A stretch of 64,000 nucleotides of DNA, taken from the NCBI GenBank assembly GCA_016296065.1, contig JAEDKA010000003.1, forward strand, positions 5,093 through 69,092, in the 5' to 3' direction. Source of the DNA: Kiritimatiellia bacterium. GTDB lineage: Bacteria; Verrucomicrobiota; Kiritimatiellia; RFP12; UBA1067. Below the pieces are notes generated by a model. It was not told the DNA's origin and ran no database searches. It saw only the letters and a program-made list of their open reading frames with translations. Positions 1-64,000 of the stretch are shown piece after piece; positions within the stretch are counted from its first letter, which is position 1, and the number at the start of each line of letters is the position of its first letter. The translations under genes and the position numbers were made by a program.

Positions 1-1
1 C

Positions 2-1465
2 GGTGATCCGTATAACGCCAGGGAGCTTGTGAGCGCCCGAGACGCGCCTGCCCTTCACCCATGTCACGGGATCGCCGCGCATCCACTTCGTGCGCGTCTT
101 CGTGAGCGTTCCCCATCCGCAGTATTCGTAGTACCAGTTCGGACCAAAGCCCCACGTCTCGCAGCCGTTGTTCGCAAGCGTGTCCTCCACGGACTTCCTG
201 AGCCACTTGCATTTTTCTTCAGGCACTCCCTTCACGATCGAGTAGTGCATCAGAGCGGCCGTGCGCGGGGCTCCAGGGCCGCCCTGAGCGCCGCGGCCGT
301 GCGGGGACGGCTTGAGCGCCGTCCAGCGGGCGGAGCGGGTATAGGCCTTGTAGAAGAGTCCGTTCTCGAAAGTCGCCTCGTCTTCCTTGTCCGTATACCC
401 GGTCGGCATCCAGTCGCTGAGGTTGTAGCGAAGGTTCCACTCGAGCCCGAGCAGGATGCGGTTGTCGAGCGCGCCGTAGAGGTCGTCGCCCTGGTTCCAG
501 AACATCTCTGCGATGCCAACGTAGTTGAAGAGTCCGTAGTTCGTGTGCGCCATGTCTCGGCACGTCTCCTCGCACTGTCCGTTCTTGTAGATGTAGTACT
601 TCAGCAGCTCGTCGAACCCCCAGTCCTCCTCGTTGCCGCGACTGAAGCGTCCCGTGCGCGAGTGGCAGTAGTCGCCCCACTCCGAGTTGTGCCCCCACGT
701 CTCGCTCGGCCACCACGGAAGCTTCAGGGGCCCCGTCGGATACGGCTCGTCGTCCGGGCGGTGCCTGAGCCCCATGAGATAGTTCCACACGCGGTCGTAC
801 TTCTTCGTGTCGTCGAGGAAGATCGCCATCGCGAGGAGTCCCTTGAATCCGCTAAGCCCCTGGTTGCCCCAGCGCGCGGAGTCGCCGTTCTTTATCGCCT
901 GGTAGAACACGTCGTTGAGGACCTTGCGGAACTTCGCCTTGTCCGCCTCGGCCCAGCCTGGGTAGTCGCGGATGAGCTCCGCCGCCTCGACGAGGAGGAA
1001 TATCTTGCCGTTGTCGAGCGCGGGGGTTCCAGTCTTCCACGGGTCCTTGTAGAGGACGGACGCATTGATGAGATCGCGGGCCCGCTGCGCGTAGCCTTCG
1101 TCACCCGTGAGGCGCCACATGAGCGCCTGGTCGTGCGCGAAGCGTCCGTCGAAGCCAATCGTGTTGTTGAATCCGCGAAGGTCCTCTCCGCGCCACGGCG
1201 CCTTCACGCCGTGCCCGGCCCAGCGCGAGCCGGCAAGCGCGTCGAAGCAGCGCTTCCACGGCTGCACCCCGGCGTCGACCATCGCCTTCATGCGGTCGAG
1301 GTCTCCCTGCGTGTAGCTGATGCCCGGGTGGACGAACACCTTGCCGTCCGAGTTCCGCGGCGCGCGCGGATCAACCGGTTTCGCGGCCCCACGAACGCCG
1401 CTCGCGCCTGACGACAGGAGAGCGATGCAGATTATGGCCTGTACTAAATACGTTCTCATGATCAT
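2..1465 (-). CDS. polysaccharide lyase-like protein (alginate lyase / heparinase II-III type); 3' end cut by window edge
   Basis: Absent from the ORF track because it has no stop inside the window. My minus-strand translation from ATG 1465 (MIMRTYLVQAIICIALLSSGASG..., then HPGISYTQGDLDRMKAMVDAGVQPWK) stays open to position 2. It is paralogous to CDS 8047..9741. The + ORF 29..1411 is its antisense shadow. Confidence 0.8.
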   Translation of the reverse strand, partial: MIMRTYLVQAIICIALLSSGASGVRGAAKPVDPRAPRNSDGKVFVHPGISYTQGDLDRMKAMVDAGVQPWKRCFDALAGSRWAGHGVKAPWRGEDLRGFNNTIGFDGRFAHDQALMWRLTGDEGYAQRARDLINASVLYKDPWKTGTPALDNGKIFLLVEAAELIRDYPGWAEADKAKFRKVLNDVFYQAIKNGDSARWGNQGLSGFKGLLAMAIFLDDTKKYDRVWNYLMGLRHRPDDEPYPTGPLKLPWWPSETWGHNSEWGDYCHSRTGRFSRGNEEDWGFDELLKYYIYKNGQCEETCRDMAHTNYGLFNYVGIAEMFWNQGDDLYGALDNRILLGLEWNLRYNLSDWMPTGYTDKEDEATFENGLFYKAYTRSARWTALKPSPHGRGAQGGPGAPRTAALMHYSIVKGVPEEKCKWLRKSVEDTLANNGCETWGFGPNWYYEYCGWGTLTKTRTKWMRGDPVTWVKGRRVSGAHKLPGVIRIT

Positions 1466-1483
1466 CTACGACATTTCGCTGTT

Positions 1484-4400
1484 TCATCGCATGCGTACGC
1501 CGAAGCCGGGAAGTCGTCCTGTGTCCCCGCAGAAATCGCCGACCTCTCCGCATCCCGCGAACGCAAACGACGATGCTCGTCCGGAAACGGCAAAGCGCGT
1601 CGCGCCCTCTGCGTCGGACAGTGCCGCCCACCTGTCGCCAACCTTGACCGACCACGACACGGCAGGCGTGCCGCCTCTCGCGTCCAAAGTGACGCGCAGG
1701 CGATATACCGCGCCCGCCGCAGGCATGACAGACTCGTTCGAGACCTCGTGCCATCTGCCGCCGTCGTGGAGGAAGAACGCCGGCTCGCCTTTGTCGTTGC
1801 GCGCGAGCGTAAATGCCCCGACTGCGCCTTGCGCAGCCGTGGCCACGTCGCTGATGACGTCGTCAAAGCAAACCGCCATCTCGGCGACGGAGACGCGTCT
1901 CTCCTTCTGCTGGTCGTCGGGGGTGAACCTGAGCCTGTCCCCTGCAGCTCCGTCTCCTCTGACTTCTATGTATCTCACGCCAAGGCGGCTTTCCACCGTC
2001 CCCTTCGCGCCACCGCTCGCGGACCATGTGCCGCGCTGGGCGCTATCCACTATCGACGTGACGTCCGTCCCGCGATCCTGGTTCGCCACCGATGCATCGA
2101 ACCAGCTGCCCTTCAGTTCCCTCGCCGCGACAAGAGGCACGGCATCATGCCATCCGGCTTCTGCCGGAACCAGGCATACTGCTCCGCCGTCCACGAAGTC
2201 GAAGTTGCCGACGACGACACGATCGCCAAGGTCCGTGATGTTCGCCGCTATCCACGCCTTGCGGTCCCTCACGAGCGTTATCGTATCTCCGGCGTCGACG
2301 ACTGTGCCGGCAGGAAGAACGCCGGCGATGCCGCCGGACAGCGTCCAGCCGCTCATGTCAACGGCCTCGGTGTTTGCGTTTAGCACGACAAGTTCGTCCT
2401 CCGTCCTGGCCGCAAGCGAGAGATTCGCGCAAAGAACCGATGCAGGCATCTGCGCATCGGGTATTCCGGCCGAGAGGTTCTGCGCATAGCCGATTCCCTT
2501 CGCCGCGTTGTGGATCGAATGAGTCACGTAGAGATGGCGACGACGGGGAACGAAATAGTTCACCCACAGGTCCTCCACTCCCTGTTCATGCGTGATCTTC
2601 CCGGTCCAGCAGAACGTTCCTGTCTTTGTCCAGAAAGTGCCCGGCCCCGCCGGATTGCTCTCGTGCGCCCGCCACTTCTCGTAGTCGAGGGCTGCGCACT
2701 CGTATGTTGCGTTCGTCACGGCGACAACGTACTGCCATGCCTTCGTCTCCTCCCTGGGCGTGCCCGGCGCGCCAAGCCATTCGTCCATGAGCGAGCGCAG
2801 GCGGCGCAGGTAGATGCGGCGGAACTTCGTGGACTGCAAAATCGCCTCAAACGCATAGTTGGGACGATCCTCCGCGCTTCCGTCGGACTTGTGGCTGAGT
2901 ATCCGCATCCCGCCGAAGAACGGATGCGCCTTGTGGCTGTCGATCTCTGCATACGGATTTGCCATAACGGTGCCAGGCGTTATCTTCGTGCCGTTCCACT
3001 GTCCGTAGTATATGTGGCCCCAGCTCTGGTTCATGTCGTAGGCAAGCGGCTTCCACGTGCCGGTGCCGTTAAGGTCTCCGTAGGTCGAGAGGTTCGCCCA
3101 GGTGTCGTCGCACTCCATCGTGATGCGCGTGGCGGCCATGTAGTTTATCCACGCCGGAAGGTCGAAGCTCTCCACCACGGCGCGACATACCACGGGCTGG
3201 TCGTCCACGCCGTTTGCAAGGGTTGAGCCGAAGCCGGAGGTCCACGCCACGAGCGGCGCATACGCCTTGGCCGTCGTCTCCTCGCCGTCGTCCGGCGTCT
3301 TCTTCTCGCATGTCACCGTGCTTCCAGCGAGCCTGTCGCCGCTGCGGGTCGGCGCAAGCGTTCCCGAGTTCTTGTAACCGTAGCCGTACTCGTCGAATCC
3401 GTACCAGTCCTCGATCATCTCGTCCGAGAACCGGTTGGAGTGGAATGCGAGCTGGTAGAACCCGCCGTTCAGGTTGACGCGCACAGGGTAGTGGAACGGA
3501 GCGTATCCGCCGGATTTGCGGATCAGGTGGAACGCTAGCGACTGCCGTACGTATGCAGGATCGCAGTATTCCGCGACAAGGCTTGTCTTGCGCGTCTCGA
3601 TGGAAGCCCCTTCAAGGTCGTTGACGCACTTCATGGGCTGGCACTTCGAGAAGCGGAGGCCGTGCGACTTCTTGCGGAAGCCGCCGGACGTATTGCCGCG
3701 GAGGTCGATGCGGACATTGTCGTAGTAGACGCCCGTCTGCGAATCGTAGATCGAGCAGCGCGCGTTGTAGGGGACAAGGGACAGATTCTGCTTGTCCGCG
3801 TCGACGTCCATCTGGGCGAGGTTGCTCTCGCCATCGACGAACATGTGCCACGTCTGGAGCTTCGCGTCATCAAGTGCCCCTGGTTCGGTAATCGTGCCGT
3901 ACCACGCATAGCCGTCATCGGGATTTCGGAAGCTTGGTGACGTCCAGACGTTACCGTCGCCGTCCGTAATCCTTGCGCGCCAGCGGATCAGGCGTCCAGG
4001 CCCGGACGGAATCGCCTCCGCCGGAATCGCCGCAGTCCACACGTCGCCATTCGCCTTGTCGCGCGCTCCCTTCGCCATTGGAACGCCGTTCGTCGACCCG
4101 AAGTCGCAGCAGTACTCAAGAGACACGGATGCAATGGCGTCTCCGGACATTGCCGAACCTGAAAACGGATTCACCGCAAGTGAGACCGAATATGGAGCGC
4201 CGCTTGTGGCCATCGCGGTCGAGGCGAGGTCGGAAAAATCGTGCTTAACGCCGTAGAGCGGACCGACGTTGGGTCCGTACGGAACCGACTCGCCGCCAAA
4301 GACAATGTTCCAGGCATATCGCGTATCTACCGACCAGTCGCGCTCGAACGTCGCGCCGTCTTTTATGTCCACTGGAATCGCCACTGCGTCGACGAGATTC

Positions 4401-4816
4401 GTGAACTCGCTTGTCTTGTGGTAGAGCGCGAGAAACGGGAACTTCTTGGGATTGACCTTGCTGGGATAGACCACGCGTCCATCGAAGACCTCGACGTTGC
4501 CGGAACCGCCGAGGTCCTTGCAGTTCGGATACTCCTCGCTCGTCCATACGCGCAATGTCTCGCCAGGCGCAAGGGAGAGCTTCGCAAGATTCTTCTTCTT
4601 TGCGCCTGGCTCGAGCTTCTTTCCGCGGTTGACGCGAATAAGCTCGTACTCGCCGATATCCGCCGCCAAATCGCCGTTGTTGACGAGCTCAACCCAGCCG
4701 TATTCCCTGCCGAGGTCGTCGCGCTCTCCGGGACGCGGACAGACCGCATTGATCCTCACATCGGCAAATGCCGACGCCGTCGCGAGGCCAATCAAGGCGA
4801 TCAATCGCAGCTTCAT
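1484..4816 (-). CDS. secreted CotH kinase-family protein with lamin-tail (LTD)-like domains
   Basis: 1110-aa ORF with signal peptide MKLRLIALIGLATASAFA. LTD-like VRINAV...GWVELVNNG. CotH-like core YDNVRIDLRGNTSGGFRKKSHGLRF and VAEYCDPAYVRQSLAF. A second LTD-like segment is LVVLNANTEAVDMSGWTLSG. Confidence 0.7.
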   Translation of the reverse strand: MKLRLIALIGLATASAFADVRINAVCPRPGERDDLGREYGWVELVNNGDLAADIGEYELIRVNRGKKLEPGAKKKNLAKLSLAPGETLRVWTSEEYPNCKDLGGSGNVEVFDGRVVYPSKVNPKKFPFLALYHKTSEFTNLVDAVAIPVDIKDGATFERDWSVDTRYAWNIVFGGESVPYGPNVGPLYGVKHDFSDLASTAMATSGAPYSVSLAVNPFSGSAMSGDAIASVSLEYCCDFGSTNGVPMAKGARDKANGDVWTAAIPAEAIPSGPGRLIRWRARITDGDGNVWTSPSFRNPDDGYAWYGTITEPGALDDAKLQTWHMFVDGESNLAQMDVDADKQNLSLVPYNARCSIYDSQTGVYYDNVRIDLRGNTSGGFRKKSHGLRFSKCQPMKCVNDLEGASIETRKTSLVAEYCDPAYVRQSLAFHLIRKSGGYAPFHYPVRVNLNGGFYQLAFHSNRFSDEMIEDWYGFDEYGYGYKNSGTLAPTRSGDRLAGSTVTCEKKTPDDGEETTAKAYAPLVAWTSGFGSTLANGVDDQPVVCRAVVESFDLPAWINYMAATRITMECDDTWANLSTYGDLNGTGTWKPLAYDMNQSWGHIYYGQWNGTKITPGTVMANPYAEIDSHKAHPFFGGMRILSHKSDGSAEDRPNYAFEAILQSTKFRRIYLRRLRSLMDEWLGAPGTPREETKAWQYVVAVTNATYECAALDYEKWRAHESNPAGPGTFWTKTGTFCWTGKITHEQGVEDLWVNYFVPRRRHLYVTHSIHNAAKGIGYAQNLSAGIPDAQMPASVLCANLSLAARTEDELVVLNANTEAVDMSGWTLSGGIAGVLPAGTVVDAGDTITLVRDRKAWIAANITDLGDRVVVGNFDFVDGGAVCLVPAEAGWHDAVPLVAARELKGSWFDASVANQDRGTDVTSIVDSAQRGTWSASGGAKGTVESRLGVRYIEVRGDGAAGDRLRFTPDDQQKERRVSVAEMAVCFDDVISDVATAAQGAVGAFTLARNDKGEPAFFLHDGGRWHEVSNESVMPAAGAVYRLRVTLDARGGTPAVSWSVKVGDRWAALSDAEGATRFAVSGRASSFAFAGCGEVGDFCGDTGRLPGFGVRMR

Positions 4817-4817
4817 G

Positions 4818-7800
4818 TCAATTGATTATGATGACAAAGCCCTTTGGACGGAACGAAGCAACGAGCTGATACGTCGGGCTTCCCTCTTCCGTCTCGGCGG
4901 GTATCTCCCTCACCACCAGCTTCCACTTGCCGCGCTCGTTGTCGGCATTTTCCAATATCGGCAGCGGGCCTGAAATCGGCTCCGTAGTCGTGAGTCCGAC
5001 ATACGTCTCAGACGTGTCCGTCAGCGCATCCTCTGCGGTGAACTTGAACTTCGCACCTGCGGAGAAGGTTACGCTACGCACCTTGGTTGTCGCACAGCCG
5101 CCCAGAGTCGAGCTTGAGCTTACCGATATGGCTGGCGAGCCGTTTATCGTGCAATCGTTGTTGAGAAGCAATGCGCCACCATCAACAGTTATGGTAGACG
5201 AGATAATGTTAACCCCTTTGTCGGCTATTATGGTTCCGCCCTTGATGGGAGCATAAAACTCAAATCTGCCATCGCTGGTCAATTGCATCGTTCCCGTAAA
5301 CCCGGTGAAGTCAGTATAGAACCTGACACGGCGACCTCCATCCCAACGAGAATTGAAAAGGAGATAACCAGCGCCCGTGAAAGTCCCCCTGAAGTCCAAA
5401 TTCATCGAATTGCCGCCACGGCATTCGCGATTGTCCCATTCGTTGTCAGTGCCTTCGACTACTTCGACATTCCAAACCGTTTCATTGTTGGATCCGCCTT
5501 TTATTCCGAATCTCTCAATCACTCCTCCCGCCATCTTCAGATGTGACGAGGCGCCAAGCGTTGTTGTGCCGTCATACCAAGGCTGAATGGAAAGACGGGC
5601 ATTGTTGGTCAAAACGACGTTTCCCGCAAAACCCGCCAGCTGGGTTGTGTCGTTCAATATCAACTTGCATGCATCAATCACCAGCTCGCCCGTGCCGTCA
5701 ATCTTGTAGGACGGCGTCCAGTCCTTTCCTCGGACAATCTTTCCGTTGACGGTGCTGTCCATGTGGAGTGAAGTGAGCAGATTGACCGTCCCCTCAGCAA
5801 ACAGCGCCTTGCTGACATCGACATCGCCCTCAAGCGTACGTTCGAGCGCGACGTCCAGATTCAGCGGGCCTTCCGCGTCGCCTGCAAAGCCGACCGTGCC
5901 CTTGACGCAAAGTTCGGCAGGAGCGAACGTGCCGTGGCCCTTGATGAGCGCGTATGAGTTCTCGCCCGTAACTTCGACGTCGACGCCAAGCGGCGCGACT
6001 TCGGAATTGACGAGGACCGTCTGGACGGTATTGTCCTCGGTAAGAACGAGCGCAGCGCGATCCTTTTCTGTGAACGCCCTGACCGTTCCGCTCGTCTCGC
6101 CCTTCCACGTGTCGGCGGCGGTCCACTCTCCGCCGTCGGTGTTAATGACCAATCTTTCAAGACCAGACACAGTAACCTTGAGAACATTGTTGTCAACCGT
6201 GTAAGCGAGAGTCGCGACACCCGGCAGGCCGACAATGTCAACGTTGTCGGACGTAATGGTCGTGTCGACAAGTCCGCCGGAAAGCGTGACAAGATCATAG
6301 CTGCCGTTCGCGCTTATTCCACCTGAGACATCGACAACGAGCGTTCCACCCACGTCGATCTTTAGCGGCTTCTCCACCGTGCCGCCCATAGCGACGACCA
6401 TGGCGCCGTTGGGGGCGATCTCGAAGGAATCAATCTGATCGAAAGTGGACGAAGCGAAGGAAATCACGCCGGTGCGGTCAGCGCCGGTGAACACAGCCTT
6501 TATCGGCTGCTCCTCTGCGGCAGGCGTCAGATTCGCAGAAAACGCAGCGGAATGTCCGCCGGACGCAAGTCCGATGCCGTTCGCGCCGACAGTCATAGGC
6601 ACACCCGAGAGCCATGCTGCCTTGTCCGTCACAGGCGCGAAGGAGCCGCCGTTGACGGTCAGGGTCTGCGTCACACCTTCCCTGGTAGACATCGTGATGG
6701 TGTCGGTATGGAATGTTCCGCCGTTAAGCTGCATGGTAGCAGACGTTCCCGTGTCGTTGTTGAAGCAGAGATCCTGCCCAGCTGGAACATATATGTCGCC
6801 GCCAGTCATGTTCAGCGCGCCCGAGCCGCGCCATGCGATGTGAAACCTCTTGCCGCAGTTCACCGTTCCGCCCTGCATGTTGAAAGTACCAACAGCGTTT
6901 GCGTTGCCGCCGACAACGATATCCTGGTCGTTGTCCGTTTCAAGCGTACCGCCGGTCATAGTGAATGTCGCCGTGCTGCCGCTGCTTGTGTGGTTGTAGT
7001 GCGAACCAATCCAGAACTTCTTTGGGGTGAAGGTGCCGCCCGAAAGAGTCATATCTGCGGTCGAGCCGGTGCCACTCGCAAGGACGAATTCGTTGTCCGT
7101 GTCAAACTCGCCATTGCTCATTGTAATCGTTGCGGAGGAGTTGGAGCCGACGGCTGCACGCGAAAAACCAACGACTTTAATCGATCCACCCGAGATATCC
7201 ATCGTAGTTGTCGCAGCGCCGCTTTTGCCTTCGGCGAGCATGAGCTGTCCGCCGACTCTGAACGAGCCGCCGCTGATGTTCATTTCGGAAGTTCCCTGGT
7301 TCTCGCTGCACGTCGCGTTCGCCGCCGTGTCGACGGATCCGCTCATCAAGTTGAACACGCCTTTGCACCCTGAATGATTGCCCTGGCCAACGATAAACGT
7401 ATCGCTGTTCTGCCTGTATGTACCGCCGTTGACCGTCATTGTCGCAGTGCGGCTATACCCACCGTAGCCGATGCATGTATAGGACTGGTTCGTGAATACG
7501 CCGCCATTCAGCGTGAAATAAGAATCTGCGGCGCCATTGCCGATCCAAAGTTCGCTAGGGAAATAATACACGCCGCCCTCGATCGTCAGGCCGCCGTGTT
7601 TGCCGGTGCCGACATTGATAGCCCGCCCCCATTTACTTTGTGTAAACGATGTGGTCAGACCGGCGCCTTCCTCAGCCCCTTCCGCGACTTTCCATACAAT
7701 ATCTGGCTTGGACTCGTTCTCTATCCAAACTCCGCCTCCAACAGATACCAGCGTCGAGAACGTGACAACGATCGGACCGGAAGACGGAAGCCTTGCGACC

Positions 7801-7970
7801 TGATTGCCTCCGAAGACGTAGTTGCCGCCGCTCGAATACCAGTTGCCGGAATCGGTCCAGTCGGTGGTTTCGCCGCCGCCGGTCCAGAATGTGTCGGCAT
7901 TCGCAGCAAGCGACAAAGCGCATGCGGCGGTTGCAAGAACTGTTGAAATCGACTTGTTTTCTGATGACAT
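4818..7970 (-). CDS. large secreted beta-helix / autotransporter-type beta-strand repeat protein
   Basis: Long ORF, start trimmed to ATG 7970 (MSSENKSISTVLATAACALSLAANA, a signal peptide). It has many degenerate repeats of the type (I/M/L)xGG(T/S)(F/V/L). The stop abuts the CotH start (4816/4818), so the two are likely co-transcribed. Confidence 0.65.
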   Translation of the reverse strand: MSSENKSISTVLATAACALSLAANADTFWTGGGETTDWTDSGNWYSSGGNYVFGGNQVARLPSSGPIVVTFSTLVSVGGGVWIENESKPDIVWKVAEGAEEGAGLTTSFTQSKWGRAINVGTGKHGGLTIEGGVYYFPSELWIGNGAADSYFTLNGGVFTNQSYTCIGYGGYSRTATMTVNGGTYRQNSDTFIVGQGNHSGCKGVFNLMSGSVDTAANATCSENQGTSEMNISGGSFRVGGQLMLAEGKSGAATTTMDISGGSIKVVGFSRAAVGSNSSATITMSNGEFDTDNEFVLASGTGSTADMTLSGGTFTPKKFWIGSHYNHTSSGSTATFTMTGGTLETDNDQDIVVGGNANAVGTFNMQGGTVNCGKRFHIAWRGSGALNMTGGDIYVPAGQDLCFNNDTGTSATMQLNGGTFHTDTITMSTREGVTQTLTVNGGSFAPVTDKAAWLSGVPMTVGANGIGLASGGHSAAFSANLTPAAEEQPIKAVFTGADRTGVISFASSTFDQIDSFEIAPNGAMVVAMGGTVEKPLKIDVGGTLVVDVSGGISANGSYDLVTLSGGLVDTTITSDNVDIVGLPGVATLAYTVDNNVLKVTVSGLERLVINTDGGEWTAADTWKGETSGTVRAFTEKDRAALVLTEDNTVQTVLVNSEVAPLGVDVEVTGENSYALIKGHGTFAPAELCVKGTVGFAGDAEGPLNLDVALERTLEGDVDVSKALFAEGTVNLLTSLHMDSTVNGKIVRGKDWTPSYKIDGTGELVIDACKLILNDTTQLAGFAGNVVLTNNARLSIQPWYDGTTTLGASSHLKMAGGVIERFGIKGGSNNETVWNVEVVEGTDNEWDNRECRGGNSMNLDFRGTFTGAGYLLFNSRWDGGRRVRFYTDFTGFTGTMQLTSDGRFEFYAPIKGGTIIADKGVNIISSTITVDGGALLLNNDCTINGSPAISVSSSSTLGGCATTKVRSVTFSAGAKFKFTAEDALTDTSETYVGLTTTEPISGPLPILENADNERGKWKLVVREIPAETEEGSPTYQLVASFRPKGFVIIIN

Positions 7971-7999
7971 AACAAGACCTTTCACTGATGTTTGTCTAT

Positions 8000-8044
8000 A
8001 TTCTATCAAAACAGCCCGTCCCTATTCCTCCCACTTTCGGGGGG
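8000..8044 (-). promoter_or_regulatory. promoter with CCGAAAGTGGGAG box 23 nt upstream of the -10 TAGAAT
   Basis: Minus strand reads CCCCCCGAAAGTGGGAG-N22-TGATAGAAT. The -10 is at 8000-8005 and the box core (plus-strand tcccac) at 8029-8034. Confidence 0.55.
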
Positions 8045-8046
8045 CA

Positions 8047-9741
8047 CTATTTCGGCACCTTCAACCATTCGAGGTCGAGGCGCTTGCCCTTGGTGCGGAA
8101 CTCGAGCTTGACCAGGTTGCGGTTAGGCGGAGCGGACAGCGTGAAGGTGTGTTCCTTCCACTCCCTGCCCGTAGGCGGGAGCTTCACCTTCTCGACGTAT
8201 ATCCGCTTCTCGCACGTCTCGGGATCGGCGAACTCGGTGTTGTAGTCTTCCGGATTAATGACAGCCATGCCGCTCAATCCATCGCAGCGGTAGCGGATAG
8301 TGTACTCACCCGCCTTTGGCAGTGGTTTGCGGAACGGAAGGAACATAGGGAAGATGAAATCCTTCGCCGCCGAGGAGATGTACTGAGCGCCGGTGGACTT
8401 GTCTTTCTCCATGGAAAGTCCCGCGATCTTCGGCTGGATGAATTCGGCAAACCGGTTCACACCGTCTTTCCCCGGGTCATGGCGTTCGAGCGTACACCTG
8501 CCTGAGGCCTTCTGCGGAAGCCAGAGAAACGCGTGCGAATAGTCAAGGCCCCTTATGTCCAGGGCGTAGCCGATGTACCGCGTCTCCTCCGACTTCGAGA
8601 GGTCCCAGCCCCGGCCCCACTTGTAGTGCATGTAGACAATGTCGACCTCGCTGGAGAGCCTTCCGCGTCCGCCGCCCCAATTCGCCGGGCGCCTCCAGTA
8701 GTCGCCCTTCTCGCGGTTTATCGCGATGGGCGTCCACTCTATGTCAAAGCCCAGGTTGTACTTGCATATCTGGTTGACGCCGCGCAGGTACTGGTGCTTC
8801 AGGAATTCGATTGGGTCGACTGCGTCCTTCTTCGCGGACACTTCGCCTGTCACAGGATTGACCAGTGTATTCTGGGACCACAGAATCGTCAGGTTTTCGC
8901 CGAGCTGGCCTGCGCCCGGGAAGGGATGCCCGATGTCGCGCCCCATCTCGGAATACTGGACGTGCGGCTTCACCTGCGCACCGGTCAGCTCATTCGTCGT
9001 CACGAGGCGGCACATCTCGCGAATTGAGCCATTGCGCTCGCCGACCGGCCCTTGCTTGTTCGCAGTAAGGATCTCGACCATCTCGCAGTATGCATCCCAG
9101 TCGTCCTCCCAGATGGCGCGCGCCAGCGGTCCGCCGAGCGTGAACTGCAGCTGGTTCAGGAGTGTTGAGCGCCCCCACCAGAAGCCTCGCCCTATCGCGA
9201 TGAAGCGGTTGACTCCGTCCGTATCCTCCTTGGTCCAGGCGAGCGGTCCCGTCTTCGGCCCCGTGTAGCGCAGAAGCTCCGCCGCGCGCAGGTACCATCC
9301 CTCGGCGTTCGGCCAGCGGAACTGCGAGTCCCAGTGTGGACGCCCTCCCGTGATGTGGGTGTAGAACCAGCGGACGTAGTCCAGCGCGCGTTCACGGTAT
9401 TCCGCCTCGCCGGTGATTTCATACATGATGGCCTGGTAGTAGGCCGTCTGCGAATCCCATGCGCAGCGGTTGTCGAAGTCCGGACTGTCGATCTGCGTGA
9501 TTCCCTCGCCACGGCGCGCGAAGATTCGCGGCTTCCTCGAGAAGCGGTGGTCGTGCTTTGTGAGCGCGTCGTAGAGGGTCTTCCACGGCTCGACCCCGCC
9601 CTGCACGTTTGCCTTCAGCTGGTCGAGCTGCTCGCGGTTCAGCCCGATGCCAGGATGCCGAAAACGTCCTTGCGCAGCCGTCGCGTCAAAAGCGCAAAGG
9701 CCCGCGAAAAACACAATCGACACAAGGAATTTAGTTTTCAT
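8047..9741 (-). CDS. polysaccharide lyase-like protein (alginate lyase-type N-terminal region) with C-terminal beta-sandwich/CBM-like domain
   Basis: 564-aa ORF with a signal peptide. HPGIGLNREQLDQLKANVQGGVEPWK motif is shared with CDS 2..1465 and the stub at 13023..13265. Confidence 0.6.
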   Translation of the reverse strand: MKTKFLVSIVFFAGLCAFDATAAQGRFRHPGIGLNREQLDQLKANVQGGVEPWKTLYDALTKHDHRFSRKPRIFARRGEGITQIDSPDFDNRCAWDSQTAYYQAIMYEITGEAEYRERALDYVRWFYTHITGGRPHWDSQFRWPNAEGWYLRAAELLRYTGPKTGPLAWTKEDTDGVNRFIAIGRGFWWGRSTLLNQLQFTLGGPLARAIWEDDWDAYCEMVEILTANKQGPVGERNGSIREMCRLVTTNELTGAQVKPHVQYSEMGRDIGHPFPGAGQLGENLTILWSQNTLVNPVTGEVSAKKDAVDPIEFLKHQYLRGVNQICKYNLGFDIEWTPIAINREKGDYWRRPANWGGGRGRLSSEVDIVYMHYKWGRGWDLSKSEETRYIGYALDIRGLDYSHAFLWLPQKASGRCTLERHDPGKDGVNRFAEFIQPKIAGLSMEKDKSTGAQYISSAAKDFIFPMFLPFRKPLPKAGEYTIRYRCDGLSGMAVINPEDYNTEFADPETCEKRIYVEKVKLPPTGREWKEHTFTLSAPPNRNLVKLEFRTKGKRLDLEWLKVPK

Positions 9742-9747
9742 GACGGT

Positions 9748-9796
9748 ATAATAGCAGAAAACACCCCCTCACAACATCCCACTTTCGGGTGGGAAT
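9748..9796 (-). promoter_or_regulatory. leaderless promoter with TCCCAC-N6-GTGGGA box
   Basis: Minus strand reads ATTCCCACCCGAAAGTGGGAT-N22-TGCTATTAT-ACCGTC-ATG. Box-to-(-10) spacing is 23 nt, and the -10 lies 6 nt from the ATG at 9741. Confidence 0.6.
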
Positions 9797-9804
9797 CCTT
9801 GTGT

Positions 9805-11274
9805 TCAGTCTGTGAAAATGGCGGTGCCAGCTTCTCCGCTTTCGTTGTACGTGAATAGGCCCGTCCTGTCGCCGCGGTAGCTTCCCCACGTCATCCTGTA
9901 GGACTCACCTGCGTCCTTCCACTCCTTGCCGTCATACGACCACGCGAAGCGCGCAACGCCATCCATGCCCCACTCGCTGCGAAGAAAGATCTTCTCCCCC
10001 ACCTCGCAATCCAACGCAATGTCACGTTTCCCATTGCGCCAGTAGAGCGACTTCACGCCGCCTTCCAACTTGACTCCGAACTCGCACGATGTCTTGCCGA
10101 AGTGGCAGATCCCCGCGCGCTGTCCATCGGACATCTTCGCCGTCGACAGGCATACGGAGAACTCGTTCGTCGCATTTCGCCATGCGCGCTTCGAGAAGAC
10201 GTTGCCTACGGAGAAGAAGTCGCCTGGCTTCAGCGGACGGAATGCGTCAAGTTCCAGACGCTCTTCACTAATGCGAACCTTCTCAAGGCGAGGCGCATGG
10301 TTCCATGCCCAGTCGGGGAAAAGGAAGCCCTTCGGCACCGCCGCCAAGATGGCGGCTTTCCCAGTTATGACGGGTTTTTGGGGATTCCACACCATCGTGC
10401 CGATGCCGTCCTTGTCCGGCGTGCCGACGATCGGCCAGCCGTCAATCCAAGTCACCGGCAGAAGGCTCGCCGCGCGGCCATACCACTGGCCGTGCCCGTG
10501 GTGCGTGAGGAAGAACCAGTTGCCGGCGTCGTCGACGAGAAACCCGCCCTGGTTCGGTTCGTCCGCCTCACGCTGCGGATGCGAAAGGACGCGACGCTCC
10601 TCGTACGGACCCATCACGTTCTTCGAGCGTGCCATCATAAGGCGGCGCCCGCCTCCAGCCACTTCGCTGTAGAGGTGGTAGTATGTGCCGTTCCACTTGT
10701 AGAGCTTGTTCGCCTCGCGTCCATGTCCCTCGTTGACGAGGGCTCGGCTTTCGGGGACGACATCAAGTCCGTCGGCGGTCAGCTCGAAGACATACGTCTT
10801 GTATCCGCCGGCGAAATGCGTCGCTACGAGATAACCCTTTCCGTCGTCGTCGAACAGAACGCCAGTGTCGTCCCACCCTGCCGTGAAAAAAGACATCTTG
10901 TGCGGCGCAGACCACGGGCCTGCGGCGTTTTCCGCCGTCGCTACGAAAATGCCTTCGTCCGGCGTCCCGAAGTAGCAGCAGAACTTTCCTTCGCGCTCGC
11001 GGATGCATCCGGCCCACACGCCTCGTCCATAGCGGCGCATCCTCTTCCACGTCCAGTCATCGCCGAAAACGGACGTATCGTCTACGACATGTCCAACAAC
11101 TCTCCAGTTGACCATGTCGGGCGATTCGAGTACGTCCATCCCCGGCGAAAGGTGGAGAGTGCTAGTTATCGCATAGAAGCGGTTGCCGCTGCGGATGCAG
11201 TCGATGTCGCTGAAATCCGCCGGCAGAACGGGATTCGTAAACGTCGCGGCAAGAAGAAATGCGCCGATCGTCAT
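9805..11274 (-). CDS. glycoside hydrolase family 43 (beta-xylosidase / arabinofuranosidase type)
   Basis: N-terminal NPVLPADFSDIDCIRSGNRFYAITST, typical of the GH43 five-bladed propeller, plus a C-terminal beta-sandwich. Its ATG overlaps the upstream stop (ATGA at 11271-11274). Confidence 0.75.
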   Translation of the reverse strand: MTIGAFLLAATFTNPVLPADFSDIDCIRSGNRFYAITSTLHLSPGMDVLESPDMVNWRVVGHVVDDTSVFGDDWTWKRMRRYGRGVWAGCIREREGKFCCYFGTPDEGIFVATAENAAGPWSAPHKMSFFTAGWDDTGVLFDDDGKGYLVATHFAGGYKTYVFELTADGLDVVPESRALVNEGHGREANKLYKWNGTYYHLYSEVAGGGRRLMMARSKNVMGPYEERRVLSHPQREADEPNQGGFLVDDAGNWFFLTHHGHGQWYGRAASLLPVTWIDGWPIVGTPDKDGIGTMVWNPQKPVITGKAAILAAVPKGFLFPDWAWNHAPRLEKVRISEERLELDAFRPLKPGDFFSVGNVFSKRAWRNATNEFSVCLSTAKMSDGQRAGICHFGKTSCEFGVKLEGGVKSLYWRNGKRDIALDCEVGEKIFLRSEWGMDGVARFAWSYDGKEWKDAGESYRMTWGSYRGDRTGLFTYNESGEAGTAIFTD

Positions 11275-12965
11275 TGCTCCTCCACAATCGCGGCCCAGCC
11301 GCCGTTTGAAGCGGCGGCAACGTTGAGCCTGTCCTTTGCTGAAAGCGCAAGCACGTCGATGGCGATCGCTCCGAGAGGCTTCGCGACGTCAGGATTCGCA
11401 TCGCGGAAAAGGCGCACCTTGAGCGCGCCGCTCCCTGCGAAATCGAGCGGGATGGAGAATTCGCGTTTTTGGCCCGCGTTGAGGCAGCCGACAAACCACT
11501 TCTTTCCGGCGCGGCGCGCAACAACTGCGATCTCTCCGATCTTTCCGTCTATGAAGCGCGTCTCGTCGAAGACGGTGGGTATCTCGCGCCAGAAGTCGAG
11601 CGCAGGGTTCTTCTCGTCGATCTGGTCCGGACGGGAATACCAGAAGAGGAACTGCCATCCGCTCGTGTAGACGCACGGCAATGCGAGCTGGTGCGCTAGC
11701 GAGTTCTTGACGCGTCCGTTCTTCCAGCACGGCGTGTAGTCGCCAGGGCCGTCCAGGAAGCGCGTGTACACAAGCGCAGCGTTGTGCCTCGCTACGGGCA
11801 TCTCCTCGTTGCCGTGGATGCCCTCGGACGTGAGGATGTTGGGCCACGCGTGCTGGAGCCCCGCGAGACGGAACTCGTCGTGGATATCGACCATCAGTTT
11901 CCTGTCGGCGCACATTTTTATCCAGTCGACGACCTGTTTGCGCCACTTCTGGCCGCCGACGTTGACGAAGCCGAACTTGACGCCCGCAACGCCCCATTCC
12001 GCCAGCTTGTCGAATATCGCCTCCGCGTTCTTCTTGAGCGGCTCGCGGTTTACGTAGAGGATTACGCCAAGGCCCTTCTCCTTTGCCGCGGCGATCACCT
12101 TGAAGATGTCGAGTTCCTCGCCCTTTGCAAGCTTCTCCGGCGCAAGGCCGGGCTTAAGCGGGTCCATCGTGCGCTCGTCGCCGTACCAGCCGCTGTCGAG
12201 CTCGATGAAGGAAAAGCCGTTGCGCGCCGCAAACTCGGCGCATTCGAGTCCGCACGCCGTCGTGAGCTTGGCGACGCGCAGCACCTTGCCGGGCCTGATC
12301 CAGCTCGTGTCCGCGATGCGCGAAGGCGGATTGAGCGCACGAAGCACCGCGTCCTGTCCCTGCGCGAGAGCGGAGCAGTCGGCCGCCGCGCGGACGTACC
12401 GCCACGGTGTCGTGCAGGGAAGCGTCACAGTTGAAGACCCTTCCAGGACCGCCCGGACGACGCCTCTTTTCGGTCCCGGCAAAAAGCGAATGCGCGAATA
12501 GTCCTCGACGCCTGCATCGCCGATGACGGCGGTGAAGTTCTTTCCTTCGACCACAAGCGGCGACTCCGCCGATCCCTCGATGAGATGCTCGTAGCTGCGC
12601 CCCTTGCCCGCGCCGTCGCCCCGGTACTGGTCCGGCATGGGCGCGATCTCGGCGATCGTCGAAATGGTCTTCGGCACGTATTCGCCCTGCGCGTGGCTCA
12701 CCGGCCAGCAGCGCAGGTCGTCGCCGAAGTCGATTGTCCAGGTCTCCTCGGCCACGGTGCGCTCGCCCTGGCCTTCGTATCTGATGCGCCATGCGACTCC
12801 ACCGGCTATGTTCGTCGTCTCGAGCGATGCGCCCACGCCGAGCTGCGGAAATGACACTTCGCACACCCTGGCGCCGTCGGGCGCGACGACATTGACAACG
12901 TCGCGTTCCACGGCAAATGCGGCGGACGCGACAACGGAAAAGACTGACAACAGCATGATTTTCAT
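11271..12965 (-). CDS. GH97-like glycoside hydrolase
   Basis: Start trimmed to MKIMLLSVFSVVASAAFA. The ORF-track start at 13100 reads through a pseudogene stub. GH97-type catalytic strings: NGFSFIELDSGW, GLGVILYVN, GVAGVKFGFVN, WPNILTSEGIHGNE. Confidence 0.6.
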   Translation of the reverse strand: MKIMLLSVFSVVASAAFAVERDVVNVVAPDGARVCEVSFPQLGVGASLETTNIAGGVAWRIRYEGQGERTVAEETWTIDFGDDLRCWPVSHAQGEYVPKTISTIAEIAPMPDQYRGDGAGKGRSYEHLIEGSAESPLVVEGKNFTAVIGDAGVEDYSRIRFLPGPKRGVVRAVLEGSSTVTLPCTTPWRYVRAAADCSALAQGQDAVLRALNPPSRIADTSWIRPGKVLRVAKLTTACGLECAEFAARNGFSFIELDSGWYGDERTMDPLKPGLAPEKLAKGEELDIFKVIAAAKEKGLGVILYVNREPLKKNAEAIFDKLAEWGVAGVKFGFVNVGGQKWRKQVVDWIKMCADRKLMVDIHDEFRLAGLQHAWPNILTSEGIHGNEEMPVARHNAALVYTRFLDGPGDYTPCWKNGRVKNSLAHQLALPCVYTSGWQFLFWYSRPDQIDEKNPALDFWREIPTVFDETRFIDGKIGEIAVVARRAGKKWFVGCLNAGQKREFSIPLDFAGSGALKVRLFRDANPDVAKPLGAIAIDVLALSAKDRLNVAAASNGGWAAIVEEQ

Positions 12966-12972
12966 GCCGGAT

Positions 12973-13018
12973 AGTATAGCAAAACGCACACTGTCCAGAC
13001 ATCCCACTTTCGGGGAGC
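12973..13018 (-). promoter_or_regulatory. leaderless promoter with CCGAAAGTGGGAT box
   Basis: Minus strand reads CTCCCCGAAAGTGGGAT-N22-TGCTATACT-ATCCGGC-ATG. Box spacing is 23 nt, and the -10 lies 7 nt from the ATG at 12965. Confidence 0.6.
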
Positions 13019-13022
13019 GATT

Positions 13023-13265
13023 TACTGAAGCCCGCACGCGCGAAAGCATGCGCGGGTTCTTTGAGAAGGCGTGGTTGTGCTTCCTAAGGTCTTCGAACAA
13101 ACTCTTCCACGGCTACACGCCATCCTGCACGTTTTTCCTGAGCTGGTCGAGCTGCTCGCGGTTGAGTCCGATGCCCGGATGCTGAAAGCGCCCTCTCGCG
13201 GCCTTCGCATCCAAAACGCAAAGGCCGGCAAGAAGCGCAAGCGCAACTGGCAGAATCTGTTTCAT
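13023..13265 (-). pseudogene. N-terminal stub of a third alginate-lyase-like paralog with an in-frame TAG
   Basis: Translation gives MKQILPVALALLAGLCVLDAKAARGRFQHPGIGLNREQLDQLRKNVQDGV*PWKSLFEDLRKHNHAFSKNPRMLSRV. This aligns with the first ~80 residues of CDS 8047..9741. The TAG at 13113-13115 replaces the Glu of GGVEPWK, and homology is lost at about 13023. Confidence 0.75.
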
Positions 13266-14728
13266 TCGTAGACTTTCACCTCCCAAAGGCCGGGATCGCC
13301 GTCGAGAATGCCGATGCGAAGATAGCGCACTTTCCGTCCGACCTTCGCGACGTGCGGCGAACGACAGGGCTTGCCGCGCTCTTCCGCGACCGGCATCCAC
13401 TCCTTTCCGTCGAGGCTGCACTCGAGTTTCCAGTTGTGTCCGAACGCAGGCTGCGTGAAGAACATCTTGACTTCGCCGACAAACGTCTCCGCGCCGAAGT
13501 CCGCCTGAATCCACGGGGACTTGTCGCGCCCGTCGGCCGCCCAGCGCGTGCCGTTGTTTCCGTCGCCCGCAAGCTGCGCGTCATATGCGAAGGTGCGCGT
13601 GTAGTCGCGGTGCGTGCGGCCGCGCGTCATGCGCGGACCGCGAACGGACGACGCGGTCCAGAATGCCTTGCGCGCGAGATTCGTGCGCGTCTCCTGGTTC
13701 GGCCCGAGACAGCCGACGCCCTTGAGGTCCGGCACAACGCGGACGATTCGCCCTTCCGAGTCGAACTCCATGCGGTTCGCCATAACCTGGCGAGTGGTCC
13801 CCCCTTCGCCGTACTCGAGGTAGACGATATAGTAATTGCCGTCCCACTCGAACACGTTGCCGTGGCCGGGTCCCCAGACGTTGCCGGGGTAGTTGCTCTC
13901 GACGACAATGGGATCGGACGGATCGGTCCAACCTTCTAGCGGCGAAACCTTAGACATCATATAGCCGTAGTGGTATCCGTCGCATCCGCCGATGGTGTAG
14001 AGGTAGTAGTAGATGCCGTTGCGCTTGAAAAGGCACGGCCCCTCCGAGTAGCCCTGAAGCGCGGTTTTTAGCTCGACGTGGCGTCCCACGGTCTTTGTCC
14101 GCTCGGCATTCAGCTTCGCGATCCAGCGCTTGCGCCAGACGATATAGGCCGTGCCGTCGTCGTCAACGAACGGATCGCCGTCGATGTCCGGCGCAACCGC
14201 AGCGGACTTGACCTGCTCGCGGTTGAGCGGACCGTTCGCGCCGGCTTCGCTCTCGATCTTTTCGGCGAAGCAGAACGGCCCCTCCGGACGATCCGCGACC
14301 ATCAGCACCGTCGGCGCGGGATTGCCCTTGGGGTCGACGAGCGTCACGTAGAGGTGGTAGCGTCCGTTCGTTTCCACTACCTTGCCGGGGGCCCAGTAGC
14401 GCCAGTAGCCGAAGCCTGGTTTGCCGTCCTTGTTCTTCCCCGTTTCGACGCCCTTGCACCAGTCGACGCCTTCGACCGCCGGCCCCTCGAACGACCAGTT
14501 GATGAAGTCCTTCGACTTCCAGACGACCGGCACGCCCGCCATCGAAAGCTCCTTGTCGATGTCCGTCGTGCCGTAGAGGTAGAACGTGTCGCCGAACTTG
14601 CTCACGCTCGGATCGGCTATCCAGTCGGGGATGACAGGGTTGAAGCTGCATTCGGCCTGGGCACTAAGCGCGACGGCGCAGGCGAACATCATTGCGGACG
14701 ACTTGACGTAAGAGCGTTTCGTTTTCAT
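13262..14728 (-). CDS. GH43 glycoside hydrolase with C-terminal F5/8 type C (discoidin/CBM32-like) domain
   Basis: Signal peptide, then NPVIPDWIADPSVSKFGDTFYLYGTTD (GH43). The C-terminus has GDGNNGTRWAADGRDKSPWIQADFG...YLRIGILDG (discoidin-like). Confidence 0.75.
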   Translation of the reverse strand: MKTKRSYVKSSAMMFACAVALSAQAECSFNPVIPDWIADPSVSKFGDTFYLYGTTDIDKELSMAGVPVVWKSKDFINWSFEGPAVEGVDWCKGVETGKNKDGKPGFGYWRYWAPGKVVETNGRYHLYVTLVDPKGNPAPTVLMVADRPEGPFCFAEKIESEAGANGPLNREQVKSAAVAPDIDGDPFVDDDGTAYIVWRKRWIAKLNAERTKTVGRHVELKTALQGYSEGPCLFKRNGIYYYLYTIGGCDGYHYGYMMSKVSPLEGWTDPSDPIVVESNYPGNVWGPGHGNVFEWDGNYYIVYLEYGEGGTTRQVMANRMEFDSEGRIVRVVPDLKGVGCLGPNQETRTNLARKAFWTASSVRGPRMTRGRTHRDYTRTFAYDAQLAGDGNNGTRWAADGRDKSPWIQADFGAETFVGEVKMFFTQPAFGHNWKLECSLDGKEWMPVAEERGKPCRSPHVAKVGRKVRYLRIGILDGDPGLWEVKVYE

Positions 14729-14734
14729 GCCAAT

Positions 14735-14781
14735 ATGATAGCAGAAAACGCGCGCCGGCTATATCCCACTTTCGGGGGGAT
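14735..14781 (-). promoter_or_regulatory. leaderless promoter with CCGAAAGTGGGAT box
   Basis: Minus strand reads ATCCCCCCGAAAGTGGGAT-N22-TGCTATCAT-ATTGGC-ATG. Box spacing is 23 nt, and the -10 lies 6 nt from the ATG at 14728. Confidence 0.6.
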
Positions 14782-14804
14782 GAACGCGAGCGCCTCGCGT
14801 TCTA

Positions 14805-17800
14805 CTAAAACCTGAAGATATGCACCGCCGGCATGCCGGGGATGGTCTTGAACGACTCGGCGAGCTTCATCCCCTTGGCCTCAAGCGCGGGGCAGTGCGG
14901 AGGCTTTCCGTCCGGAGCGAGCTCTATCGCGTATACGCCTCTGCCGCCGCGCGACTTCATGTAGCGGACGTCGTCCTTCGTCGGCTTCGGGATGCGGCCT
15001 TCGTTGAAGCCCTGCGCGCTGAGCGGCGGCGCGGCTTTGATCTGCGGACCCTCCCCCGCAATTTCGTAGGGATCCGACTCGAAGATCGCGGCACGGTTGA
15101 TCGCCATCCAGTCCGCAACCTCCTCGCATATCTTGCGCTCCAATTCGTCAATCGTTCCGTCGCTCCTGATCGGCACTGAGAGGCAGAGGTTGCCGTTCTT
15201 CGACACGACGTCGCAGAGTATCTGCACGACATGCGCCGCGCTCTTGTAGCCCCTGAATCCGCGCTGGTAGTGCCAGTTGCCGATGCAGGTGTCGGTCTGC
15301 CACTTCGGATACATCGGCGTCGGAGGCGTTCCGCGCTCGACGTCCCATGTAACCGCCTTGCGCTGGTTCTCATTCAGGACCTTCCCCGCCGCCACGGCGT
15401 CCGGGTTCATGCTGTAGAAGTCCGCGACGATCCTGAGTCCCGCGTCGGAAATCGGCCAGAAAGGAACAACCGTGTCATCGAAGTAGATGAGGTCAGGCTT
15501 GTACTTCGCGATTGCGTCCATCGTGCGCAGGCGGAAGTTCTCCATGCATTCTTCGCTCGGACGGCTCGCGCCGTTGTCCCAGTTCCAGCGGCGGTGGATG
15601 AGCCCCATGTTTTTGTAGTCGGGCGACGGCTCGTGATTCTGCCAGTAGAGCTGCTGCGGGTCGTATCCTTCCCACCACTTGCCCTTTCCGTCCTCCTTCG
15701 TCAGAAGTCCGTCGTAGTCGCGCGACACCTCAAGCCACGTCCACGCATGCGCGGCATGGAAGCTCTCGCCGAAGCGGAGTCCGTTCTTCCGCGCCGCCGC
15801 GCTCCACTCGCCGAGCACGTCACGCTTCGGGCCCATGTTCACGGAGTTCCAGGGCTGGTATCTGGAATCCCAGTTGTCGAAGTTGTCGTGGTGGTTGGCC
15901 ATGGCGAGGATGAACGTCGCGCCCATCTTCCGGTAGAGCGCGCAGAGTTCGTCCGGATTCCACTTCTCGGCCTTCCACGCGTTCGCGAGGTCCTTCGCGC
16001 CGAAGTCCTTGGGATCCCCGAAGCGCTCGCGGTGGTGGCGTCCCTGCCAGTGTTTCGGGTCGTAGAGATAGCGCGCATACCAATCGCCATCCTCCGCGGC
16101 GCACTGCATGCCCCAGTGGCAGAAGATGCCGAAGCGCGCATTCTCGTACCACGCCGGCGTCTTGTGTCGGGAGAGCGATCCCCAGTCCGGAGCGTACGAC
16201 TGTCCGCCCTTGACGGGCTTCAGGTGCGCGACATAGCCGCCGCCCGCGCGCATCGCCACATGCAGAACATCGCCTTTCCTCACAGTCCTGAAGTCCGTCG
16301 TATAGGCGTCGAGACGATCCGGCGCGTCCATAAAGACGGAAGCCTCGAAGGTCCCAACGAGGAAGTCCAGCGGAATGTCGAATTCGCGCGGTTCCGCGCC
16401 GTTCTCGACGGCGACAAACCACTCGCTGCCCTTGCGACGGGCGAGCGCCACGCATTCGCCTATCTCGGACGGCGCAAGCACGCGCGTCTCGTCGTATACG
16501 GCAGCAAGCGAGCGTATCGTCCCGAGCGCCGGATTGTTCAGGTAGTTCAGCGGGAAGTCGCCGAAGCAGAGGAACGGACACGCATACACGACGCCCTGCG
16601 CCAGCTGGCGCGCCCATGTGAAGTGGATGAGCTGGCTCTTCTCGAACACCATGGGGGTGAAGTCTCCGTGTCCCTGCACGAGGCGGCAGAACGGAAGTAT
16701 CGTGTCGTGCTCGAACGGCAGCACGCGCTTGTATCTGGTGATGTGGTACTCGTGTCCGCGAATCGCTTCGCGCGCCAGCTCGTGCGGCCAGAAGCGCTCG
16801 CGTCCCGTGGGCTTCACGGCGCCGTGGAAATCGACGACGAGCCCGGCGTCGAAAGTGTCCGCGAGCGTCTCCTCGTACCACTTCATGATCTTGCAGCTAG
16901 GCGGAGGGACGAAGTCGATCTTGATGCCGACGGCGCCCGAGGCGGCAGTCTTCGCGAGGTAGGCCCTGCGCGCCTGAGGATTCATCAATTCGTTGGAATG
17001 CACCCAGATGAAAGTCTTCACGCCGATCGAGTTGCCGTAGTCTATGCACTCCTTCAGCTTCGTCCAGCGCGTCGTGTCGTCACCCCATCCGCGCCAGCCT
17101 TCGTCGATGAGGTAGTATTCGTATCCGAGCGCCTTGGTGCGGTTGTACCAGTCTTTCTGCTCATGGAACTTCGGCGCCCCTGCGGGCAGCCACTGCCAGA
17201 TGCAGCGTCCGGGCTTCGCGAAGCGCTCCTTGACGGCTTTCGCGCGATCGGCGGGCGCCTCGGGGCAAAGCCGCTGCACGATGTCGCTCGCGTACAGCGT
17301 CTGGATGTCCTTCGCCACGAGCATCACGCGCCACGGCGTCGTGTTTTCTCCGGACTGGTCGAATCCGTCGCGGTCTGCGTGAAAGTAGGCGACAAACCTT
17401 CCGCCGCCGGCATACTTGACCGCTAGGTCTGTGTAGTCGACTACGTTTGCCTCCGTCATCATGCGGTATGTTCCGTCCGGAAGCTTCGCCGTGACAGGAA
17501 GCGACAGGACGCGGTCCTGCTTGATGTCCCCCACCTTGCACGATTCATACGGTGCCTCGTAGTCGGCGAAGCCGCCCCTGTCCGTGCCCTGGAACCACAC
17601 CGTGGCGTCCTCTGGGAGATTCCACTCCGTCAGTTCGCGGCCAATCCGCCGCGCTCCGTCTGGAAGCAAATAGCGAATTGCAATGCCATCTTCGAAGACG
17701 CGTCTTTCGCACTTCGTCTCGACTTTGCCATTCACCTCGACGCCGTTCGCGGCAAGTTCCTCGGCGCTCAAGACGCCGCAGTTCGCGACGGCCCACAGGC

Positions 17801-17825
17801 CAACAATGATTTTGTTCATGTTCAT
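14805..17825 (-). CDS. bifunctional GH97-like / GH29 alpha-L-fucosidase fusion
   Basis: N-terminal half (about 16206-17825) has GYEYYLIDEGW, GVKTFIWVH, GIKIDFV, ELAREAIRGHE (GH97-like). C-terminal half (14805-16205) has ARFGIFCHWGMQCAAEDGDWYARYLY and ANHHDNFDNWDS (GH29). Confidence 0.7.
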   Translation of the reverse strand: MNMNKIIVGLWAVANCGVLSAEELAANGVEVNGKVETKCERRVFEDGIAIRYLLPDGARRIGRELTEWNLPEDATVWFQGTDRGGFADYEAPYESCKVGDIKQDRVLSLPVTAKLPDGTYRMMTEANVVDYTDLAVKYAGGGRFVAYFHADRDGFDQSGENTTPWRVMLVAKDIQTLYASDIVQRLCPEAPADRAKAVKERFAKPGRCIWQWLPAGAPKFHEQKDWYNRTKALGYEYYLIDEGWRGWGDDTTRWTKLKECIDYGNSIGVKTFIWVHSNELMNPQARRAYLAKTAASGAVGIKIDFVPPPSCKIMKWYEETLADTFDAGLVVDFHGAVKPTGRERFWPHELAREAIRGHEYHITRYKRVLPFEHDTILPFCRLVQGHGDFTPMVFEKSQLIHFTWARQLAQGVVYACPFLCFGDFPLNYLNNPALGTIRSLAAVYDETRVLAPSEIGECVALARRKGSEWFVAVENGAEPREFDIPLDFLVGTFEASVFMDAPDRLDAYTTDFRTVRKGDVLHVAMRAGGGYVAHLKPVKGGQSYAPDWGSLSRHKTPAWYENARFGIFCHWGMQCAAEDGDWYARYLYDPKHWQGRHHRERFGDPKDFGAKDLANAWKAEKWNPDELCALYRKMGATFILAMANHHDNFDNWDSRYQPWNSVNMGPKRDVLGEWSAAARKNGLRFGESFHAAHAWTWLEVSRDYDGLLTKEDGKGKWWEGYDPQQLYWQNHEPSPDYKNMGLIHRRWNWDNGASRPSEECMENFRLRTMDAIAKYKPDLIYFDDTVVPFWPISDAGLRIVADFYSMNPDAVAAGKVLNENQRKAVTWDVERGTPPTPMYPKWQTDTCIGNWHYQRGFRGYKSAAHVVQILCDVVSKNGNLCLSVPIRSDGTIDELERKICEEVADWMAINRAAIFESDPYEIAGEGPQIKAAPPLSAQGFNEGRIPKPTKDDVRYMKSRGGRGVYAIELAPDGKPPHCPALEAKGMKLAESFKTIPGMPAVHIFRF

Positions 17826-17832
17826 GCCTTAC

Positions 17833-17878
17833 AGTATATCAAACAACCGGCATTACGCGCATCCCACAATTGTAGGAT
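17833..17878 (-). promoter_or_regulatory. leaderless promoter with palindromic ATCCTACAATTGTGGGAT box
   Basis: Minus strand reads ATCCTACAATTGTGGGAT-N22-TGATATACT-GTAAGGC-ATG. GTGGGA lies 23 nt from the -10, and the -10 lies 7 nt from the ATG at 17825. Confidence 0.55.
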
Positions 17879-17899
17879 AGACGGAGAAGGGATTACACT

Positions 17900-20182
17900 C
17901 TAGTATTGCGGATCGGTTCGAACGCCCACGCGGTCTATGACGACCCCTGGATCGACAGCCGTGATCGTGCATGCCTTCGCCCCAGACGGAATTGGCACCT
18001 CAACGCGTATGAAGTTGTCCTGCACGGCCACTGCGCGGACAGAATCCTTCTCGCCGATGTTGGAATCGCTGCGCGGCACCTCCACGTACTTCGCCTCGCC
18101 GCCGTCGAAAGACACTTTCACGCCGAGCCTGAGCCCCGGCCAAAGCGCGAAGTCAGGAAGGAACTGAAGTACAATAGTCCTTTTTTCGACAGGATTAACA
18201 GAATTTACATGATTAAGAGTTGGGGATTCGAGTTGGAGATTGGAATTTTCATTTGCTCCCAATCCTGTCAATCTTGTAAATCCTGTCAAAGAGTATTTTA
18301 CCACTGCGCCATCGCCGACGCCTGGCTTGACAGGCAAAAGCGCGAGGGCGTTGCCGCTCGTGCCGAGGCCCACGACGTTCACCCATTCGCCGCCCTTCGC
18401 GCCGCGCTCGCGCGAGGCAGGCTCGAGCCACGTCGGCTCCGGAACGTCCGCACGGTACGCCGTGGCGACATAGTCGTTCCTGCTCTCGCCGCGGCGATCC
18501 TTCTGCGCCGGATCGTCCGGCTCGTTCCACGGCCACTGCATCTGCGAGCTCCAGCGGTTGTGCGCCGTCGGCTGGTACATCCCGGGCCTCTCGTCGATGG
18601 TGTCGATCCAGAAGCCGGACCACTTTCCGCCGTCAAGCGCGTCCCAGCGCGCATAAAGCGGATCCAGCACCGAATGCGCGTACGCCTTGTCGCGTCCTTC
18701 CAGATGGATTATACCGGCGTAGGCGAGGAAGCGCGTCTGGAAGCCGACGAGGCGGAAGTAGTCGTCAATATGACTGGGGGAAGCGGCGTCTCGCCGCTTC
18801 TGGGAAGAGGAGATATCATTTTTTTGATGAAGCGGCGGGACGCCGCTTCCCCCAGTCAGCTGTCGCTCTTCTTCCCCAGTCAGCAGTTGCTCTTCTTGAT
18901 GAAGCGGCGGGACGCCGCTTCTCCCAGTCAGCTGCCGCTCAATTTCAATGTCCTCGTTCAGCAGGGCATGGTATCGCCTCAGCAGCGACGATTTTACGCT
19001 CTCAGGCAGAGCGCGAGACCACTGGACGCACATGTGCTCGGGCTTGCGGTTGAATCCGAGATTAAAATACTCGTTCAAGTGCTGGACAATGCGGTCAGAT
19101 AGTTTTAAGACAGGATTGACAGGATTATCAGGATTGTTTTCTGAATCCTGTAAATCTTGTAAATCCTGTCCAAAAAAACTCTCCCTCGCCCACATTCTCA
19201 ACGCATCAGCCTGAGGATCAGTCTTTGCCTTCCAGCTCTCGGGGTCTGCGGCGAACTTTCCGAAGGCGTCGAGAAGTATCTCCGCCTGGAATACGTCGCC
19301 CGCATTCACCATCCAGACGTCGCGGACGCCGTTCTCCCAGCACTTCGCGACAAGCTCGTACCACATGAAGGCCGGCGGAGTGGTGCAAAGGTGGATATAT
19401 CCGTGGGGACGGCCCCAGTACGAGAGGTGCCAGTAGATGCCGCCGCCATAGCCCTCGCACTGCGGACCGCCAAGTCGGCGCACGTAGCCGAAGTTGTCGT
19501 TCACCCATAAGATCGTCGCATCCTCCAGAACCTTGAGCCCCGCGTTGAAGATCGGCAGGACCTCCTTGTACGGACAGAACAGCTTCGGCGCACCATCCGG
19601 CAGCATCGCGCACTGCGCGGCGAAGACCTCCTCGAGGATCTTAACCTTTTCCTCCGTCGTCTTTCCGTCCGGCATTCGCCCGTCGTGGATACCGCGCATG
19701 CCGATCGTCCACAAAACTCCCTTATCTCCGTTTCCCGTTCCCCTTCTCACTCCCTCGCGCCAGTAATCCACGAGGAAATCGCGATTCGACACCCAGCTCC
19801 ACTTCTTCTTGTCCGCTTTCGGCAAATAGCAGTTGTTGCGCAGCATCGGCTCGCAGTGGCTTGTGCCCACCGTGATGCCCCAGTGTCTCGCGAGTTCGAT
19901 ATTTTCGGGCCTCGCCGAAAACTCGTAGCCCCCCTCGTGCATCGCAGGCCATATCAGGTTGAGTCCGTTCGCCTTCATGAGCGCGAACACCTCCGCGTAT
20001 GCGTTGGTGCCGATCTGCTCCTGAGCGCCGAAGTGACGGACCGCCCACGGCCGCAGGCCCCAGTCCTCGTCGTTGACGAAGATGCCGCGGTATTTGACGC
20101 CCCGAGGGGAATCCGGAGGCTGCGCAAACAACGACTGCTGCAGACAGCAGACGGCGAACAACAGCGAACATGCGATTTTCAT
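17900..20182 (-). CDS. GH115-like glycoside hydrolase (alpha-glucuronidase family) carrying three in-frame repeat-element insertions
   Basis: N-terminal YRGIFVNDEDWGLRPWA is the GH115 hallmark. The ORF is intact over 760 aa despite low-complexity stretches encoded by palindromic repeats. Confidence 0.65.
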   Translation of the reverse strand: MKIACSLLFAVCCLQQSLFAQPPDSPRGVKYRGIFVNDEDWGLRPWAVRHFGAQEQIGTNAYAEVFALMKANGLNLIWPAMHEGGYEFSARPENIELARHWGITVGTSHCEPMLRNNCYLPKADKKKWSWVSNRDFLVDYWREGVRRGTGNGDKGVLWTIGMRGIHDGRMPDGKTTEEKVKILEEVFAAQCAMLPDGAPKLFCPYKEVLPIFNAGLKVLEDATILWVNDNFGYVRRLGGPQCEGYGGGIYWHLSYWGRPHGYIHLCTTPPAFMWYELVAKCWENGVRDVWMVNAGDVFQAEILLDAFGKFAADPESWKAKTDPQADALRMWARESFFGQDLQDLQDSENNPDNPVNPVLKLSDRIVQHLNEYFNLGFNRKPEHMCVQWSRALPESVKSSLLRRYHALLNEDIEIERQLTGRSGVPPLHQEEQLLTGEEERQLTGGSGVPPLHQKNDISSSQKRRDAASPSHIDDYFRLVGFQTRFLAYAGIIHLEGRDKAYAHSVLDPLYARWDALDGGKWSGFWIDTIDERPGMYQPTAHNRWSSQMQWPWNEPDDPAQKDRRGESRNDYVATAYRADVPEPTWLEPASRERGAKGGEWVNVVGLGTSGNALALLPVKPGVGDGAVVKYSLTGFTRLTGLGANENSNLQLESPTLNHVNSVNPVEKRTIVLQFLPDFALWPGLRLGVKVSFDGGEAKYVEVPRSDSNIGEKDSVRAVAVQDNFIRVEVPIPSGAKACTITAVDPGVVIDRVGVRTDPQY
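18188..18287. repeat. palindromic 9-mer-arm element (100 bp) inside GH115
   Basis: Left arm is GACAGGATTAACAGAATTTACATGATT and right arm AATCCTGTCAATCTTGTAAATCCTGTC, around a ~46-nt centre. The arms resemble the 53600-54426 elements. Confidence 0.75.
18772..18932. repeat. cluster of three GC-hairpin units GAAGCGGCG-NNN-CGCCGCTTC + CCCCAGTCAGC inside GH115
   Basis: Units lie at 18772-18800 (inverted orientation), 18829-18860 and 18901-18932. The same unit occurs at 26511-26542 in hemW. Confidence 0.8.
19109..19170. repeat. palindromic 9-mer-arm element (62 bp) inside GH115
   Basis: Sequence is GACAGGATTGACAGGATTATCAGGATT-gttttctg-AATCCTGTAAATCTTGTAAATCCTGTC. Confidence 0.8.
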
Positions 20183-20188
20183 GCCGCC

Positions 20189-20231
20189 ATTATACCAAAG
20201 CCAGGGCCGAGAGGAAATACCCAGTTGGGTA
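20189..20231 (-). promoter_or_regulatory. leaderless promoter of GH115 with degenerate palindromic box
   Basis: Minus strand reads TACCCAACTGGGTA-N..-TGGTATAAT-GGCGGC-ATG. The -10 lies 6 nt from the ATG at 20182. The box resembles the GTGGGA box only partly (24-nt spacing). Confidence 0.45.
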
Positions 20232-20279
20232 CCCTCTCGGCCGCCAGGTGGATGCGCGCAACTGCGATTACGCCGCGAA

Positions 20280-21158
20280 TCAGAACGAAAACGCTACGCC
20301 GACGCCGCCGTAGAAGGTCCAGGAGTGGTCGCAGCTCGAGCCCCACGCGCCGTTGTAGGCACGCGCGCCGTCGCGGAGCTTTGAGTCGAACCAGTAGTCG
20401 CTGTAGGCGACGTATGCCGTGAGCGCGACATTGTCGCAGAGCGCCCACTCGAACTCGCCCTTGATCGTCGTGTCCATCACGCCGCCATGGTCGGCCGCAA
20501 GCTCGTAGCCGCGCGTGCGGTGCTTGTCGCCGAAGCCCTGTCCGATAGACGGCCTGAATGTAAGCGTCGGGTCTTCTTCATCGCCTACGAGCGCAAAGGT
20601 GTGCCCGACCTCGAGGTTGATGTACGTTCCGTCGTCCGCCATCAGATCGCGCTCGATTCCGAGCGTCGGCTCGAACCAGAGGTCCCCGAGCGAAAGCTCC
20701 AGGTTGATGTACTGCGTGTCGCCCATGTCGCTGTGGTGGCGGCGGAGGTACTCGTAGATGTAGTTGACGTCGACCGAAAGCGCGCCGAGCGTCTCGCCGA
20801 GGTCAAACTCGTGTGCAAGCCCGACGATAGCGTCGAGGGTCGTCCACTTGCCCGCGCGGTTGCCGTAGTCACCGCGCTTCCCGTTGCCCTTGGTGAGGTC
20901 GAATATCGACTCGACTCCGACGTACGCCCAGTCGAAGAACGTGAGCTGCGCGCTCGGGGTGAGGATCGGATCCTTCCCGTCCGTCACGCCGTACGTCATG
21001 TACTTGGAGTCGAGCTGGAGTCCGAACTCGGCGGATACGACCGGCGTCTCCTCCTCGACCTCGCCCTTCTCAGCCTCTGCGACCTCGTCAGCCGCCGTCA
21101 CCGACGCGACGCATCCGAAGATAGCCGCCGCACACGCCATTTTCCTGATGTTCATCAT
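20280..21158 (-). CDS. outer-membrane beta-barrel (porin-like) protein
   Basis: Start trimmed to MMNIRKMACAAAIFGCVASVTA (signal peptide, with AAGGAAA upstream). It has alternating beta-strand patterns and a C-terminal ...GVGVAFSF ending in Phe. Confidence 0.55.
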   Translation of the reverse strand: MMNIRKMACAAAIFGCVASVTAADEVAEAEKGEVEEETPVVSAEFGLQLDSKYMTYGVTDGKDPILTPSAQLTFFDWAYVGVESIFDLTKGNGKRGDYGNRAGKWTTLDAIVGLAHEFDLGETLGALSVDVNYIYEYLRRHHSDMGDTQYINLELSLGDLWFEPTLGIERDLMADDGTYINLEVGHTFALVGDEEDPTLTFRPSIGQGFGDKHRTRGYELAADHGGVMDTTIKGEFEWALCDNVALTAYVAYSDYWFDSKLRDGARAYNGAWGSSCDHSWTFYGGVGVAFSF

Positions 21159-21204
21159 GTTTTCCTTTCTTGAGTTTGTATGTACAGGTTTATGTTTGTT
21201 AAAT

Positions 21205-21217
21205 CTAATCTGATTAG
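21205..21217. promoter_or_regulatory. CTAATC-n-GATTAG palindrome in an AT-rich spacer upstream of the porin gene
   Basis: Perfect 6-1-6 inverted repeat using the same hexamers as the feoA-leader palindrome at 24277-24289. Confidence 0.35.
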
Positions 21218-21273
21218 TTATGTCTAACTCTGCCGCTTTAATAAACTTTTGGACATAAGTAGCACTATGCTTG

Positions 21274-21435
21274 TCAGTCTTCGCCGCAGTCGCAGCACGA
21301 GCAGCCGCCCTTGCGCGAGCAGACCTTGCGCGAACCGCCGCATTCGCAGGGCGCTCCCTTCTTCGCGACCCGCCAAACGGCGAGCGCGAAGAAGATGCCA
21401 ATAACGACGAGGACAACTAGGGAAGAAACATTCAT
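21274..21435 (-). CDS. FeoB-associated Cys-rich membrane protein (53 aa)
   Basis: Below the ORF-track cutoff. My translation is MNVSSLVVLVVIGIFFALAVWRVAKKGAPCECGGSRKVCSRKGGCSCCDCGED: one TM helix plus a Cys-rich tail. It lies 14 nt downstream of feoB, the usual position for this family. Confidence 0.7.
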   Translation of the reverse strand: MNVSSLVVLVVIGIFFALAVWRVAKKGAPCECGGSRKVCSRKGGCSCCDCGED

Positions 21436-21449
21436 CTCAACTTCCCCCT

Positions 21450-24053
21450 TCAGCTTTTAACCTTCTTGCCTGGCCTGAATATCGCCCACAGGCAGAAGGC
21501 GTCGAGCGCGAACGCGAGCGCCGTCCAGATTCCGAATCCGCCGCCGGCGACAAGAACGCCAATCCTGTACACGCTGAGCGCGAGGACGTATCCGACGAAG
21601 AGCTGGAAGCCGACGGCGAACCAGCCCCACTTCTTGGAGCCCATCTCGCGGAACGTCACGGCGATCGCCACCATGCACGGCGGGACGAACAGGTTGAACA
21701 CCATGAACGACAGGGCCGCGAGCTTCGGGAAGTCGCTCACCGAGCCAAACAGCGCCTGGATGTGCGAGCCGGTAGTGGCGCCGTCCATGTTTGCGGCGAC
21801 GAGTCCGAGCGTCGCAGTCGCCTGCTCCTTCGCTATCTCCGCGGAGACGGACGCAGCCGCGCCCTGCCACGAGCCGAAGCCGAGCGGCTCGAACATCCAC
21901 GCGATCCAGCTGCCGAGGTCGTGAAGGATCGACTTCTCGATCTCCTCGTCGGCGAGCAGGTTCAGCGACCAGTCGAAGTGCATCACGAACCAGAGTACCA
22001 CGCACGCCGGGAAGATGATGAGGCCGGCCTTGAGTACATATCCCTTGAGCCGGTTCCAAGTGTGGTGCCACACGCCCGAAACCGTCGGCATGTGGTACGC
22101 GGGAAGTTCGAGGACGAAGGACGACGCCTCGCCAGCGAAGAACCTCGTCTTCTTGAGCGCAATGCCGCCGAGGATGATGATCGCGATGCCGATGACATCC
22201 ATGAGCGCGGCGACGTACCACTGCTCGCGGAAGAAGAGCGCCGCGAACATCGCGATGATGACCGTCTTCGCGCCGCACGGGACGAACGTCGCGAGGATCA
22301 CCGTCATGCGCCGCGCTCGTTCGTTCTCGATTGCGCGCGCCGCCATCACCGCGGGGACGCCGCAGCCCTTCCCGATGAGCATCGGGATGAACGACTTGCC
22401 GGATAGGCCGAAGCGGCGCAGGAGCCTGTCCATGATGAACGCGACGCGCGCCATGTACCCGCAGTCCTCGAGGAACGCGAGGAAGATGAACACGATGAAT
22501 ATGACCGGGACGAACCCGAGCACCGTCGCAACGCCGCCCCACGCACCGTCGACGACGAGACTCTTGACCGTGTCGCTTACGCCCGCCTTGTCGAGCGCAT
22601 CTGTTATCAGCGCGCCTAGGCCAGGCACCCAGACGCCGAACTGCTTTGGATCCGGCTCCTCGAACTCCTTCGCCGCCTTGTACGCGGCGAAATCGACGTC
22701 CCAGAGGTCAGGCTCGCCGCATCCACAGCCGCAGCCCTCGCACTCCTCGCCAGACTCGCGCTTCTTCGCGCAGTTCTCGCAGTCGCACTCCTTGGCAAGG
22801 GGCTCGCCCGTCTCCTCGTCCTCGACGAACACGCCCTTCGCGACAATCGTCGCCGCGACCTTCTCGTCAATCTCCTCGGGCATCTCCTCAACCTTGTCGT
22901 CGTCGGATTTGCCTTCGTTGATCTTCTCAAGATACGCTTCTTCCCAGGCGGACTTCGAGGCGTCCTGTTTGGCGAACACGCCCTGCGCGTCCTCGAACTC
23001 CATTCCCTTGTACTTGCCCTCCGCCCTGCACTCGTGCGTCGTGAACGGAACATGCCATCCGTCGGCGAGGAAGCCGTCGTTCGCCCAGTCCGTTAGAACC
23101 GTTCCCGGGCCATTTTCCGCGACGGCGAGGAACCACATCACGCAGAGGGAGAGGATGAAGATCGGAAGCGCCAGTATCCGGTGCGTCACGAACTTGTCGA
23201 TCTTGTCCGAGAGCGTCGCCTTGTCCTTCCGGTTCTCGTTCAGCGCAAGCGACTTGTCCATAAGGCGCTTGATGAAGTCGTAGCGCTGGCTGGTGATGAT
23301 CGACTCCGCGTCGTCCCCAAGCTCCTTCTCGCAGTCGCGGATGTGCTCCTCGATGTGCTTCATCTCGCCGACGCCGATCTCGAGCTTCTTGATGATCTCG
23401 CGGTCGCGCTCGAAGACCTTGATCGCGTACCACCGTATCGAGCGGAGCGGCACCTTACCCTGTATCGACTCCTCGATGTGGGCGATAGCGTGCTCTACGG
23501 AGCCCGAGAACACGTGCGGCACGTCGGGCAGCTTGCCGGGGCCCTTCTCGACGACGGCCTTCTTGGCCATCTCGACGACCTTCTCTGCGGCCTCCATGCC
23601 GCCCTCGTTCTTGAGAGCAGAAATCCCGACGACCTCGCAGCGGAGCGCCTTCGCGATCTTGTCGAAGTCGATCTTGTCGCCGTTCTTCTTCACGACGTCC
23701 ATCATGTTGACGGCCATCACCATCGGCAGCCCCAGTTCCGCAAGCTGCGTGGAGAAATAGAGGTTGCGCTCGATGTTAGTGCCGTCAACGATGTTCAGGA
23801 TTGCATCCGGCCCCTCCTCGACGAGGAACCGGCGCGACACCTTCTCCTCGATGGAGTACGGGGAAAGGGAGTAGATGCCGGGAAGGTCCTGGATTACGAC
23901 GTCCTTGTGTCCGGAGAGGATGCCGTCTTTCTTCTCGACCGTCACGCCCGGCCAGTTGCCCACGTACTGCTCGGACCCCGTAAGCGCGTTGAAAAGCGTC
24001 GTCTTGCCGCTGTTCGGGTTTCCCGCCAGGGCTATCTTAATGCTCTTAGACAT
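21450..24053 (-). CDS. feoB: ferrous iron transporter FeoB (with a long acidic Cys-rich loop insertion)
   Basis: G-domain GNPNSGKTTLFNALTG and DLPGIYSL. It also has a polytopic C-terminal permease region. Confidence 0.9.
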   Translation of the reverse strand: MSKSIKIALAGNPNSGKTTLFNALTGSEQYVGNWPGVTVEKKDGILSGHKDVVIQDLPGIYSLSPYSIEEKVSRRFLVEEGPDAILNIVDGTNIERNLYFSTQLAELGLPMVMAVNMMDVVKKNGDKIDFDKIAKALRCEVVGISALKNEGGMEAAEKVVEMAKKAVVEKGPGKLPDVPHVFSGSVEHAIAHIEESIQGKVPLRSIRWYAIKVFERDREIIKKLEIGVGEMKHIEEHIRDCEKELGDDAESIITSQRYDFIKRLMDKSLALNENRKDKATLSDKIDKFVTHRILALPIFILSLCVMWFLAVAENGPGTVLTDWANDGFLADGWHVPFTTHECRAEGKYKGMEFEDAQGVFAKQDASKSAWEEAYLEKINEGKSDDDKVEEMPEEIDEKVAATIVAKGVFVEDEETGEPLAKECDCENCAKKRESGEECEGCGCGCGEPDLWDVDFAAYKAAKEFEEPDPKQFGVWVPGLGALITDALDKAGVSDTVKSLVVDGAWGGVATVLGFVPVIFIVFIFLAFLEDCGYMARVAFIMDRLLRRFGLSGKSFIPMLIGKGCGVPAVMAARAIENERARRMTVILATFVPCGAKTVIIAMFAALFFREQWYVAALMDVIGIAIIILGGIALKKTRFFAGEASSFVLELPAYHMPTVSGVWHHTWNRLKGYVLKAGLIIFPACVVLWFVMHFDWSLNLLADEEIEKSILHDLGSWIAWMFEPLGFGSWQGAAASVSAEIAKEQATATLGLVAANMDGATTGSHIQALFGSVSDFPKLAALSFMVFNLFVPPCMVAIAVTFREMGSKKWGWFAVGFQLFVGYVLALSVYRIGVLVAGGGFGIWTALAFALDAFCLWAIFRPGKKVKS

Positions 24054-24264
24054 CTGCCACCTCCACGTTGCGAGCCGTCGCGTCGTTGACCGCTATGCGG
24101 CTCTCGTGCACGGCGAGTATCATGTTTCCGTAGGACTCTCCGACAACGCGCACAATCGTGCCCGCAACGAACCCGAGAGCGCCGAGGTGCCGCTTCACGG
24201 CCTCCTCGCCAGACACGCGGACTATCCGCGCCCTGTCCCCTTCTTTCATTCCAGCCAATGTCAT
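24046..24264 (-). CDS. feoA: FeoA
   Basis: MTLAGMKEGDRARIVRVSGEEAVKRHLGALGFVAGTIVRVV is an SH3-like FeoA domain. The start was trimmed to the ATG at 24264 with GGAGAA upstream. It overlaps the feoB start by 8 nt. Confidence 0.8.
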   Translation of the reverse strand: MTLAGMKEGDRARIVRVSGEEAVKRHLGALGFVAGTIVRVVGESYGNMILAVHESRIAVNDATARNVEVADV

Positions 24265-24276
24265 TTCTTGTTCTCC

Positions 24277-24335
24277 GATTAGCCTAATCTCACTTAGACG
24301 GGGCAAAGTTTACCATATCTAAGTCGCCGTGTCAA
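24277..24335 (-). promoter_or_regulatory. feoA promoter (TTGACA-17-TAAACT) with downstream GATTAG-n-CTAATC palindrome
   Basis: The -35 is at 24330-24335 and the -10 at 24307-24312, with TGG just upstream. The palindrome at 24277-24289 lies in the short leader. Confidence 0.55.
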
Positions 24336-24393
24336 TGGGGGGTCGGAGAATTTTCCGATAATTGTCGGACCGTCCGCGCAGTCGCATGATTTT

Positions 24394-24402
24394 TGGTATA
24401 AT
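24394..24402 (+). promoter_or_regulatory. extended -10 (TGGTATAAT) of metK
   Basis: Sequence match about 75 nt upstream of the metK ATG. Confidence 0.5.
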
Positions 24403-24475
24403 ATCCGCCAATCATTTCAGTCTGTGACGTCCGGACATGGTGCCCGGCGTGTGACACAAGCTGAGTCTACAGGGA

Positions 24476-25675
24476 ATGAAAATGAACACAAAGAAGAATC
24501 ACAGCCACGTGTTTACGTCGGAGTCTGTTTCGGAAGGACATCCCGACAAGGTGGCGGACCAGATATCCGATGCAATCCTCGATGCGTGCATGAAGCGCGA
24601 CCCGAACGCCCATGTCGCGTGCGAAACAACGGTGGGGCCAGACATTGTAGTGAATGTCGGCGAAATCACCTGCAAAGACTTCAAGAAGATCGACATTGAA
24701 AAAATCGCCCGCCGCGTCGTCAGGAAGATCGGCTATACTGTGCCGGAAGAGAAATTCGCCGCCGACACGTTCAAATACCTCAACTACCTCCACGGACAGT
24801 CCCCAGACATCAACCAGGGCGTCTCTCGCGCGAAGAAGGAAAAGCAGGGGGCGGGAGACCAGGGGATGATGTTCGGCTACGCGACGAACGAGACGAAGTC
24901 CTACATGCCAGCCGCGATCGTCTATTCGCACGACCTCCTTAAGATGTTCGCGAAGCTCCGCAAGACGAACCCGAAGTACTCGTGGCTCCGCCCCGACTCG
25001 AAGAGCCAGCTCTCCGTCGTTTACGAAAACGGACGCCCCGTCGCGATAGACACCGTCGTCGTCTCGCATCAGACGACCGAGGATGGCGCGACTAAGAAGC
25101 ACTACGCCGAAATCGAAAATCTCGCGAAGGAATACCTTTCCAAGACCGGGCTCCTCACCACAAAGACGAAGTTCTTCATCAACCCGACGGGCAAGTTCGT
25201 CGTCGGCGGACCTTGCGGTGACTCCGGGCTCACCGGGCGCAAGATCATCGTCGACACGTATGGCGGAATGGCCGCGCACGGTGGCGGCGCATTCAGCGGA
25301 AAGGACCCCTCCAAGGTCGACCGCTCCGCCGCGTACTACGCGCGCTACGCCGCGAAGAACATCGTAGCCGCAGGCCTTGCGGACCGCTGCCAGATCCAGG
25401 TCGCCTACGCGATCGGCGTCGACAAGCCGGTCAGCTTCTGCGTCAAGACGTTCGATACCGCACACGGCGTGACGAACGAGCAGCTCGAGAAGATGCTAGC
25501 GTCCGGCAGGGTGTTCGACTTCCGCCCGTACGCGCTCATCAAGGACCTCGGGCTCCTCAAGCCGAAGGGCTGGAAATACGAGGACACGGCGGCCTACGGA
25601 CACTTCGGACGCTCCAAGTTCCCGTGGGAGAAGCTGGATAAGGTCGCAAAGATCAAAAGCTACCTCAAGGTTTGA
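24476..25675 (+). CDS. metK: S-adenosylmethionine synthetase
   Basis: [25 protein letters not shown] and [10 protein letters not shown] signatures. 399 aa. Confidence 0.95.
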
Positions 25676-25703
25676 ACTCTTGAACCTTTGAACTTTTGAA
25701 CCT
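25672..25703 (+). repeat. 4 x 8-bp tandem TTGAACYY
   Basis: TTGAAC occurs at 25672, 25680, 25688 and 25696. Copy 1 contains the metK TGA, and copy 4 is the hemW TTG start. Confidence 0.85.
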
Positions 25704-26832
25704 CTACGTCCACTTTCCGTTCTGCAGGCGCAAGTGCTCGTACTGTGCCCTCTACTCGCGCGTCGGCTCAACGGCCGACGCGCGACGTCAATACATAGAG
25801 TCGATTAGGGGCGCATTAGGGTCTCATAGCGTCGCATCTCACTACGAGTCTTGCGACACCATATACTTCGGCGGCGGCTCGCCCGCACTCTGCGATCTCG
25901 CGCCTCTGCGCGATGCCCTTCACGCCCTATTCGACCCTATCTCCACCGAATTCACAGTGGAGCTGCATCCGCTCGATGTCACTCCCGGAAAGCTAGACGA
26001 ACTGAAATCCATCGGAGTCAACCGCATCTCGATGGGCGTGCAGTCGCTCGACGATGCTACGTTGCGCACTATGGGACGCGGCTACACTGCGGACGACGCA
26101 GCGCGTGCATTCGAACTCGTGAAGTCCCGCTTCGACAACGCCGGAATCGACCTGATTCTCGGCTACCCCGGCGACCCAACGACGACGAACGCCGAAGCCC
26201 TTCTCGCTCCTCTTGCCGACTGGGGTCTCCGCCACTGCTCGGTCTACTCGCTCCAGAACGAACGCGGACTCAAGAACATCCCGGACGACGACACTGTTCT
26301 GGACGGCATAAGGTCTGCCTCGCGCTTTCTCAAGTCCATCGGACTCTCTCGCTACGAAATCTCCAACTACGCCGCAACTGGCTTCGAATGCCGCCACAAC
26401 CTGGCCGTCTGGCGCGGCGAGGACTACATTGGACTTGGAGACGGCGCATATGGCCGCCTCGGTCTCATCCGTACGCGAAACTGGTGGGGACAGTCCCCGA
26501 TATTTTCAACGAAGCGGCGAGACGCCGCTTCCCCCAGTCAGCACCCACCCAAAACAGGGGGACTGTCCCCGGCGTTTGGCCAAAAAACAGGGGGACTGTC
26601 CCCGGCGTTTGAGACGGTAAGTGAAGAAAACGACGCGAAAGAGCGCACAATCTTTCGTTTGCGCACCATAGAGGGTTTAGACGCGGCGAAGCACCCGGAA
26701 TGGATACCGGCTCTTGAGCGCTTTGTCGAAGATGGTCTTCTAAGGCGCAGAAACGACACAGACCATCCGGTCTACGTGCTTACCGAGCGCGGGACGGAGG
26801 TCTGCGACGCGATTCTCGAAGAGATAATCTAG
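25696..26832 (+). CDS. hemW: HemW/HemN-family radical SAM protein with an in-frame repeat insertion
   Basis: (TTG)NLYVHFPFCRRKCSYCALYS has the CxxxCxxC radical-SAM motif, and a HemN_C-like tail is present. Residues NWWGQSPIFSTKRRDAASPSQHPPKTGGLSPAFGQKTGGLSPAF are encoded by hairpin repeats. Confidence 0.75.
   Translation: MNLYVHFPFCRRKCSYCALYSRVGSTADARRQYIESIRGALGSHSVASHYESCDTIYFGGGSPALCDLAPLRDALHALFDPISTEFTVELHPLDVTPGKLDELKSIGVNRISMGVQSLDDATLRTMGRGYTADDAARAFELVKSRFDNAGIDLILGYPGDPTTTNAEALLAPLADWGLRHCSVYSLQNERGLKNIPDDDTVLDGIRSASRFLKSIGLSRYEISNYAATGFECRHNLAVWRGEDYIGLGDGAYGRLGLIRTRNWWGQSPIFSTKRRDAASPSQHPPKTGGLSPAFGQKTGGLSPAFETVSEENDAKERTIFRLRTIEGLDAAKHPEWIPALERFVEDGLLRRRNDTDHPVYVLTERGTEVCDAILEEII
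26486..26611. repeat. composite of GC hairpin repeats inside hemW
   Basis: GGGGACAGTCCCC at 26486-26498. GAAGCGGCGAGACGCCGCTTCCCCCAGTCAGC at 26511-26542. A two-copy direct repeat of AAAACAGGGGGACTGTCCCCGGCGTTTG at 26551-26579 and 26583-26611. Confidence 0.85.
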
Positions 26833-26842
26833 CGAACTGCGG

Positions 26843-28207
26843 CTACTTGCCTATGTTGAGCACCTTGAAGCCGAGCTTGCGTAGCGCATACGCATCGAGG
26901 CAGTTGCGCGTATCGAACACAAGGGCGGGCTTGCGCATCGACTTGTATATCTTCTCCCAGTCGAGCTCCGGATACTCCTTCCAGTCCGTCATGAGGAGAA
27001 CCGCATCCGCGTCCTTCGCCGCCTTGTAGGGATTCTTCTCCCAGACAATTCCATCCAGGTCGGCGAGATCGCGCTTTCCGTTCTCGATCGCCTTGGGATC
27101 GCTGATCGTAAGCCTCACGTGCTCTGCGTGGAGGAGTCGTGCCACGTTGCCCGCCGGCGTCTCGCGCGTATCGCCGGTATCAGCCTTGAAGGCGAAGCCC
27201 AACATGGCAATCTTCTTGTTCGCGAGAGTGTTGAACATCTCCTTGAAGAGACGCGACACGATGCGCTCCTGCTGGTGCTCGTTCATCTTGATGACCAGAG
27301 ACCAGTATTCGGCCGCCGTATGGAGTCCGAATGACTCGCAGAGATACACGAGGTTCAGCACGTCCTTCTTAAAGCAGCTCCCGCCGAAGCCCGGTCCGGC
27401 CTTGAGGAATTTCGGCCCGATCCTGCGGTCCGCTCCCATGACGCGCGCCACTTCGTCGACGTCAGCTCCCGTCGCCTCGCAGAGTCCAGCAAGGGCGTTC
27501 ACAGAGCTCACGCGCTGCGCGAGCATTGCATTGGCCGCAAGTTTGGAGAGTTCCGCAGACCACACATTGGTCGTCAGTATCTTGTAGCGCGGCACCCACT
27601 TGCCGTCCTTACCGGCATAGATGTCGCATATCTCCTTTACAGCGGAGAATCCGGCCGCAGTCGAGGGGCCGCCGATAAGGACGCGGTCCGGCTCGAAGAG
27701 GTCCTTTATGGCCGTTCCCTCGGCGAGGAACTCTGGGTTCGAGAGCACGGTGAACGTGTGCTTCGCGCTGTCGTTCAGGATCGCCTCCATCGCCGCAGCG
27801 GTGCGCACGGGCAACGTCGACTTCTCGACGACGATCTTGTCGCCATCGGCGTACTCCTTGATCTCTCGCGCCGTCGCCTCCCAGTACTGAAGGTCGCTCG
27901 CGCGCCCGGCGCCGCGTCCGAACATCTTGGTAGGCGTGTTGACTCCCACGAAGACGATGTCGCAGGCCTTGACGGCCTTGCGGATGTCGGTGGTAAAGAA
28001 GAGGTTCTTGCCGCGTACTTCCCTCACAACCTCCTCAAGACCTGGCTCGTAGATCGGAAGCGCAAAGTCCTTGGAATTCCACGCCGCTATGCGCTTCGCG
28101 TTTATGTCGCACACGAAGACCTTGCGGTCGGGGTTCATCTTCGCGATGACGGCCATTGTCGGACCGCCTATGTATCCTGCACCGATGCAGACTATGTTCT
28201 TGTTCAT
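26843..28207 (-). CDS. ugd: UDP-glucose 6-dehydrogenase
   Basis: NIVCIGAGYIGGPTMAV Rossmann fold and GFGGSCFKKD active-site Cys motif. 454 aa. Confidence 0.9.
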   Translation of the reverse strand: MNKNIVCIGAGYIGGPTMAVIAKMNPDRKVFVCDINAKRIAAWNSKDFALPIYEPGLEEVVREVRGKNLFFTTDIRKAVKACDIVFVGVNTPTKMFGRGAGRASDLQYWEATAREIKEYADGDKIVVEKSTLPVRTAAAMEAILNDSAKHTFTVLSNPEFLAEGTAIKDLFEPDRVLIGGPSTAAGFSAVKEICDIYAGKDGKWVPRYKILTTNVWSAELSKLAANAMLAQRVSSVNALAGLCEATGADVDEVARVMGADRRIGPKFLKAGPGFGGSCFKKDVLNLVYLCESFGLHTAAEYWSLVIKMNEHQQERIVSRLFKEMFNTLANKKIAMLGFAFKADTGDTRETPAGNVARLLHAEHVRLTISDPKAIENGKRDLADLDGIVWEKNPYKAAKDADAVLLMTDWKEYPELDWEKIYKSMRKPALVFDTRNCLDAYALRKLGFKVLNIGK

Positions 28208-28218
28208 GATTGCTGACT

Positions 28219-28227
28219 ATTATACCA
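28219..28227 (-). promoter_or_regulatory. extended -10 TGGTATAAT, 11 nt from the ugd ATG
   Basis: Minus strand reads TGGTATAAT-AGTCAGCAATC-ATG, with no SD. Confidence 0.5.
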
Positions 28228-28230
28228 TTT

Positions 28231-28860
28231 TTATCGGTCGGATATCGCGCCGATCATATCCGAAAAGCGGACCTTTATGTTCGCAGAGTTCGACTCCGTG
28301 CCGAGAACTATCCTGAGCACGCAGGATTCCAGGACAGAATAAAAGCCCTCGGCGGCGCGTTCCGGATCCACGTCGGGCTTGAATTCGCCCTTCACTACGC
28401 CTTCCGTCAGGAGTTCACGGAATACCGCCTTGATTCCGCCCGTGAAGCGGTGGATTCGCCCTCCCATGTCCTCGCCTGCGCGCACCATCGACAGTACGAA
28501 GTCGAAGATCGCCGCAAGGAACTCCTTCTTCTCGAAAAGAACGTCCGCGACATGGAAGCACACCATCCCTAGCCTGTCGGCGACCTTGCCGCGACCGGCG
28601 AGCTCCTTCTTGCACTCGCCCATTATCTGACGCGTGGCGGCGAGGATCGCCGCGTCCAGGACTTCCCTCTTGGAGCGGAAATACCGGTACAGGACTGTCC
28701 GAGCGACGCCTGCTGACGAGGCGATCATTATCAGCGACACATTGTCGTAACCTACCTGCGAGAAGAGCTTCATCGCCCTCGACGCGATCTCAAGCCTGCG
28801 CGATTCGTGGTCTATTCTTGCGGACATACTCCAGTTCGTTCCTTGCGAAGTTAGATTCAA
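28231..28860 (-). CDS. TetR/AcrR family transcriptional regulator
   Basis: HTH IASRAMKLFSQVGYDNVSLIMIASSAGVARTVLYRYFRSKREVL. TTG 28860 is favoured because TGGTATAAT lies 11 nt upstream. ATG 28827 is the alternative. Confidence 0.75.
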   Translation of the reverse strand: MNLTSQGTNWSMSARIDHESRRLEIASRAMKLFSQVGYDNVSLIMIASSAGVARTVLYRYFRSKREVLDAAILAATRQIMGECKKELAGRGKVADRLGMVCFHVADVLFEKKEFLAAIFDFVLSMVRAGEDMGGRIHRFTGGIKAVFRELLTEGVVKGEFKPDVDPERAAEGFYSVLESCVLRIVLGTESNSANIKVRFSDMIGAISDR

Positions 28861-30244
28861 GAGGTTTTATAATTATACCAAACTTTTCGGGCTCGCGCGC
28901 AATCGGAGAATGAACAGTCAGCGCGAACCGATGCCAGTAGCACGACTGTATCAGGCCCTTCCTCGCGAGCGACCTCACGTAACGCTCCGCTCCGCGCTGC
29001 TCCGCCTTCGTCTCGGTCGGGAAGTCGTACATCAAATACGCGTGCACGAATATCTTCGCCGCCCTGAACGCGCGCAGCACCTTTTCGGCCGAGGCGAGCG
29101 TGATCCCCTTCTTCATCAGAGCGAGCAGCCTGTCGTTCGCGCACTCCAGCCCGCCCGTCACCGCTATGCACCCCGCCTTCGCCATCTTCTTCGCGAGCGC
29201 AGGCGTGAACGCCGCGTCGAAACGGACGTTCCCCCACCACTCGACGTCGATGCCGCGCCGCAGTATCTCGTCGCAGAGTGCCGACACGAGCGCGGGAGGC
29301 ATCGCCTCGTCGACGAAGTGGACGCCGGAAATGACGGGGCTCGGGAAAAACTCCTCGAGACAGTCGGCGATCTCCGAGGCCTTCGGCATCCTGAAACAGC
29401 CGATGTACGGAAGCTTCACGTCGCAGAACGCGCACCTGTGCCAATAGCATCCGCGAGCCATCACGAGCTTCACCCACTTCCCCGCGCTCCACAGGCTCGT
29501 CACGAAGTTGTCCGTCTCGACGACGTCGAAATACTCGCCCCAGTCGATCCCCTCGTACGAAGGCCTCACGAACGGCGGCACGTCCTCGTCGCGGCACCTT
29601 CCGCCGAGCAGCCTCGCCATCGCGGCGTACCCCTCGTCGAGAAGGAACTCGTCGAAGTATTTCCTCGGCCGTTCGTCCGTCATGTCCCTAAGCTCCGTCG
29701 ACACGTACCCTCCGCCGAGCAGAAGCCTCACGCCCGGATATTTACGCTTCACGTACCGAGCGATCTTGAACGCTGCGACGAGCGTCCCTGGGAATGGACA
29801 CGTCACCCCCACGACGTCCGGCCTCGCCTCATCCATCGCCGCCTTGAGATGCCTCTCCAGCGGAGCGTCCATTACGCCGCGCCGCTTGACGCGCCTCTCG
29901 AGCTCTCCGAAGTCCGTGACCGCGCGGCAGAGGTGCTCCGCGTAGCGCGAGAAGCCGAAGTCCGGGTCGATGTTGTCTCGTATCCATATCGCGAGCGAGT
30001 CGATCGCCTCGCTCGCCTCGCGCTTCGCCTCGAGCGGCGCGGGACCGGACAGGAACTCCAGAAGCTCGTCGGTCGTCTCGTCGCCGTACTTGAGCAGAAC
30101 GTCCCGAGCGACCTTTATCGACAGGTCTCGCTGGAATACCTCGAATCCGCGGCTCTTCAAGAAGCCCGCGAGGTGCATCGTCGCGGGATACGGCGTGTTC
30201 GTCTGCAGCAGCGGGGGCGTGAGGAGGAGTAGTTTCTTCTTCAT
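28790..30244 (-). CDS. B12-binding-domain radical SAM protein
   Basis: N-terminal MKKKLLLLTPP...HLAGFLKSRGFEV is a B12-binding-like fold. The cluster motif ARGCYWHRCAFCD is CX4CX2C as read. Confidence 0.6.
   Translation of the reverse strand: MKKKLLLLTPPLLQTNTPYPATMHLAGFLKSRGFEVFQRDLSIKVARDVLLKYGDETTDELLEFLSGPAPLEAKREASEAIDSLAIWIRDNIDPDFGFSRYAEHLCRAVTDFGELERRVKRRGVMDAPLERHLKAAMDEARPDVVGVTCPFPGTLVAAFKIARYVKRKYPGVRLLLGGGYVSTELRDMTDERPRKYFDEFLLDEGYAAMARLLGGRCRDEDVPPFVRPSYEGIDWGEYFDVVETDNFVTSLWSAGKWVKLVMARGCYWHRCAFCDVKLPYIGCFRMPKASEIADCLEEFFPSPVISGVHFVDEAMPPALVSALCDEILRRGIDVEWWGNVRFDAAFTPALAKKMAKAGCIAVTGGLECANDRLLALMKKGITLASAEKVLRAFRAAKIFVHAYLMYDFPTETKAEQRGAERYVRSLARKGLIQSCYWHRFALTVHSPIAREPEKFGIIIKPLESNFARNELEYVRKNRPRIAQA
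28872..28880 (-). promoter_or_regulatory. internal extended -10 TGGTATAAT for the TetR gene, embedded in the radical SAM gene 3' end
   Basis: Minus strand reads TTTGGTATAAT-TATAAAACCTC-TTG. Confidence 0.4.
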
Positions 30245-30255
30245 TCAGCCGGTTC

Positions 30256-31335
30256 TCACTTTGTCGAGGCGCTCGGCGCGAAGAAGACCACCTTCGCCGC
30301 GTCGTCCTTCCTTGCCTTCGTCAGCATGAACCTCGCCCTCGCGGAACCCGCGGGGATCTTGTAGCCCTTCTTCGACGACTGCTTCACCGTCAGCGACTCG
30401 ACTCCGTTCACGGCTCCCGACGGCGTCTCGAACACGATCTTCAGCTGCAGCGGGTCCGACTCCTTCGCGAGCGTCAGGTTCGCGCACACCTTCGACTGGT
30501 CGGAGTCCAGCACCAGTTCCCTCTGGTCCACGACGAGCGCCGGATCTTCCTCCACGTTGTACGACTTCGGGACTATCGCCCACACCGCGAGCGCAGTGAC
30601 GAGCGCCGCTGTGCATGCAGCCCCGACGACGACGCGCTTCTTCGCGCGCAGGCTGTCGACGCCGCGCTGCATGACGCTCGAAACCTGAAACGGGAGGTAC
30701 CGGAACGACACCGTGCGCTCCGTAGAGTCGTATATGACGTACGACGAGCAGCACGCCGTGTCGCGCGGATACCCCACCGAGCCCGGATTAACGATGTACC
30801 GCTTGTGGTCCTCTATCGTGAAGTCCTGCGGACCCGTCTTGTACACCTTGCCGGAGCGCCCCGTGAGGAATATCGCAGGCTCATGGGTATGGCCCACGAA
30901 AATGAGCTTCGCGTCCGTCTTCGCGAAGTTCGCCTCCGCGCCGGACTCGTCCATGATGTAGTAGAACTTCGGCGGATCGAACACGTCGCCGTGCGAGGCT
31001 ATCGCCTTGTCGATCGTGCAGGTGTAGGGGCGCGTCTTGAGCCACGCCAGGTCATGCTCGGAAAGAGCCGCCCTGTGCCGCTCTACGGCGTCCTTCGCGA
31101 GGTCGATGAAACTCGACGCGTCGCCACGTCCGGAAACGGCATCGTCGTGGTTCCCCGCGAGCGTGATGAAGCACGTCTCCTTCACGAGCGCAAGCGTCTC
31201 TGCCGGCTGAGGTCCGTACCCTACGACATCGCCGAGGCACACGAACTTGTCGACGTGGTGCGCCTTCGCGTCCGCTATCACCGCCTTCAACGCCGTCAGG
31301 TTGGCGTGGATGTCGGATATTATCGCGTATTTCAT
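30256..31335 (-). CDS. metallophosphoesterase with TM helix and C-terminal extracytoplasmic domain
   Basis: MKYAIISDIHAN, GDVVGYGPQP, GNHD and GHTH motifs. The TM segment is VVVGAACTAALVTALAVWAIV. Confidence 0.7.
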   Translation of the reverse strand: MKYAIISDIHANLTALKAVIADAKAHHVDKFVCLGDVVGYGPQPAETLALVKETCFITLAGNHDDAVSGRGDASSFIDLAKDAVERHRAALSEHDLAWLKTRPYTCTIDKAIASHGDVFDPPKFYYIMDESGAEANFAKTDAKLIFVGHTHEPAIFLTGRSGKVYKTGPQDFTIEDHKRYIVNPGSVGYPRDTACCSSYVIYDSTERTVSFRYLPFQVSSVMQRGVDSLRAKKRVVVGAACTAALVTALAVWAIVPKSYNVEEDPALVVDQRELVLDSDQSKVCANLTLAKESDPLQLKIVFETPSGAVNGVESLTVKQSSKKGYKIPAGSARARFMLTKARKDDAAKVVFFAPSASTK

Positions 31336-31336
31336 C

Positions 31337-32110
31337 CTATATCACCTTAGGCCTTCCCGCCGCGAACTTGTCGGGCAGCATCCTGTTGAGAAGCTCGTTC
31401 ATCCACTGCGGCATCACGCCGCCCGCCCACGCGGCAAGGCGCATCGGCCAGGGGAACGCGATGAGCCCGACGTCGCGGTCCGCCCGCCGCAGTATCGTCC
31501 GCGCCGCAGCGTCCGCCTCCATGAAGAACGGCATCGGACACGTATTGCGGTCCGTTATGCGAGAGCGAACGAACCCGGGGCATATCACCGAAACCTTTAT
31601 CCCCTCCCGCCGCAGCATTCCGCGCAGGGACAGTCCCCACGTCTTCACGCATGCCTTCGTAGCGGAATACGCGGGGCAGGCGCGCAGCGGACCGTACCCT
31701 GCGATAGACGACGTTATCAGAATCTGGCGCGGCGCATCCGCCGCGCCGCGAGCGCGGAAGACGGCAATCGCGGGAAGGACGGTGTTTACCACGCCTCCGA
31801 CGTTTGTCGCGAACGTGCGACGCACGTTCTCCTCGTCCTCGATTCCCGTTCCGATTCCGGCGTTCGCAAACACCCTTTCAAGCGGCGCGTCGGCGTCGCA
31901 CGATTCGATCCATCCCCGCATCGCGCCCTCGTCGGAGACATCCACCGCGTCCGCGCGCACCGTCGCGCCGAGAGCACGGCACTCCTCGGCGACGGCGTCA
32001 AGCCGCGCCTTGTCGCGTCCGCAGAGGAAAAGCCTGTCTCCGCGCGCGGCGGATGCGCGCGCGAGTGCCGCCCCTATCCCGGAGCTCGCGCCTGTTATCA
32101 GGACATTCAT
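31337..32110 (-). CDS. short-chain dehydrogenase/reductase (SDR)
   Basis: MNVLITGASSGIGAALA (TGxxxGxG) and YSATKAC (YxxxK). Confidence 0.85.
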   Translation of the reverse strand: MNVLITGASSGIGAALARASAARGDRLFLCGRDKARLDAVAEECRALGATVRADAVDVSDEGAMRGWIESCDADAPLERVFANAGIGTGIEDEENVRRTFATNVGGVVNTVLPAIAVFRARGAADAPRQILITSSIAGYGPLRACPAYSATKACVKTWGLSLRGMLRREGIKVSVICPGFVRSRITDRNTCPMPFFMEADAAARTILRRADRDVGLIAFPWPMRLAAWAGGVMPQWMNELLNRMLPDKFAAGRPKVI

Positions 32111-32122
32111 GCTTATTTGAGG

Positions 32123-32131
32123 ATTATAGCA
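32123..32131 (-). promoter_or_regulatory. extended -10 TGCTATAAT, 12 nt from the SDR ATG
   Basis: Minus strand reads TTTTTGCTATAAT-CCTCAAATAAGC-ATG. Confidence 0.5.
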
Positions 32132-32149
32132 AAAATTACGGCGTCTGTG

Positions 32150-34372
32150 TCATGCAAGCCGCTCGGCGAGGGTCGTGCGGCGCTCGCGCACGACGTTGGT
32201 GTCGATGGCGCGGCTCACGGCGTAGGGGACGCCGATCAGCAGGACGAGCTTCTTGCCGCGCGTTATCGCCGTGTAGAGGAGGTTGCGCTGCAGCATCACG
32301 TAGTGCTGCGTGTGGACGATCACTATCACGGCCGGATACTCCGAGCCCTGCGACTTGTGGATCGTCGTCGCGTAGGCGAGAACGAGCTCGTCGAGATCGC
32401 CCGGCTCGTAGCGGACGGGCCTCCCGTCGAACAGCACGACGAGCGAGCGCGTCTCCGCGTCCACCGCCTTCACGAACCCGACGTCGCCGTTGTATACGTC
32501 CTTGTCGTAGTTGTTCCTCAGCTGCATCACCCTGTCCCCCACGCGGAACGTCGTGCCGCCGCGCACTATGGCGGGGCCTGTCGGATTCAACGCCTTCTGC
32601 AGCTCGAAGTTGAGGTTCTCCGTCCCGAGCAGGTTGCGCCGCATCGGCGTGAGGATCTGCACGTCGGCGAGCGGATCGAGCCCGAACTTCCTCGGGATCC
32701 TCGTCGTCATGAACTCTATCGCGCGCCTTAGGCACTGCTCCGGGTCCTCGCAGCGGACGAAGTAGAAGTCCGTGTCGCCGTGTCGTATCTCCAGCGGCTC
32801 GCCCGCGTTCACGTGGTGCGCGTTCGCGATGATGAGTCCGCCCGCCTCCTGGCGGAATATCTGGTCGAGGCGCGTAAAGGCAACTACCCCGGACTTTATG
32901 AGGTCGCCCAAAACGCTGCCCGGTCCCACGCTCGGAAGCTGGTCCGTGTCCCCTACCCACACGACCGCGGAGCGCGGCGGAATCGCCGCGAGGAGGTCGT
33001 CCGCGAGGTTGATGTCCACCATCGACGTCTCGTCGAAGATGAAGACGTCCCCCTCTAGCGGATTCTCCTCATCGTACGTGAAGCGGTTGGTGACGGGGTT
33101 CCACTTGAGGAGCCGGTGGATCGTCTGCGCATTCGCGCCGACGGACTCCGCCATCCGCCGCGCGGCGCGTCCAGTCGGCGCGGCGAGGACGACCTTGAGT
33201 TTGCGCGCGGAGTATATCTCGACGAGCGCGCGTATGATCGTCGTCTTGCCGACGCCCGGTCCGCCGGTGATGATTGAGAACTTGCTCGACAGGCACTTCT
33301 CGAGCGCCGACGCCTGCTGGTTTGCGAGGGTGAAGCCCGCTCGCCTCTCCCACCACTCGACGGCGCGCGGAGCGTCGACCGGACGAAACGACGGCGGCGT
33401 CGCGAGTATGCGCGCGACGTACTGCGCCGTCTGGCGCTCCGCCCAGTAGAGCGAACGGAGGTATATTCGGCGCGGCGCGACGACGTCGTGGCGCTCTGCC
33501 CAGTCCGCGCCCTTCTCGGCATCTCCCGCCGCATCGCCTTCCGCGACGACGCGCTTCTCCTCGATCTCCTTCTCGAGCGCCTCTCCGAGTATCTCGGTCG
33601 GAATGCCCGTCAGCTCGTTCGCGTGGAGAAGAAGGTCGTTCTCGAAAGTCCAGCAGTGTCCGCCCTCCTCGGCCTCCGTCTCCAGCGTGTACGAGATCGA
33701 CGCGCGGGCGCGGAGCATGGAGTCCTTCGGGATGCCCACGGAGAGCGCGATGCGGTCCGCGGTCGCGAAGCCGATTCCCCAGATGTCGCGGCAGAGCTTG
33801 TACGGATCGGCCTTCACGATCGCGATCGCGTCGGGTCCGTACTTGCGCACTATCTTCGTCATCTTCGCGATGGAGATTCCGTAGGTCTGCCCGAAGATCA
33901 TGTTCTCGCGCATCGTCTCGTTGGCGTGCCAGCTCGCCCGGATCTGCTCTATCTTCGCCCTGCCGAGCTTGGGGACCTCGGAGAGCCGCGCCGACTGGTG
34001 CGAGAGGACGTTGAGCGTCTCCTCGCCGAACGTGTCGACGATGCGCTTCGCGAGCACCTTGCCTACGCCCTTTATGAGCCCGGAGGCGAGGTAGCGTTCG
34101 ATTCCGACGAGGGACTTCGGCGCGACGCAGACGATCGAGTCGGCCTTGAACTGGCGTCCGTGGGTCTTGTCCGTCACCCACTCTCCCGTCGCGCTTACCT
34201 CCTCGCCCTCCCAGACGGCCTGGGTCTTCCCGACGATTGTTATCTCGTTGAGCTGGCGGAGCGCAAAACCTGAGGGAATCTCGACGTGGAGGACGGTGTA
34301 TCCGTTCTCGTCGTTGTGGTAGACGACGGACTTAACCGTCCCCTCGACCGTCTCCTTCGATTCCTCCGCCAT
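32150..34372 (-). CDS. recD2: RecD2-type SF1B DNA helicase
   Basis: Walker A ITGGPGVGKTT and Walker B VFIFDETSMVD. A C-terminal SH3/2B-like region is present. 740 aa. Confidence 0.85.
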   Translation of the reverse strand: MAEESKETVEGTVKSVVYHNDENGYTVLHVEIPSGFALRQLNEITIVGKTQAVWEGEEVSATGEWVTDKTHGRQFKADSIVCVAPKSLVGIERYLASGLIKGVGKVLAKRIVDTFGEETLNVLSHQSARLSEVPKLGRAKIEQIRASWHANETMRENMIFGQTYGISIAKMTKIVRKYGPDAIAIVKADPYKLCRDIWGIGFATADRIALSVGIPKDSMLRARASISYTLETEAEEGGHCWTFENDLLLHANELTGIPTEILGEALEKEIEEKRVVAEGDAAGDAEKGADWAERHDVVAPRRIYLRSLYWAERQTAQYVARILATPPSFRPVDAPRAVEWWERRAGFTLANQQASALEKCLSSKFSIITGGPGVGKTTIIRALVEIYSARKLKVVLAAPTGRAARRMAESVGANAQTIHRLLKWNPVTNRFTYDEENPLEGDVFIFDETSMVDINLADDLLAAIPPRSAVVWVGDTDQLPSVGPGSVLGDLIKSGVVAFTRLDQIFRQEAGGLIIANAHHVNAGEPLEIRHGDTDFYFVRCEDPEQCLRRAIEFMTTRIPRKFGLDPLADVQILTPMRRNLLGTENLNFELQKALNPTGPAIVRGGTTFRVGDRVMQLRNNYDKDVYNGDVGFVKAVDAETRSLVVLFDGRPVRYEPGDLDELVLAYATTIHKSQGSEYPAVIVIVHTQHYVMLQRNLLYTAITRGKKLVLLIGVPYAVSRAIDTNVVRERRTTLAERLA

Positions 34373-34381
34373 CGCCGGAAA

Positions 34382-36562
34382 TTACGTGGCGGGAGTTCCG
34401 CCTCCGGCGGGAGCCGTCGGGACAAGCACGCCGCCGCAGCTGCCGGGCTCGCCCGCAAAGAGGATCATCCCCTCCGAGACGCCGACCGACATCTTGCGCG
34501 GGGCGAGGTTCGCCACGAACACGACCTCCTTGCCGACAAGCACGGCGGGGTCGGGATATGCCTGGCGAATCCCCGAGAAAATCGTGCGCTTGCCGAGAGA
34601 ACCCGCGTCAAGCACGAACTTCAGCAGCTTCGAGCTCTTCGGCACGATCTCGCAGCTCTCGACGACGCCGACCCTGAAGTCAAGCTTCTCGAAGTCGGGG
34701 AACGCCACCTCGGGCTTTATGGCCGGCACTTCGCGGCTCGCAGCCGAGCCAGAATTGACGGCCGAACCAGATTTGATGGCCGAACCAGATTTGATGGCCG
34801 AACCAGATTTGATGGCCGAACTGTGTTCGGCCTGTCCTTTATTCTTGCTCGCCCTCGACTCGTGCGCCACCTCGCCGGAGTCGGCGGGCTTCACCGTCGC
34901 GGCGGCGACCATCGCCTCGACCTGCTTGGCGTCGATGCGGCTGGCGAGATACTCGTACTCGCCGAGCGAGACGCCCTCGACGGCCGTGTCGCGCGAGGCC
35001 CACGACCACTCCTTCTCGCCGAAGAGCTTCATCGCCTTGTCGGCGTAGACGGGGAGGATGGGCTTCAGGTAGATGGCGAGGATGCGGAAGGCGTTGAGCG
35101 CCGCGGTGAGCACGACGCGCGTCGCCTCCTCGTCGGTCTTCACGGTCTTCCACGGCTCCTTGCGGTCGAAATACTCGTTGGCAGCGTCGGCGAGGCGGCA
35201 GATTCCGACGACGACCTGGTTGAAACGGCGGTTCTCGTAGTCCTGCGCGATCTGCTCTCCGCCGTCGCGCAGCTTCTGGAGAAGCGCGAGCTCCTCGTCG
35301 TGCCCGGCGAGCGTCGCGAGCGTGCCGCCGAGCTTCTTCTGCAGCATCTGCGCGGAGCGGGACGCGATGTTCGTAATCTTGCCGACGAGATCGGAGTTTA
35401 CGCGTGTCACGAAGTCCGTGAGGCTGAGGTCCATGTCGTCGGTCGTGCCGCCGAGCTTCGCCGCGTAGTAGTAGCGCAGCGCCTCCGGCGGAAGATGGTC
35501 GAGGTACGTGCGCGCGTTGACGAATGTTCCCTTAGACTTCGACATCTTCTCCCCGTTGACGGTGAGAAAGCCGTGGACGAAGATCTTGTCGGGCTGGTCG
35601 AACCCGGCGACGTGCAGCATGCCGGGCCAGAACAGGCAGTGGAAGCGGATGATGTCCTTGCCGATGAAGTGGTAATGCTCCACCTTGGGCTGGGGTTCGG
35701 CGCCGCAAGAGGCCCCGTCCGTTGTCCCCCACCAGTCCTCGAACTTCTGTCCGTTCCTCTCGCACCAGTTGCGGAGCGAGGCGAGGTATCCGATGGGCGC
35801 GTCGACCCAGACGTAGAAGAACTTGCCGGGGTATCCCGGGATCTCGAAGCCGAAGTACGGCGCGTCGCGCGAGATGCACCATCCGCGCAGGGGCTCCTTG
35901 AACCACTCGAGGAGCTTGTTCGAGACGTCGCTCGTCGTGTGCTCGGGGATCCACTTCTCGAGGTAGTCGTGCTGAGGCTCGAGCTCGAAGTAGAGATGCT
36001 CCGAGTCCTTCACGACCGGCGTGGAGCCGCACGTCGTGCACCTGGGGCTGCCGAGCTCCTCGGCGCCGTACGTGGAGCCGCAGTGGTCGCAGCTGTCGCC
36101 GTACTGGTTCTCCGCGCCGCACTTCGGGCAGACGCCCTTCACGAAGCGGTCGGGGAGGAACATCCTGCAGTGCTCGCAGTAGAGCTGCGGCGAGGTCTTC
36201 TTCGTGATGCCGCCCGACTTCTCCATCGCGGCGAAGAACTGCTCGGAGAACGCCTTGTTCTCGGGCGAGTTCGTCGTGTAGTAGTTGTCGAACGAGACCT
36301 GGAAGTCGGTGAAGTCCTTGAGGTGGATCGCGTGCATGCGCGCGATGAGGTCCTCCGGCGCAATCCCCTCCTTGCGCGCGCGGAGCATCACGGGCGTGCC
36401 GTGCGTGTCGTCCGCGCAGACATAGACGCAGTCGTTGCCGCGCAGCTTCTGGAACCTGACCCAGAAGTCGGTCTGAAGGTACTCGACGAGATGGCCGAGG
36501 TGGATGTCTCCGTTCGCGTACGGAAGCGCGCTTGTAACTACAATTCTTCTTTTTTCTGACAT
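34382..36562 (-). CDS. metG: methionyl-tRNA synthetase with C-terminal tRNA-binding domain
   Basis: ALPYANGDIHLGHL (HIGH) and KMSKS. Start trimmed to MSEKRRIVVT at 36562. Confidence 0.95.
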   Translation of the reverse strand: MSEKRRIVVTSALPYANGDIHLGHLVEYLQTDFWVRFQKLRGNDCVYVCADDTHGTPVMLRARKEGIAPEDLIARMHAIHLKDFTDFQVSFDNYYTTNSPENKAFSEQFFAAMEKSGGITKKTSPQLYCEHCRMFLPDRFVKGVCPKCGAENQYGDSCDHCGSTYGAEELGSPRCTTCGSTPVVKDSEHLYFELEPQHDYLEKWIPEHTTSDVSNKLLEWFKEPLRGWCISRDAPYFGFEIPGYPGKFFYVWVDAPIGYLASLRNWCERNGQKFEDWWGTTDGASCGAEPQPKVEHYHFIGKDIIRFHCLFWPGMLHVAGFDQPDKIFVHGFLTVNGEKMSKSKGTFVNARTYLDHLPPEALRYYYAAKLGGTTDDMDLSLTDFVTRVNSDLVGKITNIASRSAQMLQKKLGGTLATLAGHDEELALLQKLRDGGEQIAQDYENRRFNQVVVGICRLADAANEYFDRKEPWKTVKTDEEATRVVLTAALNAFRILAIYLKPILPVYADKAMKLFGEKEWSWASRDTAVEGVSLGEYEYLASRIDAKQVEAMVAAATVKPADSGEVAHESRASKNKGQAEHSSAIKSGSAIKSGSAIKSGSAVNSGSAASREVPAIKPEVAFPDFEKLDFRVGVVESCEIVPKSSKLLKFVLDAGSLGKRTIFSGIRQAYPDPAVLVGKEVVFVANLAPRKMSVGVSEGMILFAGEPGSCGGVLVPTAPAGGGTPAT
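34743..34832. repeat. 18-bp tandem repeat (about 4.5 copies of GCCGAACCAGATTTGATG) in the metG linker
   Basis: Units lie at 34743, 34761, 34779 and 34797, with a partial unit at 34815. They encode (SGSAIK)n between the catalytic core and the tRNA-binding domain. Confidence 0.9.
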
Positions 36563-36572
36563 ATCGCCGCCT

Positions 36573-36581
36573 ATTATAGCA
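36573..36581 (-). promoter_or_regulatory. extended -10 TGCTATAAT, 10 nt from the metG ATG
   Basis: Minus strand reads ATATGCTATAAT-AGGCGGCGAT-ATG, with no SD. Confidence 0.5.
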
Positions 36582-36622
36582 TATTGAGGGGACAAATTGT
36601 TGTGCGATCACTGCGCTTTCGG

Positions 36623-37255
36623 TCAGCCGATAGGCATCGCTGGGTTGCCAAGGACCGTTATACCGGGATCAACGTCTACAAATACCGCAGAACCAGCTCC
36701 GACAACAGATGAGGCGCCGACCTTCCTGCGCGGGGCCACGACGGAGCCAGGATATACTACCGCGCCCTCGCCAAGGATTACGGAACCGCCGATGGAGCAC
36801 TGCGCGTAGACGTGCGAAAAGTCGCCGAGACGGGAGTCGTGTCCGACGGAACTCGAGTGGAACACCGAGACATGACGGCCAACCGAGACGTCCGCCGTCA
36901 GCGAAACGTGCGGCGCGATAAACGAGCCTTCGCCTATCGTCACGTTCGGACCAATCGTCGCGGTGCGGTGCACTATCGCGACAAACCTTGCTCCGCGCGA
37001 CTCCAGCTTCTCCGCGCACCTGCGGCGCGACTCGATGTTGCCGAGCGCCGTGACGAACACGTCGTCCTCGGCGATTTCGTATCCGTCTGGCGAACCGATC
37101 ACCGTGGGATACCCGGCAAACCGCGCAAGCGCATCAGGCTTCGCGTCGAGAAACCCCTTAACGTCGAATTCCACGCCGTATCCGACCGACTCCAGAGCCG
37201 CGCCGTACATCTCGCGTCCGAATCCGCCGGCGCCGACTATCACTAGATGCTTCAC
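36623..37255 (-). CDS. NeuD/PglD-like hexapeptide-repeat sugar acyl/acetyltransferase
   Basis: (GTG)KHLVIVGAGGFGREM Rossmann-like N-domain plus left-handed beta-helix repeats. The GTG start overlaps the upstream stop (GTGA). Confidence 0.7.
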   Translation of the reverse strand: MKHLVIVGAGGFGREMYGAALESVGYGVEFDVKGFLDAKPDALARFAGYPTVIGSPDGYEIAEDDVFVTALGNIESRRRCAEKLESRGARFVAIVHRTATIGPNVTIGEGSFIAPHVSLTADVSVGRHVSVFHSSSVGHDSRLGDFSHVYAQCSIGGSVILGEGAVVYPGSVVAPRRKVGASSVVGAGSAVFVDVDPGITVLGNPAMPIG

Positions 37256-37473
37256 TGCGCAACCCCCGCCGCCTTCATGAGGTCGGCGACTGTCCTGCAC
37301 GATTCGATATCCGCACCGGAAAGCCGCCTGCCGCAGCGCTGGTCGATCATGACGCGGAGCGCGAAAGCCGTAAGCGAATCCCACAGCGGACCGGCTCGGA
37401 AGTCGGTCTCGGGTGTCACGGAGGGGACTTCAAGCAGTCCTGCCGTCCGGTCGAGGAATTCGTTCGCGTCCAT
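37252..37473 (-). CDS. acyl carrier protein-like (73 aa)
   Basis: GPLWDSLTAFALRVMID contains the DSL phosphopantetheine-attachment motif. It lies 2 nt downstream of proB. Confidence 0.6.
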   Translation of the reverse strand: MDANEFLDRTAGLLEVPSVTPETDFRAGPLWDSLTAFALRVMIDQRCGRRLSGADIESCRTVADLMKAAGVAQ

Positions 37474-37475
37474 GG

Positions 37476-38234
37476 CTAGAGAGCGGCACCGGGGAAGAAC
37501 GTGCCGACGGACTTTCCGCCGAGGAGCGACTCGAGCACGCGCTTCCTGCCGTTGGCGATGAAAGTGTCGATTCCAGCGCCGACGGATGCCTTGACGGCGC
37601 GCAGCTTGGAGTCCATGCCGCCCTTGGAGAGGCTGCCCTTCTCGCCGGCCCTCACGAGCTTCGCGATGTTGCGGAAGGAATCAACCCGCGGAATTCGGCG
37701 GCCCTTCGCGTCGAGAAGTCCGTCTACGGTCGTGAGCAGCACGAGCGTGTCGGCCTTTACGAGGCGGGCGATGAGATACGACATCCAGTCGTTGTCGCCG
37801 AACGTCTTCCCCTTGAGCTCCTCGTCCGCCACGACGTCGTTCTCGTTGATTACGGGGACGATCCCGCACCTGACGAGATGGTCGAGCGACTTCTTCACAT
37901 TCTGCGCGCGGTGGTGGTCCTCGAAATCGTAGTGCGTGAGAAGAATCTGCCCGATCTTCACGCCGTGCTCCGCGAAGAGGCGCTCGTACTCGTATATGAA
38001 GCGGGCCTGGCCTACGGCGGCGCACATCTGGACGTCGTTGACGTCAGCAGGGCGCGCCTTGAGCCCAAGGGCCTCGATTCCGGCGGCTACAGCGCCGGAG
38101 GAGACGAAGAACACCTCGTGCCCCGCCTTGCGCAGTGCGCTGAGCTGTGCGACGAGCCGCTTGAGCGCCGCATGGTCGGGTTTTCCGGCCTTGTTCGCGA
38201 TCGCGTGGGTACCGACTTTGACTACGATTCTCAT
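37476..38234 (-). CDS. proB: glutamate 5-kinase (short form, no PUA domain)
   Basis: MRIVVKVGTHAI, FFVSSGAVAAG and VPVINENDVV. Confidence 0.85.
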   Translation of the reverse strand: MRIVVKVGTHAIANKAGKPDHAALKRLVAQLSALRKAGHEVFFVSSGAVAAGIEALGLKARPADVNDVQMCAAVGQARFIYEYERLFAEHGVKIGQILLTHYDFEDHHRAQNVKKSLDHLVRCGIVPVINENDVVADEELKGKTFGDNDWMSYLIARLVKADTLVLLTTVDGLLDAKGRRIPRVDSFRNIAKLVRAGEKGSLSKGGMDSKLRAVKASVGAGIDTFIANGRKRVLESLLGGKSVGTFFPGAAL

Positions 38235-38245
38235 AAGTGGTGAAT

Positions 38246-38254
38246 ATTATACCA
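38246..38254 (-). promoter_or_regulatory. extended -10 TGGTATAAT, 11 nt from the proB ATG
   Basis: Minus strand reads ATATGGTATAAT-ATTCACCACTT-ATG. Confidence 0.5.
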
Positions 38255-38264
38255 TATCGCGGAC

Positions 38265-38909
38265 TCAATCGGCGTCGCGGACGGCGTCGAGCAGATCCTC
38301 GACCATCACGAAGCGCCCCTTGACCCGGCAGGTCACGATGCGGCCGATGAGCGCGCTTTCTATGTCAGAAATGCAGACTCCGTCCTTGCGGTCACGGAGG
38401 ATGCGCATGAGGTCTCGTCCGGTGACGCGGTACTTCTGCTCCTTGCGCGGGACGAAGAGGTCCGTGATGCGGACAAGCACCGTCACGAGCGGACGCAGCG
38501 CAACCGACAGTACGCGGTACGTCCTCGCCATCTGCAACGTCCGGCGAAGCGGCCTTGCCGCGCACAGCATCTTCGGCATGAACTCGGAGACATACAGGAC
38601 GACGAACGCCGACGCAACGCTCCATACCGCATTGCCAACGCGCGTAGGACCCAGCACCTCGAGCGCCAGCGCGGCGGATGCCGAGGAGTAGGCGACGGCC
38701 GCGAGGTTGTTTCCGATAAGAAGCGTCGTAAGCGTGCGCGACATCTCCGAGAGCGCCGCCTGCACCAACTTCGCCTTCTTCCCGCCCGCGCGGGAGAGGT
38801 GCAGCACGCGCTCGCGGCTCACGGAGAGGAAGCCCGTCTCCGCGCCCGCGCAGAACGCCGCAGTCGCCAGGGCCGCAAGCGCGGCAAGCAGCAGGAAGAA
38901 CGCCGTCAT
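38265..38909 (-). CDS. DUF21/CNNM transmembrane-domain protein (truncated paralog)
   Basis: GAETGFLSVSRERV and TLLIGNNLAAV motifs. It lacks the full CBS pair and CorC domain. ATGA overlap with the upstream gene. Confidence 0.6.
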   Translation of the reverse strand: MTAFFLLLAALAALATAAFCAGAETGFLSVSRERVLHLSRAGGKKAKLVQAALSEMSRTLTTLLIGNNLAAVAYSSASAALALEVLGPTRVGNAVWSVASAFVVLYVSEFMPKMLCAARPLRRTLQMARTYRVLSVALRPLVTVLVRITDLFVPRKEQKYRVTGRDLMRILRDRKDGVCISDIESALIGRIVTCRVKGRFVMVEDLLDAVRDAD

Positions 38910-40165
38910 GCGTCGTCCTCCTCAGTCCGCTCCACTGCGGCGTCCGTTTCCTCCATAAGCTCCTCGTCGGACGCAGCCGGCGTCCGCGAAAGCACCTCGA
39001 ACCTGACGAGCGTAACGCGCCGACCGCGGCGTTTCAGCACCGTTGCGCGGCATCCGTCCGCCTCGATTTCCTGTCCAACGTGAGGAATGCGCTCAGCATG
39101 GTAAGTGACCCATCCTGAAAGCCTGTCGGCATCCTCCGCCTCGAGTTCCACGTCCAGCTCGCGGTTGACCTCGTCGAGGCTGGCGCGCGCGTCTATCTCC
39201 CAGACGTTCTCGCCCTTCTTCGCGATCACGGGCTCCGCGCCCTGCGCGTCGCCGAACACCTTCGGACCCATTATAAGCTCCAGGACGTCGTTGAGCGCGA
39301 TTATGCCAGCCGTGCCGCCGTATTCGTCCAGAACGACGGCGAGGCGCTTTCCGCTCTTCGCGAACACCACGAAGAGATCGTCAAGGGTCATATTCTCCGG
39401 AACGAAAAGCGCATCCTCTCGCTCGCGTGTCTTCGAATTGACGACACCCTCTATCGCATCCGGAGTGCGGCGGAACACGGGAAGGATCGTGTGCGTCGCC
39501 TTCGAAAGCGCCGCCTCGCGCGCCTCCTCCGGAAGGTCGAGGTCGTATCCCTCTATGTCCACTCGTGGCGTCATCTCGTCATTCGCGTGGAGCTCCGAAA
39601 GCCTGAGCACGCCCTCTATCATCTCCACGTCGACTGAAAGCGAATCGTCGCTTTCCGCAGCGGATTCCAGCACGGACATAAGCTCCTCGTCGGAAAGAGC
39701 GCGCCTTTCGCGCTCAAGCGCCGGCGCGAAGGCCTGCGACGTGAAGCTGAGCGCGCGGTTGAAGGGCCTCAGGACAAAGCGCCAGAACGCGAGCAGCCTC
39801 GCGCAGAGCGGCGCAAGCTCCTCGCAGTACCGTAGCGCAAGCCGCTTCGGCGTAATCTCGCCGAAGACGAGCAGCAGCACCGTCATAGACGGCACGGCTA
39901 GCCAGGCTCCGCACGGGACGTACGCGCGGAACGCGTGGAACCCGATGGTGGAGATGGCAAAGTTTACTAGCGTGTTGCCGACGAGAAGCGTGGAAAACAG
40001 CACGGCCTTGTCGGCAAGGCATTTGGCGATGAGCGCGTCCGCGGAGGCGTTTTTCGCGCGAATCCTCTCGCGCTGCGCCCCCGTCAAAGAGAAGAGCACT
40101 GTCTCCGCTCCGGAAAAGAAGGCCGAGAGCAGAAACAGTGCCGGCAACGCAAGCAGCATCGCCAT
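38906..40165 (-). CDS. CNNM/CorC-HlyC family protein (DUF21 + CBS pair + CorC_HlyC)
   Basis: GAETVLFSL and TLLVGNTLVNF motifs, then a CBS region and a C-terminal transporter-associated domain. Confidence 0.75.
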   Translation of the reverse strand: MAMLLALPALFLLSAFFSGAETVLFSLTGAQRERIRAKNASADALIAKCLADKAVLFSTLLVGNTLVNFAISTIGFHAFRAYVPCGAWLAVPSMTVLLLVFGEITPKRLALRYCEELAPLCARLLAFWRFVLRPFNRALSFTSQAFAPALERERRALSDEELMSVLESAAESDDSLSVDVEMIEGVLRLSELHANDEMTPRVDIEGYDLDLPEEAREAALSKATHTILPVFRRTPDAIEGVVNSKTREREDALFVPENMTLDDLFVVFAKSGKRLAVVLDEYGGTAGIIALNDVLELIMGPKVFGDAQGAEPVIAKKGENVWEIDARASLDEVNRELDVELEAEDADRLSGWVTYHAERIPHVGQEIEADGCRATVLKRRGRRVTLVRFEVLSRTPAASDEELMEETDAAVERTEEDDA

Positions 40166-40174
40166 GCGTCAGTC

Positions 40175-41008
40175 TTAGGCGCCGAGCTGGAGGCGCGCGA
40201 AGCGCTTCACCGTTATCGGAGCGCCGATCTCCTTGGCGACGGACGCAAGGTACTGCTCGACCGTCTGCTCGCCGTCAGCGACGTAGTCCTGCTTGACGAG
40301 GCAGATCTGGGTGCAGAACTTCTGGGCCATGCCCTTCTTGATTCCGACGAGAGCCTGCTCGGGCGGAAGCTTCCCCTTCTGCTCCTTGAGGGCGTTGAGC
40401 TTGATCTCGATCTCCGCGTCGATCTCGGACTGCGGAACGTCCTCGGGGTTGACGTACTTCGGCGCGTTAGCCGCGACCTGGAGGCACACCATGTGCGCCG
40501 CCTCGTCGAGCTTCTCGCAGGGCTTGTCGCACGCGAGCTCCACGAGCACGCCGATCTTGCCGCCCATGTGGATGTAGCCGGAGAGGCACCCCGCACCCTC
40601 GAGCACATAGCGCTCGCTGCGGCGGATCTTCACGTTCTCGCCCGTCTTGGTGAGGAGCATCTTGTAGTCGTCGTTGAGCGTCTGCTCGATGTCCTTGCCC
40701 TGAAGAGCGACCTTGGCCGCGTCGTCGACGAACTTGATGAACGCCTCGGTCTTCGCGACGAAGTCGGTCTCGCAGTTGATCTCCGCAAGCGCCATCGACT
40801 TCTTGTCGTCCGCGACGGCAAGAGCGACGATGCCCTGCTTCGACTCCTTGTCGACGCGCTTGGCGGCGACGGCGAGTCCCTTCTCGCGGAGATACTTGAC
40901 GGCCTCCTCCATGTTGCCGTTGGTGGCCGTAAGGGCCTCCTTGCACGCTCCCATTCCGGCGGCGGTCGCCTCGCGGAGCTCCTTGATCTGCTGAATAGTG
41001 ATTGCCAT
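40175..41008 (-). CDS. tsf: elongation factor Ts
   Basis: MAITIQQIKELREATAAGMGACKEAL is the UBA-like N-terminus. 277 aa. Confidence 0.95.
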   Translation of the reverse strand: MAITIQQIKELREATAAGMGACKEALTATNGNMEEAVKYLREKGLAVAAKRVDKESKQGIVALAVADDKKSMALAEINCETDFVAKTEAFIKFVDDAAKVALQGKDIEQTLNDDYKMLLTKTGENVKIRRSERYVLEGAGCLSGYIHMGGKIGVLVELACDKPCEKLDEAAHMVCLQVAANAPKYVNPEDVPQSEIDAEIEIKLNALKEQKGKLPPEQALVGIKKGMAQKFCTQICLVKQDYVADGEQTVEQYLASVAKEIGAPITVKRFARLQLGA

Positions 41009-41044
41009 TGTTTTAAACCTTTCTGTTCCTTGCTGAAGGGGTTC

Positions 41045-41064
41045 GGGGGAACCGGGGTTCCCCC
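41045..41064 (-). other. GC hairpin between rpsB and tsf
   Basis: GGGGGAAC-CGGG-GTTCCCCC has an 8-bp stem and no U tract. It may be a processing or attenuation structure. Confidence 0.4.
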
Positions 41065-41077
41065 GTCCGTTCCAATG

Positions 41078-42091
41078 TTACTCGGCCTTCGGCGCCTCGG
41101 CAGCGGGAGCGGCCTCGGCGGCAACGGCGGCCTCAGCCTCTGCAACCTTGGCCTGGCGCTTCGCGGCGAGATCGGCCTTCGCCTTGCTCTCGGCGGCCTC
41201 CTTGGCGGCGCGCGCGGCCTTCTTGACGTCGGCGGTCACTCCGCCCTTCTTGGCGGCGGGAGCGCCCGCGGGCTTCTTGGACACAGCCTTGGCCCTGCGC
41301 TCTGCGCGGGCTGCCTTCTCGGCCTCGGCGCGCGTCTTGCTCTCCTGCTCGCGCTTGCGGCTCTCCTCGGCGGCCTTGGCGCTGTACTCCTCGTTGGCGC
41401 CCTTGATGACCTTCGTGAGGGCGTTGATGATGAGCTCGACGCCGCGGACGGAATCGTCGTTGCCGGGGATGACGTAGTCGATCGGCTCCGGATCGGCGTT
41501 CGTGTCGACGATCGCGACGACCGGGATGTGGAGACGCACAGCCTCCTTGACCGCATTGGCCTCGCGAACGACGTCAACGATGACGACTGCACCCGGAAGC
41601 TCAGCCATGTCGGCGACGCCGGTGAGGTTCTTCTCGAGCTTGGCGAGCTCGCGGCGAAGCACCGAGGCCTCCTGCTTGTGCTGGGAGAGTTCGCCGCCGT
41701 TCGCCTTCGCCGTGGCCTGCAGCTGGCGCATGCGCTTGACGGAGGAGCGGATCGTCTTCGCGTTCGTGAGCGTGCCGCCGAGCCAGCGCTCGGTCATGTG
41801 GTACTGCTCGACTGACTCCGCAGCGTTCTTGACGATTTCGGAGACCTGCTTCTTCGTCGCGACGAAGAGGACCTTCTTGCCGGCAAGGATCGTGTTCTTG
41901 AGGAACTCTGCCGCCTCGTCGAGAAGAGCGACGGACTGCGTGAGGTCGATGACATGGATTCCGTTGCGCTTGTCGAAGATGTATCCTTTCATCTTCGGAT
42001 TCCAGCGCTTCGTCTGATGACCGAAGTGAAGGCCGGCATCAAACATGTCCTTGAGCGTGATGCCCGTGAGGGCGGACGTAGGCATTTCCAT
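41078..42091 (-). CDS. rpsB: 30S ribosomal protein S2 with ~90-aa Lys/Ala/Glu-rich C-terminal tail
   Basis: GLHFGHQTKRWNPKM and VVIVDVVREANAVKEA. Confidence 0.95.
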   Translation of the reverse strand: MEMPTSALTGITLKDMFDAGLHFGHQTKRWNPKMKGYIFDKRNGIHVIDLTQSVALLDEAAEFLKNTILAGKKVLFVATKKQVSEIVKNAAESVEQYHMTERWLGGTLTNAKTIRSSVKRMRQLQATAKANGGELSQHKQEASVLRRELAKLEKNLTGVADMAELPGAVVIVDVVREANAVKEAVRLHIPVVAIVDTNADPEPIDYVIPGNDDSVRGVELIINALTKVIKGANEEYSAKAAEESRKREQESKTRAEAEKAARAERRAKAVSKKPAGAPAAKKGGVTADVKKAARAAKEAAESKAKADLAAKRQAKVAEAEAAVAAEAAPAAEAPKAE

Positions 42092-42201
42092 TTTGTTTTC
42101 TCCTTTAATCCTTGTTTTTTAGAGATTAATCCGCTTTGGCCGAGGATGGACTACCCCTGCTCATTCGCTTCATCCCGCCCACCGTGGGCAGAATGGCGGA
42201 T

Positions 42202-42210
42202 AGTATACCA
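42202..42210 (-). promoter_or_regulatory. extended -10 TGGTATACT of rpsB (about 110-nt leader, canonical SD)
   Basis: Minus strand reads TTTTTGGTATACT, then a GC-rich leader, then AAAGGAGAAAACAAAATG. Confidence 0.45.
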
Positions 42211-42246
42211 AAAACGCCGGCACCTGCGCAAGGGGGCGTCGTTTTT

Positions 42247-42255
42247 TGGTATAAT
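42247..42255 (+). promoter_or_regulatory. extended -10 TGGTATAAT of the lipoprotein gene
   Basis: It is divergent from the rpsB promoter and gives a ~60-nt leader. Confidence 0.45.
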
Positions 42256-42319
42256 GTTGTCAGAAAGCAGTCGAGGCAGTCCCTAACTTTGCGTCGGCAG
42301 ACAGAAAGGCAGGTATCAT

Positions 42320-43060
42320 ATGAACAACAGGAACGACAAAACCATCGCGGTCGTGGCCGCAGCACTTGCGGCATGCGCGCTCACTGGCTGCAGGAGCTAT
42401 CCGCCCACAATGCGCAGCTCGAGCTATGTTACCTATCCCACCTCGTCTACAACCTATGTCTCGCCCGCCTCGTACGCACCGACCTATGTCGCGGAGCCGG
42501 GCGTGACCACCTCGACATACGTGACGGAACCCGTCGCCGTCGGCACTTCCACGACCTACGTTGAATCCTACTACAACGACCCCTACTACTATGGCCCCGG
42601 TTATTACGGCCCTGTATACTACGACGGGGGCGTTCCCCCGCCGCGCCACCACCACCACGGCCGCGGACCTGAACACGGTTACGGGAGAGGCCCGGTGATG
42701 CCTCCGCGCGGAGCCGGCCCGGCGCGCGGTCCGTCTCCGCACTCGTCCGCCAACGCCGTTGCGCAGCGCGCCGCCGAAATCCAGAGGAACGCCGCCGCTC
42801 GCAAGATCGAAGCCGCCCGCCAGGGCGCGGCGATGCGGGCTAGCGCAGCCAGAAACGCAGCGGCAATGCAGGCTAGCGCAGCCAGAAACGCGGCAGCGGC
42901 GCGCAACGCGCAGGCCGCGCGGGGCGCACAGGCGGCCCAGGCCGCCGCAGCGCGCAATGCGGCGGCGGCAAGGAACGCCGCCGCAAGGAACGCCGCAGCC
43001 GCCAGAAACGCCGCGGCAGCAAGAAACGCCGCGGCAGCGCGCGGGATGCGCCGACGCTAG
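42320..43060 (+). CDS. low-complexity lipoprotein with (A)ARNAA repeats
   Basis: Lipobox AACALTGC, then a Tyr/Pro/Thr-rich region, HHHH, and a C-terminal array AARNAAAARNAA... Confidence 0.6.
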   Translation: MNNRNDKTIAVVAAALAACALTGCRSYPPTMRSSSYVTYPTSSTTYVSPASYAPTYVAEPGVTTSTYVTEPVAVGTSTTYVESYYNDPYYYGPGYYGPVYYDGGVPPPRHHHHGRGPEHGYGRGPVMPPRGAGPARGPSPHSSANAVAQRAAEIQRNAAARKIEAARQGAAMRASAARNAAAMQASAARNAAAARNAQAARGAQAAQAAAARNAAAARNAAARNAAAARNAAAARNAAAARGMRRR

Positions 43061-45414
43061 CGTGCAAGAAGTCTGGCACGCGAAAGCATGGAACGTTCGC
43101 CGGACTTGAGAGGAACCTTGATCCACCCAAGGGAGGGCGTCTCGCCGGAAAGCGGACGCCTTCTTTCTTCCTTCGTCTCGGCGAGAACGGACACCGTCGT
43201 GTCCCATGCCGTCGTGTTGACGAGCTCCAGCGATCCGTCGATCCAACGCGCCTCGATGCGGTCGATTGCGCGAACATCGGCGGAGTCTCCGTCTAGAAGC
43301 ACGTAGACTCCGGGATTCTCCATCATCTCCATCGCGACGGTCGAGCACCAGTTCAAGTTCGAGTCCCCTTCGTCGATCGAGTTGCCGATTCCGGAGCGCT
43401 CCTCCCAGTCGCCGGTGTTGACGCGCTCGCTCACCGCGCCGTTCGTTCCGTCGGGGATGACGGGATGCAGCGGAGTATGCACGTACTGCCCGCAACCGCG
43501 CGCGCTGTCGCGCATGAGCTCGAACACCCGAACGTCGTCCGTAGCCCTCCAGACGCGAAGGAAGACGTCATGGCCCCAGAAGAACGGACCAGGCGCGCCG
43601 TGGCGGTTCTGAAGGTTCGCCCACACGGCGCCGGTCGTATGCGTGCCGAGGCGACCTTCGCGCGAGTCGGGCGGGAGCGGATAGTCCCACGCGTCGACCC
43701 ATGTCGCGTACAACGCCACCGCGTCGCGCGCGGCCTTGAGCCACTTTACGTCGCCCGTGTTCTCCCACAGGCGCTCGAAACTGACGGCGAGTTCGCCGAT
43801 GGACTCGCTGTCCGGACACTGCAGCGCCTCGCACGGTCCGCCACCCGAATAACCCTTTTCGAGGTGATTCTTGAGAAAATAGTCCCCGATCTCCGCCGCA
43901 GCTGCGGCGTACATTCCTCCGCCGAACTCCCGCTCGCACAGCAGCAGCGCCGCCGGAACGAGCGCGCCGTTAGTCGAGTTCCACGTCACGATGCGGCCGG
44001 TATCCGCGTCAAGGAAGTGCCCGAGCTGTCCGTTCTCCTTCCACACCTTCACGAGCGCGTCGGCGGCGCGGCGGCACATTTCGCGCCACTCCGCGCGGAC
44101 CGGATAGCCCAGGCGCTCCATCGCGCGAACCTGCTGCAGGACGGCGCATATCGCAACGGACTGCCGGCGGACCATTGTGTGGACGCGGTACTTCACCGGA
44201 TCGGGATACGCATCGCCGAAAATCTCCTTCCCGCGGCGAATGGCGTAGAAGAATCCACTCGCGCCCTGCATGGACTCCATCGCGTCGAAGGTGCGGGAGA
44301 CACGGCGGATACGCTCCGCATTCGGGGCGAGGACGTACGGAAGCGAGTGGTGTGGAGCACCGCACCATCCGATCTGTAGATGCCAGAAGATGCAGTCGGA
44401 GTCAGGCTTGTCGGCGATGTACTCTACGCCGTCTTTCGAATACCACTTGTCGGCGTCGTAGTGTCCGAGAACATACTCACAGAGCTTTCCGAAAGGCTCT
44501 ATGCGCGGACTCTCCCCCCGCGGCGTGATGTCCTTGCGGTGCGAGAAGACGAAGTCGAGGTATTCGTTCACGTCGGCGGCGCTGCACTCGAGGCGGAGAA
44601 TGCCGAGCGGAACCTTGCGCGCGGGGTCGGCGGGACGGTCGTCGGACGGCACGAAGCGAGTCATCCTGTACATGCGCGAGCGCACGCCCGGCGCGGAGAC
44701 GCGGAATGTGCACTTCCCGGATGCGGGATCCTCCTCAATGGCAAACCCAGTCTCGCCGGCTTCAGTGAATGGATCCGCAAGGATCACGACGCCCCTTCTG
44801 GCCCGCGGATCGAACCAGCCGAGGAGCGGAGCGGACGAGTCGCCCGCAAGCCACTCGATCTTCGCCGGGGCGCCGTCCGTCGAAAGACGGTAGAGGTCCG
44901 CCATCGTCACCGGCATGTCGGGAGAGCTTTCGAGGAGGTACGGCGGATACTTCATCGGCACGACGCGGAAGCGGTTCCCGCCGTAGCACACGGTCGGCGC
45001 GAACGGCCAGCAGTTGGTGGTCCATCCTGAAACCGTCTCCTCGTAGACGTTCGTCACGACGAACGACCTGCCGTTCTCCGCCGTCGGCGCGGCCGACGCG
45101 AAGGGAGCGGACAGGAGCAGCGCGGCCGCGAGCGTCGGAGCCGCAGCGCGCGACGCGGCGATGTCGAAGCGCCGGTTGCGGAAATAGAGCGCAATGTCGA
45201 CTGCAACGACGAAGAACAGAGCGACATACATCCAGATCACCCAGTTGCAGTCGTTGAGGATCTTGTGGACGATTCCGAAGACGTATCCAAGCTCGACAAG
45301 CAGCATGAACATTATGCTCTTTCCTTTCGCGCTCCTGGAGCGCAGTGACTTCGCAATTGAAAACGGCCACGAGAAGCCAAAGCAAACCAGCATCATGAAT
45401 TCAAATATGCCCAT
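43057..45414 (-). CDS. PQ-loop/SemiSWEET-like 3-TM module fused to a large (alpha/alpha)-toroid-like putative glycan-processing domain
   Basis: The N-terminal 85 aa (FGFSWPFSIAKSLRSRSAKGKSIMFMLLVELGYVFGIV...) align by eye with bacterial SemiSWEETs. A fourth hydrophobic segment follows, then ~680 aa I cannot assign to a family. Confidence 0.5.
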   Translation of the reverse strand: MGIFEFMMLVCFGFSWPFSIAKSLRSRSAKGKSIMFMLLVELGYVFGIVHKILNDCNWVIWMYVALFFVVAVDIALYFRNRRFDIAASRAAAPTLAAALLLSAPFASAAPTAENGRSFVVTNVYEETVSGWTTNCWPFAPTVCYGGNRFRVVPMKYPPYLLESSPDMPVTMADLYRLSTDGAPAKIEWLAGDSSAPLLGWFDPRARRGVVILADPFTEAGETGFAIEEDPASGKCTFRVSAPGVRSRMYRMTRFVPSDDRPADPARKVPLGILRLECSAADVNEYLDFVFSHRKDITPRGESPRIEPFGKLCEYVLGHYDADKWYSKDGVEYIADKPDSDCIFWHLQIGWCGAPHHSLPYVLAPNAERIRRVSRTFDAMESMQGASGFFYAIRRGKEIFGDAYPDPVKYRVHTMVRRQSVAICAVLQQVRAMERLGYPVRAEWREMCRRAADALVKVWKENGQLGHFLDADTGRIVTWNSTNGALVPAALLLCEREFGGGMYAAAAAEIGDYFLKNHLEKGYSGGGPCEALQCPDSESIGELAVSFERLWENTGDVKWLKAARDAVALYATWVDAWDYPLPPDSREGRLGTHTTGAVWANLQNRHGAPGPFFWGHDVFLRVWRATDDVRVFELMRDSARGCGQYVHTPLHPVIPDGTNGAVSERVNTGDWEERSGIGNSIDEGDSNLNWCSTVAMEMMENPGVYVLLDGDSADVRAIDRIEARWIDGSLELVNTTAWDTTVSVLAETKEERRRPLSGETPSLGWIKVPLKSGERSMLSRARLLAR

Positions 45415-45449
45415 TGTATATTGCCTTTTTCAACTCTTCGACATTGCCA

Positions 45450-46343
45450 TCACAAATCCCTTGACCGCATGAGGGCAAGCCCGGCGATGGCGGCGGCAAG
45501 CACTGCGGGGAGAGCGGCAAGCGCCGCCACGGCGACATAGGACGCGGGGATAGTACCGTCGCCCGAAAGAGCTTCGGAGAGGCAGTAGTTTCCGGCGAAC
45601 GGAATGAACGCGCACACGAGGAGCGCAGAGACCGCCGTCGCCGCGTTGGTCCTGAGACGCACTGCCGCGGCCGACGCGGCGGCGGCGAAGAACGCAGGGG
45701 GAATCCAGAGAAGCACTATCGCCGGAAGTAGCCGCGCGATGCCCTCAAAGTCCGGACGGTACGCGACGGACGCGACGGATATCGCAACGGTGGAGAGAAA
45801 CGCGCTAAGTGCGAAGCGGAAGTTCGCCGCACGGTTGAGGACTGCTCCGATCACGTACGGAGCGACCACAGCCGCAACGCCGAGGGCGTAGGACGGCCCC
45901 CACAGACGCGGAATGTCGCCGGTCTTCCTTGCCACGACCGCGCCTATGCTTGCACCGTTCACGATCGTCGCCGTTACCGCTCCTAGCGCGACTGCGAAGA
46001 GCGCGAACGCGGCAAATGCGCCGCACGCCTTTGCAAGAAAGAACTGCGCACGGGAGACTGGATGCGACAGCACGACGGCAGCGGTTCCGCTTTCAAGCTC
46101 GCGGCGCATGGACCGCACTGCGCCGGAGACGACAAAGACTGTCCCGCCGATCAGCAGCGCGGAAAGTCCCGCATCGCGCGCCATGCGCGTCGCCTCGCCG
46201 AACTGGTGGTAGTGGAAGGCGGGAGCGAACACCGCGAGCGCAAGCGCGGCGGACAATAGCAAAAGCGACAGCGGCTCGCTGATGATCTCGAGCGCCGTCG
46301 CTTTCGTGATCGAGACAAAACGCCTCACTGTCCCCATCCGCAT
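45450..46343 (-). CDS. polytopic membrane protein (ABC-2-permease-like)
   Basis: 297-aa ORF with about 6 hydrophobic helices. No ATPase partner lies nearby. Confidence 0.45.
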   Translation of the reverse strand: MRMGTVRRFVSITKATALEIISEPLSLLLLSAALALAVFAPAFHYHQFGEATRMARDAGLSALLIGGTVFVVSGAVRSMRRELESGTAAVVLSHPVSRAQFFLAKACGAFAAFALFAVALGAVTATIVNGASIGAVVARKTGDIPRLWGPSYALGVAAVVAPYVIGAVLNRAANFRFALSAFLSTVAISVASVAYRPDFEGIARLLPAIVLLWIPPAFFAAAASAAAVRLRTNAATAVSALLVCAFIPFAGNYCLSEALSGDGTIPASYVAVAALAALPAVLAAAIAGLALMRSRDL

Positions 46344-47185
46344 CCGCCGCAGTAGAGCGGAAGGTGCAGATCCTGCCAGAAATAGTACCAGCCGAGGATA
46401 CCAATCGTCACGCAGGCTGCGATCTGGACGATGAGGCTGGCGATGTTCGTGCCCTTAGAGACGTCAGGAATCGCATCGGCCGGAATCTCGGGAGCCGCGA
46501 ACTTCGGCTGGTTGGCGGGCATGTCGGGAATGTCGGCGACATCCGGGATGTCGGCAACCTCTCCTTCCGCCGCACCGCCGGAGGTCGGCTTCTTGACGCC
46601 GAACTTGCCGGTGGGACGCACCGCACCGGGGCGCGAGATCTTGAGCGTCTTGCGCTGCGTGAGCGTGGGCTTCGCGGGCTCTTCCGCCACGGGGGCGGCA
46701 GGAGCAGGCTCGGGAGCTGGAATAGACGCCGTCTTCGAAATCGCGTCCGGACGCTTTATGCGGATCGTCTTCATCGGCGCTGCCTCGTTCTGCACAGGAG
46801 CAACACCCATCGCGTCGGAGAGCGAGATACGGGCCGTGCGGGACTTCGCCGCCTGCTTCTGCTGCTCCGTAAGGTCCTGGTCTGCAATGATGCCCGTCTT
46901 GTGGAGAATTGCCTGCTGCGGAATCTCCTGCGTGACGCCCTTGAGCTTCTGAGTGACGCTCTTTAGCTGCTCCATCGCGCCCCCCTCGGCGGGTGCGACA
47001 GGCGAAGGGGCCTGCGTGGGAAGCTTCATCCCGGGCTTGATCAACGGACGTGCAGTGCCGGTTCCGCCAAGCGTAGGCTTGCGGATGACGGGCTTTAGCT
47101 TAAGCGTCGACGCGCGAGGACGCGAAAGCGGGTTCGCGGGCGGCGGCTCGGAGCCGGAAACAGGTGTCATGTTCTCTTCTGCCAT
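46325..47185 (-). CDS. Pro/Ala-rich hypothetical protein with C-terminal TM helix
   Basis: GGAGG SD 6 nt upstream of the ATG. The low-complexity body ends in IVQIAACVTIGILGWYYFW...CGGCGWGQ. Confidence 0.5.
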   Translation of the reverse strand: MAEENMTPVSGSEPPPANPLSRPRASTLKLKPVIRKPTLGGTGTARPLIKPGMKLPTQAPSPVAPAEGGAMEQLKSVTQKLKGVTQEIPQQAILHKTGIIADQDLTEQQKQAAKSRTARISLSDAMGVAPVQNEAAPMKTIRIKRPDAISKTASIPAPEPAPAAPVAEEPAKPTLTQRKTLKISRPGAVRPTGKFGVKKPTSGGAAEGEVADIPDVADIPDMPANQPKFAAPEIPADAIPDVSKGTNIASLIVQIAACVTIGILGWYYFWQDLHLPLYCGGCGWGQ

Positions 47186-47239
47186 GTCAGACCTCCATTT
47201 TTAAGCGTTAACTTGAAACTTCAAACTTCATTAACCGAG

Positions 47240-47803
47240 TCAAACCGCCATCACCTCGGCCTCCTTGGCCTTCAGCTCTGCGTCGATCTTCGCGATGCCG
47301 TCGTCCGTCGCCTTCTGGATCTTGTCCAGCGCGGACTTCAGGTCGTCCTCGGAAATCTTCTTGTCTTTCTCGAGCTTCTTCGCGGCGTCGTTCGCGTCGC
47401 GGCGGACGTTGCGCATCGCGACCTTCTGGGCCTCGGCCTGCGTCTTCGCCGTCTTGACGATCTCCTTGCGGCGCTCCTCGTTGAGCTCGGGAACCGTGAT
47501 GCGCACGACCTTGCCGTCGCTCTGGGGCGTCACGCCGATGTTGGCGGCGAGAATCGCCTTCATGATTCCGTCGATCGTCGAAGGATCGAACGGAGTAATC
47601 TTGATCTGGCGCGGCTCGGGCGTCGAAATCGTCGCAATGTTCTTGAGGGGCTGTTTCGAGCCCCAGGCCTCGGCCTGGATGCCGTCAACCATCGCCGGGC
47701 TGGCCTTGCCGGTCCTGAGTCCGGCAAACTGCGATTTTAGCGTCTCGAAGCTCTTGCCGATCTTCGACGTTGCGTCATTCAAGACTTCCTGAACTGTCTC
47801 CAT
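47240..47803 (-). CDS. frr: ribosome recycling factor
   Basis: Full-length match of the pattern, including LRTGKASPAMVDGI. 187 aa. Confidence 0.95.
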   Translation of the reverse strand: METVQEVLNDATSKIGKSFETLKSQFAGLRTGKASPAMVDGIQAEAWGSKQPLKNIATISTPEPRQIKITPFDPSTIDGIMKAILAANIGVTPQSDGKVVRITVPELNEERRKEIVKTAKTQAEAQKVAMRNVRRDANDAAKKLEKDKKISEDDLKSALDKIQKATDDGIAKIDAELKAKEAEVMAV

Positions 47804-47850
47804 GTCTTTCTTGCCTTTCTACGGTATTTCCACTTTTCTGCTTTCAGCTT

Positions 47851-48579
47851 TCAACTTACCACGGTGCCGACCGTCTTGCCGCGCACGACGCCTTCAAGCG
47901 CCTTCGGGTCGAAGAAGTCAAAAACTATGATCGGGATGTTGTTGTCCATGCAAAGCGCAAAAGCCGCGGAGTCCATGACCTTGAGCCGTTTCTCCAGCGC
48001 CGTCTCGTACTTGAGCGAACCGTACTTCTTCGCGTTCGGATCCTTCTTCGGGTCTGCCGTGTAGATGCCGTCGACCTTCGTCGCCTTGAGAAGAGCGTCA
48101 GCGCCAATCTCGCTCGCCTTGAGCGCCGCGGCGGAGTCGGTCGAGAAGTAGGGATTTCCAGTGCCGCCGCCGAAAATCACGACGCGGCCCTTCTCGAAGT
48201 GCCTGAGCGCGCGACGCTGGATGAATGGCTCCGCGAGCTTGGGCATCTCGATCGAAGTCATCACGCGCGTGGGCACGCCGATGGACTCGAGCGCATTCAT
48301 CATCGCGAGTGCGTTGATGATCGTCGCGAGCATTCCCATCGAGTCGCCTGTGACTCGGTTGACACCCTTGCCAGCACCCGTGAGACCGCGAAAGATATTG
48401 CCGCCGCCAAGAACGATGCCGACCTCCACGCCCATGGAGTGTATCTTCTTGATCCGCTCCGCCATGAAAGCAAGATTACCCGGGTCGATGCACTCGCCCG
48501 TTTCCTTGTTGCCAAGCACTTCCCCGGACAGTTTCAGGAGTATCCGGTGATACTTGACTTTACATGCAGTTTTTTTCAC
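47851..48579 (-). CDS. pyrH: UMP kinase
   Basis: RILLKLSGE and GGGNIFRG. Start trimmed to GTG 48579, which sits 7 nt after TGCTATAAT. Confidence 0.9.
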
Positions 48580-48586
48580 ATTGGGA

Positions 48587-48595
48587 ATTATAGCA
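48587..48595 (-). promoter_or_regulatory. extended -10 TGCTATAAT, 7 nt from the pyrH GTG (leaderless)
   Basis: Minus strand reads TTTTTGCTATAAT-TCCCAAT-GTG. Confidence 0.5.
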
Positions 48596-48671
48596 AAAAT
48601 GCGCTGCGCCGACAATACAGCCCAGGGAAGATTTTTCGGAGACATCCCGATCCTGCCAAACCGGCCGCCGG

Positions 48672-49190
48672 TCATTCGGGGAAGCTCTCGACTACGGTAG
48701 CGATCAGCCACGGACCCTTGGTACGGCCGAGGAGCGCGGACCAGAACCAGCTCGGGACGTCTGGCAGCGTCGAGCCGTCCGCGGCGCGAATCTGCTCGCG
48801 CACTACAAGCGACTCGCCGCCCTTCTCCGCGCGGAAGCGCGACCACTCGCCGGAATCGAGCCGCTCCATGGGCAGCGGCTCGACGGACCATCCGCTCGCC
48901 GCAAGACACGTTGCAGCGCTATGCACGCGGTGGGTCGCACGGTCCGTCTCGCGCAGGATCACTACCTTGCCGCCTGCGGTGTAGCGTCCGATCTTCCCCG
49001 GGAACCCCTCCGCAAACGCCGCCTCGCGCTCCGTGAGCGGCTCCTCGACTAGACGAGCGCCTTCGAAGGTGGTTGGAGCAATGGGGTTGCGTCCTTCGGC
49101 CCGAAGGACCTCGGACCTTGACGCGCGGGGCGAACCGCGGAACACGAGCAGCGCGGCGGCGATGAACAACACCCAGGCGAGGCGTCTCAT
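48672..49190 (-). CDS. EpsI-like exosortase-associated protein
   Basis: Start trimmed to [17 protein letters not shown]. It has one N-terminal TM helix plus a ~150-aa domain. ATGA overlap with the exosortase stop. Confidence 0.5.
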
Positions 49191-50014
49191 TTCGACCTCC
49201 CCGAAATGAAATGGGCCAAGAGCGCGATTGCGACGATTGCCGGCACGAGCAGAACGCAGCCGACGGCGGAATGCGCGCCCCGCGAAAGTTCGGTGCCGCG
49301 CAGCGCGAACGCGGTGAGCGCGACTATGCGCGCGACATTCGCGACGAGAACGGCGAATAAAGCCACGACCGCAAGGAGCGCTGTGCGCCACCAGTTCAGC
49401 CTGAACAGCGCGGCAAGCACGAACGCCGTCAACGCTCCGGCCCCGAGCATGTGCACTCCCGCGCACGGGACGTCAACCCAGACCGACGTTCCCCCGACTG
49501 CGATCTCGAGCCCCGTCTGCACGACAGGCAGTCCCGCAAACCCTAGAAGCGCGACGGCAGCTGCAGTTGCTATGGAACGCAGAGGAAGTCCGAGAAAGAG
49601 ATCGAGTATCATCATCGTCGGAAGGCCCATGAAGGCAAGGCCGAGATACGGACACAGCGGCGCGCCCGTCGGCAGCAGCAGCGGAACACCGCAAAGAATC
49701 GCGAAGACGCCGCTCGCCGTCGGAGGAACCACGCCGCGCAGCAGATGAAACGCCACGAGCCCCGCGGCCGCGAGAATAAGGCTCCATGTCGGCGGAGCGA
49801 GTCCAGGTCCGACATCGGCGGCGCGCGTCATGGTCCGAGGCCCTCCAGGCCGAAGGACAAACCATTCCCTGTCCGCCAGCCCCGCGAGCGCCGCCCACGC
49901 CACGACGTCTATGTCGATCGGCTCGGCGAAGCGGCGCACCCACCACGCCCAGAGAGGCGCGAGAGACGCCGCCCAAACCACGACGGCGGCAATACGCTCG
50001 ACGGCCGGCTTCAT
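49187..50014 (-). CDS. exosortase-family transpeptidase
   Basis: Polytopic, with VDVPCAGVHML (catalytic Cys region), ANVARIVAL (N..R) and GAHSAVG (His). ATGA overlaps occur at both ends. Confidence 0.7.
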   Translation of the reverse strand: MKPAVERIAAVVVWAASLAPLWAWWVRRFAEPIDIDVVAWAALAGLADREWFVLRPGGPRTMTRAADVGPGLAPPTWSLILAAAGLVAFHLLRGVVPPTASGVFAILCGVPLLLPTGAPLCPYLGLAFMGLPTMMILDLFLGLPLRSIATAAAVALLGFAGLPVVQTGLEIAVGGTSVWVDVPCAGVHMLGAGALTAFVLAALFRLNWWRTALLAVVALFAVLVANVARIVALTAFALRGTELSRGAHSAVGCVLLVPAIVAIALLAHFISGRSK

Positions 50015-52239
50015 GCGCGGCGCGCGGCGCGGCGGCGGAGCGCCATGACGCAGAGAAGGACGCAGAACGCAATCGCGAGGCACAGGACGGACGACGGCTC
50101 GGGAACGGTCGGCACGCTCTCCGCGTTCACCTGTTTGAGACCGTTGTCCTCGTACTGCTGCTGCGACTCGAGCACCACCGCGCCGGTCACTGGCGTCACG
50201 ATGTGCCACGGGAGCGACAGCTCCTGCGCGACGCTTAGCGTCGTCGGATGTCCAGGCTTGTAGAGAAGCGCTGTCTCCTCTGCGGCCCAGAGGCGACCGA
50301 GGTGCTTCGACGCCAGCGGCGCGCCCTGCGGCACCTCGTTCTTCGCGACCTTCTCGCGCGTCGCGCGCCAGCCCTCGCCACTGAGCGCGGACGCGACAAT
50401 CCCCGACTTGCCGAAGGTTCCGTCCCTGCGCGCGGCGAGCGCTTCGGAAGTCAACGAGACGACGCGCTCCGACTGCGGGAGAGATTCGAGGATGGCGCAC
50501 GGCCCTTCAGTCACCTGAAGATCGAAGAAACGGACCTTCTCCGCCTTGTTGAGCGCAGCCGCTAGCGCGTCGCCTGTCTCGTCCGCGACGGGCTGCGGAC
50601 CGTGCACCCATACGAGCGCGGCAGATTCGCCGCGCTTGCCGAGAGAGGCGACGGCCTTGAGGAGCGTGCGCAGATTGGGTCGTCCGCCGACGCACTTGAG
50701 GTCCTCCGTAAACGCATCCCAGGCGTATTCCGGGACAACGTCGCCGACGATCCAGTGTTCGCGCTGAATGTTCGTCGGGAGAGAGTATATCTCGCGGCAG
50801 ACGGCGGGCATCGCGTCCTTCATCGCCGCGGAAGTGTCTATCACGACCGCAATGCGCTTAGGCTCCCAGCGCTTCTCGACGCCGGAGGTCTGTAGAATCG
50901 CGGAATCTGCAAGCGCTGCGAATCCGTCCTCGGCATAATAGCAATGCTGCGGAAGCGCGCTTTCGAAGGCAACCTGCTCCGCCGCGGGAAGTCCGGGGAG
51001 ATCGGTCGCGACGGCGAAGTTGCGCTCGAGAATAGCGGGGGCGGGGAGGCGCGCGGACTTCCCGTCCGCGGCGACGTCCATCGGGATCGTCACGCCGACG
51101 CGTATCTTCATCTCGCCTCCGCCGCGCGGGACGGGGAAGCACTGGATCTGCACCTGGTCTGGTCCGCACACGTTCACGAGAAGCGGATCGCGGTTCCTGC
51201 GCACGACCGATTCATAGGCGCGGCGGACATCCCCCTTCTTTCCGAACGCGGCCTCGCACTCCTCGCCGTTGATCCAGAGCGTGACGCGGGATACTACCGC
51301 GCCGTGGGGCAGCGCGATCCTCATGCGCGCCTCGCGGTCAGAATGCCAGGTGTTTCCGAATGTCATAGTCCATTCGCCATAGCCGATTCCGGCGGTCTTG
51401 TCGAGCGTCGTCTCCCATGCGGAGCCCTTCATGGAAAGCCCCTCCAGCTCCCCGCCGACCTTCTCGCCGCCGGTGATCATGTCCCAGCTGAAGCCCCTGC
51501 GTCCGCGGCTCCACCAGCCTGCGAGCGCGACGGACGGATCCTCTCCGGTCACGCGGTAGTAGATGCTCGACCCCTCTTCGTGTGAAATCGGATCGCTTCC
51601 GACGATCATCTTCGTGAGCGACACCTGGAATGGACCGCGAGAATATCCGCGGCAGAGCTCCTTGAGGACGTCGGTTCTCGTCGAGATGCGGCAGAGGCGG
51701 ATTCCGCGCTCGGCGGTGGCGGGATCGGACGACCTGGCGAGTTTGACGCCGTACGCCATAAGTCCGCCGTCCGCAAGGAGGATTCCGCACACGGCGAGCG
51801 CGGCAAATGCGCCGCGCCAGAAGCCAGGGCCCTTGGCGAGGCGGTGCCGGAGAATGAGCGCGGTCAAGAACGCGAAGAACGGAGCGCACGGGAGGAGTCC
51901 GATAAGCCCTACGCCGAAATACCAGAAGAACAGGCAAGCCAGGACGATTCCGAAGAACGAGAGCGGCGCAAACAAGATCGCGTACATCACCGAAACGACG
52001 ACCGTGAAGCCGGCGAGTGCGCGGAGCCACGTGCTGTCGCGTCCCTTCTCGTCTTTGACGGCGAGTAAAAGGAGGAGGTTTGCGATCGGGACGGACGCGA
52101 CAAGCGCGCCGTGTATCCACGTCGGCATCGGGTCGACGCCGATCTCCGAACACATTCCCGTCGACAGCTCCGTCACGAACGCCGCCGCGGGGAGAATTAC
52201 GCCGAATATGACAAGAAGCACTTTGTTCACTGTTTTCAT
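50011..52239 (-). CDS. multi-TM VIT + vWA domain protein with PEP-CTERM sorting signal
   Basis: Start trimmed to MKTVNKVLLVIFG. About 6 N-terminal TM helices. VIT-like LPHGAVVSRVTLWINGEECEAAF, vWA-like RIAVVIDTSAAM, and C-terminal VPEPSSVLCLAIAFCVLLCVMALRRRAARRA. Confidence 0.7.
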   Translation of the reverse strand: MKTVNKVLLVIFGVILPAAAFVTELSTGMCSEIGVDPMPTWIHGALVASVPIANLLLLLAVKDEKGRDSTWLRALAGFTVVVSVMYAILFAPLSFFGIVLACLFFWYFGVGLIGLLPCAPFFAFLTALILRHRLAKGPGFWRGAFAALAVCGILLADGGLMAYGVKLARSSDPATAERGIRLCRISTRTDVLKELCRGYSRGPFQVSLTKMIVGSDPISHEEGSSIYYRVTGEDPSVALAGWWSRGRRGFSWDMITGGEKVGGELEGLSMKGSAWETTLDKTAGIGYGEWTMTFGNTWHSDREARMRIALPHGAVVSRVTLWINGEECEAAFGKKGDVRRAYESVVRRNRDPLLVNVCGPDQVQIQCFPVPRGGGEMKIRVGVTIPMDVAADGKSARLPAPAILERNFAVATDLPGLPAAEQVAFESALPQHCYYAEDGFAALADSAILQTSGVEKRWEPKRIAVVIDTSAAMKDAMPAVCREIYSLPTNIQREHWIVGDVVPEYAWDAFTEDLKCVGGRPNLRTLLKAVASLGKRGESAALVWVHGPQPVADETGDALAAALNKAEKVRFFDLQVTEGPCAILESLPQSERVVSLTSEALAARRDGTFGKSGIVASALSGEGWRATREKVAKNEVPQGAPLASKHLGRLWAAEETALLYKPGHPTTLSVAQELSLPWHIVTPVTGAVVLESQQQYEDNGLKQVNAESVPTVPEPSSVLCLAIAFCVLLCVMALRRRAARRA

Positions 52240-52405
52240 TTGTTGTTCCTTTCGATTGTATAAATGCACTCCGTCGGCGAAAATGTCACCGCATTTATAT
52301 TTTGCCGCTTCGCGCTTGAGCCGGCCACGACCTTCCCTCGCGGTCATCCTGCGACAGCCGCCCGACGGCCCATATCCCGACGCTCACCATTCGAATGCGG
52401 TCTTG

Positions 52406-53029
52406 TCACTTCGCCTGCCGCACAGCCAGCACCTCGGCGATGTACACGATGTGCAGATCGGCGGCCGAGGAGTACCACTTCTCGAACTGCGCGCGGTCAA
52501 TGAACGACGCCTCCGTCATCGGCTGGCGGTAGAGCGTCCGGCATTCGAGCACGAGGTTCGCTTCCTTGAACGTCGGCGGCTTCACCGCTTCCGACGCGAC
52601 GGGCGTGAGACCGGTGAGCGCCATCTTGTCGCAGTCGCGTCCGCTTTTCGTTCCGCAGACGGTCAGCGCCTTTCTGTATTTCTCGGGGAACGCCGAAAGC
52701 GTGAACTCCGCCCGTGCGTCGAGGAACTCGCGCGTGTACCGCGTCGGACGCACGACGACGGCGACGACTGGCCTGCCCCACATCGTCCCCGCGAATCCCC
52801 AGCTCACGGTCATCGTGTTCCACTTCGCGGAGAAGTCTCCGCCGGTCAGCAGAAACCAGCCCTTGTCAAACTGCGCGAACGGCCTCGCGACGAATTCGGA
52901 GGGCTCGACCCTGTTCATTTCGTTGTCCATTTTCTCTCCTTTTGTCTGTGCAAATATCCGCGGGGCGGCGAATGCCGCTGCACCCGCCACCGCCCCGGAC
53001 ATGAAATCCTTTCTCGACAGATTCTTCAT
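52406..53029 (-). CDS. flavin reductase-like (FMN-binding split barrel) protein with Tat-like signal
   Basis: NTMTVSWGFAGTMWGRPVVAVVVRPTRYTREF and VCGTKSGRDCDK. N-terminal MKNLSRKDFMSGAVAGAAAFAAPRIFAQ. An alternative start is at 52930. Confidence 0.65.
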   Translation of the reverse strand: MKNLSRKDFMSGAVAGAAAFAAPRIFAQTKGEKMDNEMNRVEPSEFVARPFAQFDKGWFLLTGGDFSAKWNTMTVSWGFAGTMWGRPVVAVVVRPTRYTREFLDARAEFTLSAFPEKYRKALTVCGTKSGRDCDKMALTGLTPVASEAVKPPTFKEANLVLECRTLYRQPMTEASFIDRAQFEKWYSSAADLHIVYIAEVLAVRQAK

Positions 53030-53538
53030 ATTGTCGCCACGAGTTCGGAGACGCTCTTGCGGGTTGAGTGCAGAGGCGAAGGCTTGGCTGCGGGATCGGC
53101 GTATCCGACAGGGAAGATCGCGACGAGATCGTAGCCGGCGAGTTCGGGGATGAGTTCCTGGAGCTTCGGCGCGTCGAAGTGTCCTACCCACGTCGTGGCG
53201 AGTCCCTGGTCCTCGATGGCGAGCATCATGTGGGTAGCCACTATCGTCGCGTCGACATCTGCGAAGTTGGCGTTGTCCGCAGGGCGCACCCACGCCTCCT
53301 CGCGCTTCGCCCCGACGATGAGGAACACTCCTGCGCCGAAGGTAAACGGCGTCACGTCGTGTATCGCCTTGAGCGCATCGGGCGACTTGGCGACCCAAAT
53401 CCTGAACGGCTGCTTGTTGACCGCCGTCGGCGCAAGTATGCCCGCCTCTATAATCGCGTCGAGCTTCTCCTGCTCCACGGGTTTCGCCGCCAGCTTGCGG
53501 CACGAGTAACGCTTCCTTGCCAAATCATTGAACGACAT
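53026..53538 (-). CDS. nitroreductase family protein
   Basis: RYSCRKLAAKPVEQEKLDAIIEAGILAPTAVNKQPF. AAGGAG SD upstream. Confidence 0.8.
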   Translation of the reverse strand: MSFNDLARKRYSCRKLAAKPVEQEKLDAIIEAGILAPTAVNKQPFRIWVAKSPDALKAIHDVTPFTFGAGVFLIVGAKREEAWVRPADNANFADVDATIVATHMMLAIEDQGLATTWVGHFDAPKLQELIPELAGYDLVAIFPVGYADPAAKPSPLHSTRKSVSELVATI

Positions 53539-53599
53539 TGTTTTTCTCCTTGTTTAGTTGTTTATTGAAACTGCTGTGACGTTTGTTTTAGATACTCAT

Positions 53600-53684
53600 A
53601 ATTCTGTTAATTCTGTCAATCATGTGTCTTAAAACCTCCCGTGCTTTTTTGTTTAGACACATCATTTACAGAATTTACAGAATT
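53600..53684. repeat. 85-bp palindromic element, copy 1
   Basis: AATTCTGTTAATTCTGTCAATCATGTGTCTTAAAAC...GTTTAGACACATCATTTACAGAATTTACAGAATT. It overlaps the 3' end of the GxxExxY ORF. Confidence 0.9.
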
Positions 53685-54074
53685 AAGACCTGTTGTGGTT
53701 TTGGGGCGATAGACGCGATATTTGTGCTTGCGCTCAAGCGATGCTGCACCGAAGTTGATAAGCAGCCCATCGTCTATTCCCGTTGCAGCAAGGTAATTGA
53801 CAAGCTGTGCCTCATGCGCAGCACACAAGGCAGAGACAGCCTTCAACTCAAGAATCATGCACTTCTCGACAATGATGTCTGCCCTGTAGTCGCCAACACG
53901 TACACCCTTGTATTCTACGGGAATCGGAACTTCCTTCTCGCATTCAAGGCCAAGCTCCTTCAATTCGATCATCAAGGCGTTCTTATACACCTCTTCTAGA
54001 TAGCCCGGCCCGAAATGCCTATGCACCGCCATTGCTGCGCCTGTTATCTTGTAGCGAAGTTCCTCAACATTCAT
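53616..54074 (-). CDS. GxxExxY protein (PD-(D/E)XK-like fold family)
   Basis: Start trimmed to MNVEELRYKITGAAMAVHRHFGPGYLEEVYKNAL, which contains GYLEEVY (GxxExxY). The last ~20 codons are encoded by repeat copy 1. Confidence 0.7.
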   Translation of the reverse strand: MNVEELRYKITGAAMAVHRHFGPGYLEEVYKNALMIELKELGLECEKEVPIPVEYKGVRVGDYRADIIVEKCMILELKAVSALCAAHEAQLVNYLAATGIDDGLLINFGAASLERKHKYRVYRPKTTTGLNSVNSVNDVSKQKSTGGFKTHD

Positions 54075-54426
54075 AATTCTGTTAATTCTGTTAATCATGT
54101 GTCTTAAAACCTTCCGCGCCTTTTTGTTTAGACACATCATTTACAGAATTTACAGAATTGAGTGGCTCGCGATTGAAATAGGCAACGGGCCTTTTGCATT
54201 CCGTTCTCCCGCGCGAATCTCCAGCTACTTTAATTCTGTTAATTCTGTTAATCATGTGTCTTAAAAACTTTCCGTGCTTTTTTGTTTAGACACATCATTT
54301 ACAGAATTTACAGAATTGATGGTCTCGCGATTGAAATAGGCAACGGGCCTTTTGCATTCCGCTCTCCAGTGCGAATCTCCAGCTACTTTAATTCTGTTAA
54401 TTCTGTTAATCATGTGTCTTAAAAAC
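54075..54426. repeat. tandem array: two full and one half copy of the 85-bp palindrome, each separated by a near-identical 72-bp segment
   Basis: Palindromes lie at 54075-54159, 54232-54317 and 54390-54426 (left arm only). The period is 157-158 bp. Confidence 0.9.
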
Positions 54427-54515
54427 TATTCGTAGTCGGTTTCCATCTTCTTCTCGATCTCGCTCTCAATCCGCCCCATGTTGTCGATGTTGTCGGACAT
54501 TGTCATCTCCTTATC

Positions 54516-56000
54516 TTATTTGTGTTCACTTGCCGACAGTGCGGCACGGCCTTTGTCCGTCAGTCGATACTTCTGAAGTTTGGAATGCTTAACTTCAGGC
54601 TTAGTCTGTTCAATAAAACCCGCCCTTAGCGTCGGACGAATATATCCCTCCCGGAAATAATTGCGGTCACGGATATGCAGTGCCTTCAGAAGTTCAGCCG
54701 TGCCAAGCTCCAAGTTCTTGAGAGCTTGCAGAAGCCTTTTCTGCTTTTCGTCAACTGGTGGGGTAACTGGTGGGGTAACTGGTGGGGTATCATGGTGGGT
54801 CGCGAGTGATGGCGAAGCATTCTTCGGCACTCCGTATGACGAGTTGTCGACGGCTGCGACGAGCTGTTCGTCTGTGAATCCATAGAGAAGATTCGGCAGT
54901 GTAACGCGAAAATAGTCGCTCTCGGACTCAAGGACAGGCATGCGTTTCCCAAGGTTGACCGACAGTTTCTCGTAGTCCTCGTTGAGCTTCTTGAACCCGC
55001 TGCCCTTGCGTTCCATGAGATCGAGCCGTTCAAACATATCCGCAAGGCACTTATTGCGGCGACGCGACGGAATCCGCCGAATGTTCGGATACTCCTGAAC
55101 CTTGCGGTCGCCCGGCATACCGCCTGGGGAGGTTATTTCCATCCGGTCGTCGAAGATATCAACATGGACTTCGCTACCTGTCTCAAGGTAGTCGCGGTGA
55201 ACGAGTCCGTTGATGAGCATCTCCTGAACAGAGCGTTCGGGATACTCGCGGAAGTTCACGCGGTCCGTCGGACGTTTGTGCCACGCGCGGCGTGAGTGAA
55301 GGCGAACGAAGTCCTCGGCGTATTTTAACAGCTGGAGAAGCCCGCCGCTGTACTCCTGGTCGTCGGCCGCATCCATTACGCCCGCAGTCATGTCGAGCCC
55401 GTTCCAGCGCGTGCAGAACACGCGAGAATGACGTATCGGCGATTCGTCAGCCAACAGCGCGCCGGTATTTGTCATCACGCCCGTCTCCGTGACGAGTCCG
55501 AATGATAGAAAATCCACCTTGCTCATCTTTGCGCCGTTCACCTTTTCATAGAGGTTCTTGAGCGCGATGAAAGTGAAGTCGGACGCCCGGTATCCGCCGA
55601 AGCAGGACACACAGTCCCATTCCTGCCCGGATCGCTCCATCAGGAACTGCGTCAATGCCGGCCCGGTCAACAACATCTTGACCGATCCCGTACGATAGTG
55701 GAAGCGCCCCTGATAGCTGACTGGGAAGGCGCTTGCTGCGACCTTGATCCGTATCACATCCTTGCCCTGCTTCTTGAGCAACGCGACGTCGGCCACGATG
55801 CCCATCGTGTTGCGGATGGAGTTGGGGATGTCCTCCATCAGCTTGTTAGCGTTCTTGACGCCGACGGGCTTCTTGGTTCCGTCCTCTATGCCGATGTAGA
55901 GCGTCCCGCCCTTGGCGTTCGCGTAGCCGCAGATCCACTCCAGGTACTTCTCGTGCCAGGACTCCTTGTACTCGACCGTCTGGTTCTCCTCGCGTTTCAT
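54516..56000 (-). CDS. AlbA_2 (Schlafen-like) DNA-binding / HATPase_c_4-type ATP-binding protein
   Basis: N-terminal EENQTVEYKESWHEKYLEWICGYANAKGGTLYIGIEDG is the AlbA_2 signature. TPPVTPPVTPPV linker and a C-terminal wHTH-like tail. Confidence 0.65.
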   Translation of the reverse strand: MKREENQTVEYKESWHEKYLEWICGYANAKGGTLYIGIEDGTKKPVGVKNANKLMEDIPNSIRNTMGIVADVALLKKQGKDVIRIKVAASAFPVSYQGRFHYRTGSVKMLLTGPALTQFLMERSGQEWDCVSCFGGYRASDFTFIALKNLYEKVNGAKMSKVDFLSFGLVTETGVMTNTGALLADESPIRHSRVFCTRWNGLDMTAGVMDAADDQEYSGGLLQLLKYAEDFVRLHSRRAWHKRPTDRVNFREYPERSVQEMLINGLVHRDYLETGSEVHVDIFDDRMEITSPGGMPGDRKVQEYPNIRRIPSRRRNKCLADMFERLDLMERKGSGFKKLNEDYEKLSVNLGKRMPVLESESDYFRVTLPNLLYGFTDEQLVAAVDNSSYGVPKNASPSLATHHDTPPVTPPVTPPVDEKQKRLLQALKNLELGTAELLKALHIRDRNYFREGYIRPTLRAGFIEQTKPEVKHSKLQKYRLTDKGRAALSASEHK

Positions 56001-56023
56001 TGCCTCTCTCCGCTCAAATTATT

Positions 56024-56239
56024 TCACTTAATCTCCAGAATATCGCGCGGCTTGCATTGAAAGAACTTGCAAATGCGATTGATGGTTTCTTCGCGAATCT
56101 TCTGACCCTTGTTCATCCTTGCGAGTGTAACAGTCGACAGCCCCACGGCAAGACGCATCTGCGTCTTTGTCATGTTGCGGTCTATCAGCATCTTCCAGAG
56201 TCGGTTGTAGCACATTTCTATACAATAAACCTTATCCAT
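56024..56239 (-). CDS. XRE-family helix-turn-helix regulator (71 aa)
   Basis: NRLWKMLIDRNMTKTQMRLAVGLSTVTLARMNKGQKI. Confidence 0.75.
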   Translation of the reverse strand: MDKVYCIEMCYNRLWKMLIDRNMTKTQMRLAVGLSTVTLARMNKGQKIREETINRICKFFQCKPRDILEIK

Positions 56240-56323
56240 TTTTTGACGAGTATTATATCATTTAGACCGAACTATCATCAAATATTATGTTTGTGTCGTG
56301 TAGATTTCAAAACCGGAAAAGTT

Positions 56324-57690
56324 GTAGCGAGCAAAACCGGAATGATTTTCATGCTCTCGCGGCGACCCAAGCTAATACAGCCGGGCTGTTTTGAAGGCCC
56401 GGCTGCCGCTTGGGCACCCCGCCGCGACACCTCTCCATTCAGTCACCGACTCCTGTACACCTTCGGATTGTTGGTGAACACCACCTTCGGCGACGTTCCC
56501 TTTTCCGGCTTGTTGAGCACGAGAGACACGGTTCCGTCAAGGTGCCGGCAGATCCACACGCGGGTTCCATTTGCGCATTCCGTCGAGCAGAGGAATCCGT
56601 CGACCAGCAACCGCCCGCGCGGCCCGATCGTCGAACCTTTCCATTCCGACCAGATCAGCTCCCACCATCCGTCCTGCGGGGGCTGACGCAGCTTGCACTG
56701 GCCCGACCTGATCTTGTCCGTCCAGACGTTCAGCGGCACGTCGTGAAGCTCACGGTGACGCTCGAACCCGTTGCGGTAGTCGACCAGGCAGTCCAGCTGT
56801 TCGTTTACCTCTTCAAGGGGAGTGTCTCCCGTAATGCCTTCCCTCGCCGCGTACGCCGGAAGCCTGTCCTGCCAGACCTGATGCACACGCTCGATCTTCC
56901 CCTTCGCCTCGGGCGTGTTCGCAAAGACGAAGGAGATGTCGACGAACTTCAGCCTCCTGCCGAGCTGGGTCAGCGACCCGTCGTCGTTCCTGAAGAAACC
57001 CGCCTTGTCCACGTAGATTTCCAGGGGGAGGCCGTATCTTGTGAAGGCTCTGTAGAACAAGTCCAGATACGACTCGACCGTCTCCCTCCGGTAGAGCCGG
57101 CAGCCGACCTGCATCCGGCTGCAGTCGTCAACCATGTCGATGAGCAGCAGAGCCTGGCAGGAGCGTCCGAGAAAGTAGTCGGGCGTCGCGTCCAGCTGCC
57201 ACAGCTCGCCGACCGACTTGCGCTGCCAGCGGCGGACGTGCGCCGGAGGCCGCGCCCTGTGGTCGGCCAGGTGGAGGTTGTGCGCAATGGCCCAGTGCCG
57301 GACCTGGGAGCGCTCTACGGGGAAGCCGAAGCGCCTCCCGACCTCGCTGGCGACAAACGCATACGAATACCGTTTCGCGTCGCCATCCGGCTCCAGTGCC
57401 CTGCGCAGGAACGACTGCACCTTGTCAGGCCACGCCGGCATGTGGTTGCCGCCGGACGAACCAGGCTCCCAGTCGTCGCCGAGCCCCTGAGCCCGTGCCG
57501 CGAGGTAGGACGTGCGCAGCGAATACAGCTGCGACTGCCCGACCTGAAGCGACTCCATCGCCTGCTGGCGGGTGATCGCTCCGGTTACGAACTGCATCAT
57601 CGTGTCTCGGACATGCGCGACACCCAGTCGGTTTGATATTTGCTGTTTCATGGAGCATAGTATACTCCACATTCCGGTTTTGCTCGCTAC
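56324..57690 (-). mobile_element. insertion sequence (1367 bp) with perfect 21-bp terminal inverted repeats and one DDE (rve) transposase
   Basis: GTAGCGAGCAAAACCGGAATG at 56324-56344 and its reverse complement at 57670-57690. I saw no clear target-site duplication. Confidence 0.75.
56443..57651 (-). CDS. DDE-type (rve integrase core) transposase
   Basis: WQLDATP, YVDKAGFF and KGKIER form the DDE triad context. Start trimmed to MKQQISN, 7 nt after a TATACT -10. Confidence 0.75.
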   Translation of the reverse strand: MKQQISNRLGVAHVRDTMMQFVTGAITRQQAMESLQVGQSQLYSLRTSYLAARAQGLGDDWEPGSSGGNHMPAWPDKVQSFLRRALEPDGDAKRYSYAFVASEVGRRFGFPVERSQVRHWAIAHNLHLADHRARPPAHVRRWQRKSVGELWQLDATPDYFLGRSCQALLLIDMVDDCSRMQVGCRLYRRETVESYLDLFYRAFTRYGLPLEIYVDKAGFFRNDDGSLTQLGRRLKFVDISFVFANTPEAKGKIERVHQVWQDRLPAYAAREGITGDTPLEEVNEQLDCLVDYRNGFERHRELHDVPLNVWTDKIRSGQCKLRQPPQDGWWELIWSEWKGSTIGPRGRLLVDGFLCSTECANGTRVWICRHLDGTVSLVLNKPEKGTSPKVVFTNNPKVYRSR

Positions 57691-57800
57691 ACCGAGACGG
57701 CCGCCCCCCATGGGGGGCGTATGGTTTTCTTAACTTTCAACAATCGCCATCTTTGAAGCAAAATCCCTCGCTGAAGCCCGCTTAACAGGCTCTCTCGCTC

Positions 57801-57821
57801 CATTCCGGTTTTGCTCGCTAC
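57801..57821. repeat. extra solo copy of the IS right-end 21-mer
   Basis: CATTCCGGTTTTGCTCGCTAC is identical to 57670-57690 and in the same orientation. A degenerate fourth copy follows at 57824-57838. Confidence 0.85.
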
Positions 57822-57981
57822 AGCATTCCGCTTTTGCTTTCACCGCGACATCGCGCAAAGCGGCGACATGGACAACGTAGTCGATATTTTCCTCAAAGAG
57901 CCGCGGCAGCCGTGCGGCTTGAGCCAGTCGAGGTAGTCTTCAATCAATTCGTCGAGCGTGGCTCGGGCGACAAGAGTGGTC

Positions 57982-58596
57982 TCATACCTGGAAGAACAGT
58001 CCGTAGATTATGAATAGCACAAACACGATTGAGCAGATCAGCGCGAAACAACAGCCACGAAGGTCGTCTTCAGGACCGCGGCTCTCCCAATGTCCGCCCT
58101 GGGGTTGCCTCGCTCCGCCTCGGCTGGACGCACAAGCGTACGGGTAGTCGTCGTGTCCGTAATCGTCGTCAGCGCCGTAGTCCTCGTCATCTTCGTCGTC
58201 GTCCGAATCGTAGTCGTCGTCATCCCGCGAGCTGCCGAAGTTGTAGTCGCCGTCGGGCATCTCGCCGGAGTAGTACCTGTTGCGCTTCTTCAGCATCATC
58301 AAGGCGCCGTACTCGGATCCATCGCCGTCCCCGAACGAGTCCCCACGCGACATGCCGGTGCTTTCGTACGTCGGACCGATGAAGTTGCTTCCGTGCGCTT
58401 CGCCGACATAGTTGTGGTCGATGTCCCACAGCTTTCCGGAGGCGTCTATACGGCCCTGCCTGACGCCGCCATTGTCGTAGATGTCGTCCCCCTCGATCCG
58501 GCCGACATACTGGTGGTTTTCGTCATAGAGGCGGCCATCGTCGTCGATGCTCCCCTCGAAGTCGCTCATCCCGCGGAACAGATTTCTCTCGCTCAT
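57982..58596 (-). CDS. hypothetical tail-anchored protein with G-x-I/Y-D repeats and poly-acidic region (204 aa)
   Basis: Start trimmed to MSERNLF with a strong SD (AGGAGGAAAACAAAATG). C-terminal TM CCFALICSIVFVLFIIYGLFF. Confidence 0.6.
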   Translation of the reverse strand: MSERNLFRGMSDFEGSIDDDGRLYDENHQYVGRIEGDDIYDNGGVRQGRIDASGKLWDIDHNYVGEAHGSNFIGPTYESTGMSRGDSFGDGDGSEYGALMMLKKRNRYYSGEMPDGDYNFGSSRDDDDYDSDDDEDDEDYGADDDYGHDDYPYACASSRGGARQPQGGHWESRGPEDDLRGCCFALICSIVFVLFIIYGLFFQV

Positions 58597-58822
58597 TTTG
58601 TTTTCCTCCTGTTGTTTTCGTTGGCATAGAGGCCACCTGGAGCCGCAGAAACGCTGTCGCCCGTCTCTGCGCGGGACGGGCGACCTTCGGAACTTGTTTT
58701 CCCAAAAGGGCCCATCCTTTTTCCACCGCGGCGTTCCCGCTCGGTTGGCAGATGCGCTCCCGCACATCACTCTTGATGGTCTCAACACCGTATATTATAT
58801 CATATTGCTAATTCAGCCACAA
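58597..58822 (-). promoter_or_regulatory. sigma70-type promoter plus ~190-nt structured leader (copy A)
   Basis: TTGTGG (58817-58822), 17-nt spacer, TATAAT (58794-58799). P1 hairpin at 58751-58768 and terminator-like hairpin at 58656-58684. It is a near-duplicate of 61025-61254. Confidence 0.6.
58643..58684 (-). terminator. leader terminator-like hairpin, copy A (weak U tract)
   Basis: GUCGCCCGUC-9 nt-GACGGGCGAC followed by AGCGUUUCUG. Confidence 0.45.
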
Positions 58823-58889
58823 GGGGGTTCGCGAAATTTTTTCCCGCTCATGATGCTTATTTCCTCCGTTCCCAAGGTGAATCGCCTTG

Positions 58890-60335
58890 TCATGGTCCCA
58901 TCACATAAAAGCCATCAAAACATCTATCAGAGGCATCGCACTGCTCTATAAGCCACCATACGAAGAAATCAAGAAGTGCCAAAATCCGAAAACGGTTCTT
59001 CGACAACATTTCTCGCTTCGCTATTTCCATCTTCTCTTTATCCTCGTCCAAGGCAACTCTTTCACCGCTTGGGGATTCCCAGGCAAAGTCTGAATTTAGC
59101 AGCCTTTGCGAAATCTTGCCTAGAGCTGGATCGCAAGGATCTTTGATAATCTGCAACCGAACGACCTTGATTCGATCCAAAATCAGCCCGGCTTCCTCTT
59201 TACGGAAGTGGAATTTCTCGTAATAGTATTCGTAATAGTATGGAACAACGCTCTCGAAGATGGCAAGCAAAGGTTCTATCTTTTCTGCGTACATCAGAAA
59301 GACAGATCCGGTCTTCCATGCATCCCATCCCAAATTATCATCATCGTAAGCGTAAATCGCAAACTCTCTAGAACATCTCCCCGGATGACGCCCATAGATC
59401 ATGCCGAGATTCAACTTCTTCAACCTGCGCGAAATCCTGTAGCTGTCAACGAATCTATCGGCCGGGTTTCGCAAATCACCGCGCGTGCCAAACTTCTCGT
59501 CATAATACTGGCGCGAACGAGCCTCCGACTCCTCCCCCACACCCAATTTCCCGACGCCCCGTATCGCATGATAAAGGCTCATTCTGTGCAACAACTCAAG
59601 TTTGACCGCTCCATCCTCGATCCACCCCATGTACTGCGCCGACTTGCCAGGTCCTTCGACAACAAACCTGATCTTGTAGCGGACAGCCTTGCTTTCAACG
59701 ATAAAACATCCGTTCGCGCAATACAAGACCTCATCTCCCGAAAGAGCCGACCGCAAGACTTTATCAACAGTTTCCACCGCATCGGCAATGGATCCTCTCA
59801 ATATCATAATTGCGGTGTCAATTGTCGCATCATAATGGAAACATTCCCCCAAGCTGAAATACTTAGCCCATGCACAGCACTGACCGGGGGAAAGTGCTCG
59901 CCTCTTCCAAAGTGCAATCCTCAAACGCTGATGCGCAAGCCGAGCCAATACGAACCTTACGCGCTCGTCTTTGCTTATCTTCGTTGAACACCCCATCTCA
60001 GCGTCAAACAACTTCAGTCCATCATTCCCAAGGCATGTTTCAATCGCGAGGCACCTTGCAAGTACGTCCGCAACAAGCTGAGCATTTATGTATTCTGCCG
60101 TTACAGACACTAGAGGCAATCCAGGCTCTTGGCGAAATCTGAAGATAGGCTTCGATTTCGCAGATTCGCAAGACGAGGGGCGAAGCATCTTTGTCAGTCC
60201 GTCTAAATCAAACGGCGAGAAATCCTCTCGACAAATGTCAAGCGTCCCGCTTTCAACGTATGCACGAAGCGACCTTGAAATCATCACGTCAAAGCCAGGG
60301 AATCTCGGCTTACATATGTAGAATCGATAGCGCAT
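58890..60335 (-). CDS. hypothetical protein (481 aa), no recognisable domain
   Basis: AT-richer ORF. ATG 60335 is preceded by GGAG-ATAATC. The TTG at 60347 in the track is less likely. Confidence 0.6.
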   Translation of the reverse strand: MRYRFYICKPRFPGFDVMISRSLRAYVESGTLDICREDFSPFDLDGLTKMLRPSSCESAKSKPIFRFRQEPGLPLVSVTAEYINAQLVADVLARCLAIETCLGNDGLKLFDAEMGCSTKISKDERVRFVLARLAHQRLRIALWKRRALSPGQCCAWAKYFSLGECFHYDATIDTAIMILRGSIADAVETVDKVLRSALSGDEVLYCANGCFIVESKAVRYKIRFVVEGPGKSAQYMGWIEDGAVKLELLHRMSLYHAIRGVGKLGVGEESEARSRQYYDEKFGTRGDLRNPADRFVDSYRISRRLKKLNLGMIYGRHPGRCSREFAIYAYDDDNLGWDAWKTGSVFLMYAEKIEPLLAIFESVVPYYYEYYYEKFHFRKEEAGLILDRIKVVRLQIIKDPCDPALGKISQRLLNSDFAWESPSGERVALDEDKEKMEIAKREMLSKNRFRILALLDFFVWWLIEQCDASDRCFDGFYVMGP

Positions 60336-60359
60336 GATTATCTCCAACTGCCACTTGAA

Positions 60360-60590
60360 TTACATCAACACCTCGCCAGGCATCTTCAGATACCACACCT
60401 GCGTCTTGTACACGACGACCGTCATAGGCCCCGCCTTGATCGTCACAAAACCGTCCGAGTCGGGCTTAACGTACCCGATTTGAGAGTACTGCTGCCCGCC
60501 CGGCGTCTTGCAGAACGTCATCCAGTAGTCCGCCTTCGCAATGAGCGTTGCGGCAACCACCAATCCCGCAACCATAAGTTTTCTGATCAT
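60360..60590 (-). CDS. small secreted hypothetical protein (76 aa)
   Basis: Start trimmed to MIRKLMVAGLVVAATLIAKA (signal peptide), with an AGGAG SD. Confidence 0.5.
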   Translation of the reverse strand: MIRKLMVAGLVVAATLIAKADYWMTFCKTPGGQQYSQIGYVKPDSDGFVTIKAGPMTVVVYKTQVWYLKMPGEVLM

Positions 60591-60625
60591 GACACTCCTT
60601 TCCCGCTTTCTCTTAGCCGATTCGC

Positions 60626-61024
60626 TTACCGAGCTGTATCGCAATCGTCGTCGCAGAAATCCCAGTTCTTCAGGATGAACTGGCATTCCGGATCGCCATC
60701 CCGAAAATCAAGCACGGCAGGATGGTTGAAGTTCGCCACATAGCACTCCCCTTCTGACGATGCACCTCTGACGACATGGCAATAGTCGCCCATCTTCCCA
60801 AGCGCAAGGTCTTTGCCCGGCGGCAGGAGTCCTAGGGCATGGAAGAGCTCGTTGCATGTCTCTACGACAAGCCGCTCGTCCGTCTCGATCGGAATGCTGA
60901 CAAGGTATGCAAACGGATTCTCGCCGTCGTTGCAGAGGCTGGCACCCTCAATTTCGCTATTTCCGACGACGTCGCCGACGACATAGTCAATGTATTCATG
61001 CGCCTTAGGTGTTAGTTCCCTCAT
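60626..61024 (-). CDS. acidic Cys-containing hypothetical protein (132 aa)
   Basis: Start trimmed to MRELTPKAHEYI with SD AAAGGAGTAAGACTATG. It is the first gene after leader copy B. Confidence 0.55.
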   Translation of the reverse strand: MRELTPKAHEYIDYVVGDVVGNSEIEGASLCNDGENPFAYLVSIPIETDERLVVETCNELFHALGLLPPGKDLALGKMGDYCHVVRGASSEGECYVANFNHPAVLDFRDGDPECQFILKNWDFCDDDCDTAR

Positions 61025-61254
61025 AGTCTTACTCCTTTCGTTTTTGGTTTTCTGTTGTAACCGCCAAGAGCCTCCGCAAAAAACGATGTCGCCCGTCTCT
61101 GCGCGGGACGGGCGACCTTCGGAACTTGTTTTCCCCAAAGGGCCCATCCCTTTTCCACCGTGGCGTTCCCGCTCGGTTGGCAGATGCGCTCCCGCGCATC
61201 ACTCTTCATGGTCTTGATGGTGAATATTATATCATATTGCTGATTCAGCCGCAA
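61025..61254 (-). promoter_or_regulatory. sigma70-type promoter plus ~190-nt structured leader with intrinsic terminator (copy B)
   Basis: TTGCGG (61249-61254), 17-nt spacer, TATAAT (61226-61231). P1 hairpin GAUGCGC-GGGA-GCGCAUC at 61183-61200. Terminator at 61078-61116. Confidence 0.65.
61078..61116 (-). terminator. intrinsic terminator inside leader copy B
   Basis: 10-bp perfect stem GUCGCCCGUC / GACGGGCGAC (61088-61116), then AUCGUUUUUUG. Confidence 0.65.
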
Positions 61255-61292
61255 GGGGGTTCGGGAAATTATTTGCGGGCGCGCCGGGGTAT

Positions 61293-61323
61293 GGTTTAGA
61301 CAGGTTAGACAAGATTTACAGGG
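61293..61323. repeat. half-copy of the 9-mer-arm palindromic element family
   Basis: GGTTTAGACAGGTTAGACAAGATTTACAGGG resembles the right arm GTTTAGACACATCATTTACAGAATTTACAG. Confidence 0.55.
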
Positions 61324-61548
61324 CCGTGGCTCAAGAGGGACGGACTCTGACCCGTCCGCAATAGGGAGGACCGCGCTTGTCGCGGCCGTCATGAGGACGC
61401 GGAGGGAGCGCAGCGAGCGCAGTGTCCGAACAGCCACGCTCGCTCCAATCCTAACCACATGTCTACCCTCCGCAGTGAATCAAAATCGCTGTCGGACAGA
61501 AGAAGTCATGCACGTTGAACAGTCGCTGTATTCCTCACAGATTGTCAC

Positions 61549-64000
61549 TCACGAAAACTCAGCACGTGAGAATCCGAGATTGTTGCAGTTTTCGCTAACT
61601 GTGCGGACGACAATCGGAGTAAATGGATTTACGTTTTTTGCCTCAATCGACAACGTGACCTTTACATTGGCACCTGAAGCTGAAAGATGGGAAATAACTT
61701 CATCCACGATTTCTCCGATTCTTGATGATCCATGCGAAACATCAACGCGAGCTTCACCGATAAACTTTCGCTTTGCAGCCGTCGGCAATGATGCAGGCTT
61801 GCCCCCTGGGCCGATTCCTTGCCCTTGTCCACCATTGATTGCGTCTCCAGAGCCACCTGCGAGGTTGCCGGGGCCATCATCGATGACATCATCTGAAGTT
61901 ATATCGCCCGTTAACGATGCTTTATATTCAGCTGCTTCCTTGTCTCTGACAATCAGCTCATTGTCAGAGACGCCTATTGCCATTGGGTTATCCCCAAACG
62001 CAAATACCGAATAACAGCCATCCTCCCCTTTGTCGCGGGCATAGCCAAACAAACCAGAAGCAACGCCCTGTCTTACTGTCTCGCAAAACGCCGCTGCCGA
62101 AACAAGTCTGCTGAAGTACAGGTACGAGGCCATATCCTGCCATATCTTGCGCGTCGACACTTCATGGCATCCATTCTTGAAGTAATATTGCGCAAGATCG
62201 GATTTCATGAAACGTGGCGCCCAAACCCGCAAAATGTCTTCGTTATCTTCCAATGTCTTGCAAACAGCGTCGCCAAGAAGTGACACACTTGCCACATTCA
62301 TCTTTCGGACGACAAATCCGATATCATTCCCCGCCTGCTCGGGCACCAACAGATATTTGAAGCACTCGCAGATCAAACCCCTCAGCATTGTATCGCTCTG
62401 CGCGATAAAGGCCTGTACCTGGGCATCCTCCTGCTTGGTGACATTGATTGACCCGCCCATTATAGCATCCCTCACTGCGCGCCACGCAAGCAGCGTGCGG
62501 CATTGATCTTCAATGCGTCCGACCATGCTCAAATCGGCCGCCAAAAAGACAAGTCTGTTTTTCCTCATACGCGCGACCGTTCCGCATTTGTTGACATATA
62601 CTCGTGCAGCATCAAACGTATGGCTCTCCGTCGCCTTCGAATACGACGAGACCAACGGGAGCACCACAACACGTACGCCTTCCACAATGTCATCAGGCAC
62701 TTCACCATCATCTGCAAACACATGCAACCCAGCGATACAGCTGGGCGAACCCCACTTGTTCTTCAGAGCCATCTCGAGGGCTTCTCTGACATCTTTCTGC
62801 TTGATGCGCCCCTTATACTCATTCATTGTCCTAGATAAATTAGGACGTGTATCATACCAGTAGCGGTCGTCGCTGGAGAACAGATATTGCAGTCTCTCGC
62901 GCATCTTGTGAAGTGCATCCTCGTAGAATGAAAGTTCCTGCCCGGGAATGGCACACCCAAGAAGTATCTGCTTACGGGCTATGCCTCTAACAGTCTGCTC
63001 GGCGGTGGACGCAGCACTTCCAATGAAAATCGTCCGTGCAACTCGAACCGCCGCATGAAGCGCCCCAAGATGTGGATCGCTGACGTCAATTCGAACTGGC
63101 TGTGACTCCACGCCGTCAATTTCTCTATCAATGATAACGCCCCATCCATTCGGGAGAAACTGCGTGGACTTGTTCGCTACCGCCGTGTCGCACAGCGGAA
63201 TCGACGCTGGCATGATCAGCGGTTCATCGCTACCTGTCTTCCACTGGCTGTTGATCACGATCGCCATGTACTGCAACACGCCGCGCGTCTTCTGGAAGTT
63301 TGGCAAAGTCGACCAGTCCTCGTAAAGACGAATAAACACCTCTGGATGGATAGGATAGCACTGCCGCATTCTATCCGTCCAGATTCCCTCCTGGATATAA
63401 GGAGGCAGCGAGTCCCGTTTTTCGTGATAGTAGGATGCAAATTCCTGACAGGTTTCCTCTACAGCCGCAGTATCTTCAATCTTCTCGAAAAGACGGCGTT
63501 TTACGATTTCAAAGCCCTCTTCTGCCGTGACAGGCCTCCATATCGCATTGACGCGACCGAATGTTTTTTCCAAAGTCACAAGCGCCGTGCGCCCGAATGT
63601 ACCGGCAGCCTCCGTGTCAGAACTCGGAAGCGATACGAGCATCATTGCCTGTGGCGCGCTCTTCACAGCCTCTGTCAAGGCCTGCGCAAAAGATATATTG
63701 CTTTCATACGTCCCGCCTGCCAAAGCGCCGCCAGATCCGAACTGGCGATAATACGACACAAGTTCGTCCATCAAGACAACACAAGGCCCTGCATCTTTCA
63801 AAAGTGACTCCAAAATCCCCTTCCCCGGCGAGGTTCCCGCTGCATCGCTGTCCGCAACCTTTGCGTATCCTTCAGGCCCAAGGAGCTGCCATGCCAGGTT
63901 TCCCCAAAGCGTTCTTATTGAAAGTCCGCCTTGCTTCAATGGCTGGTTGGGCGCCAGAGCATTGCCGTCTATTACCGCCACTCTCGCGTGCGGGACACTC
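61549..64000 (-). CDS. DUF499-type (BrxC/PglY-like) ATPase, 5' end outside the window
   Basis: The ORF is open to the right edge, with no stop upstream of the listed GTG at 63981. GPCVVLMDELVSYY is Walker-B-like. LWGNLAWQLLGPEGYAKV and the overall length fit my recollection of DUF499. Confidence 0.55.
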   Translation of the reverse strand, partial: SVPHARVAVIDGNALAPNQPLKQGGLSIRTLWGNLAWQLLGPEGYAKVADSDAAGTSPGKGILESLLKDAGPCVVLMDELVSYYRQFGSGGALAGGTYESNISFAQALTEAVKSAPQAMMLVSLPSSDTEAAGTFGRTALVTLEKTFGRVNAIWRPVTAEEGFEIVKRRLFEKIEDTAAVEETCQEFASYYHEKRDSLPPYIQEGIWTDRMRQCYPIHPEVFIRLYEDWSTLPNFQKTRGVLQYMAIVINSQWKTGSDEPLIMPASIPLCDTAVANKSTQFLPNGWGVIIDREIDGVESQPVRIDVSDPHLGALHAAVRVARTIFIGSAASTAEQTVRGIARKQILLGCAIPGQELSFYEDALHKMRERLQYLFSSDDRYWYDTRPNLSRTMNEYKGRIKQKDVREALEMALKNKWGSPSCIAGLHVFADDGEVPDDIVEGVRVVVLPLVSSYSKATESHTFDAARVYVNKCGTVARMRKNRLVFLAADLSMVGRIEDQCRTLLAWRAVRDAIMGGSINVTKQEDAQVQAFIAQSDTMLRGLICECFKYLLVPEQAGNDIGFVVRKMNVASVSLLGDAVCKTLEDNEDILRVWAPRFMKSDLAQYYFKNGCHEVSTRKIWQDMASYLYFSRLVSAAAFCETVRQGVASGLFGYARDKGEDGCYSVFAFGDNPMAIGVSDNELIVRDKEAAEYKASLTGDITSDDVIDDGPGNLAGGSGDAINGGQGQGIGPGGKPASLPTAAKRKFIGEARVDVSHGSSRIGEIVDEVISHLSASGANVKVTLSIEAKNVNPFTPIVVRTVSENCNNLGFSRAEFS

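Follow-up and report, generated by a model that had tools for sequence, protein, structure and literature searches.

Within the window, i.e., the whole stretch of 64,000 nucleotides that was analyzed, a gene for a GH115 glycoside hydrolase contains three blocks of repeat DNA, referred to here as blocks i, ii and iii (Table 1). The gene product matches the catalytic-domain profile PF15979 (E 8e-79, 266 bits) and the C-terminal-domain profile PF17829 (30 bits) of Pfam, and a sequence search of the PDB retrieves GH115 structures. The best solved-structure match of its predicted model, obtained with Foldseek, is BtGH115A (5by3; E 1e-33, TM 0.65). The assignment of the host gene to family GH115 is confirmed, its predicted fold included. 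Because the reading frame is intact and the dN/dS of the core, relative to six orthologs, is 0.08-0.20, the gene is not a pseudogene, a fate that the earlier note had considered; to judge from these comparisons, it is functional and under purifying selection. We attach next to no credence to the notion that the blocks are chimeras created during assembly of repeats, or that the gene is decaying. Assemblers can indeed be misled by repeats, but the same insertions are found at the same sites in ENA and JGI assemblies that are independent of one another, and decay is at odds with an intact frame and a low dN/dS.

Table 1. Coordinates of the features discussed, numbered from the first nucleotide of the window.
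Feature	Coordinates	Strand	Description	Basis
GH115 glycoside hydrolase gene	17900-20182	minus	760 aa; hosts three insertions	ORF list, Pfam
Block i	18181-18294		nonamer-array palindrome; arrays 18188-18214 and 18261-18287, 46-nt loop, T-run/A-run ends	repeat finder
Block ii	18771-18945		three REP-like GC hairpins with tails	repeat finder, pattern search
Block iii	19103-19177		nonamer-array palindrome; arrays 19109-19136 and 19144-19170, 8-nt loop	repeat finder
hemW in-frame insertion	26479-26607	plus	hemW CDS 25696-26832	pattern search, translation
Intergenic nonamer-array cluster	53596-54427		ACAGAATT variant	pattern search, repeat finder
GxxExxY / PDDEXK_3 nuclease-fold gene	53616-54074	minus		Pfam PF13366, NCBIfam TIGR04256

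Blocks i and iii share one architecture, which we call a nonamer-array palindrome, namely a pair of arrays in inverted orientation, each made up of some three 9-nt units (G)ACAGGATT, with A/T-run ends and a loop of variable length. In both blocks each arm consists of three such units. The core of block i (18188-18287) reads GACAGGATT AACAGAATT TACATGATT, followed by the loop and then by AATCCTGTC AATCTTGTA AATCCTGTC; its extended arms (18185-18219 and 18256-18290) are 77% complementary. In block iii (core 19109-19170), the complementarity of the arms (19103-19135 and 19144-19176) is 82%. The GC content of the two blocks is 0.35-0.38, versus about 0.6 for the GH115 gene. A pattern of two nonamers has 23 matches in the window, with 0.11 expected. 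As RNA, block i is predicted to form a hairpin of -31.9 kcal/mol (z -4.7) and block iii one of -33.8 kcal/mol (z -6.9); two control segments of GH115 coding sequence gave z-scores of -1.9 and -0.2.

Block ii belongs to a family that is unrelated to the nonamer-array palindromes. Its hairpins have the form GAAGCGGCG-NNN-CGCCGCTTC and lie at 18780-18800, 18829-18849 and 18901-18921. An 11-nt tail, CCCCAGTCAGC, follows the second and third hairpins and precedes the first in inverted orientation, and one further copy of the tail, at 18874-18884, has no hairpin. Four matches to the GC hairpin occur in the window (0.22 expected), and the distal inverted pair of block ii has a predicted RNA fold of -64 kcal/mol (z -10.4). 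A search of the whole window against Rfam yields no family that matches any of the blocks; two SAM-I/IV riboswitches were detected elsewhere in it. The peptide encoded by block ii, searched against 5.8 billion proteins, had no scored hit, a result that probably reflects word-index or composition filtering.

Read on the minus strand, block i encodes LTGFTRLTGLGANENSNLQLESPTLNHVNSVNPVE (residues about 632-665), block ii residues about 418-472, and block iii GQDLQDLQDSENNPDNPVNPV (residues about 338-358). That three repeat blocks interrupt this gene had been claimed in the earlier note, and sequence reading, translation and the repeat finder bear this out; the peptides quoted there agree exactly with the ORF. 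In the predicted structure, the pLDDT falls below 50 at residues 637-665 in block i, between strands 627-631 and 668-674, and at residues 421-468 in block ii, between helices 394-418 and 469-495. Block iii is placed between helices 323-336 and 357-378, with the pLDDT minimum at 350-354. Two AlphaFold models, which are of moderate confidence only, assign all three blocks to coil of low confidence that is bounded by helices or strands predicted well, and the insert peptides appear to be additional surface loops, putatively translated. Examples of the predicted peptides at insert junctions are YSLTGFTR, LTGLGANENSNLQLESPTLNHVNSVNPVEK and RDAASPSHIDDYFR.

The shortest GH115 orthologs have none of the three blocks; their three sites comprise 17-20, 17 and 7-8 residues, versus 38, 66 and 39 in the window. 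Across 120 orthologs, four recurrent loops bear many types of repeat-derived peptide, at times nested one within another, and the repeat families in these loops are also dispersed elsewhere. At the site of block iii, for example, other orthologs carry different repeat families. We conclude that blocks i-iii are lineage-specific in-frame insertions in predicted loops. The earlier note had offered two options, an element family or insertion sites confined to loops, and both hold, in that the families are dispersed and only a few loops receive insertions.

The elements are not unique to this locus. Within the window, copies also occur in hemW and in the intergenic cluster at 53.6-54.4 kb, and outside it they were found in relatives and in many phyla. 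The hemW insertion includes one block-ii unit (26511-26542; hairpin 26511-26531, tail 26532-42), whose recurrence there the earlier note had rightly pointed out, together with three GGGGACWGTCCCC hairpins at 26486, 26558 and 26591. It codes for ...WGQSPIFSTKRRDAASPSQHPPKTGGLSPAFGQKT..., and in an alignment P0121 and P0122, the closest homologs, lack about 35 of these residues. The match of this protein to the HemW profile is interrupted at residue 261 and falls below the curated cut-off; in an alignment with PDB sequences, the aligned region stops short of the insertion. A glutamine amidotransferase gene in another sequence (L060) also contains an in-frame copy of such elements. All block-ii units in the window (4/4) lie inside ORFs, and one unit in a relative (L007) is intergenic, 20 nt past a stop codon. 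An ORF at 42260-43495 (minus strand) was considered as a further insert-bearing gene and rejected, since its translation looks non-coding. A 26-nt array pattern was found in at least 119 genome stretches from many phyla, nearly always as a full palindrome; the carriers include isolates, among them Thiobaca trueperi and a Marinilabiliaceae strain. In this cross-phylum sample the nonamer-array palindromes are mostly intergenic, and only Kiritimatiellia copies are intragenic.

In the intergenic cluster, 2.2 tandem units of 158 nt come after a single GxxExxY cassette; the arrays of the cluster lie at 53600-53625, 53659-53684, 54075-54100, 54134-54159, 54232-54257, 54292-54317 and 54390-54415. The earlier note had matched the palindromes of this region with the arms of the two nonamer-array blocks of GH115. 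Those arms do belong to the same nonamer family, but the order of the arrays is permuted in the cluster, i.e., AATTCTGT x3 - spacer - ACAGAATT x3. The palindrome at 53592-53692 has a predicted fold of -35.3 kcal/mol (z -8.2). The GxxExxY gene scores well above the cut-offs of both profiles (PF13366, E 9e-40, 136 bits vs 22; TIGR04256, E 2e-41, 141 bits vs a curated 35). Its start codon adjoins one nonamer array, and the other array encodes its C-terminal tail (LNSVNSVNDV...). The function of GxxExxY proteins is not known, and they are no known transposase (PMC3424549); a PDB sequence search with this one gave no match.

The loops of the array palindromes form a continuum of 4-185 nt, plus a discrete class of 385-443 nt in which five of six members (Verrucomicrobiota, Acidobacteriota, Kiritimatiellia) hold a GxxExxY gene. 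Conversely, 56 of 75 metagenomic GxxExxY loci have flanking inverted arrays, with scores above every shuffled control, while the gene adjoins the arrays in a minority of array loci (5/119). The GxxExxY protein, 125 residues with a PD-(D/E)XK fold, is the only gene product found to share the terminal arrays. Blocks i and iii, which are small, have terminal inverted repeats and no coding capacity, and exist in many dispersed copies, are probably the cargo-less form of a cross-phylum cassette whose arrays bracket a GxxExxY gene. An origin of the short window palindromes by internal deletion of the cassette was rejected, because their loops (66-72 nt) have no similarity to its interior; the short elements are not simple deletion derivatives. 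GxxExxY turned up in eight records of plasmids or chromids but in none of a phage, which leaves no obvious vector.

We consider it likely that the blocks are dispersed palindromic repeats, which entered the GH115 gene after its split from insert-free relatives and persist as harmlessly translated sequence. Copies would arrive through a transposition-like or recombination-dependent process, possibly catalyzed in trans by the GxxExxY protein in the case of blocks i and iii. Selection would then retain a copy only if it has entered a surface loop and is in frame, free of stop codons and hydrophilic, and for that reason the same few loops would be refilled repeatedly across lineages, at times when a new copy inserts into one that is already there. 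A period of 9 nt corresponds to three codons, and the frames used (LTG or QDL for one arm, NPV for the other) would be benign; every in-frame copy seen translates the AATCCTGTN arm as NPV. Homologous recombination would subsequently shuffle the loop alleles. The mobility of the elements is what we infer from their distribution and their presence or absence in the sequences compared.

Among orthologs that are 88-93% identical, presence or absence and copy number vary, that of block ii included, and the three sites assort independently. Such close orthologs feature a different element rather than an empty site; no clean empty site was found among close relatives, and visual inspection of some 100 copies from the cross-phylum sample, and of filled versus other alleles, revealed no target-site duplication. 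Insertion is therefore deduced from the distant comparisons. The flanks are T-run/A-run or TAG/CTA sequences that extend the palindrome, with no direct repeat seen. Segments replaced between alleles take along about 15 nt of diverged flank per side, and sliding protein and DNA identity along GH115 is mosaic, a pattern that homing, ordinary recombination or constraint could each produce. The independent assortment, the replaced flanks and the mosaic, together with tracts of 100% identity around block iii and a hydrophobic, signal-like segment at the translated N-terminus, also fit a different view, namely that diversifying selection (e.g., phage, protease or host recognition) acts on four hypervariable loops of a secreted enzyme. 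The repeat DNA would then supply variable, recombinogenic cassettes, and variation would stem mainly from allele exchange instead of new insertion. We regard this view as rather improbable. The elements also reside in cytoplasmic housekeeping genes (hemW, the L060 glutamine amidotransferase); across phyla they are mostly intergenic, and therefore show no specificity for surface-exposed proteins; and their palindromic DNA structure is kept, which selection at the protein level does not require.

The DNA of block iii is 100% identical in three lineages whose synonymous divergence is 0.15-0.28, and it lies within a 180-nt tract of 100% DNA identity. This identity could reflect constraint or function and not passive tolerance. 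A somewhat less probable proposal than diversifying selection is that the intragenic hairpins are kept for a role in mRNA or DNA (pause sites, mRNA stability, protein binding), the peptide being incidental. The high predicted stability of the hairpins (z -4.7 to -10.4), the position of block iii where the catalytic domain meets the helical bundle, and the conservation of blocks i and iii beyond the synonymous sites of GH115 would all suit such a role. Set against this, the corresponding sites of orthologs hold elements of unrelated kinds or no element at all, and recombination tracts can account for the conservation.

Insertion of dispersed, harmlessly translated repeats thus remains our preferred reading, and a bolder extension of it can be put forward only tentatively, as one that we doubt. 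The nonamer palindromes and GxxExxY would together constitute an unrecognized mobile element of many phyla, i.e., a minimal cassette whose sole gene encodes a 125-residue PD-(D/E)XK nuclease for the (G)ACAGGATT arrays. The nuclease would recognize or cut the arrays or their cruciform, and the short palindromes would be non-autonomous derivatives or homing sites. In Kiritimatiellia, along with other palindrome families, they would have spread into coding loops on a scale at least that of the Rickettsia elements. If this is true, Kiritimatiellia have a system that regularly generates new surface loops.

Ogata et al., in 2000 and 2002, reportedly described Rickettsia palindromic elements (RPEs) that lie in frame and are translated in functional genes. 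We know of no nuclease-gene cassette that partners with RPEs, whereas the present elements share their arms with one. They differ further in that each arm is built as an array of 9-nt units, many families vie for the same loops, a gene can hold three or more inserts, and copies in other phyla are mostly intergenic. Rickettsia is a member of another phylum and its elements are, as far as can be judged, apparently different in sequence; since our host is probably a member of Kiritimatiellia, we treat the blocks as an analogue of RPEs and not as members. RPEs are palindromic repeats of about 100 to 150 bp, in frame in unrelated host genes, whose extra peptide segments fit the fold while the host genes remain functional (PMC10969869), and here blocks of 62-175 nt lie in frame in a gene with low dN/dS, in predicted loops of two models. 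The analogy drawn in the earlier note is supported, every check that was run having come out favorably. In-frame repeats of this kind are not restricted to Rickettsia (PMC10969869, PMC5896051). In-frame repeat insertion is a known kind of event; what appears undescribed so far is its occurrence in this lineage and with these element families, the way in which the same loops are used time and again, and the connection with GxxExxY.

A classical MITE is flanked by target-site duplications and depends on the transposase of a cognate IS; for the present elements neither was found, and the arrays bracket GxxExxY genes instead. Like Coxiella QMITE1/2, ERIC and BOX, the elements are small, AT-rich or hairpin-forming, multi-copy and transposase-free, and on occasion intragenic and in frame (PMC5896051, PMC10969869). 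Block ii differs from REPs in that its unit, TTGATGAAGCGGCGGGACGCCGCTTCCCCCAGTCAGC, has no terminal GTAG or CGTC tag (as defined in PMC3733652), and in that its copies in the window are intragenic and not extragenic. It resembles REPs and BIMEs, whose GC-rich imperfect palindromes measure 20-40 nt, in its 21-nt GC-rich hairpin with a short tail, in the clustering of units in alternating orientation, and in the copy directly after a stop codon in a relative.

The intervening sequences of 23S rRNA are excised by RNase III. In Coxiella and Leptospira they are selfish units of about 430 nt in which inverted repeats form a stem that encloses one small ORF, a member of a multi-copy family (PMC4990558), much as the GxxExxY cassette (about 440-490 nt) has a stem around one small ORF. 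This resemblance is the argument for a further proposal, that RNA processing or ribosomal bypassing removes the inserts before or during translation and yields a protein without them. We find it very unlikely, given that the inserts in 120 of 120 orthologs, hemW and L060 are in frame and stop-free, which removal would make unnecessary, that the copies consistently use the benign NPV frame, and that an mRNA cut by RNase III and not religated would be lost. The intervening sequences also differ in encoding an S23p four-helix bundle, in occupying an rRNA helix and not intergenic DNA or protein loops, and in undergoing RNA excision, which is improbable for the present elements. The coding palindromes of Nematomorpha mitochondria are likewise long in-frame inverted repeats with both arms translated (PMC6649704), but they are organellar and locally generated, with no dispersed families and no associated gene.

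In-frame palindromic repeats have until now been a curiosity tied largely to Rickettsia; the GH115 case involves a free-living or gut polysaccharide degrader and several unrelated element families. The four loops re-used across the 120 orthologs provide a natural map of insertion tolerance in GH115, and a view of how new loop sequence arises from repeat DNA. The link between nonamer arrays and GxxExxY suggests a testable function for a very large 'unknown' nuclease-fold family. For annotation, inserts such as that in hemW break profile matches and make protein clusters look more diverse than they are, and nonamer arrays account for many small spurious metagenome ORFs of the NPVNPV, LTGLTG or QDLQD type.

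The GH115 gene is functional and under purifying selection: comparison of its DNA with that of six orthologs gives a core dN/dS of 0.08-0.20. Solved GH115 structures match the protein by sequence, and its predicted structure matches BtGH115A 5by3 (E 1e-33, TM 0.65). The closest orthologs are 88% identical; the orthologs that bear a name come from Kiritimatiellae MAGs, at 56-62% identity, so that the window probably belongs to Kiritimatiellia. Because the insertions of the three blocks recur in independent ENA and JGI assemblies, they are not artefacts.

The coordinates, the palindromes and the in-frame translation of the blocks, first noticed from the sequence alone, were all confirmed. The arms of blocks i and iii are prolonged by a T-run at one end of the palindrome and an A-run at the other end. 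Block ii consists of three copies, in alternating orientation, of a REP-like GC hairpin with an 11-nt tail; classical REPs carry a terminal GTAG or CGTC tag, whereas this unit does not. The nonamer pattern matches the window 23 times, against 0.11 expected by chance, and the GC hairpin 4 times, against 0.22. Blocks i and iii, with a GC content of 0.35-0.38, stand out as AT-rich from the gene around them, whose GC content is about 0.6. Predicted RNA folding compared with shuffles yields z values of -4.7 for block i, -6.9 for block iii and -10.4 for the distal hairpin pair of block ii, and two coding controls show no such excess. The peptide encoded in the block i loop is similar to the LELEVGVG..SNSNSTLQL family that other orthologs carry at site iii; block i may therefore be a nested composite of two families.

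Coordinates of repeat elements and neighboring genes (window positions, except the last row)
Feature	Coordinates	Strand	Description
GH115 glycoside hydrolase	17900..20182	-	760 aa; PF15979 E 8e-79, PF17829
Block i	18188-18287		inverted arrays of three 9-nt units (G)ACAGGATT, 46-nt loop
Repeat in block i loop	18217-18241		1.9 tandem copies of 13-nt unit GAGTTGGAGATTC; encodes ..SNLQLESPTL
Block ii	18771-18945		three hairpins GAAGCGGCG-NNN-CGCCGCTTC, each with tail CCCCAGTCAGC (one inverted), and one tail-only copy
Block iii	19109-19170		inverted arrays of three 9-nt units (G)ACAGGATT, 8-nt loop
Fourth hot-spot loop	19715-19740		GH115 residues about 148-156; GTGNGDKG only
hemW	25696-26832	+	annotated TTG start
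Octamer repeat	25671-25703		TTTGAACT x3.9, overlapping the hemW start
hemW insert	26479-26607		one block ii unit and three GGGGACWGTCCCC hairpins
MetRS	34382-36595	-	
MetRS repeat	34743-34832		18-nt unit x4.4 in frame, SAIKSG x4
Palindrome cluster	53596-54427		
Array pair around GxxExxY gene	53668-54100		
Schlafen/AlbA_2-HATPase_c_4-Fic-like_C gene	54516-56000	-	adjoins the palindrome cluster
194-nt duplicate	58649-58842; 61081-61274		91% identical
SAM-I/IV riboswitches	58685-58784; 61117-61216	-	50 bits each, gathering score 41
63-nt conserved stretch	9730-9792; 12955-13017; 14717-14779		62-78% identical; ends in ATCCCACTTTCGGG
L060 glutamine amidotransferase	1363-4149	-	MAG JAZSLQ010000021; PF13522, PF13537; at least five in-frame inserts

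Two ortholog alignments, one of 19 and the other of 121 sequences, show that the shortest orthologs (635-666 aa) lack all three blocks, with 17-20, 17 and 7-8 residues at the three sites versus 38, 66 and 39 in the window. Two AlphaFold models, the better of which was built on 103 sequences (pLDDT 75.7, pTM 0.80), both render the blocks as low-confidence coil between confident elements. Helices 323-336 and 357-378 are predicted to flank block iii, and strands 627-631 and 668-674 block i, with block ii placed at the tip between helices 394-418 and 469-495. The earlier note had raised the possibility of lineage-specific insertions confined to surface loops, and both parts of this idea are borne out. 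It had also allowed for a pseudogene, which the core dN/dS speaks against, and for elements unique to this locus; copies occur in hemW, in the palindrome cluster and in many phyla.

Across the 121 sequences, length variation is focused on four loops, at window residues of about 147-156, 338-359, 418-472 and 632-662. Nearly all peptides in these loops are recognizable as translated repeat DNA of many types, i.e., QDLQD..NPVNPV, LTGLTGLTGFEK..NPVNLVNPVQ, TKNTKDTKNCEHENLCDLCVLCG, SRVGKSDVGCPKSDV, LELEVGVG..SNSNSTLQL, HAEAQRGRGRR..LCDLCLSAPLR, TNLNCQNCSQ..STRSTCSTRLK, AAKNAKGAKD, RVERVDRV, PTHSPTHPL and others. The underlying DNA is palindromic or half-palindromic, and in most cases the arms have a 9-nt period; the same family can be found at different sites and in different frames, and several families are present elsewhere in the fetched loci. 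Among orthologs 88-93% identical, alleles at the three sites assort independently, and block ii ranges from a remnant to three hairpins. Some inserts sit within others, which suggests that hairpin loops are themselves favored targets. At the fourth loop, the window is three residues longer than the shortest orthologs, and most orthologs carry 5-34 extra repeat-derived residues; the short window peptide may be the remnant of an old insert.

The block ii unit noted earlier in hemW is indeed an in-frame fourth copy. The lineage-specific insert comprises about 35 aa missing from the closest homologs. It interrupts the match to the HemW profile at residue 261 and pulls the equivalog score to 172 bits, under the curated cut-off of 205. 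In a relative's contig, a block ii unit lies 20 nt past a stop codon. GH115 and hemW are the only genes of the window with palindromic inserts. The SAIKSG repeat of MetRS lies in the linker between the anticodon-binding and C-terminal tRNA-binding domains.

At least 119 stretches from species-representative genomes, some of them isolates, contain the exact 26-nt three-nonamer pattern, in phyla including Chloroflexota, Verrucomicrobiota, Acidobacteriota, Bacteroidota and Desulfobacterota, as well as in Proteobacteria, Chlamydiota, Kiritimatiellia, Lentisphaerae and an archaeon. The layout is near-universal: T-run, N, G, ACAGGATT x3, variable loop, AATCCTGT x3, C, N, A-run. At least one match is an exception, a tandem coding-type repeat in a Neobacillus locus (L017). 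Only 4 of 55 short nonamer palindromes, sampled from the cross-phylum set and the window, lie inside long open frames, two in the window and two in L060, a Kiritimatiellia MAG. Intragenic position is thus a Kiritimatiellia trait in this sample (4/8 versus 0/47 elsewhere; Fisher test by hand, about 2e-4). The L060 inserts belong to different families (AEAQR..LRVSAPPRE, STRSTRLK, nested NLVNPVNPVQ, LTGLTGLTRL..NPVNLVNPVK and PNHSTTKLPNHS).

In forward-then-reverse array pairs, loop lengths form a continuum from 4 to 185 nt and a separate class of 385-443 nt. Five of the six members of this class, from Chthoniobacterales, Blastocatellia (two), Kiritimatiellia and the window, enclose a GxxExxY gene, whose family is of unknown function and has a phylogeny with multiple transfers (PMC3424549). 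The window gene is a true member (TIGR04256 E 2e-41, PF13366 E 9e-40). In all five, the start codon directly follows the left array; in three, a C-terminal tail ...NPVNPV(NPV) is closed by a stop codon that the right array supplies with its GTCTAA or GTCTAG end, and the other two frames terminate before or beyond that point. Reciprocally, metagenomes searched with a GxxExxY protein alignment yielded 75 loci with both flanks; in 56, an inverted repeat between the flanks outscores every shuffled control, and its arm is nearly always a GACAGGATT or GACAGAATT array. Plasmid or chromid records of Treponema (L207), a Fusobacteria strain (L209) and Prevotella (L208) contain GxxExxY genes 40-43% identical to that of the window. 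Treponema and the Fusobacteria strain show one ACACGGATT / AATCCGTGT motif per flank, as an inverted pair in the former and a direct pair in the latter, and the Prevotella gene is flanked by ACAAATCGN arrays. That such distant genes keep related flanking motifs suggests a deep functional tie between gene and motif. The palindrome cluster of the window was said to match the arms of blocks i and iii; the arrays are the same, but their order is permuted. It holds the array-bracketed gene followed by 2.2 tandem 158-nt units of the same arrays with 66-72-nt filler, a structure that may be interpreted as a unit with a gene ahead of two tandem units that lack cargo.

The blocks are dispersed, lineage-specific, in-frame repeats lying in loops, and the arrays of blocks i and iii are tied to GxxExxY genes. 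We propose that copies arrive through a mobilization step and that selection would then keep those that fall in loops, stay in frame and translate harmlessly. No target-site duplication was found. The 9-nt period keeps the reading frame, and the AATCCTGTN arm is free of stops solely when read as NPV; the two remaining frames encode Ile/Leu-rich or Cys-containing peptides, with stops for some N. Every in-frame copy seen uses the NPV frame, at roughly nine sites taken as independent; random frames would give this with a probability of about (1/3)^9, a rough figure that assumes independence. Between three lineages with a synonymous divergence of 0.15-0.28, block iii shows 100% identity, and block i has changed less than third codon positions have. 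Sliding windows show the gene to be a mosaic in which a 180-nt tract, 100% identical, includes block iii, so that recent recombination would be the simplest reading of its conservation; constraint on the hairpin may also contribute.

In-frame MITE fusions are known (PMC10969869), including a case in Coxiella (PMC5896051). The Rickettsia elements are the extreme case of in-frame insertion, and a 2024 review speculates that similar events could occur beyond Rickettsia (PMC10969869). Among the ten top-ranked literature matches we found no paper on in-frame repeat insertion in Kiritimatiellia, and the nonamer strings and the NPVNPVNPV peptide had no match in the literature searched. By comparison with these systems, the GH115 blocks are thus best viewed as analogous to the Rickettsia elements, with a new host lineage and new families; the parallel drawn in the earlier note holds in this sense, with in-frame repeats and purifying selection on the host gene. 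Two features are apparently undescribed: many families have repeatedly filled the same loops, and one repeat family is associated with GxxExxY cassettes. The closest architectural relative of the cassette is the ORF-bearing 23S rRNA intervening sequence (PMC4990558).

Two further repeats were observed in the window. Each copy of the 194-nt duplicate contains a SAM-I/IV riboswitch. The 63-nt stretch stands at the start of three consecutive minus-strand ORFs and may serve a polysaccharide-utilization cluster as a common promoter or leader.

What the first reader, a model, noticed from the sequence alone, without database searches (positions are those of the whole stretch)
26483..26612. The same GC-hairpin element plus tandem GGGGAC-TGTCCCC hairpins inserted in frame in hemW
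Within the HemW-type radical SAM gene, about 130 bp consists only of hairpin repeats. These are GGGGACAGTCCCC (26486-26498) and GAAGCGGCGAGACGCCGCTTCCCCCAGTCAGC (26511-26542, the GH115 unit). There are also two direct copies of AAAACAGGGGGACTGTCCCCGGCGTTTG (26551-26579 and 26583-26611). The reading frame is kept, giving NWWGQSPIFSTKRRDAASPSQHPPKTGGLSPAFGQKTGGLSPAF. The block sits in the linker between the radical-SAM barrel and the HemN_C domain. The peptide KRRDAASPS is encoded in both hemW and GH115. A housekeeping gene carrying such an insert argues that translation through these repeats is tolerated, or even selected.
Basis: partly seen in the sequence, partly recalled or inferred. Interest (0 to 1): 0.65.

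Follow-up and report, generated by a model that had tools for sequence, protein, structure and literature searches.

The report
Translated REP-type repeats inside hemW
A cluster of small mobile DNA hairpins (REP-type repeats, each family sitting beside its own transposase-like gene elsewhere in the genome) lies in frame in the flexible linker of the heme-chaperone gene hemW of a rumen Kiritimatiellae bacterium, where it is read as a floppy 35-residue loop; this kind of thing has been described before in other bacteria.

Summary
Window 26486-26611 holds three copies of the palindrome GGGGACWGTCCCC (family A) and one copy of GAAGCGGCGAGACGCCGCTTCCCCCAGTCA (family B), all in frame in hemW.

- **Genome-wide families.** A has 91 exact sites and B about 70 copies.
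- **Link to transposases.** B units flank a RAYT (HUH tyrosine transposase) gene at G000:C1 and in two other Kiritimatiellae MAGs, and form REPIN-like inverted doublets. A units flank a multi-copy RAYT-like gene in six congeners.
- **Variable block.** Near-identical hemW alleles from other assemblies carry 1, 2, 4, 3+B or 5+B units. Unit periods are 21, 33 and 72 nt. Most congeners have none.
- **Gene still works.** dN/dS is 0.12 on both sides of the insert. AlphaFold2 gives pLDDT below 50 only for residues 260-304.
- **DNA-level conservation.** B units at orthologous sites of two species are 209/210 identical, against 92% for their flanks.

Best reading: REP/REPIN-type elements tolerated in a permissive inter-domain loop. 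I found no evidence that the peptide itself is selected. Intragenic translated REPs (Opitutus terrae, Rickettsia RPEs) are already published, so this is a new member of a known kind.

The parts
25696..26832 (+). hemW (HemW/HemN-like radical SAM heme chaperone), 378 aa, TTG start
   Evidence: ORF. Pfam Radical_SAM covers residues 4-160. TIGR00539 HemW scores 171.9 bits over residues 1-261, below the 205.4 cut-off. The AlphaFold2 model matches HemN 1OLT at E 7.5e-17, TM 0.71. dN/dS against G013 is 0.12.
26486..26498 (+). family A palindrome, unit 1 (GGGGACAGTCCCC, centre A), read as W-G-Q-S-P. It is the only unit present in the minimal alleles P0007/P0008.
26499..26542 (+). family B REP unit with its 5' extension: gatattttcaac + GAAGCGGCGAGACGCCGCTTCCCCCAGTCA + gc. 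Read as IFSTKRRDAASPSQH.
   Evidence: The stretch from the A unit before B to the first A unit after it, B included (85 nt), is identical in the sister species G013. B is absent from alleles P0005-P0008.
26551..26578 (+). 28-nt repeat, copy 1 (AAAACAG-GGGGACTGTCCCC-GGCGTTTG). A unit 2 lies at 26558-26570 (centre T), read as GGLSP.
26584..26611 (+). 28-nt repeat, copy 2, 33 nt after copy 1. A unit 3 lies at 26591-26603.
26613..26829 (+). C-terminal HemN_C-like (winged-helix-like) domain downstream of the insert, still in frame and under purifying selection
   Evidence: Weak Pfam HemN_C hit, E 0.025. Confident AlphaFold2 helices 310-377. dN/dS 0.23.
18771..18930 (-). three family B units (18771-18800 on the minus strand, 18829-18858 and 18901-18930 on the plus strand) in frame in the GH115 ORF. 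The first two form an inverted REPIN-like doublet.
26843..28207 (-). convergent UDP-glucose dehydrogenase gene, whose stop lies 10 nt from the hemW stop. This is context for the terminator-like idea.

Best explanation
The 130-bp block is a small cluster of REP-type palindromic repeats that has colonised the inter-domain linker of hemW. It is translated as an extra, disordered Gly/Pro/Ser-rich loop of about 35 residues.

**Two families are involved**
- Family B (a 9-bp stem GAAGCGGCG/CGCCGCTTC plus the tail CCCCAGTCA) is the REP/REPIN of a RAYT, an HUH tyrosine transposase encoded in the same genome.
- Family A (GGGGACWGTCCCC) forms the repeat arrays on both sides of a multi-copy, RAYT-like gene.

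**Inferred history**
- An A unit, or an inverted A doublet, came first.
- B then landed in the spacer between A units. REP clusters are known to attract further REPs.
- Since then the number of units has gone up and down, by recombination or slippage between the perfect 13-bp palindromes.

**Why the gene survives**
- The units have no stop codon in any of 6 frames for A and in 5 of 6 frames for B.
- All unit periods in the gene are multiples of three (21, 33, 72 nt).
- The site is a floppy linker.

**Shown and inferred**
- Shown: the anatomy, the family membership of the units, their link to transposase genes, the allelic series, purifying selection on both flanks, predicted disorder, and DNA-level conservation of B.
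- Inferred: that the RAYT-type enzymes actually moved the units (single-strand 'peel and paste' as in IS200/IS605), and that the extra loop is functionally neutral.
For: **1. Dispersed families**
- A has 91 exact sites in G000, against 0 for the reversed control. B has 70-72 copies.

**2. B and its RAYT**
- G000:C1:138-803 (-) encodes a protein of about 222 aa with the motif VMPNHVH. Its only NCBIfam hit is REP_Tyr_transpos, at 58 bits.
- B units lie on both sides of it, at C1:10, 67 | gene | 901, 958, 1015, 1160.
- Its 75%-identical homolog in L089, and another homolog in L101, are flanked by B units in the same way.
- There are 11 inverted B doublets with interiors of 33-35 nt.

**3. A and its RAYT-like gene**
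- The RAYT-like gene G000:C104:34723-35856 scores 41.9 bits on Pfam Y1_Tnp (cut-off 23) and carries the HUH motif VMDNHLH.
- It has six A units upstream and one downstream. Partial copies on C68, C61, C11 and C73 show the same layout.
- A sites flank its close homologs in 6 of 6 genomes. They flank distant homologs in 0-1 of 8.

**4. Insertion polymorphism**
- 11 congeners have no insert.
- Alleles less than 5% apart in protein sequence carry A1, A2, A4, A3+B or A5+B.

**5. Gene function retained**
- dN/dS is 0.12 at dS 0.40, and is low on both sides of the insert.

**6. Predicted disorder**
- pLDDT is below 50 only for residues 260-304.

**7. Other genes carry units in frame**
- These include HydF, HrpB, ApbE, a histidine kinase, an AMP-binding enzyme and GH115, with Pfam domains on both sides in HydF and HrpB.

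**8. Gain or loss still visible**
- A 95-nt block of two B units is present at G013:C110 and absent at the orthologous G000:C13:15318.

**9. Published precedent**
- Intragenic REPs that encode 20-30 residues have been described, with the most GTAG-type cases in Opitutus terrae (PMC3733652). Rickettsia palindromic elements are read in frame (PMC10969869).
Against: - No transposition was observed. No target motif or target-site duplication could be defined.
- The RAYT at C1 is below the curated cut-offs: NCBIfam 58 against 80 bits, Pfam 21.1 against 23.
- The A-linked gene is present in at least 3 copies, and its HUH domain is split by about 125 residues. It may be an IS-like element with A arrays as its ends, rather than a classical RAYT.
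- The minimal allele (one A unit) is only one residue longer than the palindrome-free linker of other lineages. NWMGE...AFE in G014 and G001 aligns with NWWGQSP-AFE. The first A unit may therefore have arisen by replacement or conversion, not by simple insertion.
- Linker types are scattered over the HemW tree. Recombination between lineages, not repeated insertion, may explain part of the pattern.
- B units are more conserved than coding flanks. A purely neutral passenger would not predict that.
Confidence: 0.8

Rival explanations
1. The units are kept in hemW because they do a job as DNA or RNA. One version: they act as terminators or attenuators for the convergent ugd transcript, which has only 10 nt of intergenic space. 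Other versions: they serve as mRNA-stabilising hairpins, or as binding sites for the RAYT-like protein. This adds to the mobile-repeat reading and need not replace it.
For: - B units at 7 orthologous sites of G000 and G013 are 209/210 identical, against 92.4% for flanks that are mostly coding. Fisher p = 3e-6. The locus-specific loop base A or G is kept.
- In hemW, 85 nt that include B are identical between the two species, where flank identity is 91%.
- A units 2 and 3 followed by a T-run score as terminator-like on the minus strand, facing ugd.
- Among intragenic exact A sites with a T-run, 8 are antisense to the host gene and 1 is sense.
- The insert RNA folds at -65.7 kcal/mol, z = -4.0.
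Against: - Close relatives with the same hemW-ugd arrangement have a single A unit without a T-run, or no palindrome at all.
- Only 23 of 91 A sites have a T-run.
- The stems are short (5-6 bp).
- No expression data are available.
Confidence: 0.15
2. The first palindrome did not arrive by insertion. It arose in place from the native linker codons (N-W-M-G-E...) by templated conversion or mutation towards the genomic consensus. Only the later units (the 33-nt repeats and B) are true additions. Alternatively, linker alleles are exchanged between lineages by homologous recombination.
For: - The one-unit allele (NWWGQSPAFETVSEEND) is the same length, give or take one residue, as NWMGEDLAAFEQVSEESD of G014. 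That genome has no A sites at all.
- G001 has ATGGGCGAGCCCC where its sister G017 has the perfect TGGGGACAGTCCCC.
- Linker classes (GTKGGY..., NWWGQ[ST]P..., GILQNSVNGE...) are scattered across the HemW tree.
Against: - No mechanism is known that would convert about 15 nt to a dispersed consensus without flanking homology.
- The later units clearly differ by whole-unit insertions and deletions.
- An old insertion followed by decay explains the degenerate copies (WGQTP, GGPTP) equally well.
Confidence: 0.12
3. The Gly/Pro/Ser-rich peptide repeats are selected at the protein level, for example as a longer flexible tether between the radical-SAM and C-terminal domains or as an interaction motif. 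Under this reading the DNA palindromes are incidental.
For: - The frame is kept in every allele.
- Several independent lineages carry WGQSP-type peptides at this same site: G000/G013, G001/G017 and G002.
Against: - The same DNA units occur about 70% of the time outside ORFs. Inside ORFs they are read in different frames and orientations: GTVP, G[QL]SP and GD[SC]P for A; KRRDAASPS, TGGSGVSPL, DWGKRR and EAARRRFPQS for B.
- The palindromes stay perfect while the spacer peptides differ: AFGQKT, VFAPKI, SNSPKT.
- Linker length ranges from 18 to 71 residues among near-identical proteins.
Confidence: 0.04
4. The block is an assembly or binning artefact, or it marks a decaying pseudogene.
For: - The genome is a MAG of 109 contigs, and repeats break contigs elsewhere in it.
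Against: - The same or closely related insert alleles occur in independent assemblies from other samples.
- The ORF is intact, with the CX3CX2C motif and dN/dS of 0.12 on both sides of the insert.
Confidence: 0.01

Closest known systems
REP/REPIN-RAYT systems (E. coli REP with TnpA_REP; Pseudomonas fluorescens SBW25 REPINs; PMC3116915, PMC3337134, PMC5581495)
   Same: - Short GC-rich palindromes with a conserved tail, in tens of copies.
- Inverted doublets.
- Units on both sides of an HUH tyrosine transposase gene.
- Vertical persistence at orthologous sites, with high sequence conservation.
   Different: - About 30% of repeat blocks here lie inside reading frames and are translated, whereas classical REPs are extragenic.
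- The A-linked gene is multi-copy and its HUH domain is interrupted.
- The A unit is a perfect 13-bp palindrome arranged in irregular tandem arrays.
- Neither transposase reaches the NCBIfam RAYT cut-off, and among the enzymes scanned only the one encoded at C1 also misses the Pfam cut-off.
Intragenic GTAG/CGTC REPs (Di Nocera et al. 2013, PMC3733652), most numerous in Opitutus terrae
   Same: - REP singles, dimers and groups inside known genes, encoding 20-30 extra residues.
- Read through in frame, in a PVC-group bacterium.
- Linked to RAYTs for the GTAG type.
   Different: - The units here carry no GTAG tag.
- Two unrelated families are nested in one site.
- An allelic series shows rapid change in unit number.
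Rickettsia palindromic elements (RPE; summarised in PMC10969869)
   Same: - Palindromic repeats inserted in frame into unrelated housekeeping genes and translated as extra peptide segments at permissive sites.
   Different: - RPEs are about 100-150 bp and AT-rich, occur in reduced intracellular genomes, and have no known transposase.
- Here the units are 13-44 bp and GC-rich, and they sit beside transposase-type genes.
- There is no sequence similarity.
BIMEs (bacterial interspersed mosaic elements, clusters of REPs of different types in E. coli). This comparison rests on my own knowledge.
   Same: - A mosaic of different REP types in alternating orientation, with variable copy number between strains.
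   Different: - BIMEs are intergenic. This cluster lies in a coding sequence, and its periods are constrained to multiples of three.

Membership tests
REP/REPIN-RAYT system (family B unit) | Short palindrome with a conserved tail, repeated tens to hundreds of times in one genome | tested here: met
   70-72 copies in G000 and 39 in G013. The reversed control gives 0.
REP/REPIN-RAYT system (family B unit) | Units flank the gene of an HUH tyrosine transposase (RAYT) on both sides | tested here: met
   G000:C1 has B at 10 and 67 | RAYT 138-803 | B at 901, 958, 1015 and 1160. The layout is the same in L089 and L101.
REP/REPIN-RAYT system (family B unit) | Inverted doublets (REPINs) are a common arrangement | tested here: met
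   11 inverted pairs have interiors of 33-35 nt.
REP/REPIN-RAYT system (family B unit) | The transposase reaches the curated family threshold (NCBIfam NF047646 REP_Tyr_transpos, 80 bits) | tested here: not met
   The C1 protein scores 58.1 bits as its only hit, and 21.1 on Pfam Y1_Tnp against a cut-off of 23. The paralog on C70 scores 70.5 bits. The HUH motif is present.
REP/REPIN-RAYT system (family B unit) | Units are extragenic | tested here: not met
   At least 16 of 72 units lie in ORFs with coding-like flanks, including HydF, HrpB, ApbE, GH115 and hemW.
REP/REPIN-RAYT system (family B unit) | The RAYT cleaves and joins its REP as single-stranded DNA | not testable with these tools
   This needs a biochemical assay.
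REP/RAYT or IS200/IS605-like element (family A unit) | Units flank a Y1 (HUH) transposase gene | tested here: met
   C104 has 6 units upstream and 1 downstream. The same is seen in G013, G037, G001, G017 and G031. Pfam Y1_Tnp scores 41.9 bits against a cut-off of 23.
REP/RAYT or IS200/IS605-like element (family A unit) | The RAYT is typically a single-copy, domesticated gene (PMC5581495) | tested here: not met
   G000 has at least three N-termini at 97-100% identity (C104, C68, C61), plus C-terminal fragments on C11 and C73. This behaviour is IS-like.
REP/RAYT or IS200/IS605-like element (family A unit) | Contiguous HUH/Tyr catalytic domain at the family threshold | tested here: inconclusive
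   NF047646 scores 47 bits (cut-off 80) in two stretches, residues ~5-68 and 196-265. These are separated by about 125 residues that hold an A unit.
Rickettsia palindromic elements (RPE) | Member of one of the RPE sequence families of Rickettsia | tested here: not met
   The exact B 25-mer is found only in rumen and gut Kiritimatiellae MAGs. A is restricted to one genus. The resemblance is in behaviour only.
HemW (TIGR00539) for the host gene | Curated equivalog score, CX3CX2C cluster motif, and HemN-like two-domain fold | tested here: inconclusive
   HemW is the best family hit, but at 171.9 bits against a 205.4 cut-off, and it matches only residues 1-261. The motif CRRKCSYC is present. The fold matches HemN 1OLT at TM 0.71 over both domains.
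Intein or other self-removing insert | Hint/splicing domain or nuclease domain within the insert | tested here: not met
   The insert is 35-42 residues long, and Pfam finds only Radical_SAM in the protein.

The most novel reading that the evidence does not exclude
In this Kiritimatiellae lineage, REP/REPIN elements may not be mere passengers in genes. They would be kept by selection at the DNA level even inside reading frames. There they would act as built-in length-variation modules for protein linkers, changing only by whole codons. They might also act as intragenic terminators for tightly packed convergent genes such as hemW and ugd. The A family would then mark a previously undescribed IS-like branch of HUH transposases whose ends are arrays of a 13-bp perfect palindrome and whose own catalytic domain has been invaded by its repeat.
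Probability: 0.15. Interest if true: 0.7.

Novelty: new member of a known kind. Interest (0 to 1): 0.42.

Why it matters
**Annotation**
- It explains an odd, low-complexity stretch in a conserved gene without invoking a pseudogene or an assembly error. It warns annotators of rumen Kiritimatiellae that many proteins carry translated repeat DNA.
- The insert depresses family scores. HemW falls below its NCBIfam cut-off.

**Biology of REPs**
- It extends the REP/REPIN-RAYT picture to an uncultured PVC lineage in which roughly a third of repeat blocks sit inside genes.
- It offers a clean natural series of alleles (1 to 6 units) for asking how fast such clusters change.
- The B units are more conserved than the coding DNA around them. 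This bears on the open question of whether REPINs are parasites or useful residents.

Tried and rejected
- **Mis-oriented loci.** The first ortholog alignment used minus-strand loci in the wrong orientation. It was redone correctly.
- **Cargo gene between B units.** I looked between inverted B units in G000. Apart from four composite pairings within contig C1 (403-962 nt between units, no nuclease ORF seen), only short doublets and their nested variants exist, with interiors of 33-226 nt and no nuclease ORF.
- **~340-nt repeat.** About 15 B units head a repeat of roughly 340 nt. It has no consistent long ORF and no Rfam match at E <= 0.1. I left it as a side observation.
- **Intein or self-splicing idea.** Rejected on size and on the absence of any domain.
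- **Presence of any Y1_Tnp gene as a predictor.** It does not predict A copy number across the genus. Genomes with no A sites also have distant homologs. Only the close homologs (at least 43% identity) are flanked by A.
- **Sequencing runs.** No read-level or RNA evidence could be obtained.
- **Spread to other phyla.** A scan of genome contigs for the exact B 25-mer found it only in Kiritimatiellae-type MAGs. I found no sign of spread across phyla for this unit.
- **Insertion target.** No conserved target motif or target duplication could be defined, either from the filled/empty pair or from flanks.
Full report
**Observation.** The window is G000:C73:5093-69092. The ORF 25696..26832 (+) encodes a 378-aa protein. 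It has a Radical_SAM domain at residues 4-160. Its best NCBIfam hit is HemW, TIGR00539, but only over residues 1-261 and below the cut-off.

- GGGGACAGTCCCC at 26486-26498.
- The 32-nt unit GAAGCGGCGAGACGCCGCTTCCCCCAGTCAGC at 26511-26542.
- Two exact copies of AAAACAGGGGGACTGTCCCCGGCGTTTG at 26551-26578 and 26584-26611.

The frame is kept and the peptide is as quoted. Shuffles expect 0.01 and 0.07 matches for the two cores, against 8 and 7 strand-matches seen in the window.

**The units belong to genome-wide families.**
- I call GGGGACWGTCCCC family A. It has 91 exact sites in the 3.7-Mb MAG. These often form tandem arrays with periods of 21-44 nt.
- Family B (GAAGCGGCG-R-GACGCCGCTTCCCCCAGTCA) has about 70 copies. 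They occur as solo units, as inverted doublets with 33-35 nt between the matched 25-nt cores (about 88 nt over the two 30-nt units), as tandem 45-, 48- and 51-nt repeats inside ORFs, and at the head of a ~340-nt repeat.
- Across 45 relatives, A is confined to this genus and is patchy, from 0 to 91 sites.
- Among those same genomes, B occurs only in G000 (70), its sister G013 (39) and once in G014.
- A scan of all species-representative genomes found the exact B 25-mer only in rumen and gut Kiritimatiellae-type MAGs, some of them labelled Lentisphaerae or Verrucomicrobia.

**Both families sit beside HUH tyrosine transposase genes.**

Family B:
- L089 and L101 are two other MAGs. In each, a 226-aa RAYT-type ORF is bracketed by B units.
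- Its 75%-identical homolog lies in G000 at C1:138-803 (-). B units sit at C1:10 and 67 on one side, and at 901, 958, 1015 and 1160 on the other.
- Its only NCBIfam hit is REP_Tyr_transpos, at 58 bits against a cut-off of 80. It carries VMPNHVH.
- A 51%-identical paralog at C70 is flanked by arrays of a sister REP with the same hairpin core, GCGGCGGGACGCCGC.

Family A:
- The 378-aa ORF at C104:34723-35856 passes Pfam Y1_Tnp, at 41.9 bits against a cut-off of 23. It has VMDNHLH.
- It matches the RAYT model in two pieces, separated by about 125 residues that themselves contain an A unit.
- Six A units lie upstream and one lies downstream.
- At least three copies exist in G000, and contigs break in them.
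- A sites flank its close homologs in G013, G037, G001, G017 and G031. They do not flank the distant homologs in genomes that lack A.

**The insert is lineage-specific and hypervariable.**
- The distance between the conserved anchors GEDY and ERxxF is 40-49 residues in 11 congeners, with no palindromes. It is 58 residues, with an unrelated helix, in other families of the order. It is 80 residues here.
- The sister G013 (91% identity) has the same insert, but with two leading A units and three trailing ones.
- Metagenome homologs at 80-93% identity give an allelic series, confirmed at the DNA level for three of them. It runs: one A unit (P0007, P0008); two (P0006, +33 nt); four (P0005, +99 nt); A+B+2A (window, P0002, P0003; +105 nt); 2A+B+3A (P0004, G013; +159 nt).
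- All periods are 21, 33 or 72 nt, so the frame cannot be lost when the unit number changes.
- The first unit has centre A. All later units have centre T, so they are inverted relative to the first, as in a REPIN doublet.
- On a tree built without the linker, these alleles form one clade (support 100/100) nested among forms with a palindrome-free 17-residue linker. Tips less than 5% apart differ in unit number.
- Two other lineages, G001/G017 and G002, carry their own WGQSP units at the same site. G017 has further A units at another site of the protein, and both it and G001 read WGQSP at a third.

**The gene is alive and the insert is a loop.**
- dN/dS between the window and G013 is 0.12 at dS 0.40. 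It is 0.11 upstream and 0.23 downstream of the insert. Reading therefore continues in frame into a constrained C-terminal domain.
- AlphaFold2, run on a 108-sequence alignment, gives a mean pLDDT of 79.8. The only stretch below 50 is residues 260-304.
- The model matches HemN 1OLT over both domains, at E 7.5e-17 and TM 0.71.
- The C-terminal piece gives only a weak HemN_C hit.

**The phenomenon is general in this genome.**
- I used a crude codon-usage model. It places 47 of 152 A/B blocks inside ORFs with coding-like flanks on both sides.
- Some single one-mismatch A sites among these may be chance matches.
- Fourteen blocks with several units or with B are clear cases. Six were checked with Pfam, and five of them are recognisable genes: a histidine kinase, an AMP-binding enzyme, HydF, HrpB and ApbE. 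In HydF and HrpB there are Pfam domains on both sides of the insert.
- The units are read in several frames and in both orientations. A has no stop codon in any of its six frames, and B has none in five of six.

**Age and conservation.**
- At least 9 of 20 B loci of G013 are shared at orthologous positions with G000, sometimes with a different copy number.
- One 95-nt block of two B units is present in G013 and cleanly absent in G000.
- At seven orthologous sites the 30-nt B unit is 209/210 identical between the species. The 160-nt flanks are 92.4% identical (Fisher p = 3e-6). The locus-specific loop base is retained.
- In hemW, 85 nt that include B are identical. Given 91% flank identity, the chance of that is about 4e-4 (0.911 to the power 85; my arithmetic).
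- So B is old and is conserved as DNA. Published work reports that REPINs are persistent and vertically inherited (PMC5581495, PMC3116915). A purely neutral passenger would not predict this conservation.

**Side test on function.**
- The insert RNA folds at -65.7 kcal/mol, z = -4.0.
- A units followed by a T-run look like small terminators. In hemW, unit 1 is terminator-like on the sense strand. Units 2 and 3 are terminator-like on the antisense strand, facing the convergent ugd gene, whose stop is 10 nt from that of hemW.
- Among intragenic A sites with a T-run, 8 are antisense and 1 is sense.
- This is suggestive only. Close relatives manage without these units.

**Comparison with what is known.**
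- The elements work like REPs/REPINs with their RAYTs (PMC3116915, PMC3337134, PMC5581495).
- The in-frame life style matches the intragenic REPs of Di Nocera et al. (PMC3733652). Those authors found the largest number of intragenic GTAG REPs in Opitutus terrae, another PVC bacterium, and noted inserts of 20-30 residues. It also matches Rickettsia RPEs (PMC10969869).
- Membership in the RAYT family by curated thresholds is not met for either enzyme. The classical features 'extragenic' and 'single-copy RAYT' are not met either.
- The finding is therefore a new member of a known kind, with some unusual traits. Two families are nested in one linker. There is a fine allelic series. One IS-like RAYT relative has a split domain.

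**Limits.**
- No insertion target could be defined.
- The origin of the very first A unit remains open. It may be an insertion, a replacement of native NWMGE codons, or an exchange of linker alleles by recombination.

**Earlier scan notes.** A note on the GH115 gene of this genome gave the same RPE-like reading. I re-derived the in-frame B units of GH115. I found that the 'nuclease' beside B is a RAYT-type gene.

Noticed in passing
G000:C12:69960-72515, C61:30523-31270, C55:178-511, C75:14691-14953 (outside the window): A ~340-nt repeat, sometimes in tandem. It starts with a B unit, followed by a conserved stem (GCTCGCC...GCGAGC), a 15-codon ORF (MNSSGGCEARGGCAA) and a terminator-like hairpin. 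It has no Rfam match and no consistent long ORF.
   Followed up: partly
HemW homologs P0009-P0101: Related HemW proteins carry other translated repeats at four further sites:
- (T/N)RPYPTLSDP tandem decapeptides and GSIRVNQ repeats near residues 40-85.
- GERGTGNGE-type inserts near residue 165.
- GEREEGRGK repeats in the same linker.
- THTPLVGAHLRGARGHLGEMPLPS before the last helix.
The protein seems to be a recurrent sink for several repeat families.
   Followed up: partly
G000:C104:34723-35856 (L033 1501-2634): The RAYT-like gene linked to family A has its own HUH/Tyr domain split by about 125 residues. That stretch contains an A unit read as GDSPSP. The 98%-identical copy in G013 has the same unit, so the element appears to have been invaded by its own repeat.
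   Followed up: partly
G000:C70:10150-11425 and C34:1-800: Two further RAYT paralogs of 208-209 aa, each bracketed by arrays of its own REP type. One is GACGCGGCGGGACGCCGCATCTCCTTGGTTCAT, the other GGTGCACCTCCTTG... The first begins with GACG (CGTC on the other strand). This may bear on the published statement that CGTC REPs lack a dedicated transposase (PMC3733652).
   Followed up: no
whole genome G000: Several other abundant GC-rich palindromes:
- CGTCGCGGAGCGACG, 74 copies.
- CGCGGC-RNAT-GCGCCGCG, about 45-50 copies.
- GTACCTCGCGAGGTAC, 36 copies.
- A block of overlapping 14-mers all counted 58 times (GTCGCCCGTCACACGACGGGC), which may be a CRISPR repeat or another REP.
   Followed up: no
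window 26833-26842: hemW and the convergent UDP-glucose dehydrogenase gene are separated by only 10 nt. The same layout is seen in L047-L050. Any terminators for the two genes must therefore lie inside the neighbouring coding sequences.
   Followed up: partly
G000:C8:54300-55400 (L025): A histidine-kinase ORF carries two separate clusters of A units read as GTVP. Five lie in the N-terminal, probably periplasmic, part. Three lie just before the HATPase_c domain.
   Followed up: partly
G000:C43:119783-120154: Eight B units (one inverted unit plus seven at a 48-nt period) are read as a 16-residue tandem repeat (EKRRDGASPSQEADVV)n. They lie near the N-terminus of a 754-aa multi-pass membrane protein. 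The G013 ortholog has only four units.
   Followed up: partly

Follow-up and report, generated by a model that had tools for sequence, protein, structure and literature searches.

A probable SAM-switch-gated mobile accessory cassette in a defence island of a Kiritimatiellia bacterium

SAM riboswitches are regulators of sulfur and methionine metabolism. In the stretch of DNA analysed here (64,000 nt from a Kiritimatiellia bacterium, hereafter the window), leaders with the features of such riboswitches stand before four orphan genes next to a defence operon, and the locus raises the question of what these genes are and what a SAM switch would control there. A sequence-only reading had seen in the four genes a candidate accessory module for defence or toxin immunity.

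Layout, edges and mobility of the cassette

The genes, named P1 to P4 after their products, form two units on the minus strand, P1-P2-P3 (unit B) and P4 (unit A). These genes and the elements that delimit the cassette are as follows:

60626-61024, minus strand: P1, open reading frame of 132 aa
60360-60590, minus strand: P2, open reading frame of 76 aa
58890-60335, minus strand: P3, open reading frame of 481 aa
57982-58596, minus strand: P4, open reading frame of 204 aa
61365-61434, no strand assigned: repeat of 70 nt bounding the cassette upstream; contigs C59 and C48 carry it too (94-96% identity)
56290-57850, minus strand: IS element at the downstream edge, with an rve transposase at 56443-57711 and the inverted ends I5/I6
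61549-63999, minus strand: HmaC, a DUF499 ATPase (PF04465; PADLOC HmaC, 915.5 bits), the last gene of a Hma-type defence operon, outside the cassette

All four open reading frames lie where the earlier reading had placed them, and the ATG of P3 agrees with the starts of its relatives. The Shine-Dalgarno sites are AAGGAG for P1 and P2, TGGAGA for P3 and AGGAGG for P4. The claimed contrast with the core genes in this respect is real but not absolute, as a four-base Shine-Dalgarno-like word was counted in 11 of the 33 long open reading frames in positions 1-53000 (a rough count that takes the longest-frame starts, which are imprecise); several of them have TATAAT immediately 5' of the start. The cassette was also correctly described as richer in AT than its flanks: the GC content is 0.45-0.54 over 58750-61000 against 0.60-0.69 in the core. 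By gene, it is 0.48 for P3, 0.54 for the P1 frame and 0.59 for the P4 frame, and 0.56-0.69 for the core genes.

Misassembly does not explain the order of the genes, because contigs from other studies bridge the junctions, namely P3-P2-P1-leader B (X2 record 16, 59736-61166), P3-P2 (X13 record 7, 59246-60476) and P4-leader A-P3 (X8 record 27, 58580-59600). At least half of the sampled words were found in 17 DNA runs, the 20 entries concerned coming from 13 studies; no RNA run was among those listed. X20 was rejected as evidence of expression: its RNA origin is a guess, and it consists of contigs that cover small parts.

Contigs of three DNA runs from several animal gut metagenomes cover 57850-61430 at 90-99% likeness and continue into different flanks. 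They depart from the window sequence at 61428-61434 on the upstream side and at 57860-57909 on the downstream side. The IS has a second copy on contig C104 (99.9% over 1561 nt), and its rve match, of 28.1 bits, is below the cut-off. A direct repeat, 57784-57806 and 61429-61451, was discarded as a pair of att-like sites: its left copy falls inside this duplicated IS. Genes for mobility (integrase, relaxase, capsid or others) were not found within the unit. Taken together, the cassette is very probably a 3.6-kb mobile accessory unit with two transcription units.

The neighbours are those described before, with DUF499 upstream and the rve IS, an HTH_26 protein (XRE type) and AlbA_2/HATPase_c_4 downstream, together with PDDEXK_3. 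The island around the cassette holds HmaB/HmaC, AlbA_2 regulators and MoxR-VWA, HIRAN, NUDIX and ARH genes, the surrounding 35 kb consisting of host defence genes. Meanwhile, a conserved linkage of the cassette to DUF499 was not borne out. No contig of the three runs covers the Hma side (61509-62000). This is a result on contigs, whose loose ends at 61428-61434 show other flanks but are no proof of absence. That the cassette is found away from Hma in other metagenomes speaks against its being functionally tied to the defence operon next to it. Of the earlier proposal, the accessory, horizontally moved module has thus stood, with its low GC, patchy occurrence and different flanks elsewhere; defence or toxin immunity finds no family match in P1-P4.

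The leaders as predicted SAM-I/IV riboswitches

Leaders A and B form a 194-nt direct repeat (58649-58842 and 61081-61274) that is 91% identical and includes promoter and terminator. They do precede the units, as the sequence-only reading had it, but they appear to be more than plain promoters. The following elements were delimited in them:

61226-61254, minus strand: putative promoter of unit B, with -35 TTGCGG (61254-61249), a 17-nt spacer and a TG-extended -10 TATAAT (61231-61226)
58794-58822, minus strand: putative promoter of unit A, with -35 TTGTGG (58822-58817), a 17-nt spacer and a TG-extended -10 TATAAT (58799-58794), within the 194-nt repeat
61117-61216, minus strand: SAM-I/IV aptamer, copy B (RF01725, 49.9 bits, E 6.1e-6, model positions 1-99 of 99; R1, 83.4 bits)
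58685-58784, minus strand: SAM-I/IV aptamer, copy A (RF01725, 50.4 bits, E 4.9e-6, model positions 1-99 of 99; R1, 85.4 bits)
61074-61116, minus strand: expression platform B, a 10-bp GC-rich hairpin (61088-61116, inverted repeat I7) followed by AUCGUUUUUUGCGG
58643-58684, minus strand: expression platform A, the same hairpin (58656-58684) followed by AGCGUUUCUGCGG

The gathering score of RF01725 is 41.1 bits; R1 is a riboswitch model trained on sequences of the genus. The promoter motif, TTGTGG or TTGCGG, 17 nt and TATAAT, recurs 5' of leaders A and B, of a third riboswitch and of a NUDIX-ARH pair elsewhere in the island. Owing to its thresholds, a consensus promoter scan flagged neither leader promoter, that of leader B being missed because its -35 box matches at 3 of 6 positions. 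Likewise, a terminator scan flagged neither hairpin, that of platform B being missed because its loop has 9 nt. The U-run is weaker in leader A (UUUCU) than in leader B.

The structure was examined in 28 related leaders, aligned using MAFFT independently of structure fitting. In this alignment, 82.7% of cells pair, compared with 35-42% when the partners are slid, and changes on both sides occur in 20 of the 30 pairs; all eight pairs of the helix that contains P2 and all five pseudoknot pairs (GGAAC/GUUCC) show them. For each of the five measures, at most one of 500 shuffles did as well. Helices P1, P2 and P3, the 3' hairpin and the loop-tail pseudoknot are all present and supported by covariation; the P2 stem is continuous, with a four-base loop and no internal loop. 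Seventeen columns are invariant in all 28 sequences, four metK-linked ones among them, and the ligand core is therefore unchanged. From these comparisons, the RNAs in leaders A and B are identified as SAM-I/IV riboswitches, and we infer that their aptamers bind SAM and in which direction they control the genes.

When the aptamer was enforced in folding, the hairpin was predicted to form as a terminator. Folded without this constraint, the leader is predicted to pair the terminator's 5' arm with the 3' strand of helix P1. This unconstrained structure lies 11-18 kcal/mol below the aptamer state in predicted energy (the energies ignore pseudoknot and ligand), so control would have to be kinetic, as in other such switches. 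Each unit would thus start with the same module, in which a strong sigma-70-type promoter, the SAM-I/IV aptamer and an intrinsic terminator follow one another. Binding of SAM would close helix P1 and let the GC-rich hairpin and U-run form, so that transcription would stop 5' of the genes. At low SAM, the P1 3' strand (GGAUGGGC) would instead pair with the terminator's 5' arm (GCCCGUCC), and the antiterminated state would allow read-through into P1-P2-P3 in unit B and P4 in unit A. The leaders very probably act as a SAM-gated off switch, so the four orphan genes are probably switched on, and their proteins made, only when SAM is low.

Predicted nature of the four proteins

P3 was said to have no recognisable motif. 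This holds for sequence families: none was found in Pfam (E<=0.01), NCBIfam (E<=0.1), PADLOC (E<=1) or PHROGs, and PDB profiles searched with its family gave only unrelated chance rows (E 0.26-3.8) with no CD-NTase among them. It does not hold for structure, as structure comparison gives a nucleotidyltransferase fold. In the model, a ferredoxin-like N-terminal domain (1-118) is followed by a core of the Pol-beta nucleotidyltransferase type with an N-terminal spine helix (124-309) and a helical C-terminal part. P3 belongs to a new family (155 representative sequences) of predicted cytoplasmic proteins that, by this model, have a CD-NTase-like nucleotidyltransferase core.

The canonical catalytic motif of CD-NTases is G[GS]...[DE]h[DE]h...h[DE]h. 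The residues conserved in P3 are D111, which sits in the N-terminal domain, E202, E227, R251 and R294; G181 is invariant within the close family only. No DxD-type pair was seen in the core strands in a comparison made without residue-level superposition. P3 shows no recognisable G[GS]...[DE]h[DE]h motif and may be catalytically dead; it is probably either an enzyme or a sensor of some ligand.

P1 is, by its residues, a small acidic protein with a putative His/Cys motif; N58, H62, C82, Y95, N100, H101 and D111 are invariant. P2 has the signal-like segment reported earlier at its N-terminus (MIRKLMVAGLVVAATLIAKA|DYW, read by eye), which suggests a small exported protein; about 55 residues with no recognisable motif would remain after the predicted export. 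Neither P1 nor P2 has a family in Pfam, NCBIfam, PADLOC or PHROGs. P4 also shows the features claimed for it: the G-x-(I/L)-(Y/W)-D repeats, an acidic Asp/Tyr tract with poly-Asp and a hydrophobic C-terminal end, the latter two read from the translation. Putative beta-flower repeats lie at about residues 15-75. Residues 15-75 match Bflower_2 (PF21785) at 31.3 bits (E 1.9e-7; cut-off 38), and PF21785 is in the precomputed annotation of 64 of 68 P4 relatives; we know of no function for this family. P4 is thus predicted to be a tail-anchored beta-flower membrane protein.

No match of P1-P4 to defence, toxin or metabolic families of Pfam or NCBIfam was found, and none of the four matches a defence model of PADLOC 2.0 (library of 2023) at E<=1; the role suggested below is therefore based on context. 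A BFVD search gave nothing at E<=0.001, and the best score in the ESM Atlas (0.77) is below the level of a usable lead.

Possible roles of the cassette and comparison with known systems

Of the 117 genomes of the genus, 15 carry RF01725, among them G115 with four copies, G052 with three, and G043 and G000 with two each. The first genes 3' of these copies are orphans, ADP-ribosylglycohydrolase operons or MoxR ATPases; MetK paralogues aside, none of them has a Pfam family concerned with making or transporting methionine or SAM. No RF01725-type switch was found at the canonical metK (window 24476-25675) of the genome under study. The third copy of this genome (C73:89011-89120; R1, 80.6 bits) lies 28 kb from the cassette and heads a DnaJ-like/HIRAN/Sel1/MoxR/HExxH-VWA/MetK-like operon. 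The tandem design of switch, genes, switch, genes also occurs in G107, and in G115 one leader is followed by P1-P2-P4, with neither P3 nor a second leader.

The proteins also occur apart from the switch and from each other. Relatives of P2 are present in 8 of 117 genus genomes, those of P4 in 3 of 117 and those of P3 in 2 of 41 relatives; a P4-like protein in G003 was dismissed because its BLASTP match (E 0.06) lacks significance. Relatives of P3 are found without P4 and vice versa, and P2 adjoins P4 relatives in G115 and in G055, where the pair has no R1 match. A tie of the riboswitch to P3 elsewhere was rejected, since none of 15 other P3 loci has RF01725 at E<=0.1, and R1 gave a chance-level match (14.5 bits, E 0.96) in just one of the 15 P3 loci searched with it.

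On balance, we favour the view that the cassette is a SAM-switch-gated mobile accessory unit and belongs as a satellite to a larger mobile 'low-SAM regulon' of a gut Victivallales lineage. There, the switch would stand before changing sets of orphan genes within defence islands, as well as before the MoxR/VWA/MetK-paralogue operon 28 kb away. That P1-P4 take part in conflict with phages or mobile elements, triggered by SAM loss, is a tentative suggestion, somewhat more doubtful than not. It is unlikely, though conceivable, that the SAM level is itself the infection signal, phage-caused SAM loss releasing the riboswitch terminators and turning on second-line effectors. By destroying SAM or blocking SAM synthetase, phages would disarm methylation-dependent defences such as the Hma, type I and type ISP systems that adjoin these switches; the second line would be a protected MetK paralogue with its MoxR/VWA helper and effector cassettes such as P1-P2-P3/P4, with P3 making or sensing a nucleotide signal and P4 acting on the envelope.

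An overlooked metabolic role in the methionine/SAM economy, such as uptake, salvage or transfer of a nucleotidyl group, would cast P2 as a binding protein that is exported, P4 as part of the membrane and P3 as the enzyme, and the riboswitch would be doing its usual work. Such a role would agree with the SAM riboswitch regulons described so far, which to our knowledge concern the metabolism and transport of sulfur, methionine or SAM. In four genomes from other families of the order, metK follows this RNA, and the operon of the third copy ends in a MetK paralogue. This role is nevertheless improbable given the lack of any transporter or enzyme family in P1-P4 and of any linked methionine or SAM gene, the rarity of P2, P3 and P4, their relatives without the switch, the low GC and the IS at the edge. 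The different flanks in animal gut metagenomes, the modular leader-plus-genes design, the IS and 70-nt repeat at the edges and the strongly acidic P1 and P4 would also fit selfish cargo, for example anti-defence or establishment genes, with P1 and Asp-rich P4 as decoys and a riboswitch that reads the host state. We consider this decidedly unlikely, as the unit carries no mobility gene, lies in a chromosomal island of host defence genes and matches no known anti-restriction family, PHROGs giving a weak repeat match for P4 only.

A toxin-immunity or secreted-effector module, with an exported P2 as toxin or signal and P4 or P1 as the immunity protein, draws on the signal-like N-terminus of P2, the membrane anchor of P4, the adjacency of P2 and P4 in two genomes and the toxin-antitoxin genes HigB and Phd/YefM near other riboswitch copies. 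It is very unlikely: no toxin, bacteriocin or immunity family was matched, the window holds no secretion or processing genes, and the short exported P2 has no motif. Finally, the aptamers might be relics or bind another ligand, the leaders serving as constitutive promoters or attenuators, as the atypical gene context and the weak U-run of leader A might suggest. This is most improbable, since both copies score above the Rfam cut-off over the full model, share their core columns with the metK-linked copies, have covarying helices and pseudoknot and are 91% identical, terminator included, with one of their differences converting a U-G pair to C-G.

In the full-text literature outside subscription journals, no description of natural SAM riboswitches gating defence-island genes was found. 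If the favoured reading of a SAM-gated satellite cassette is right, a SAM-I/IV switch recruited in several copies with promoter and terminator would be a portable control module for orphan genes of anti-phage islands, and it would tie proteins of no known family, a new nucleotidyltransferase-fold family and a MetK paralogue operon to one cue, low SAM. This raises the question of whether an RNA directly senses phage-driven cofactor depletion; were the infection reading true, the riboswitch would be a guard of an immune cofactor.

Compared with known systems, leaders A and B share helices P1-P2-P3, the 3' hairpin, the loop-tail pseudoknot and a P2 without the internal loop of SAM-I and SAM-IV with the SAM-I-IV-variant riboswitch (RF01725); such a P2 is described for this variant by Weinberg et al. 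(2010, PMC2864571). In their core nucleotides they agree fully with the metK-linked copies of related genomes, but an additional hairpin that most copies of the genus have between helices P3 and P1 is missing from them. Unlike RF01725 elsewhere, the RNA of this genus stands before orphan genes of defence islands, not before methionine or SAM genes, and it is multi-copy and travels with the cassette. The whole-chain TM-scores of P3 against CD-NTases of CBASS (DncV, CdnB, CdnE, CdnG) and the cGAS/OAS/NF90 branch are only 0.17-0.25. P3 differs from CD-NTases in its added N-terminal ferredoxin-like domain, in having the conserved acids D111, E202 and E227 without the canonical GS...DxD...D motif and in the lack of a profile match in Pfam, NCBIfam, PADLOC or PDB. 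In contrast to CBASS operons, no recognised Cap effector is linked to P3, none of the neighbours matching a PADLOC model. P4 resembles the five-fold beta-flower proteins (PF21785) over residues 15-75, at a score below the cut-off, and adds to this part the Asp/Tyr-rich tract and the predicted C-terminal membrane anchor.

Cassette layout and riboswitch leaders

The cassette encodes four orphan proteins, P1, P2, P3 and P4 (132, 76, 481 and 204 aa), and contains two leaders, B in front of P1-P2-P3 and A in front of P4. Each leader carries a SAM-I/IV riboswitch aptamer.

Features of the cassette (window positions)
57982-58596, minus strand: P4, ORF behind the second leader
58685-58784, minus strand: SAM-I/IV aptamer copy A, RF01725 at full length, 50.4 bits
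58890-60335, minus strand: P3, ORF
60360-60590, minus strand: P2, ORF
60626-61024, minus strand: P1, ORF
61117-61216, minus strand: SAM-I/IV aptamer copy B, RF01725 at full length, 49.9 bits

The genes form two transcription units, P1-P2-P3, with gaps of only 35 nt (P1/P2) and 24 nt (P2/P3), and then P4 behind the second leader. The four minus-strand ORFs proposed in the sequence-only reading were all placed exactly. Its description of the DNA as AT-richer (GC of 0.45-0.54 in the cassette versus 0.60-0.69 in the core) and of strong Shine-Dalgarno sites (GGAG-type at all four genes) was confirmed, as were the neighbours identified by Pfam: a DUF499 protein upstream and, downstream, an rve IS, an HTH_26 regulator, and AlbA_2/HATPase_c_4 and PDDEXK_3 proteins.

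In window 1-53000, several long core ORFs (starts uncurated) lack a Shine-Dalgarno word and have TATAAT-like words at most 20 nt from the initiation codon; this organism may often use leaderless mRNAs. Three copies of a 92-nt palindromic repeat and a 158-nt tandem duplication are located around the PDDEXK_3 gene and behind it (53596-54421); they are AT-rich, consist of TTAATTCTGT words and are the source of spurious microRNA-like Rfam matches.

The leaders form the two copies of a 194-nt direct repeat, at 58649-58842 and at 61081-61274, with 91% identity. The aptamers were found by an Rfam scan of 53000-64000, then repeated on the whole window, for which the curated cut-off of RF01725 is 41.1 bits. 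Immediately 3' of both aptamers there is a 10-bp GC-rich hairpin followed by a U-run; this run reads AUCGUUUUUUGCGG in copy B and is weaker in copy A (AGCGUUUCUGCGG). The motif 5' of each aptamer, TTG(T/C)GG, a 17-nt spacer and TG-n-TATAAT, we read as the putative leader promoter; a consensus promoter scan did not flag it. In unconstrained folds of the whole leaders, the 3' side of aptamer helix P1 paired with the 5' terminator arm; once the aptamer was imposed, the terminator hairpin formed. Transcriptional off-switches are typically built on such alternative pairing. Transcription would thus stop at the leader terminator when SAM is bound and would read through into the cassette genes when SAM is scarce. 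Judging from the predicted folds, the leaders very likely act as SAM-gated off switches.

Support for the RNA was obtained from a MAFFT alignment of 28 related leaders (23 from the genus and a related genome, four linked to metK, and one other), with pairs counted on the pseudoknot and on the structure carried over from the Rfam alignment. Paired cells amounted to 82.7%, compared with 35-42% when the 3' partners were slid by 1-3 columns, and 20 of the 30 pairs had changes on both sides. Covariation was seen in all eight pairs of the helix that contains P2 and in all five pseudoknot pairs, and each of the five measures computed was reached by at most 1 of 500 shuffles. As the 17 columns invariant in all 28 leaders are shared with the metK-linked ones, we conclude that the ligand core is the ordinary one.

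Distribution of the switch and the third copy

At E<=0.001, RF01725 matched only the two leader copies in the window genome, and neither the whole-window Rfam scan nor R1, a covariance model trained on the genus, placed a switch at the canonical metK (24476-25675). Matches were present in 9 of 41 relatives' genomes; in four genomes from other families of the order (L005, L007, L010, L011) the RNA lies 5' of metK. Within the genus, RF01725 was detected at E<=0.01 in 15 of 117 genomes, at 22 places (9 genomes above the cut-off), with four copies in G115, three in G052 and two each in G043 and the window genome, G000. R1 revealed a second copy in G100 and another in G107, the latter within one operon ordered as switch, genes, switch, MoxR and MetK N-domain fragment.

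The genes behind every RF01725 copy of the genus were read and scanned with Pfam. Most encode proteins without any Pfam family; others form ADP-ribosylglycohydrolase operons (G100, G118) or encode MoxR AAA+ ATPases (G130, G107). The commonest family, which had no match in Pfam or PADLOC, carries the N-terminal motif NPxW...Y.NAP..AK (L008, L030, L034, L035, L039, L042, L046); at L008 its gene is followed by that of a DnaJ-like protein. The surroundings contain type I and type ISP restriction-modification systems, a Lamassu-like LmuB ATPase, AlbA_2 regulators, HigB and Phd/YefM.

R1 also found a third switch in the window genome, 28 kb from the window copies. It falls below detection with RF01725 at E<=0.001, and the promoter motif of the leaders is again present 5' of it.

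Features outside the window (contig C73)
C73:89011-89120, same strand as the window copies: third SAM-I/IV riboswitch, R1, 80.6 bits
C73:80791-89120 (L047:11792-19844, L059:1855-3121), same strand as the window copies: third switch with its nine-gene operon, sequence and Pfam

The operon encodes, in order, a small protein, a DnaJ-like protein, HIRAN, a 257-aa protein, Sel1, MoxR AAA_5, a 141-aa protein, an HExxH/VWA protein (467 aa) and a divergent MetK paralogue (387 aa). Directly upstream of the third switch, at L059:3190-5043 (C73:89189-91042), TTGTGG-17-TGnTATAAT stands without a riboswitch before genes for a NUDIX protein (291 aa) and an ADP-ribosylglycohydrolase (277 aa); a close relative of the latter is itself switch-headed in G100 and G118.

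The island begins near window position 53540, reaches the ligA gene on C73 and is about 35 kb long; it therefore contains three SAM-gated units beside one Hma system, the defence operon adjoining the cassette (HmaB 1464 bits; HmaC, the DUF499 ATPase, 915.5 bits).

Mobility of the cassette and its proteins

At least half of the sampled words of 57950-61300 were found in 17 DNA runs; the 20 matching rows came from 13 studies, mostly of cattle and pig gut metagenomes. Contigs of three DNA runs, examined over 57000-62000, covered 57850-61430 at 90-99% likeness with all internal junctions bridged, and none covered 61509-62000 (HmaC). They depart from the window sequence at 61428-61434 and 57860-57909, with differing flanks. 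A module of a mobilome island, as previously proposed, thus agrees with the differing flanks; linkage to DUF499, suggested there as a check, was not seen on the contigs of these three runs. The contigs are in line with a separate mobile low-SAM gene set, which they suggest in preference to a functional tie to Hma.

The left edge of the cassette adjoins an IS (56290-57850), a second copy of which lies on contig C104 (99.9%), and at the right edge stands a 70-nt repeat that recurs on C59 and C48. The left-end inverted repeat of the IS occurs twice (57670-57691 and 57801-57822, both 100% identical), both times inside the 1561-nt IS copy common to C104.

The arrangement varies among the genus genomes. 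G115 has leader-P1-P2-P4 without P3 or a second leader, in G055 P2-P4 follow another first gene and no switch is present, and in G003 P3 lies about 3 kb from a P1-domain fusion protein, likewise with no switch. From these arrangements P2-P4 emerges as the conserved core. The GC content of P3 (0.48) is the lowest of the cassette, and P3 and the duplicated leader appear to have been inserted together into a P1-P2-P4 operon. That the cassette is a mobile accessory unit we hold with good confidence.

P3 defines an unnamed protein family. Its close relatives number 25, of which one is named from a Victivallales MAG, and a profile search of 1.84 billion representatives returned 155 proteins at E<=0.001. 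Among the 58 of 150 listed relatives scanned with Pfam, 53 had no match, three had weak or repeat-type matches, and two had the P3 core fused to an AlbA_2 domain. P0208 and P0224 are distant relatives of the core (profile ~166-295) fused to a Schlafen/AlbA_2 domain; many others stand alone, with 165-200 aa and the core only.

The AlphaFold model of P3 is confident (pLDDT 88.7, pTM 0.85). The structure search proposed earlier gave a CD-NTase-like fold for P3 and only generic likeness for P1 (model pLDDT 82): with P3, Foldseek ranked CD-NTases, the CBASS nucleotidyltransferases, at the top (E ~1e-4), with a whole-chain TM of only 0.17-0.25. Sequence profiles (Pfam, NCBIfam, PADLOC, PDB profiles) gave no link between P3 and CD-NTases. 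Across 35 sequences, down to 17% identity, Y3, D111, E227, R251, R294 and W461 are invariant and E202 nearly so; in the model, D111 belongs to an N-terminal ferredoxin-like domain, and E202 and E227 are placed on strands of the core. The canonical GS...DxD motif was not found in P3, which would thus be an enzyme whose active site is unusual and perhaps composite, or else a pseudo-enzyme that binds a ligand.

P1 has 12 relatives, with N58, H62, C82, Y95, N100, H101 and D111 invariant. P4 matched the 5-fold beta-flower family at 31.3 bits, below the cut-off of 38; this family is annotated in 64 of 68 P4 relatives. P2 is small and has a signal-like start. In run X13, the summed depth at the P2 region (60340-60673) was far above that of the regions beside it, and loose ends fall at 60373 and 60539; in G100 (L050:9244-10542) a P2 relative immediately follows a radical-SAM gene and immediately precedes a switch copy. 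The small domain, predicted to be exported, is therefore found in many further settings.

Possible role and comparison with known systems

The best reading is that the cassette is a portable SAM-repressed accessory unit, part of a mobile low-SAM regulon. A role in phage or mobile-element conflict can be proposed tentatively. The switches lie consistently in defence islands, near SAM-dependent systems (Hma in the window, type I in G100, type ISP in G115), and the gated genes include a CD-NTase-like fold, ADP-ribose enzymes and a MetK paralogue. Against this role, the cassette occurs without Hma elsewhere, islands of any kind often contain restriction systems, and none of P1-P4 matched a known defence family. 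The original suggestion of defence or immunity stays one based on context; a toxin-immunity pair is very unlikely.

The MetK paralogue would also fit a methionine/SAM function that has gone unrecognised, which we consider unlikely: behind the genus RF01725 copies, Pfam detected no family of methionine/SAM biosynthesis or transport. Selfish or anti-defence cargo, in keeping with the differing flanks, is also unlikely. It is highly improbable that the leaders are relics or respond to another ligand, given their covariation and shared invariant columns.

With respect to known systems, P4 differs from beta-flower proteins in its additional Asp/Tyr tract and C-terminal anchor, and P3, if a pseudo-enzyme, would resemble the ligand-binding NF90. 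The SAM-I/IV RNA class itself is already known. Helix P2 of the window aptamers has no internal loop, a feature shared with the SAM-I/IV (RF01725) variant that lacks this loop according to Weinberg et al. (PMC2864571). A full-text literature search found no published account of this switch as a multi-copy portable control module for defence-island orphan genes.
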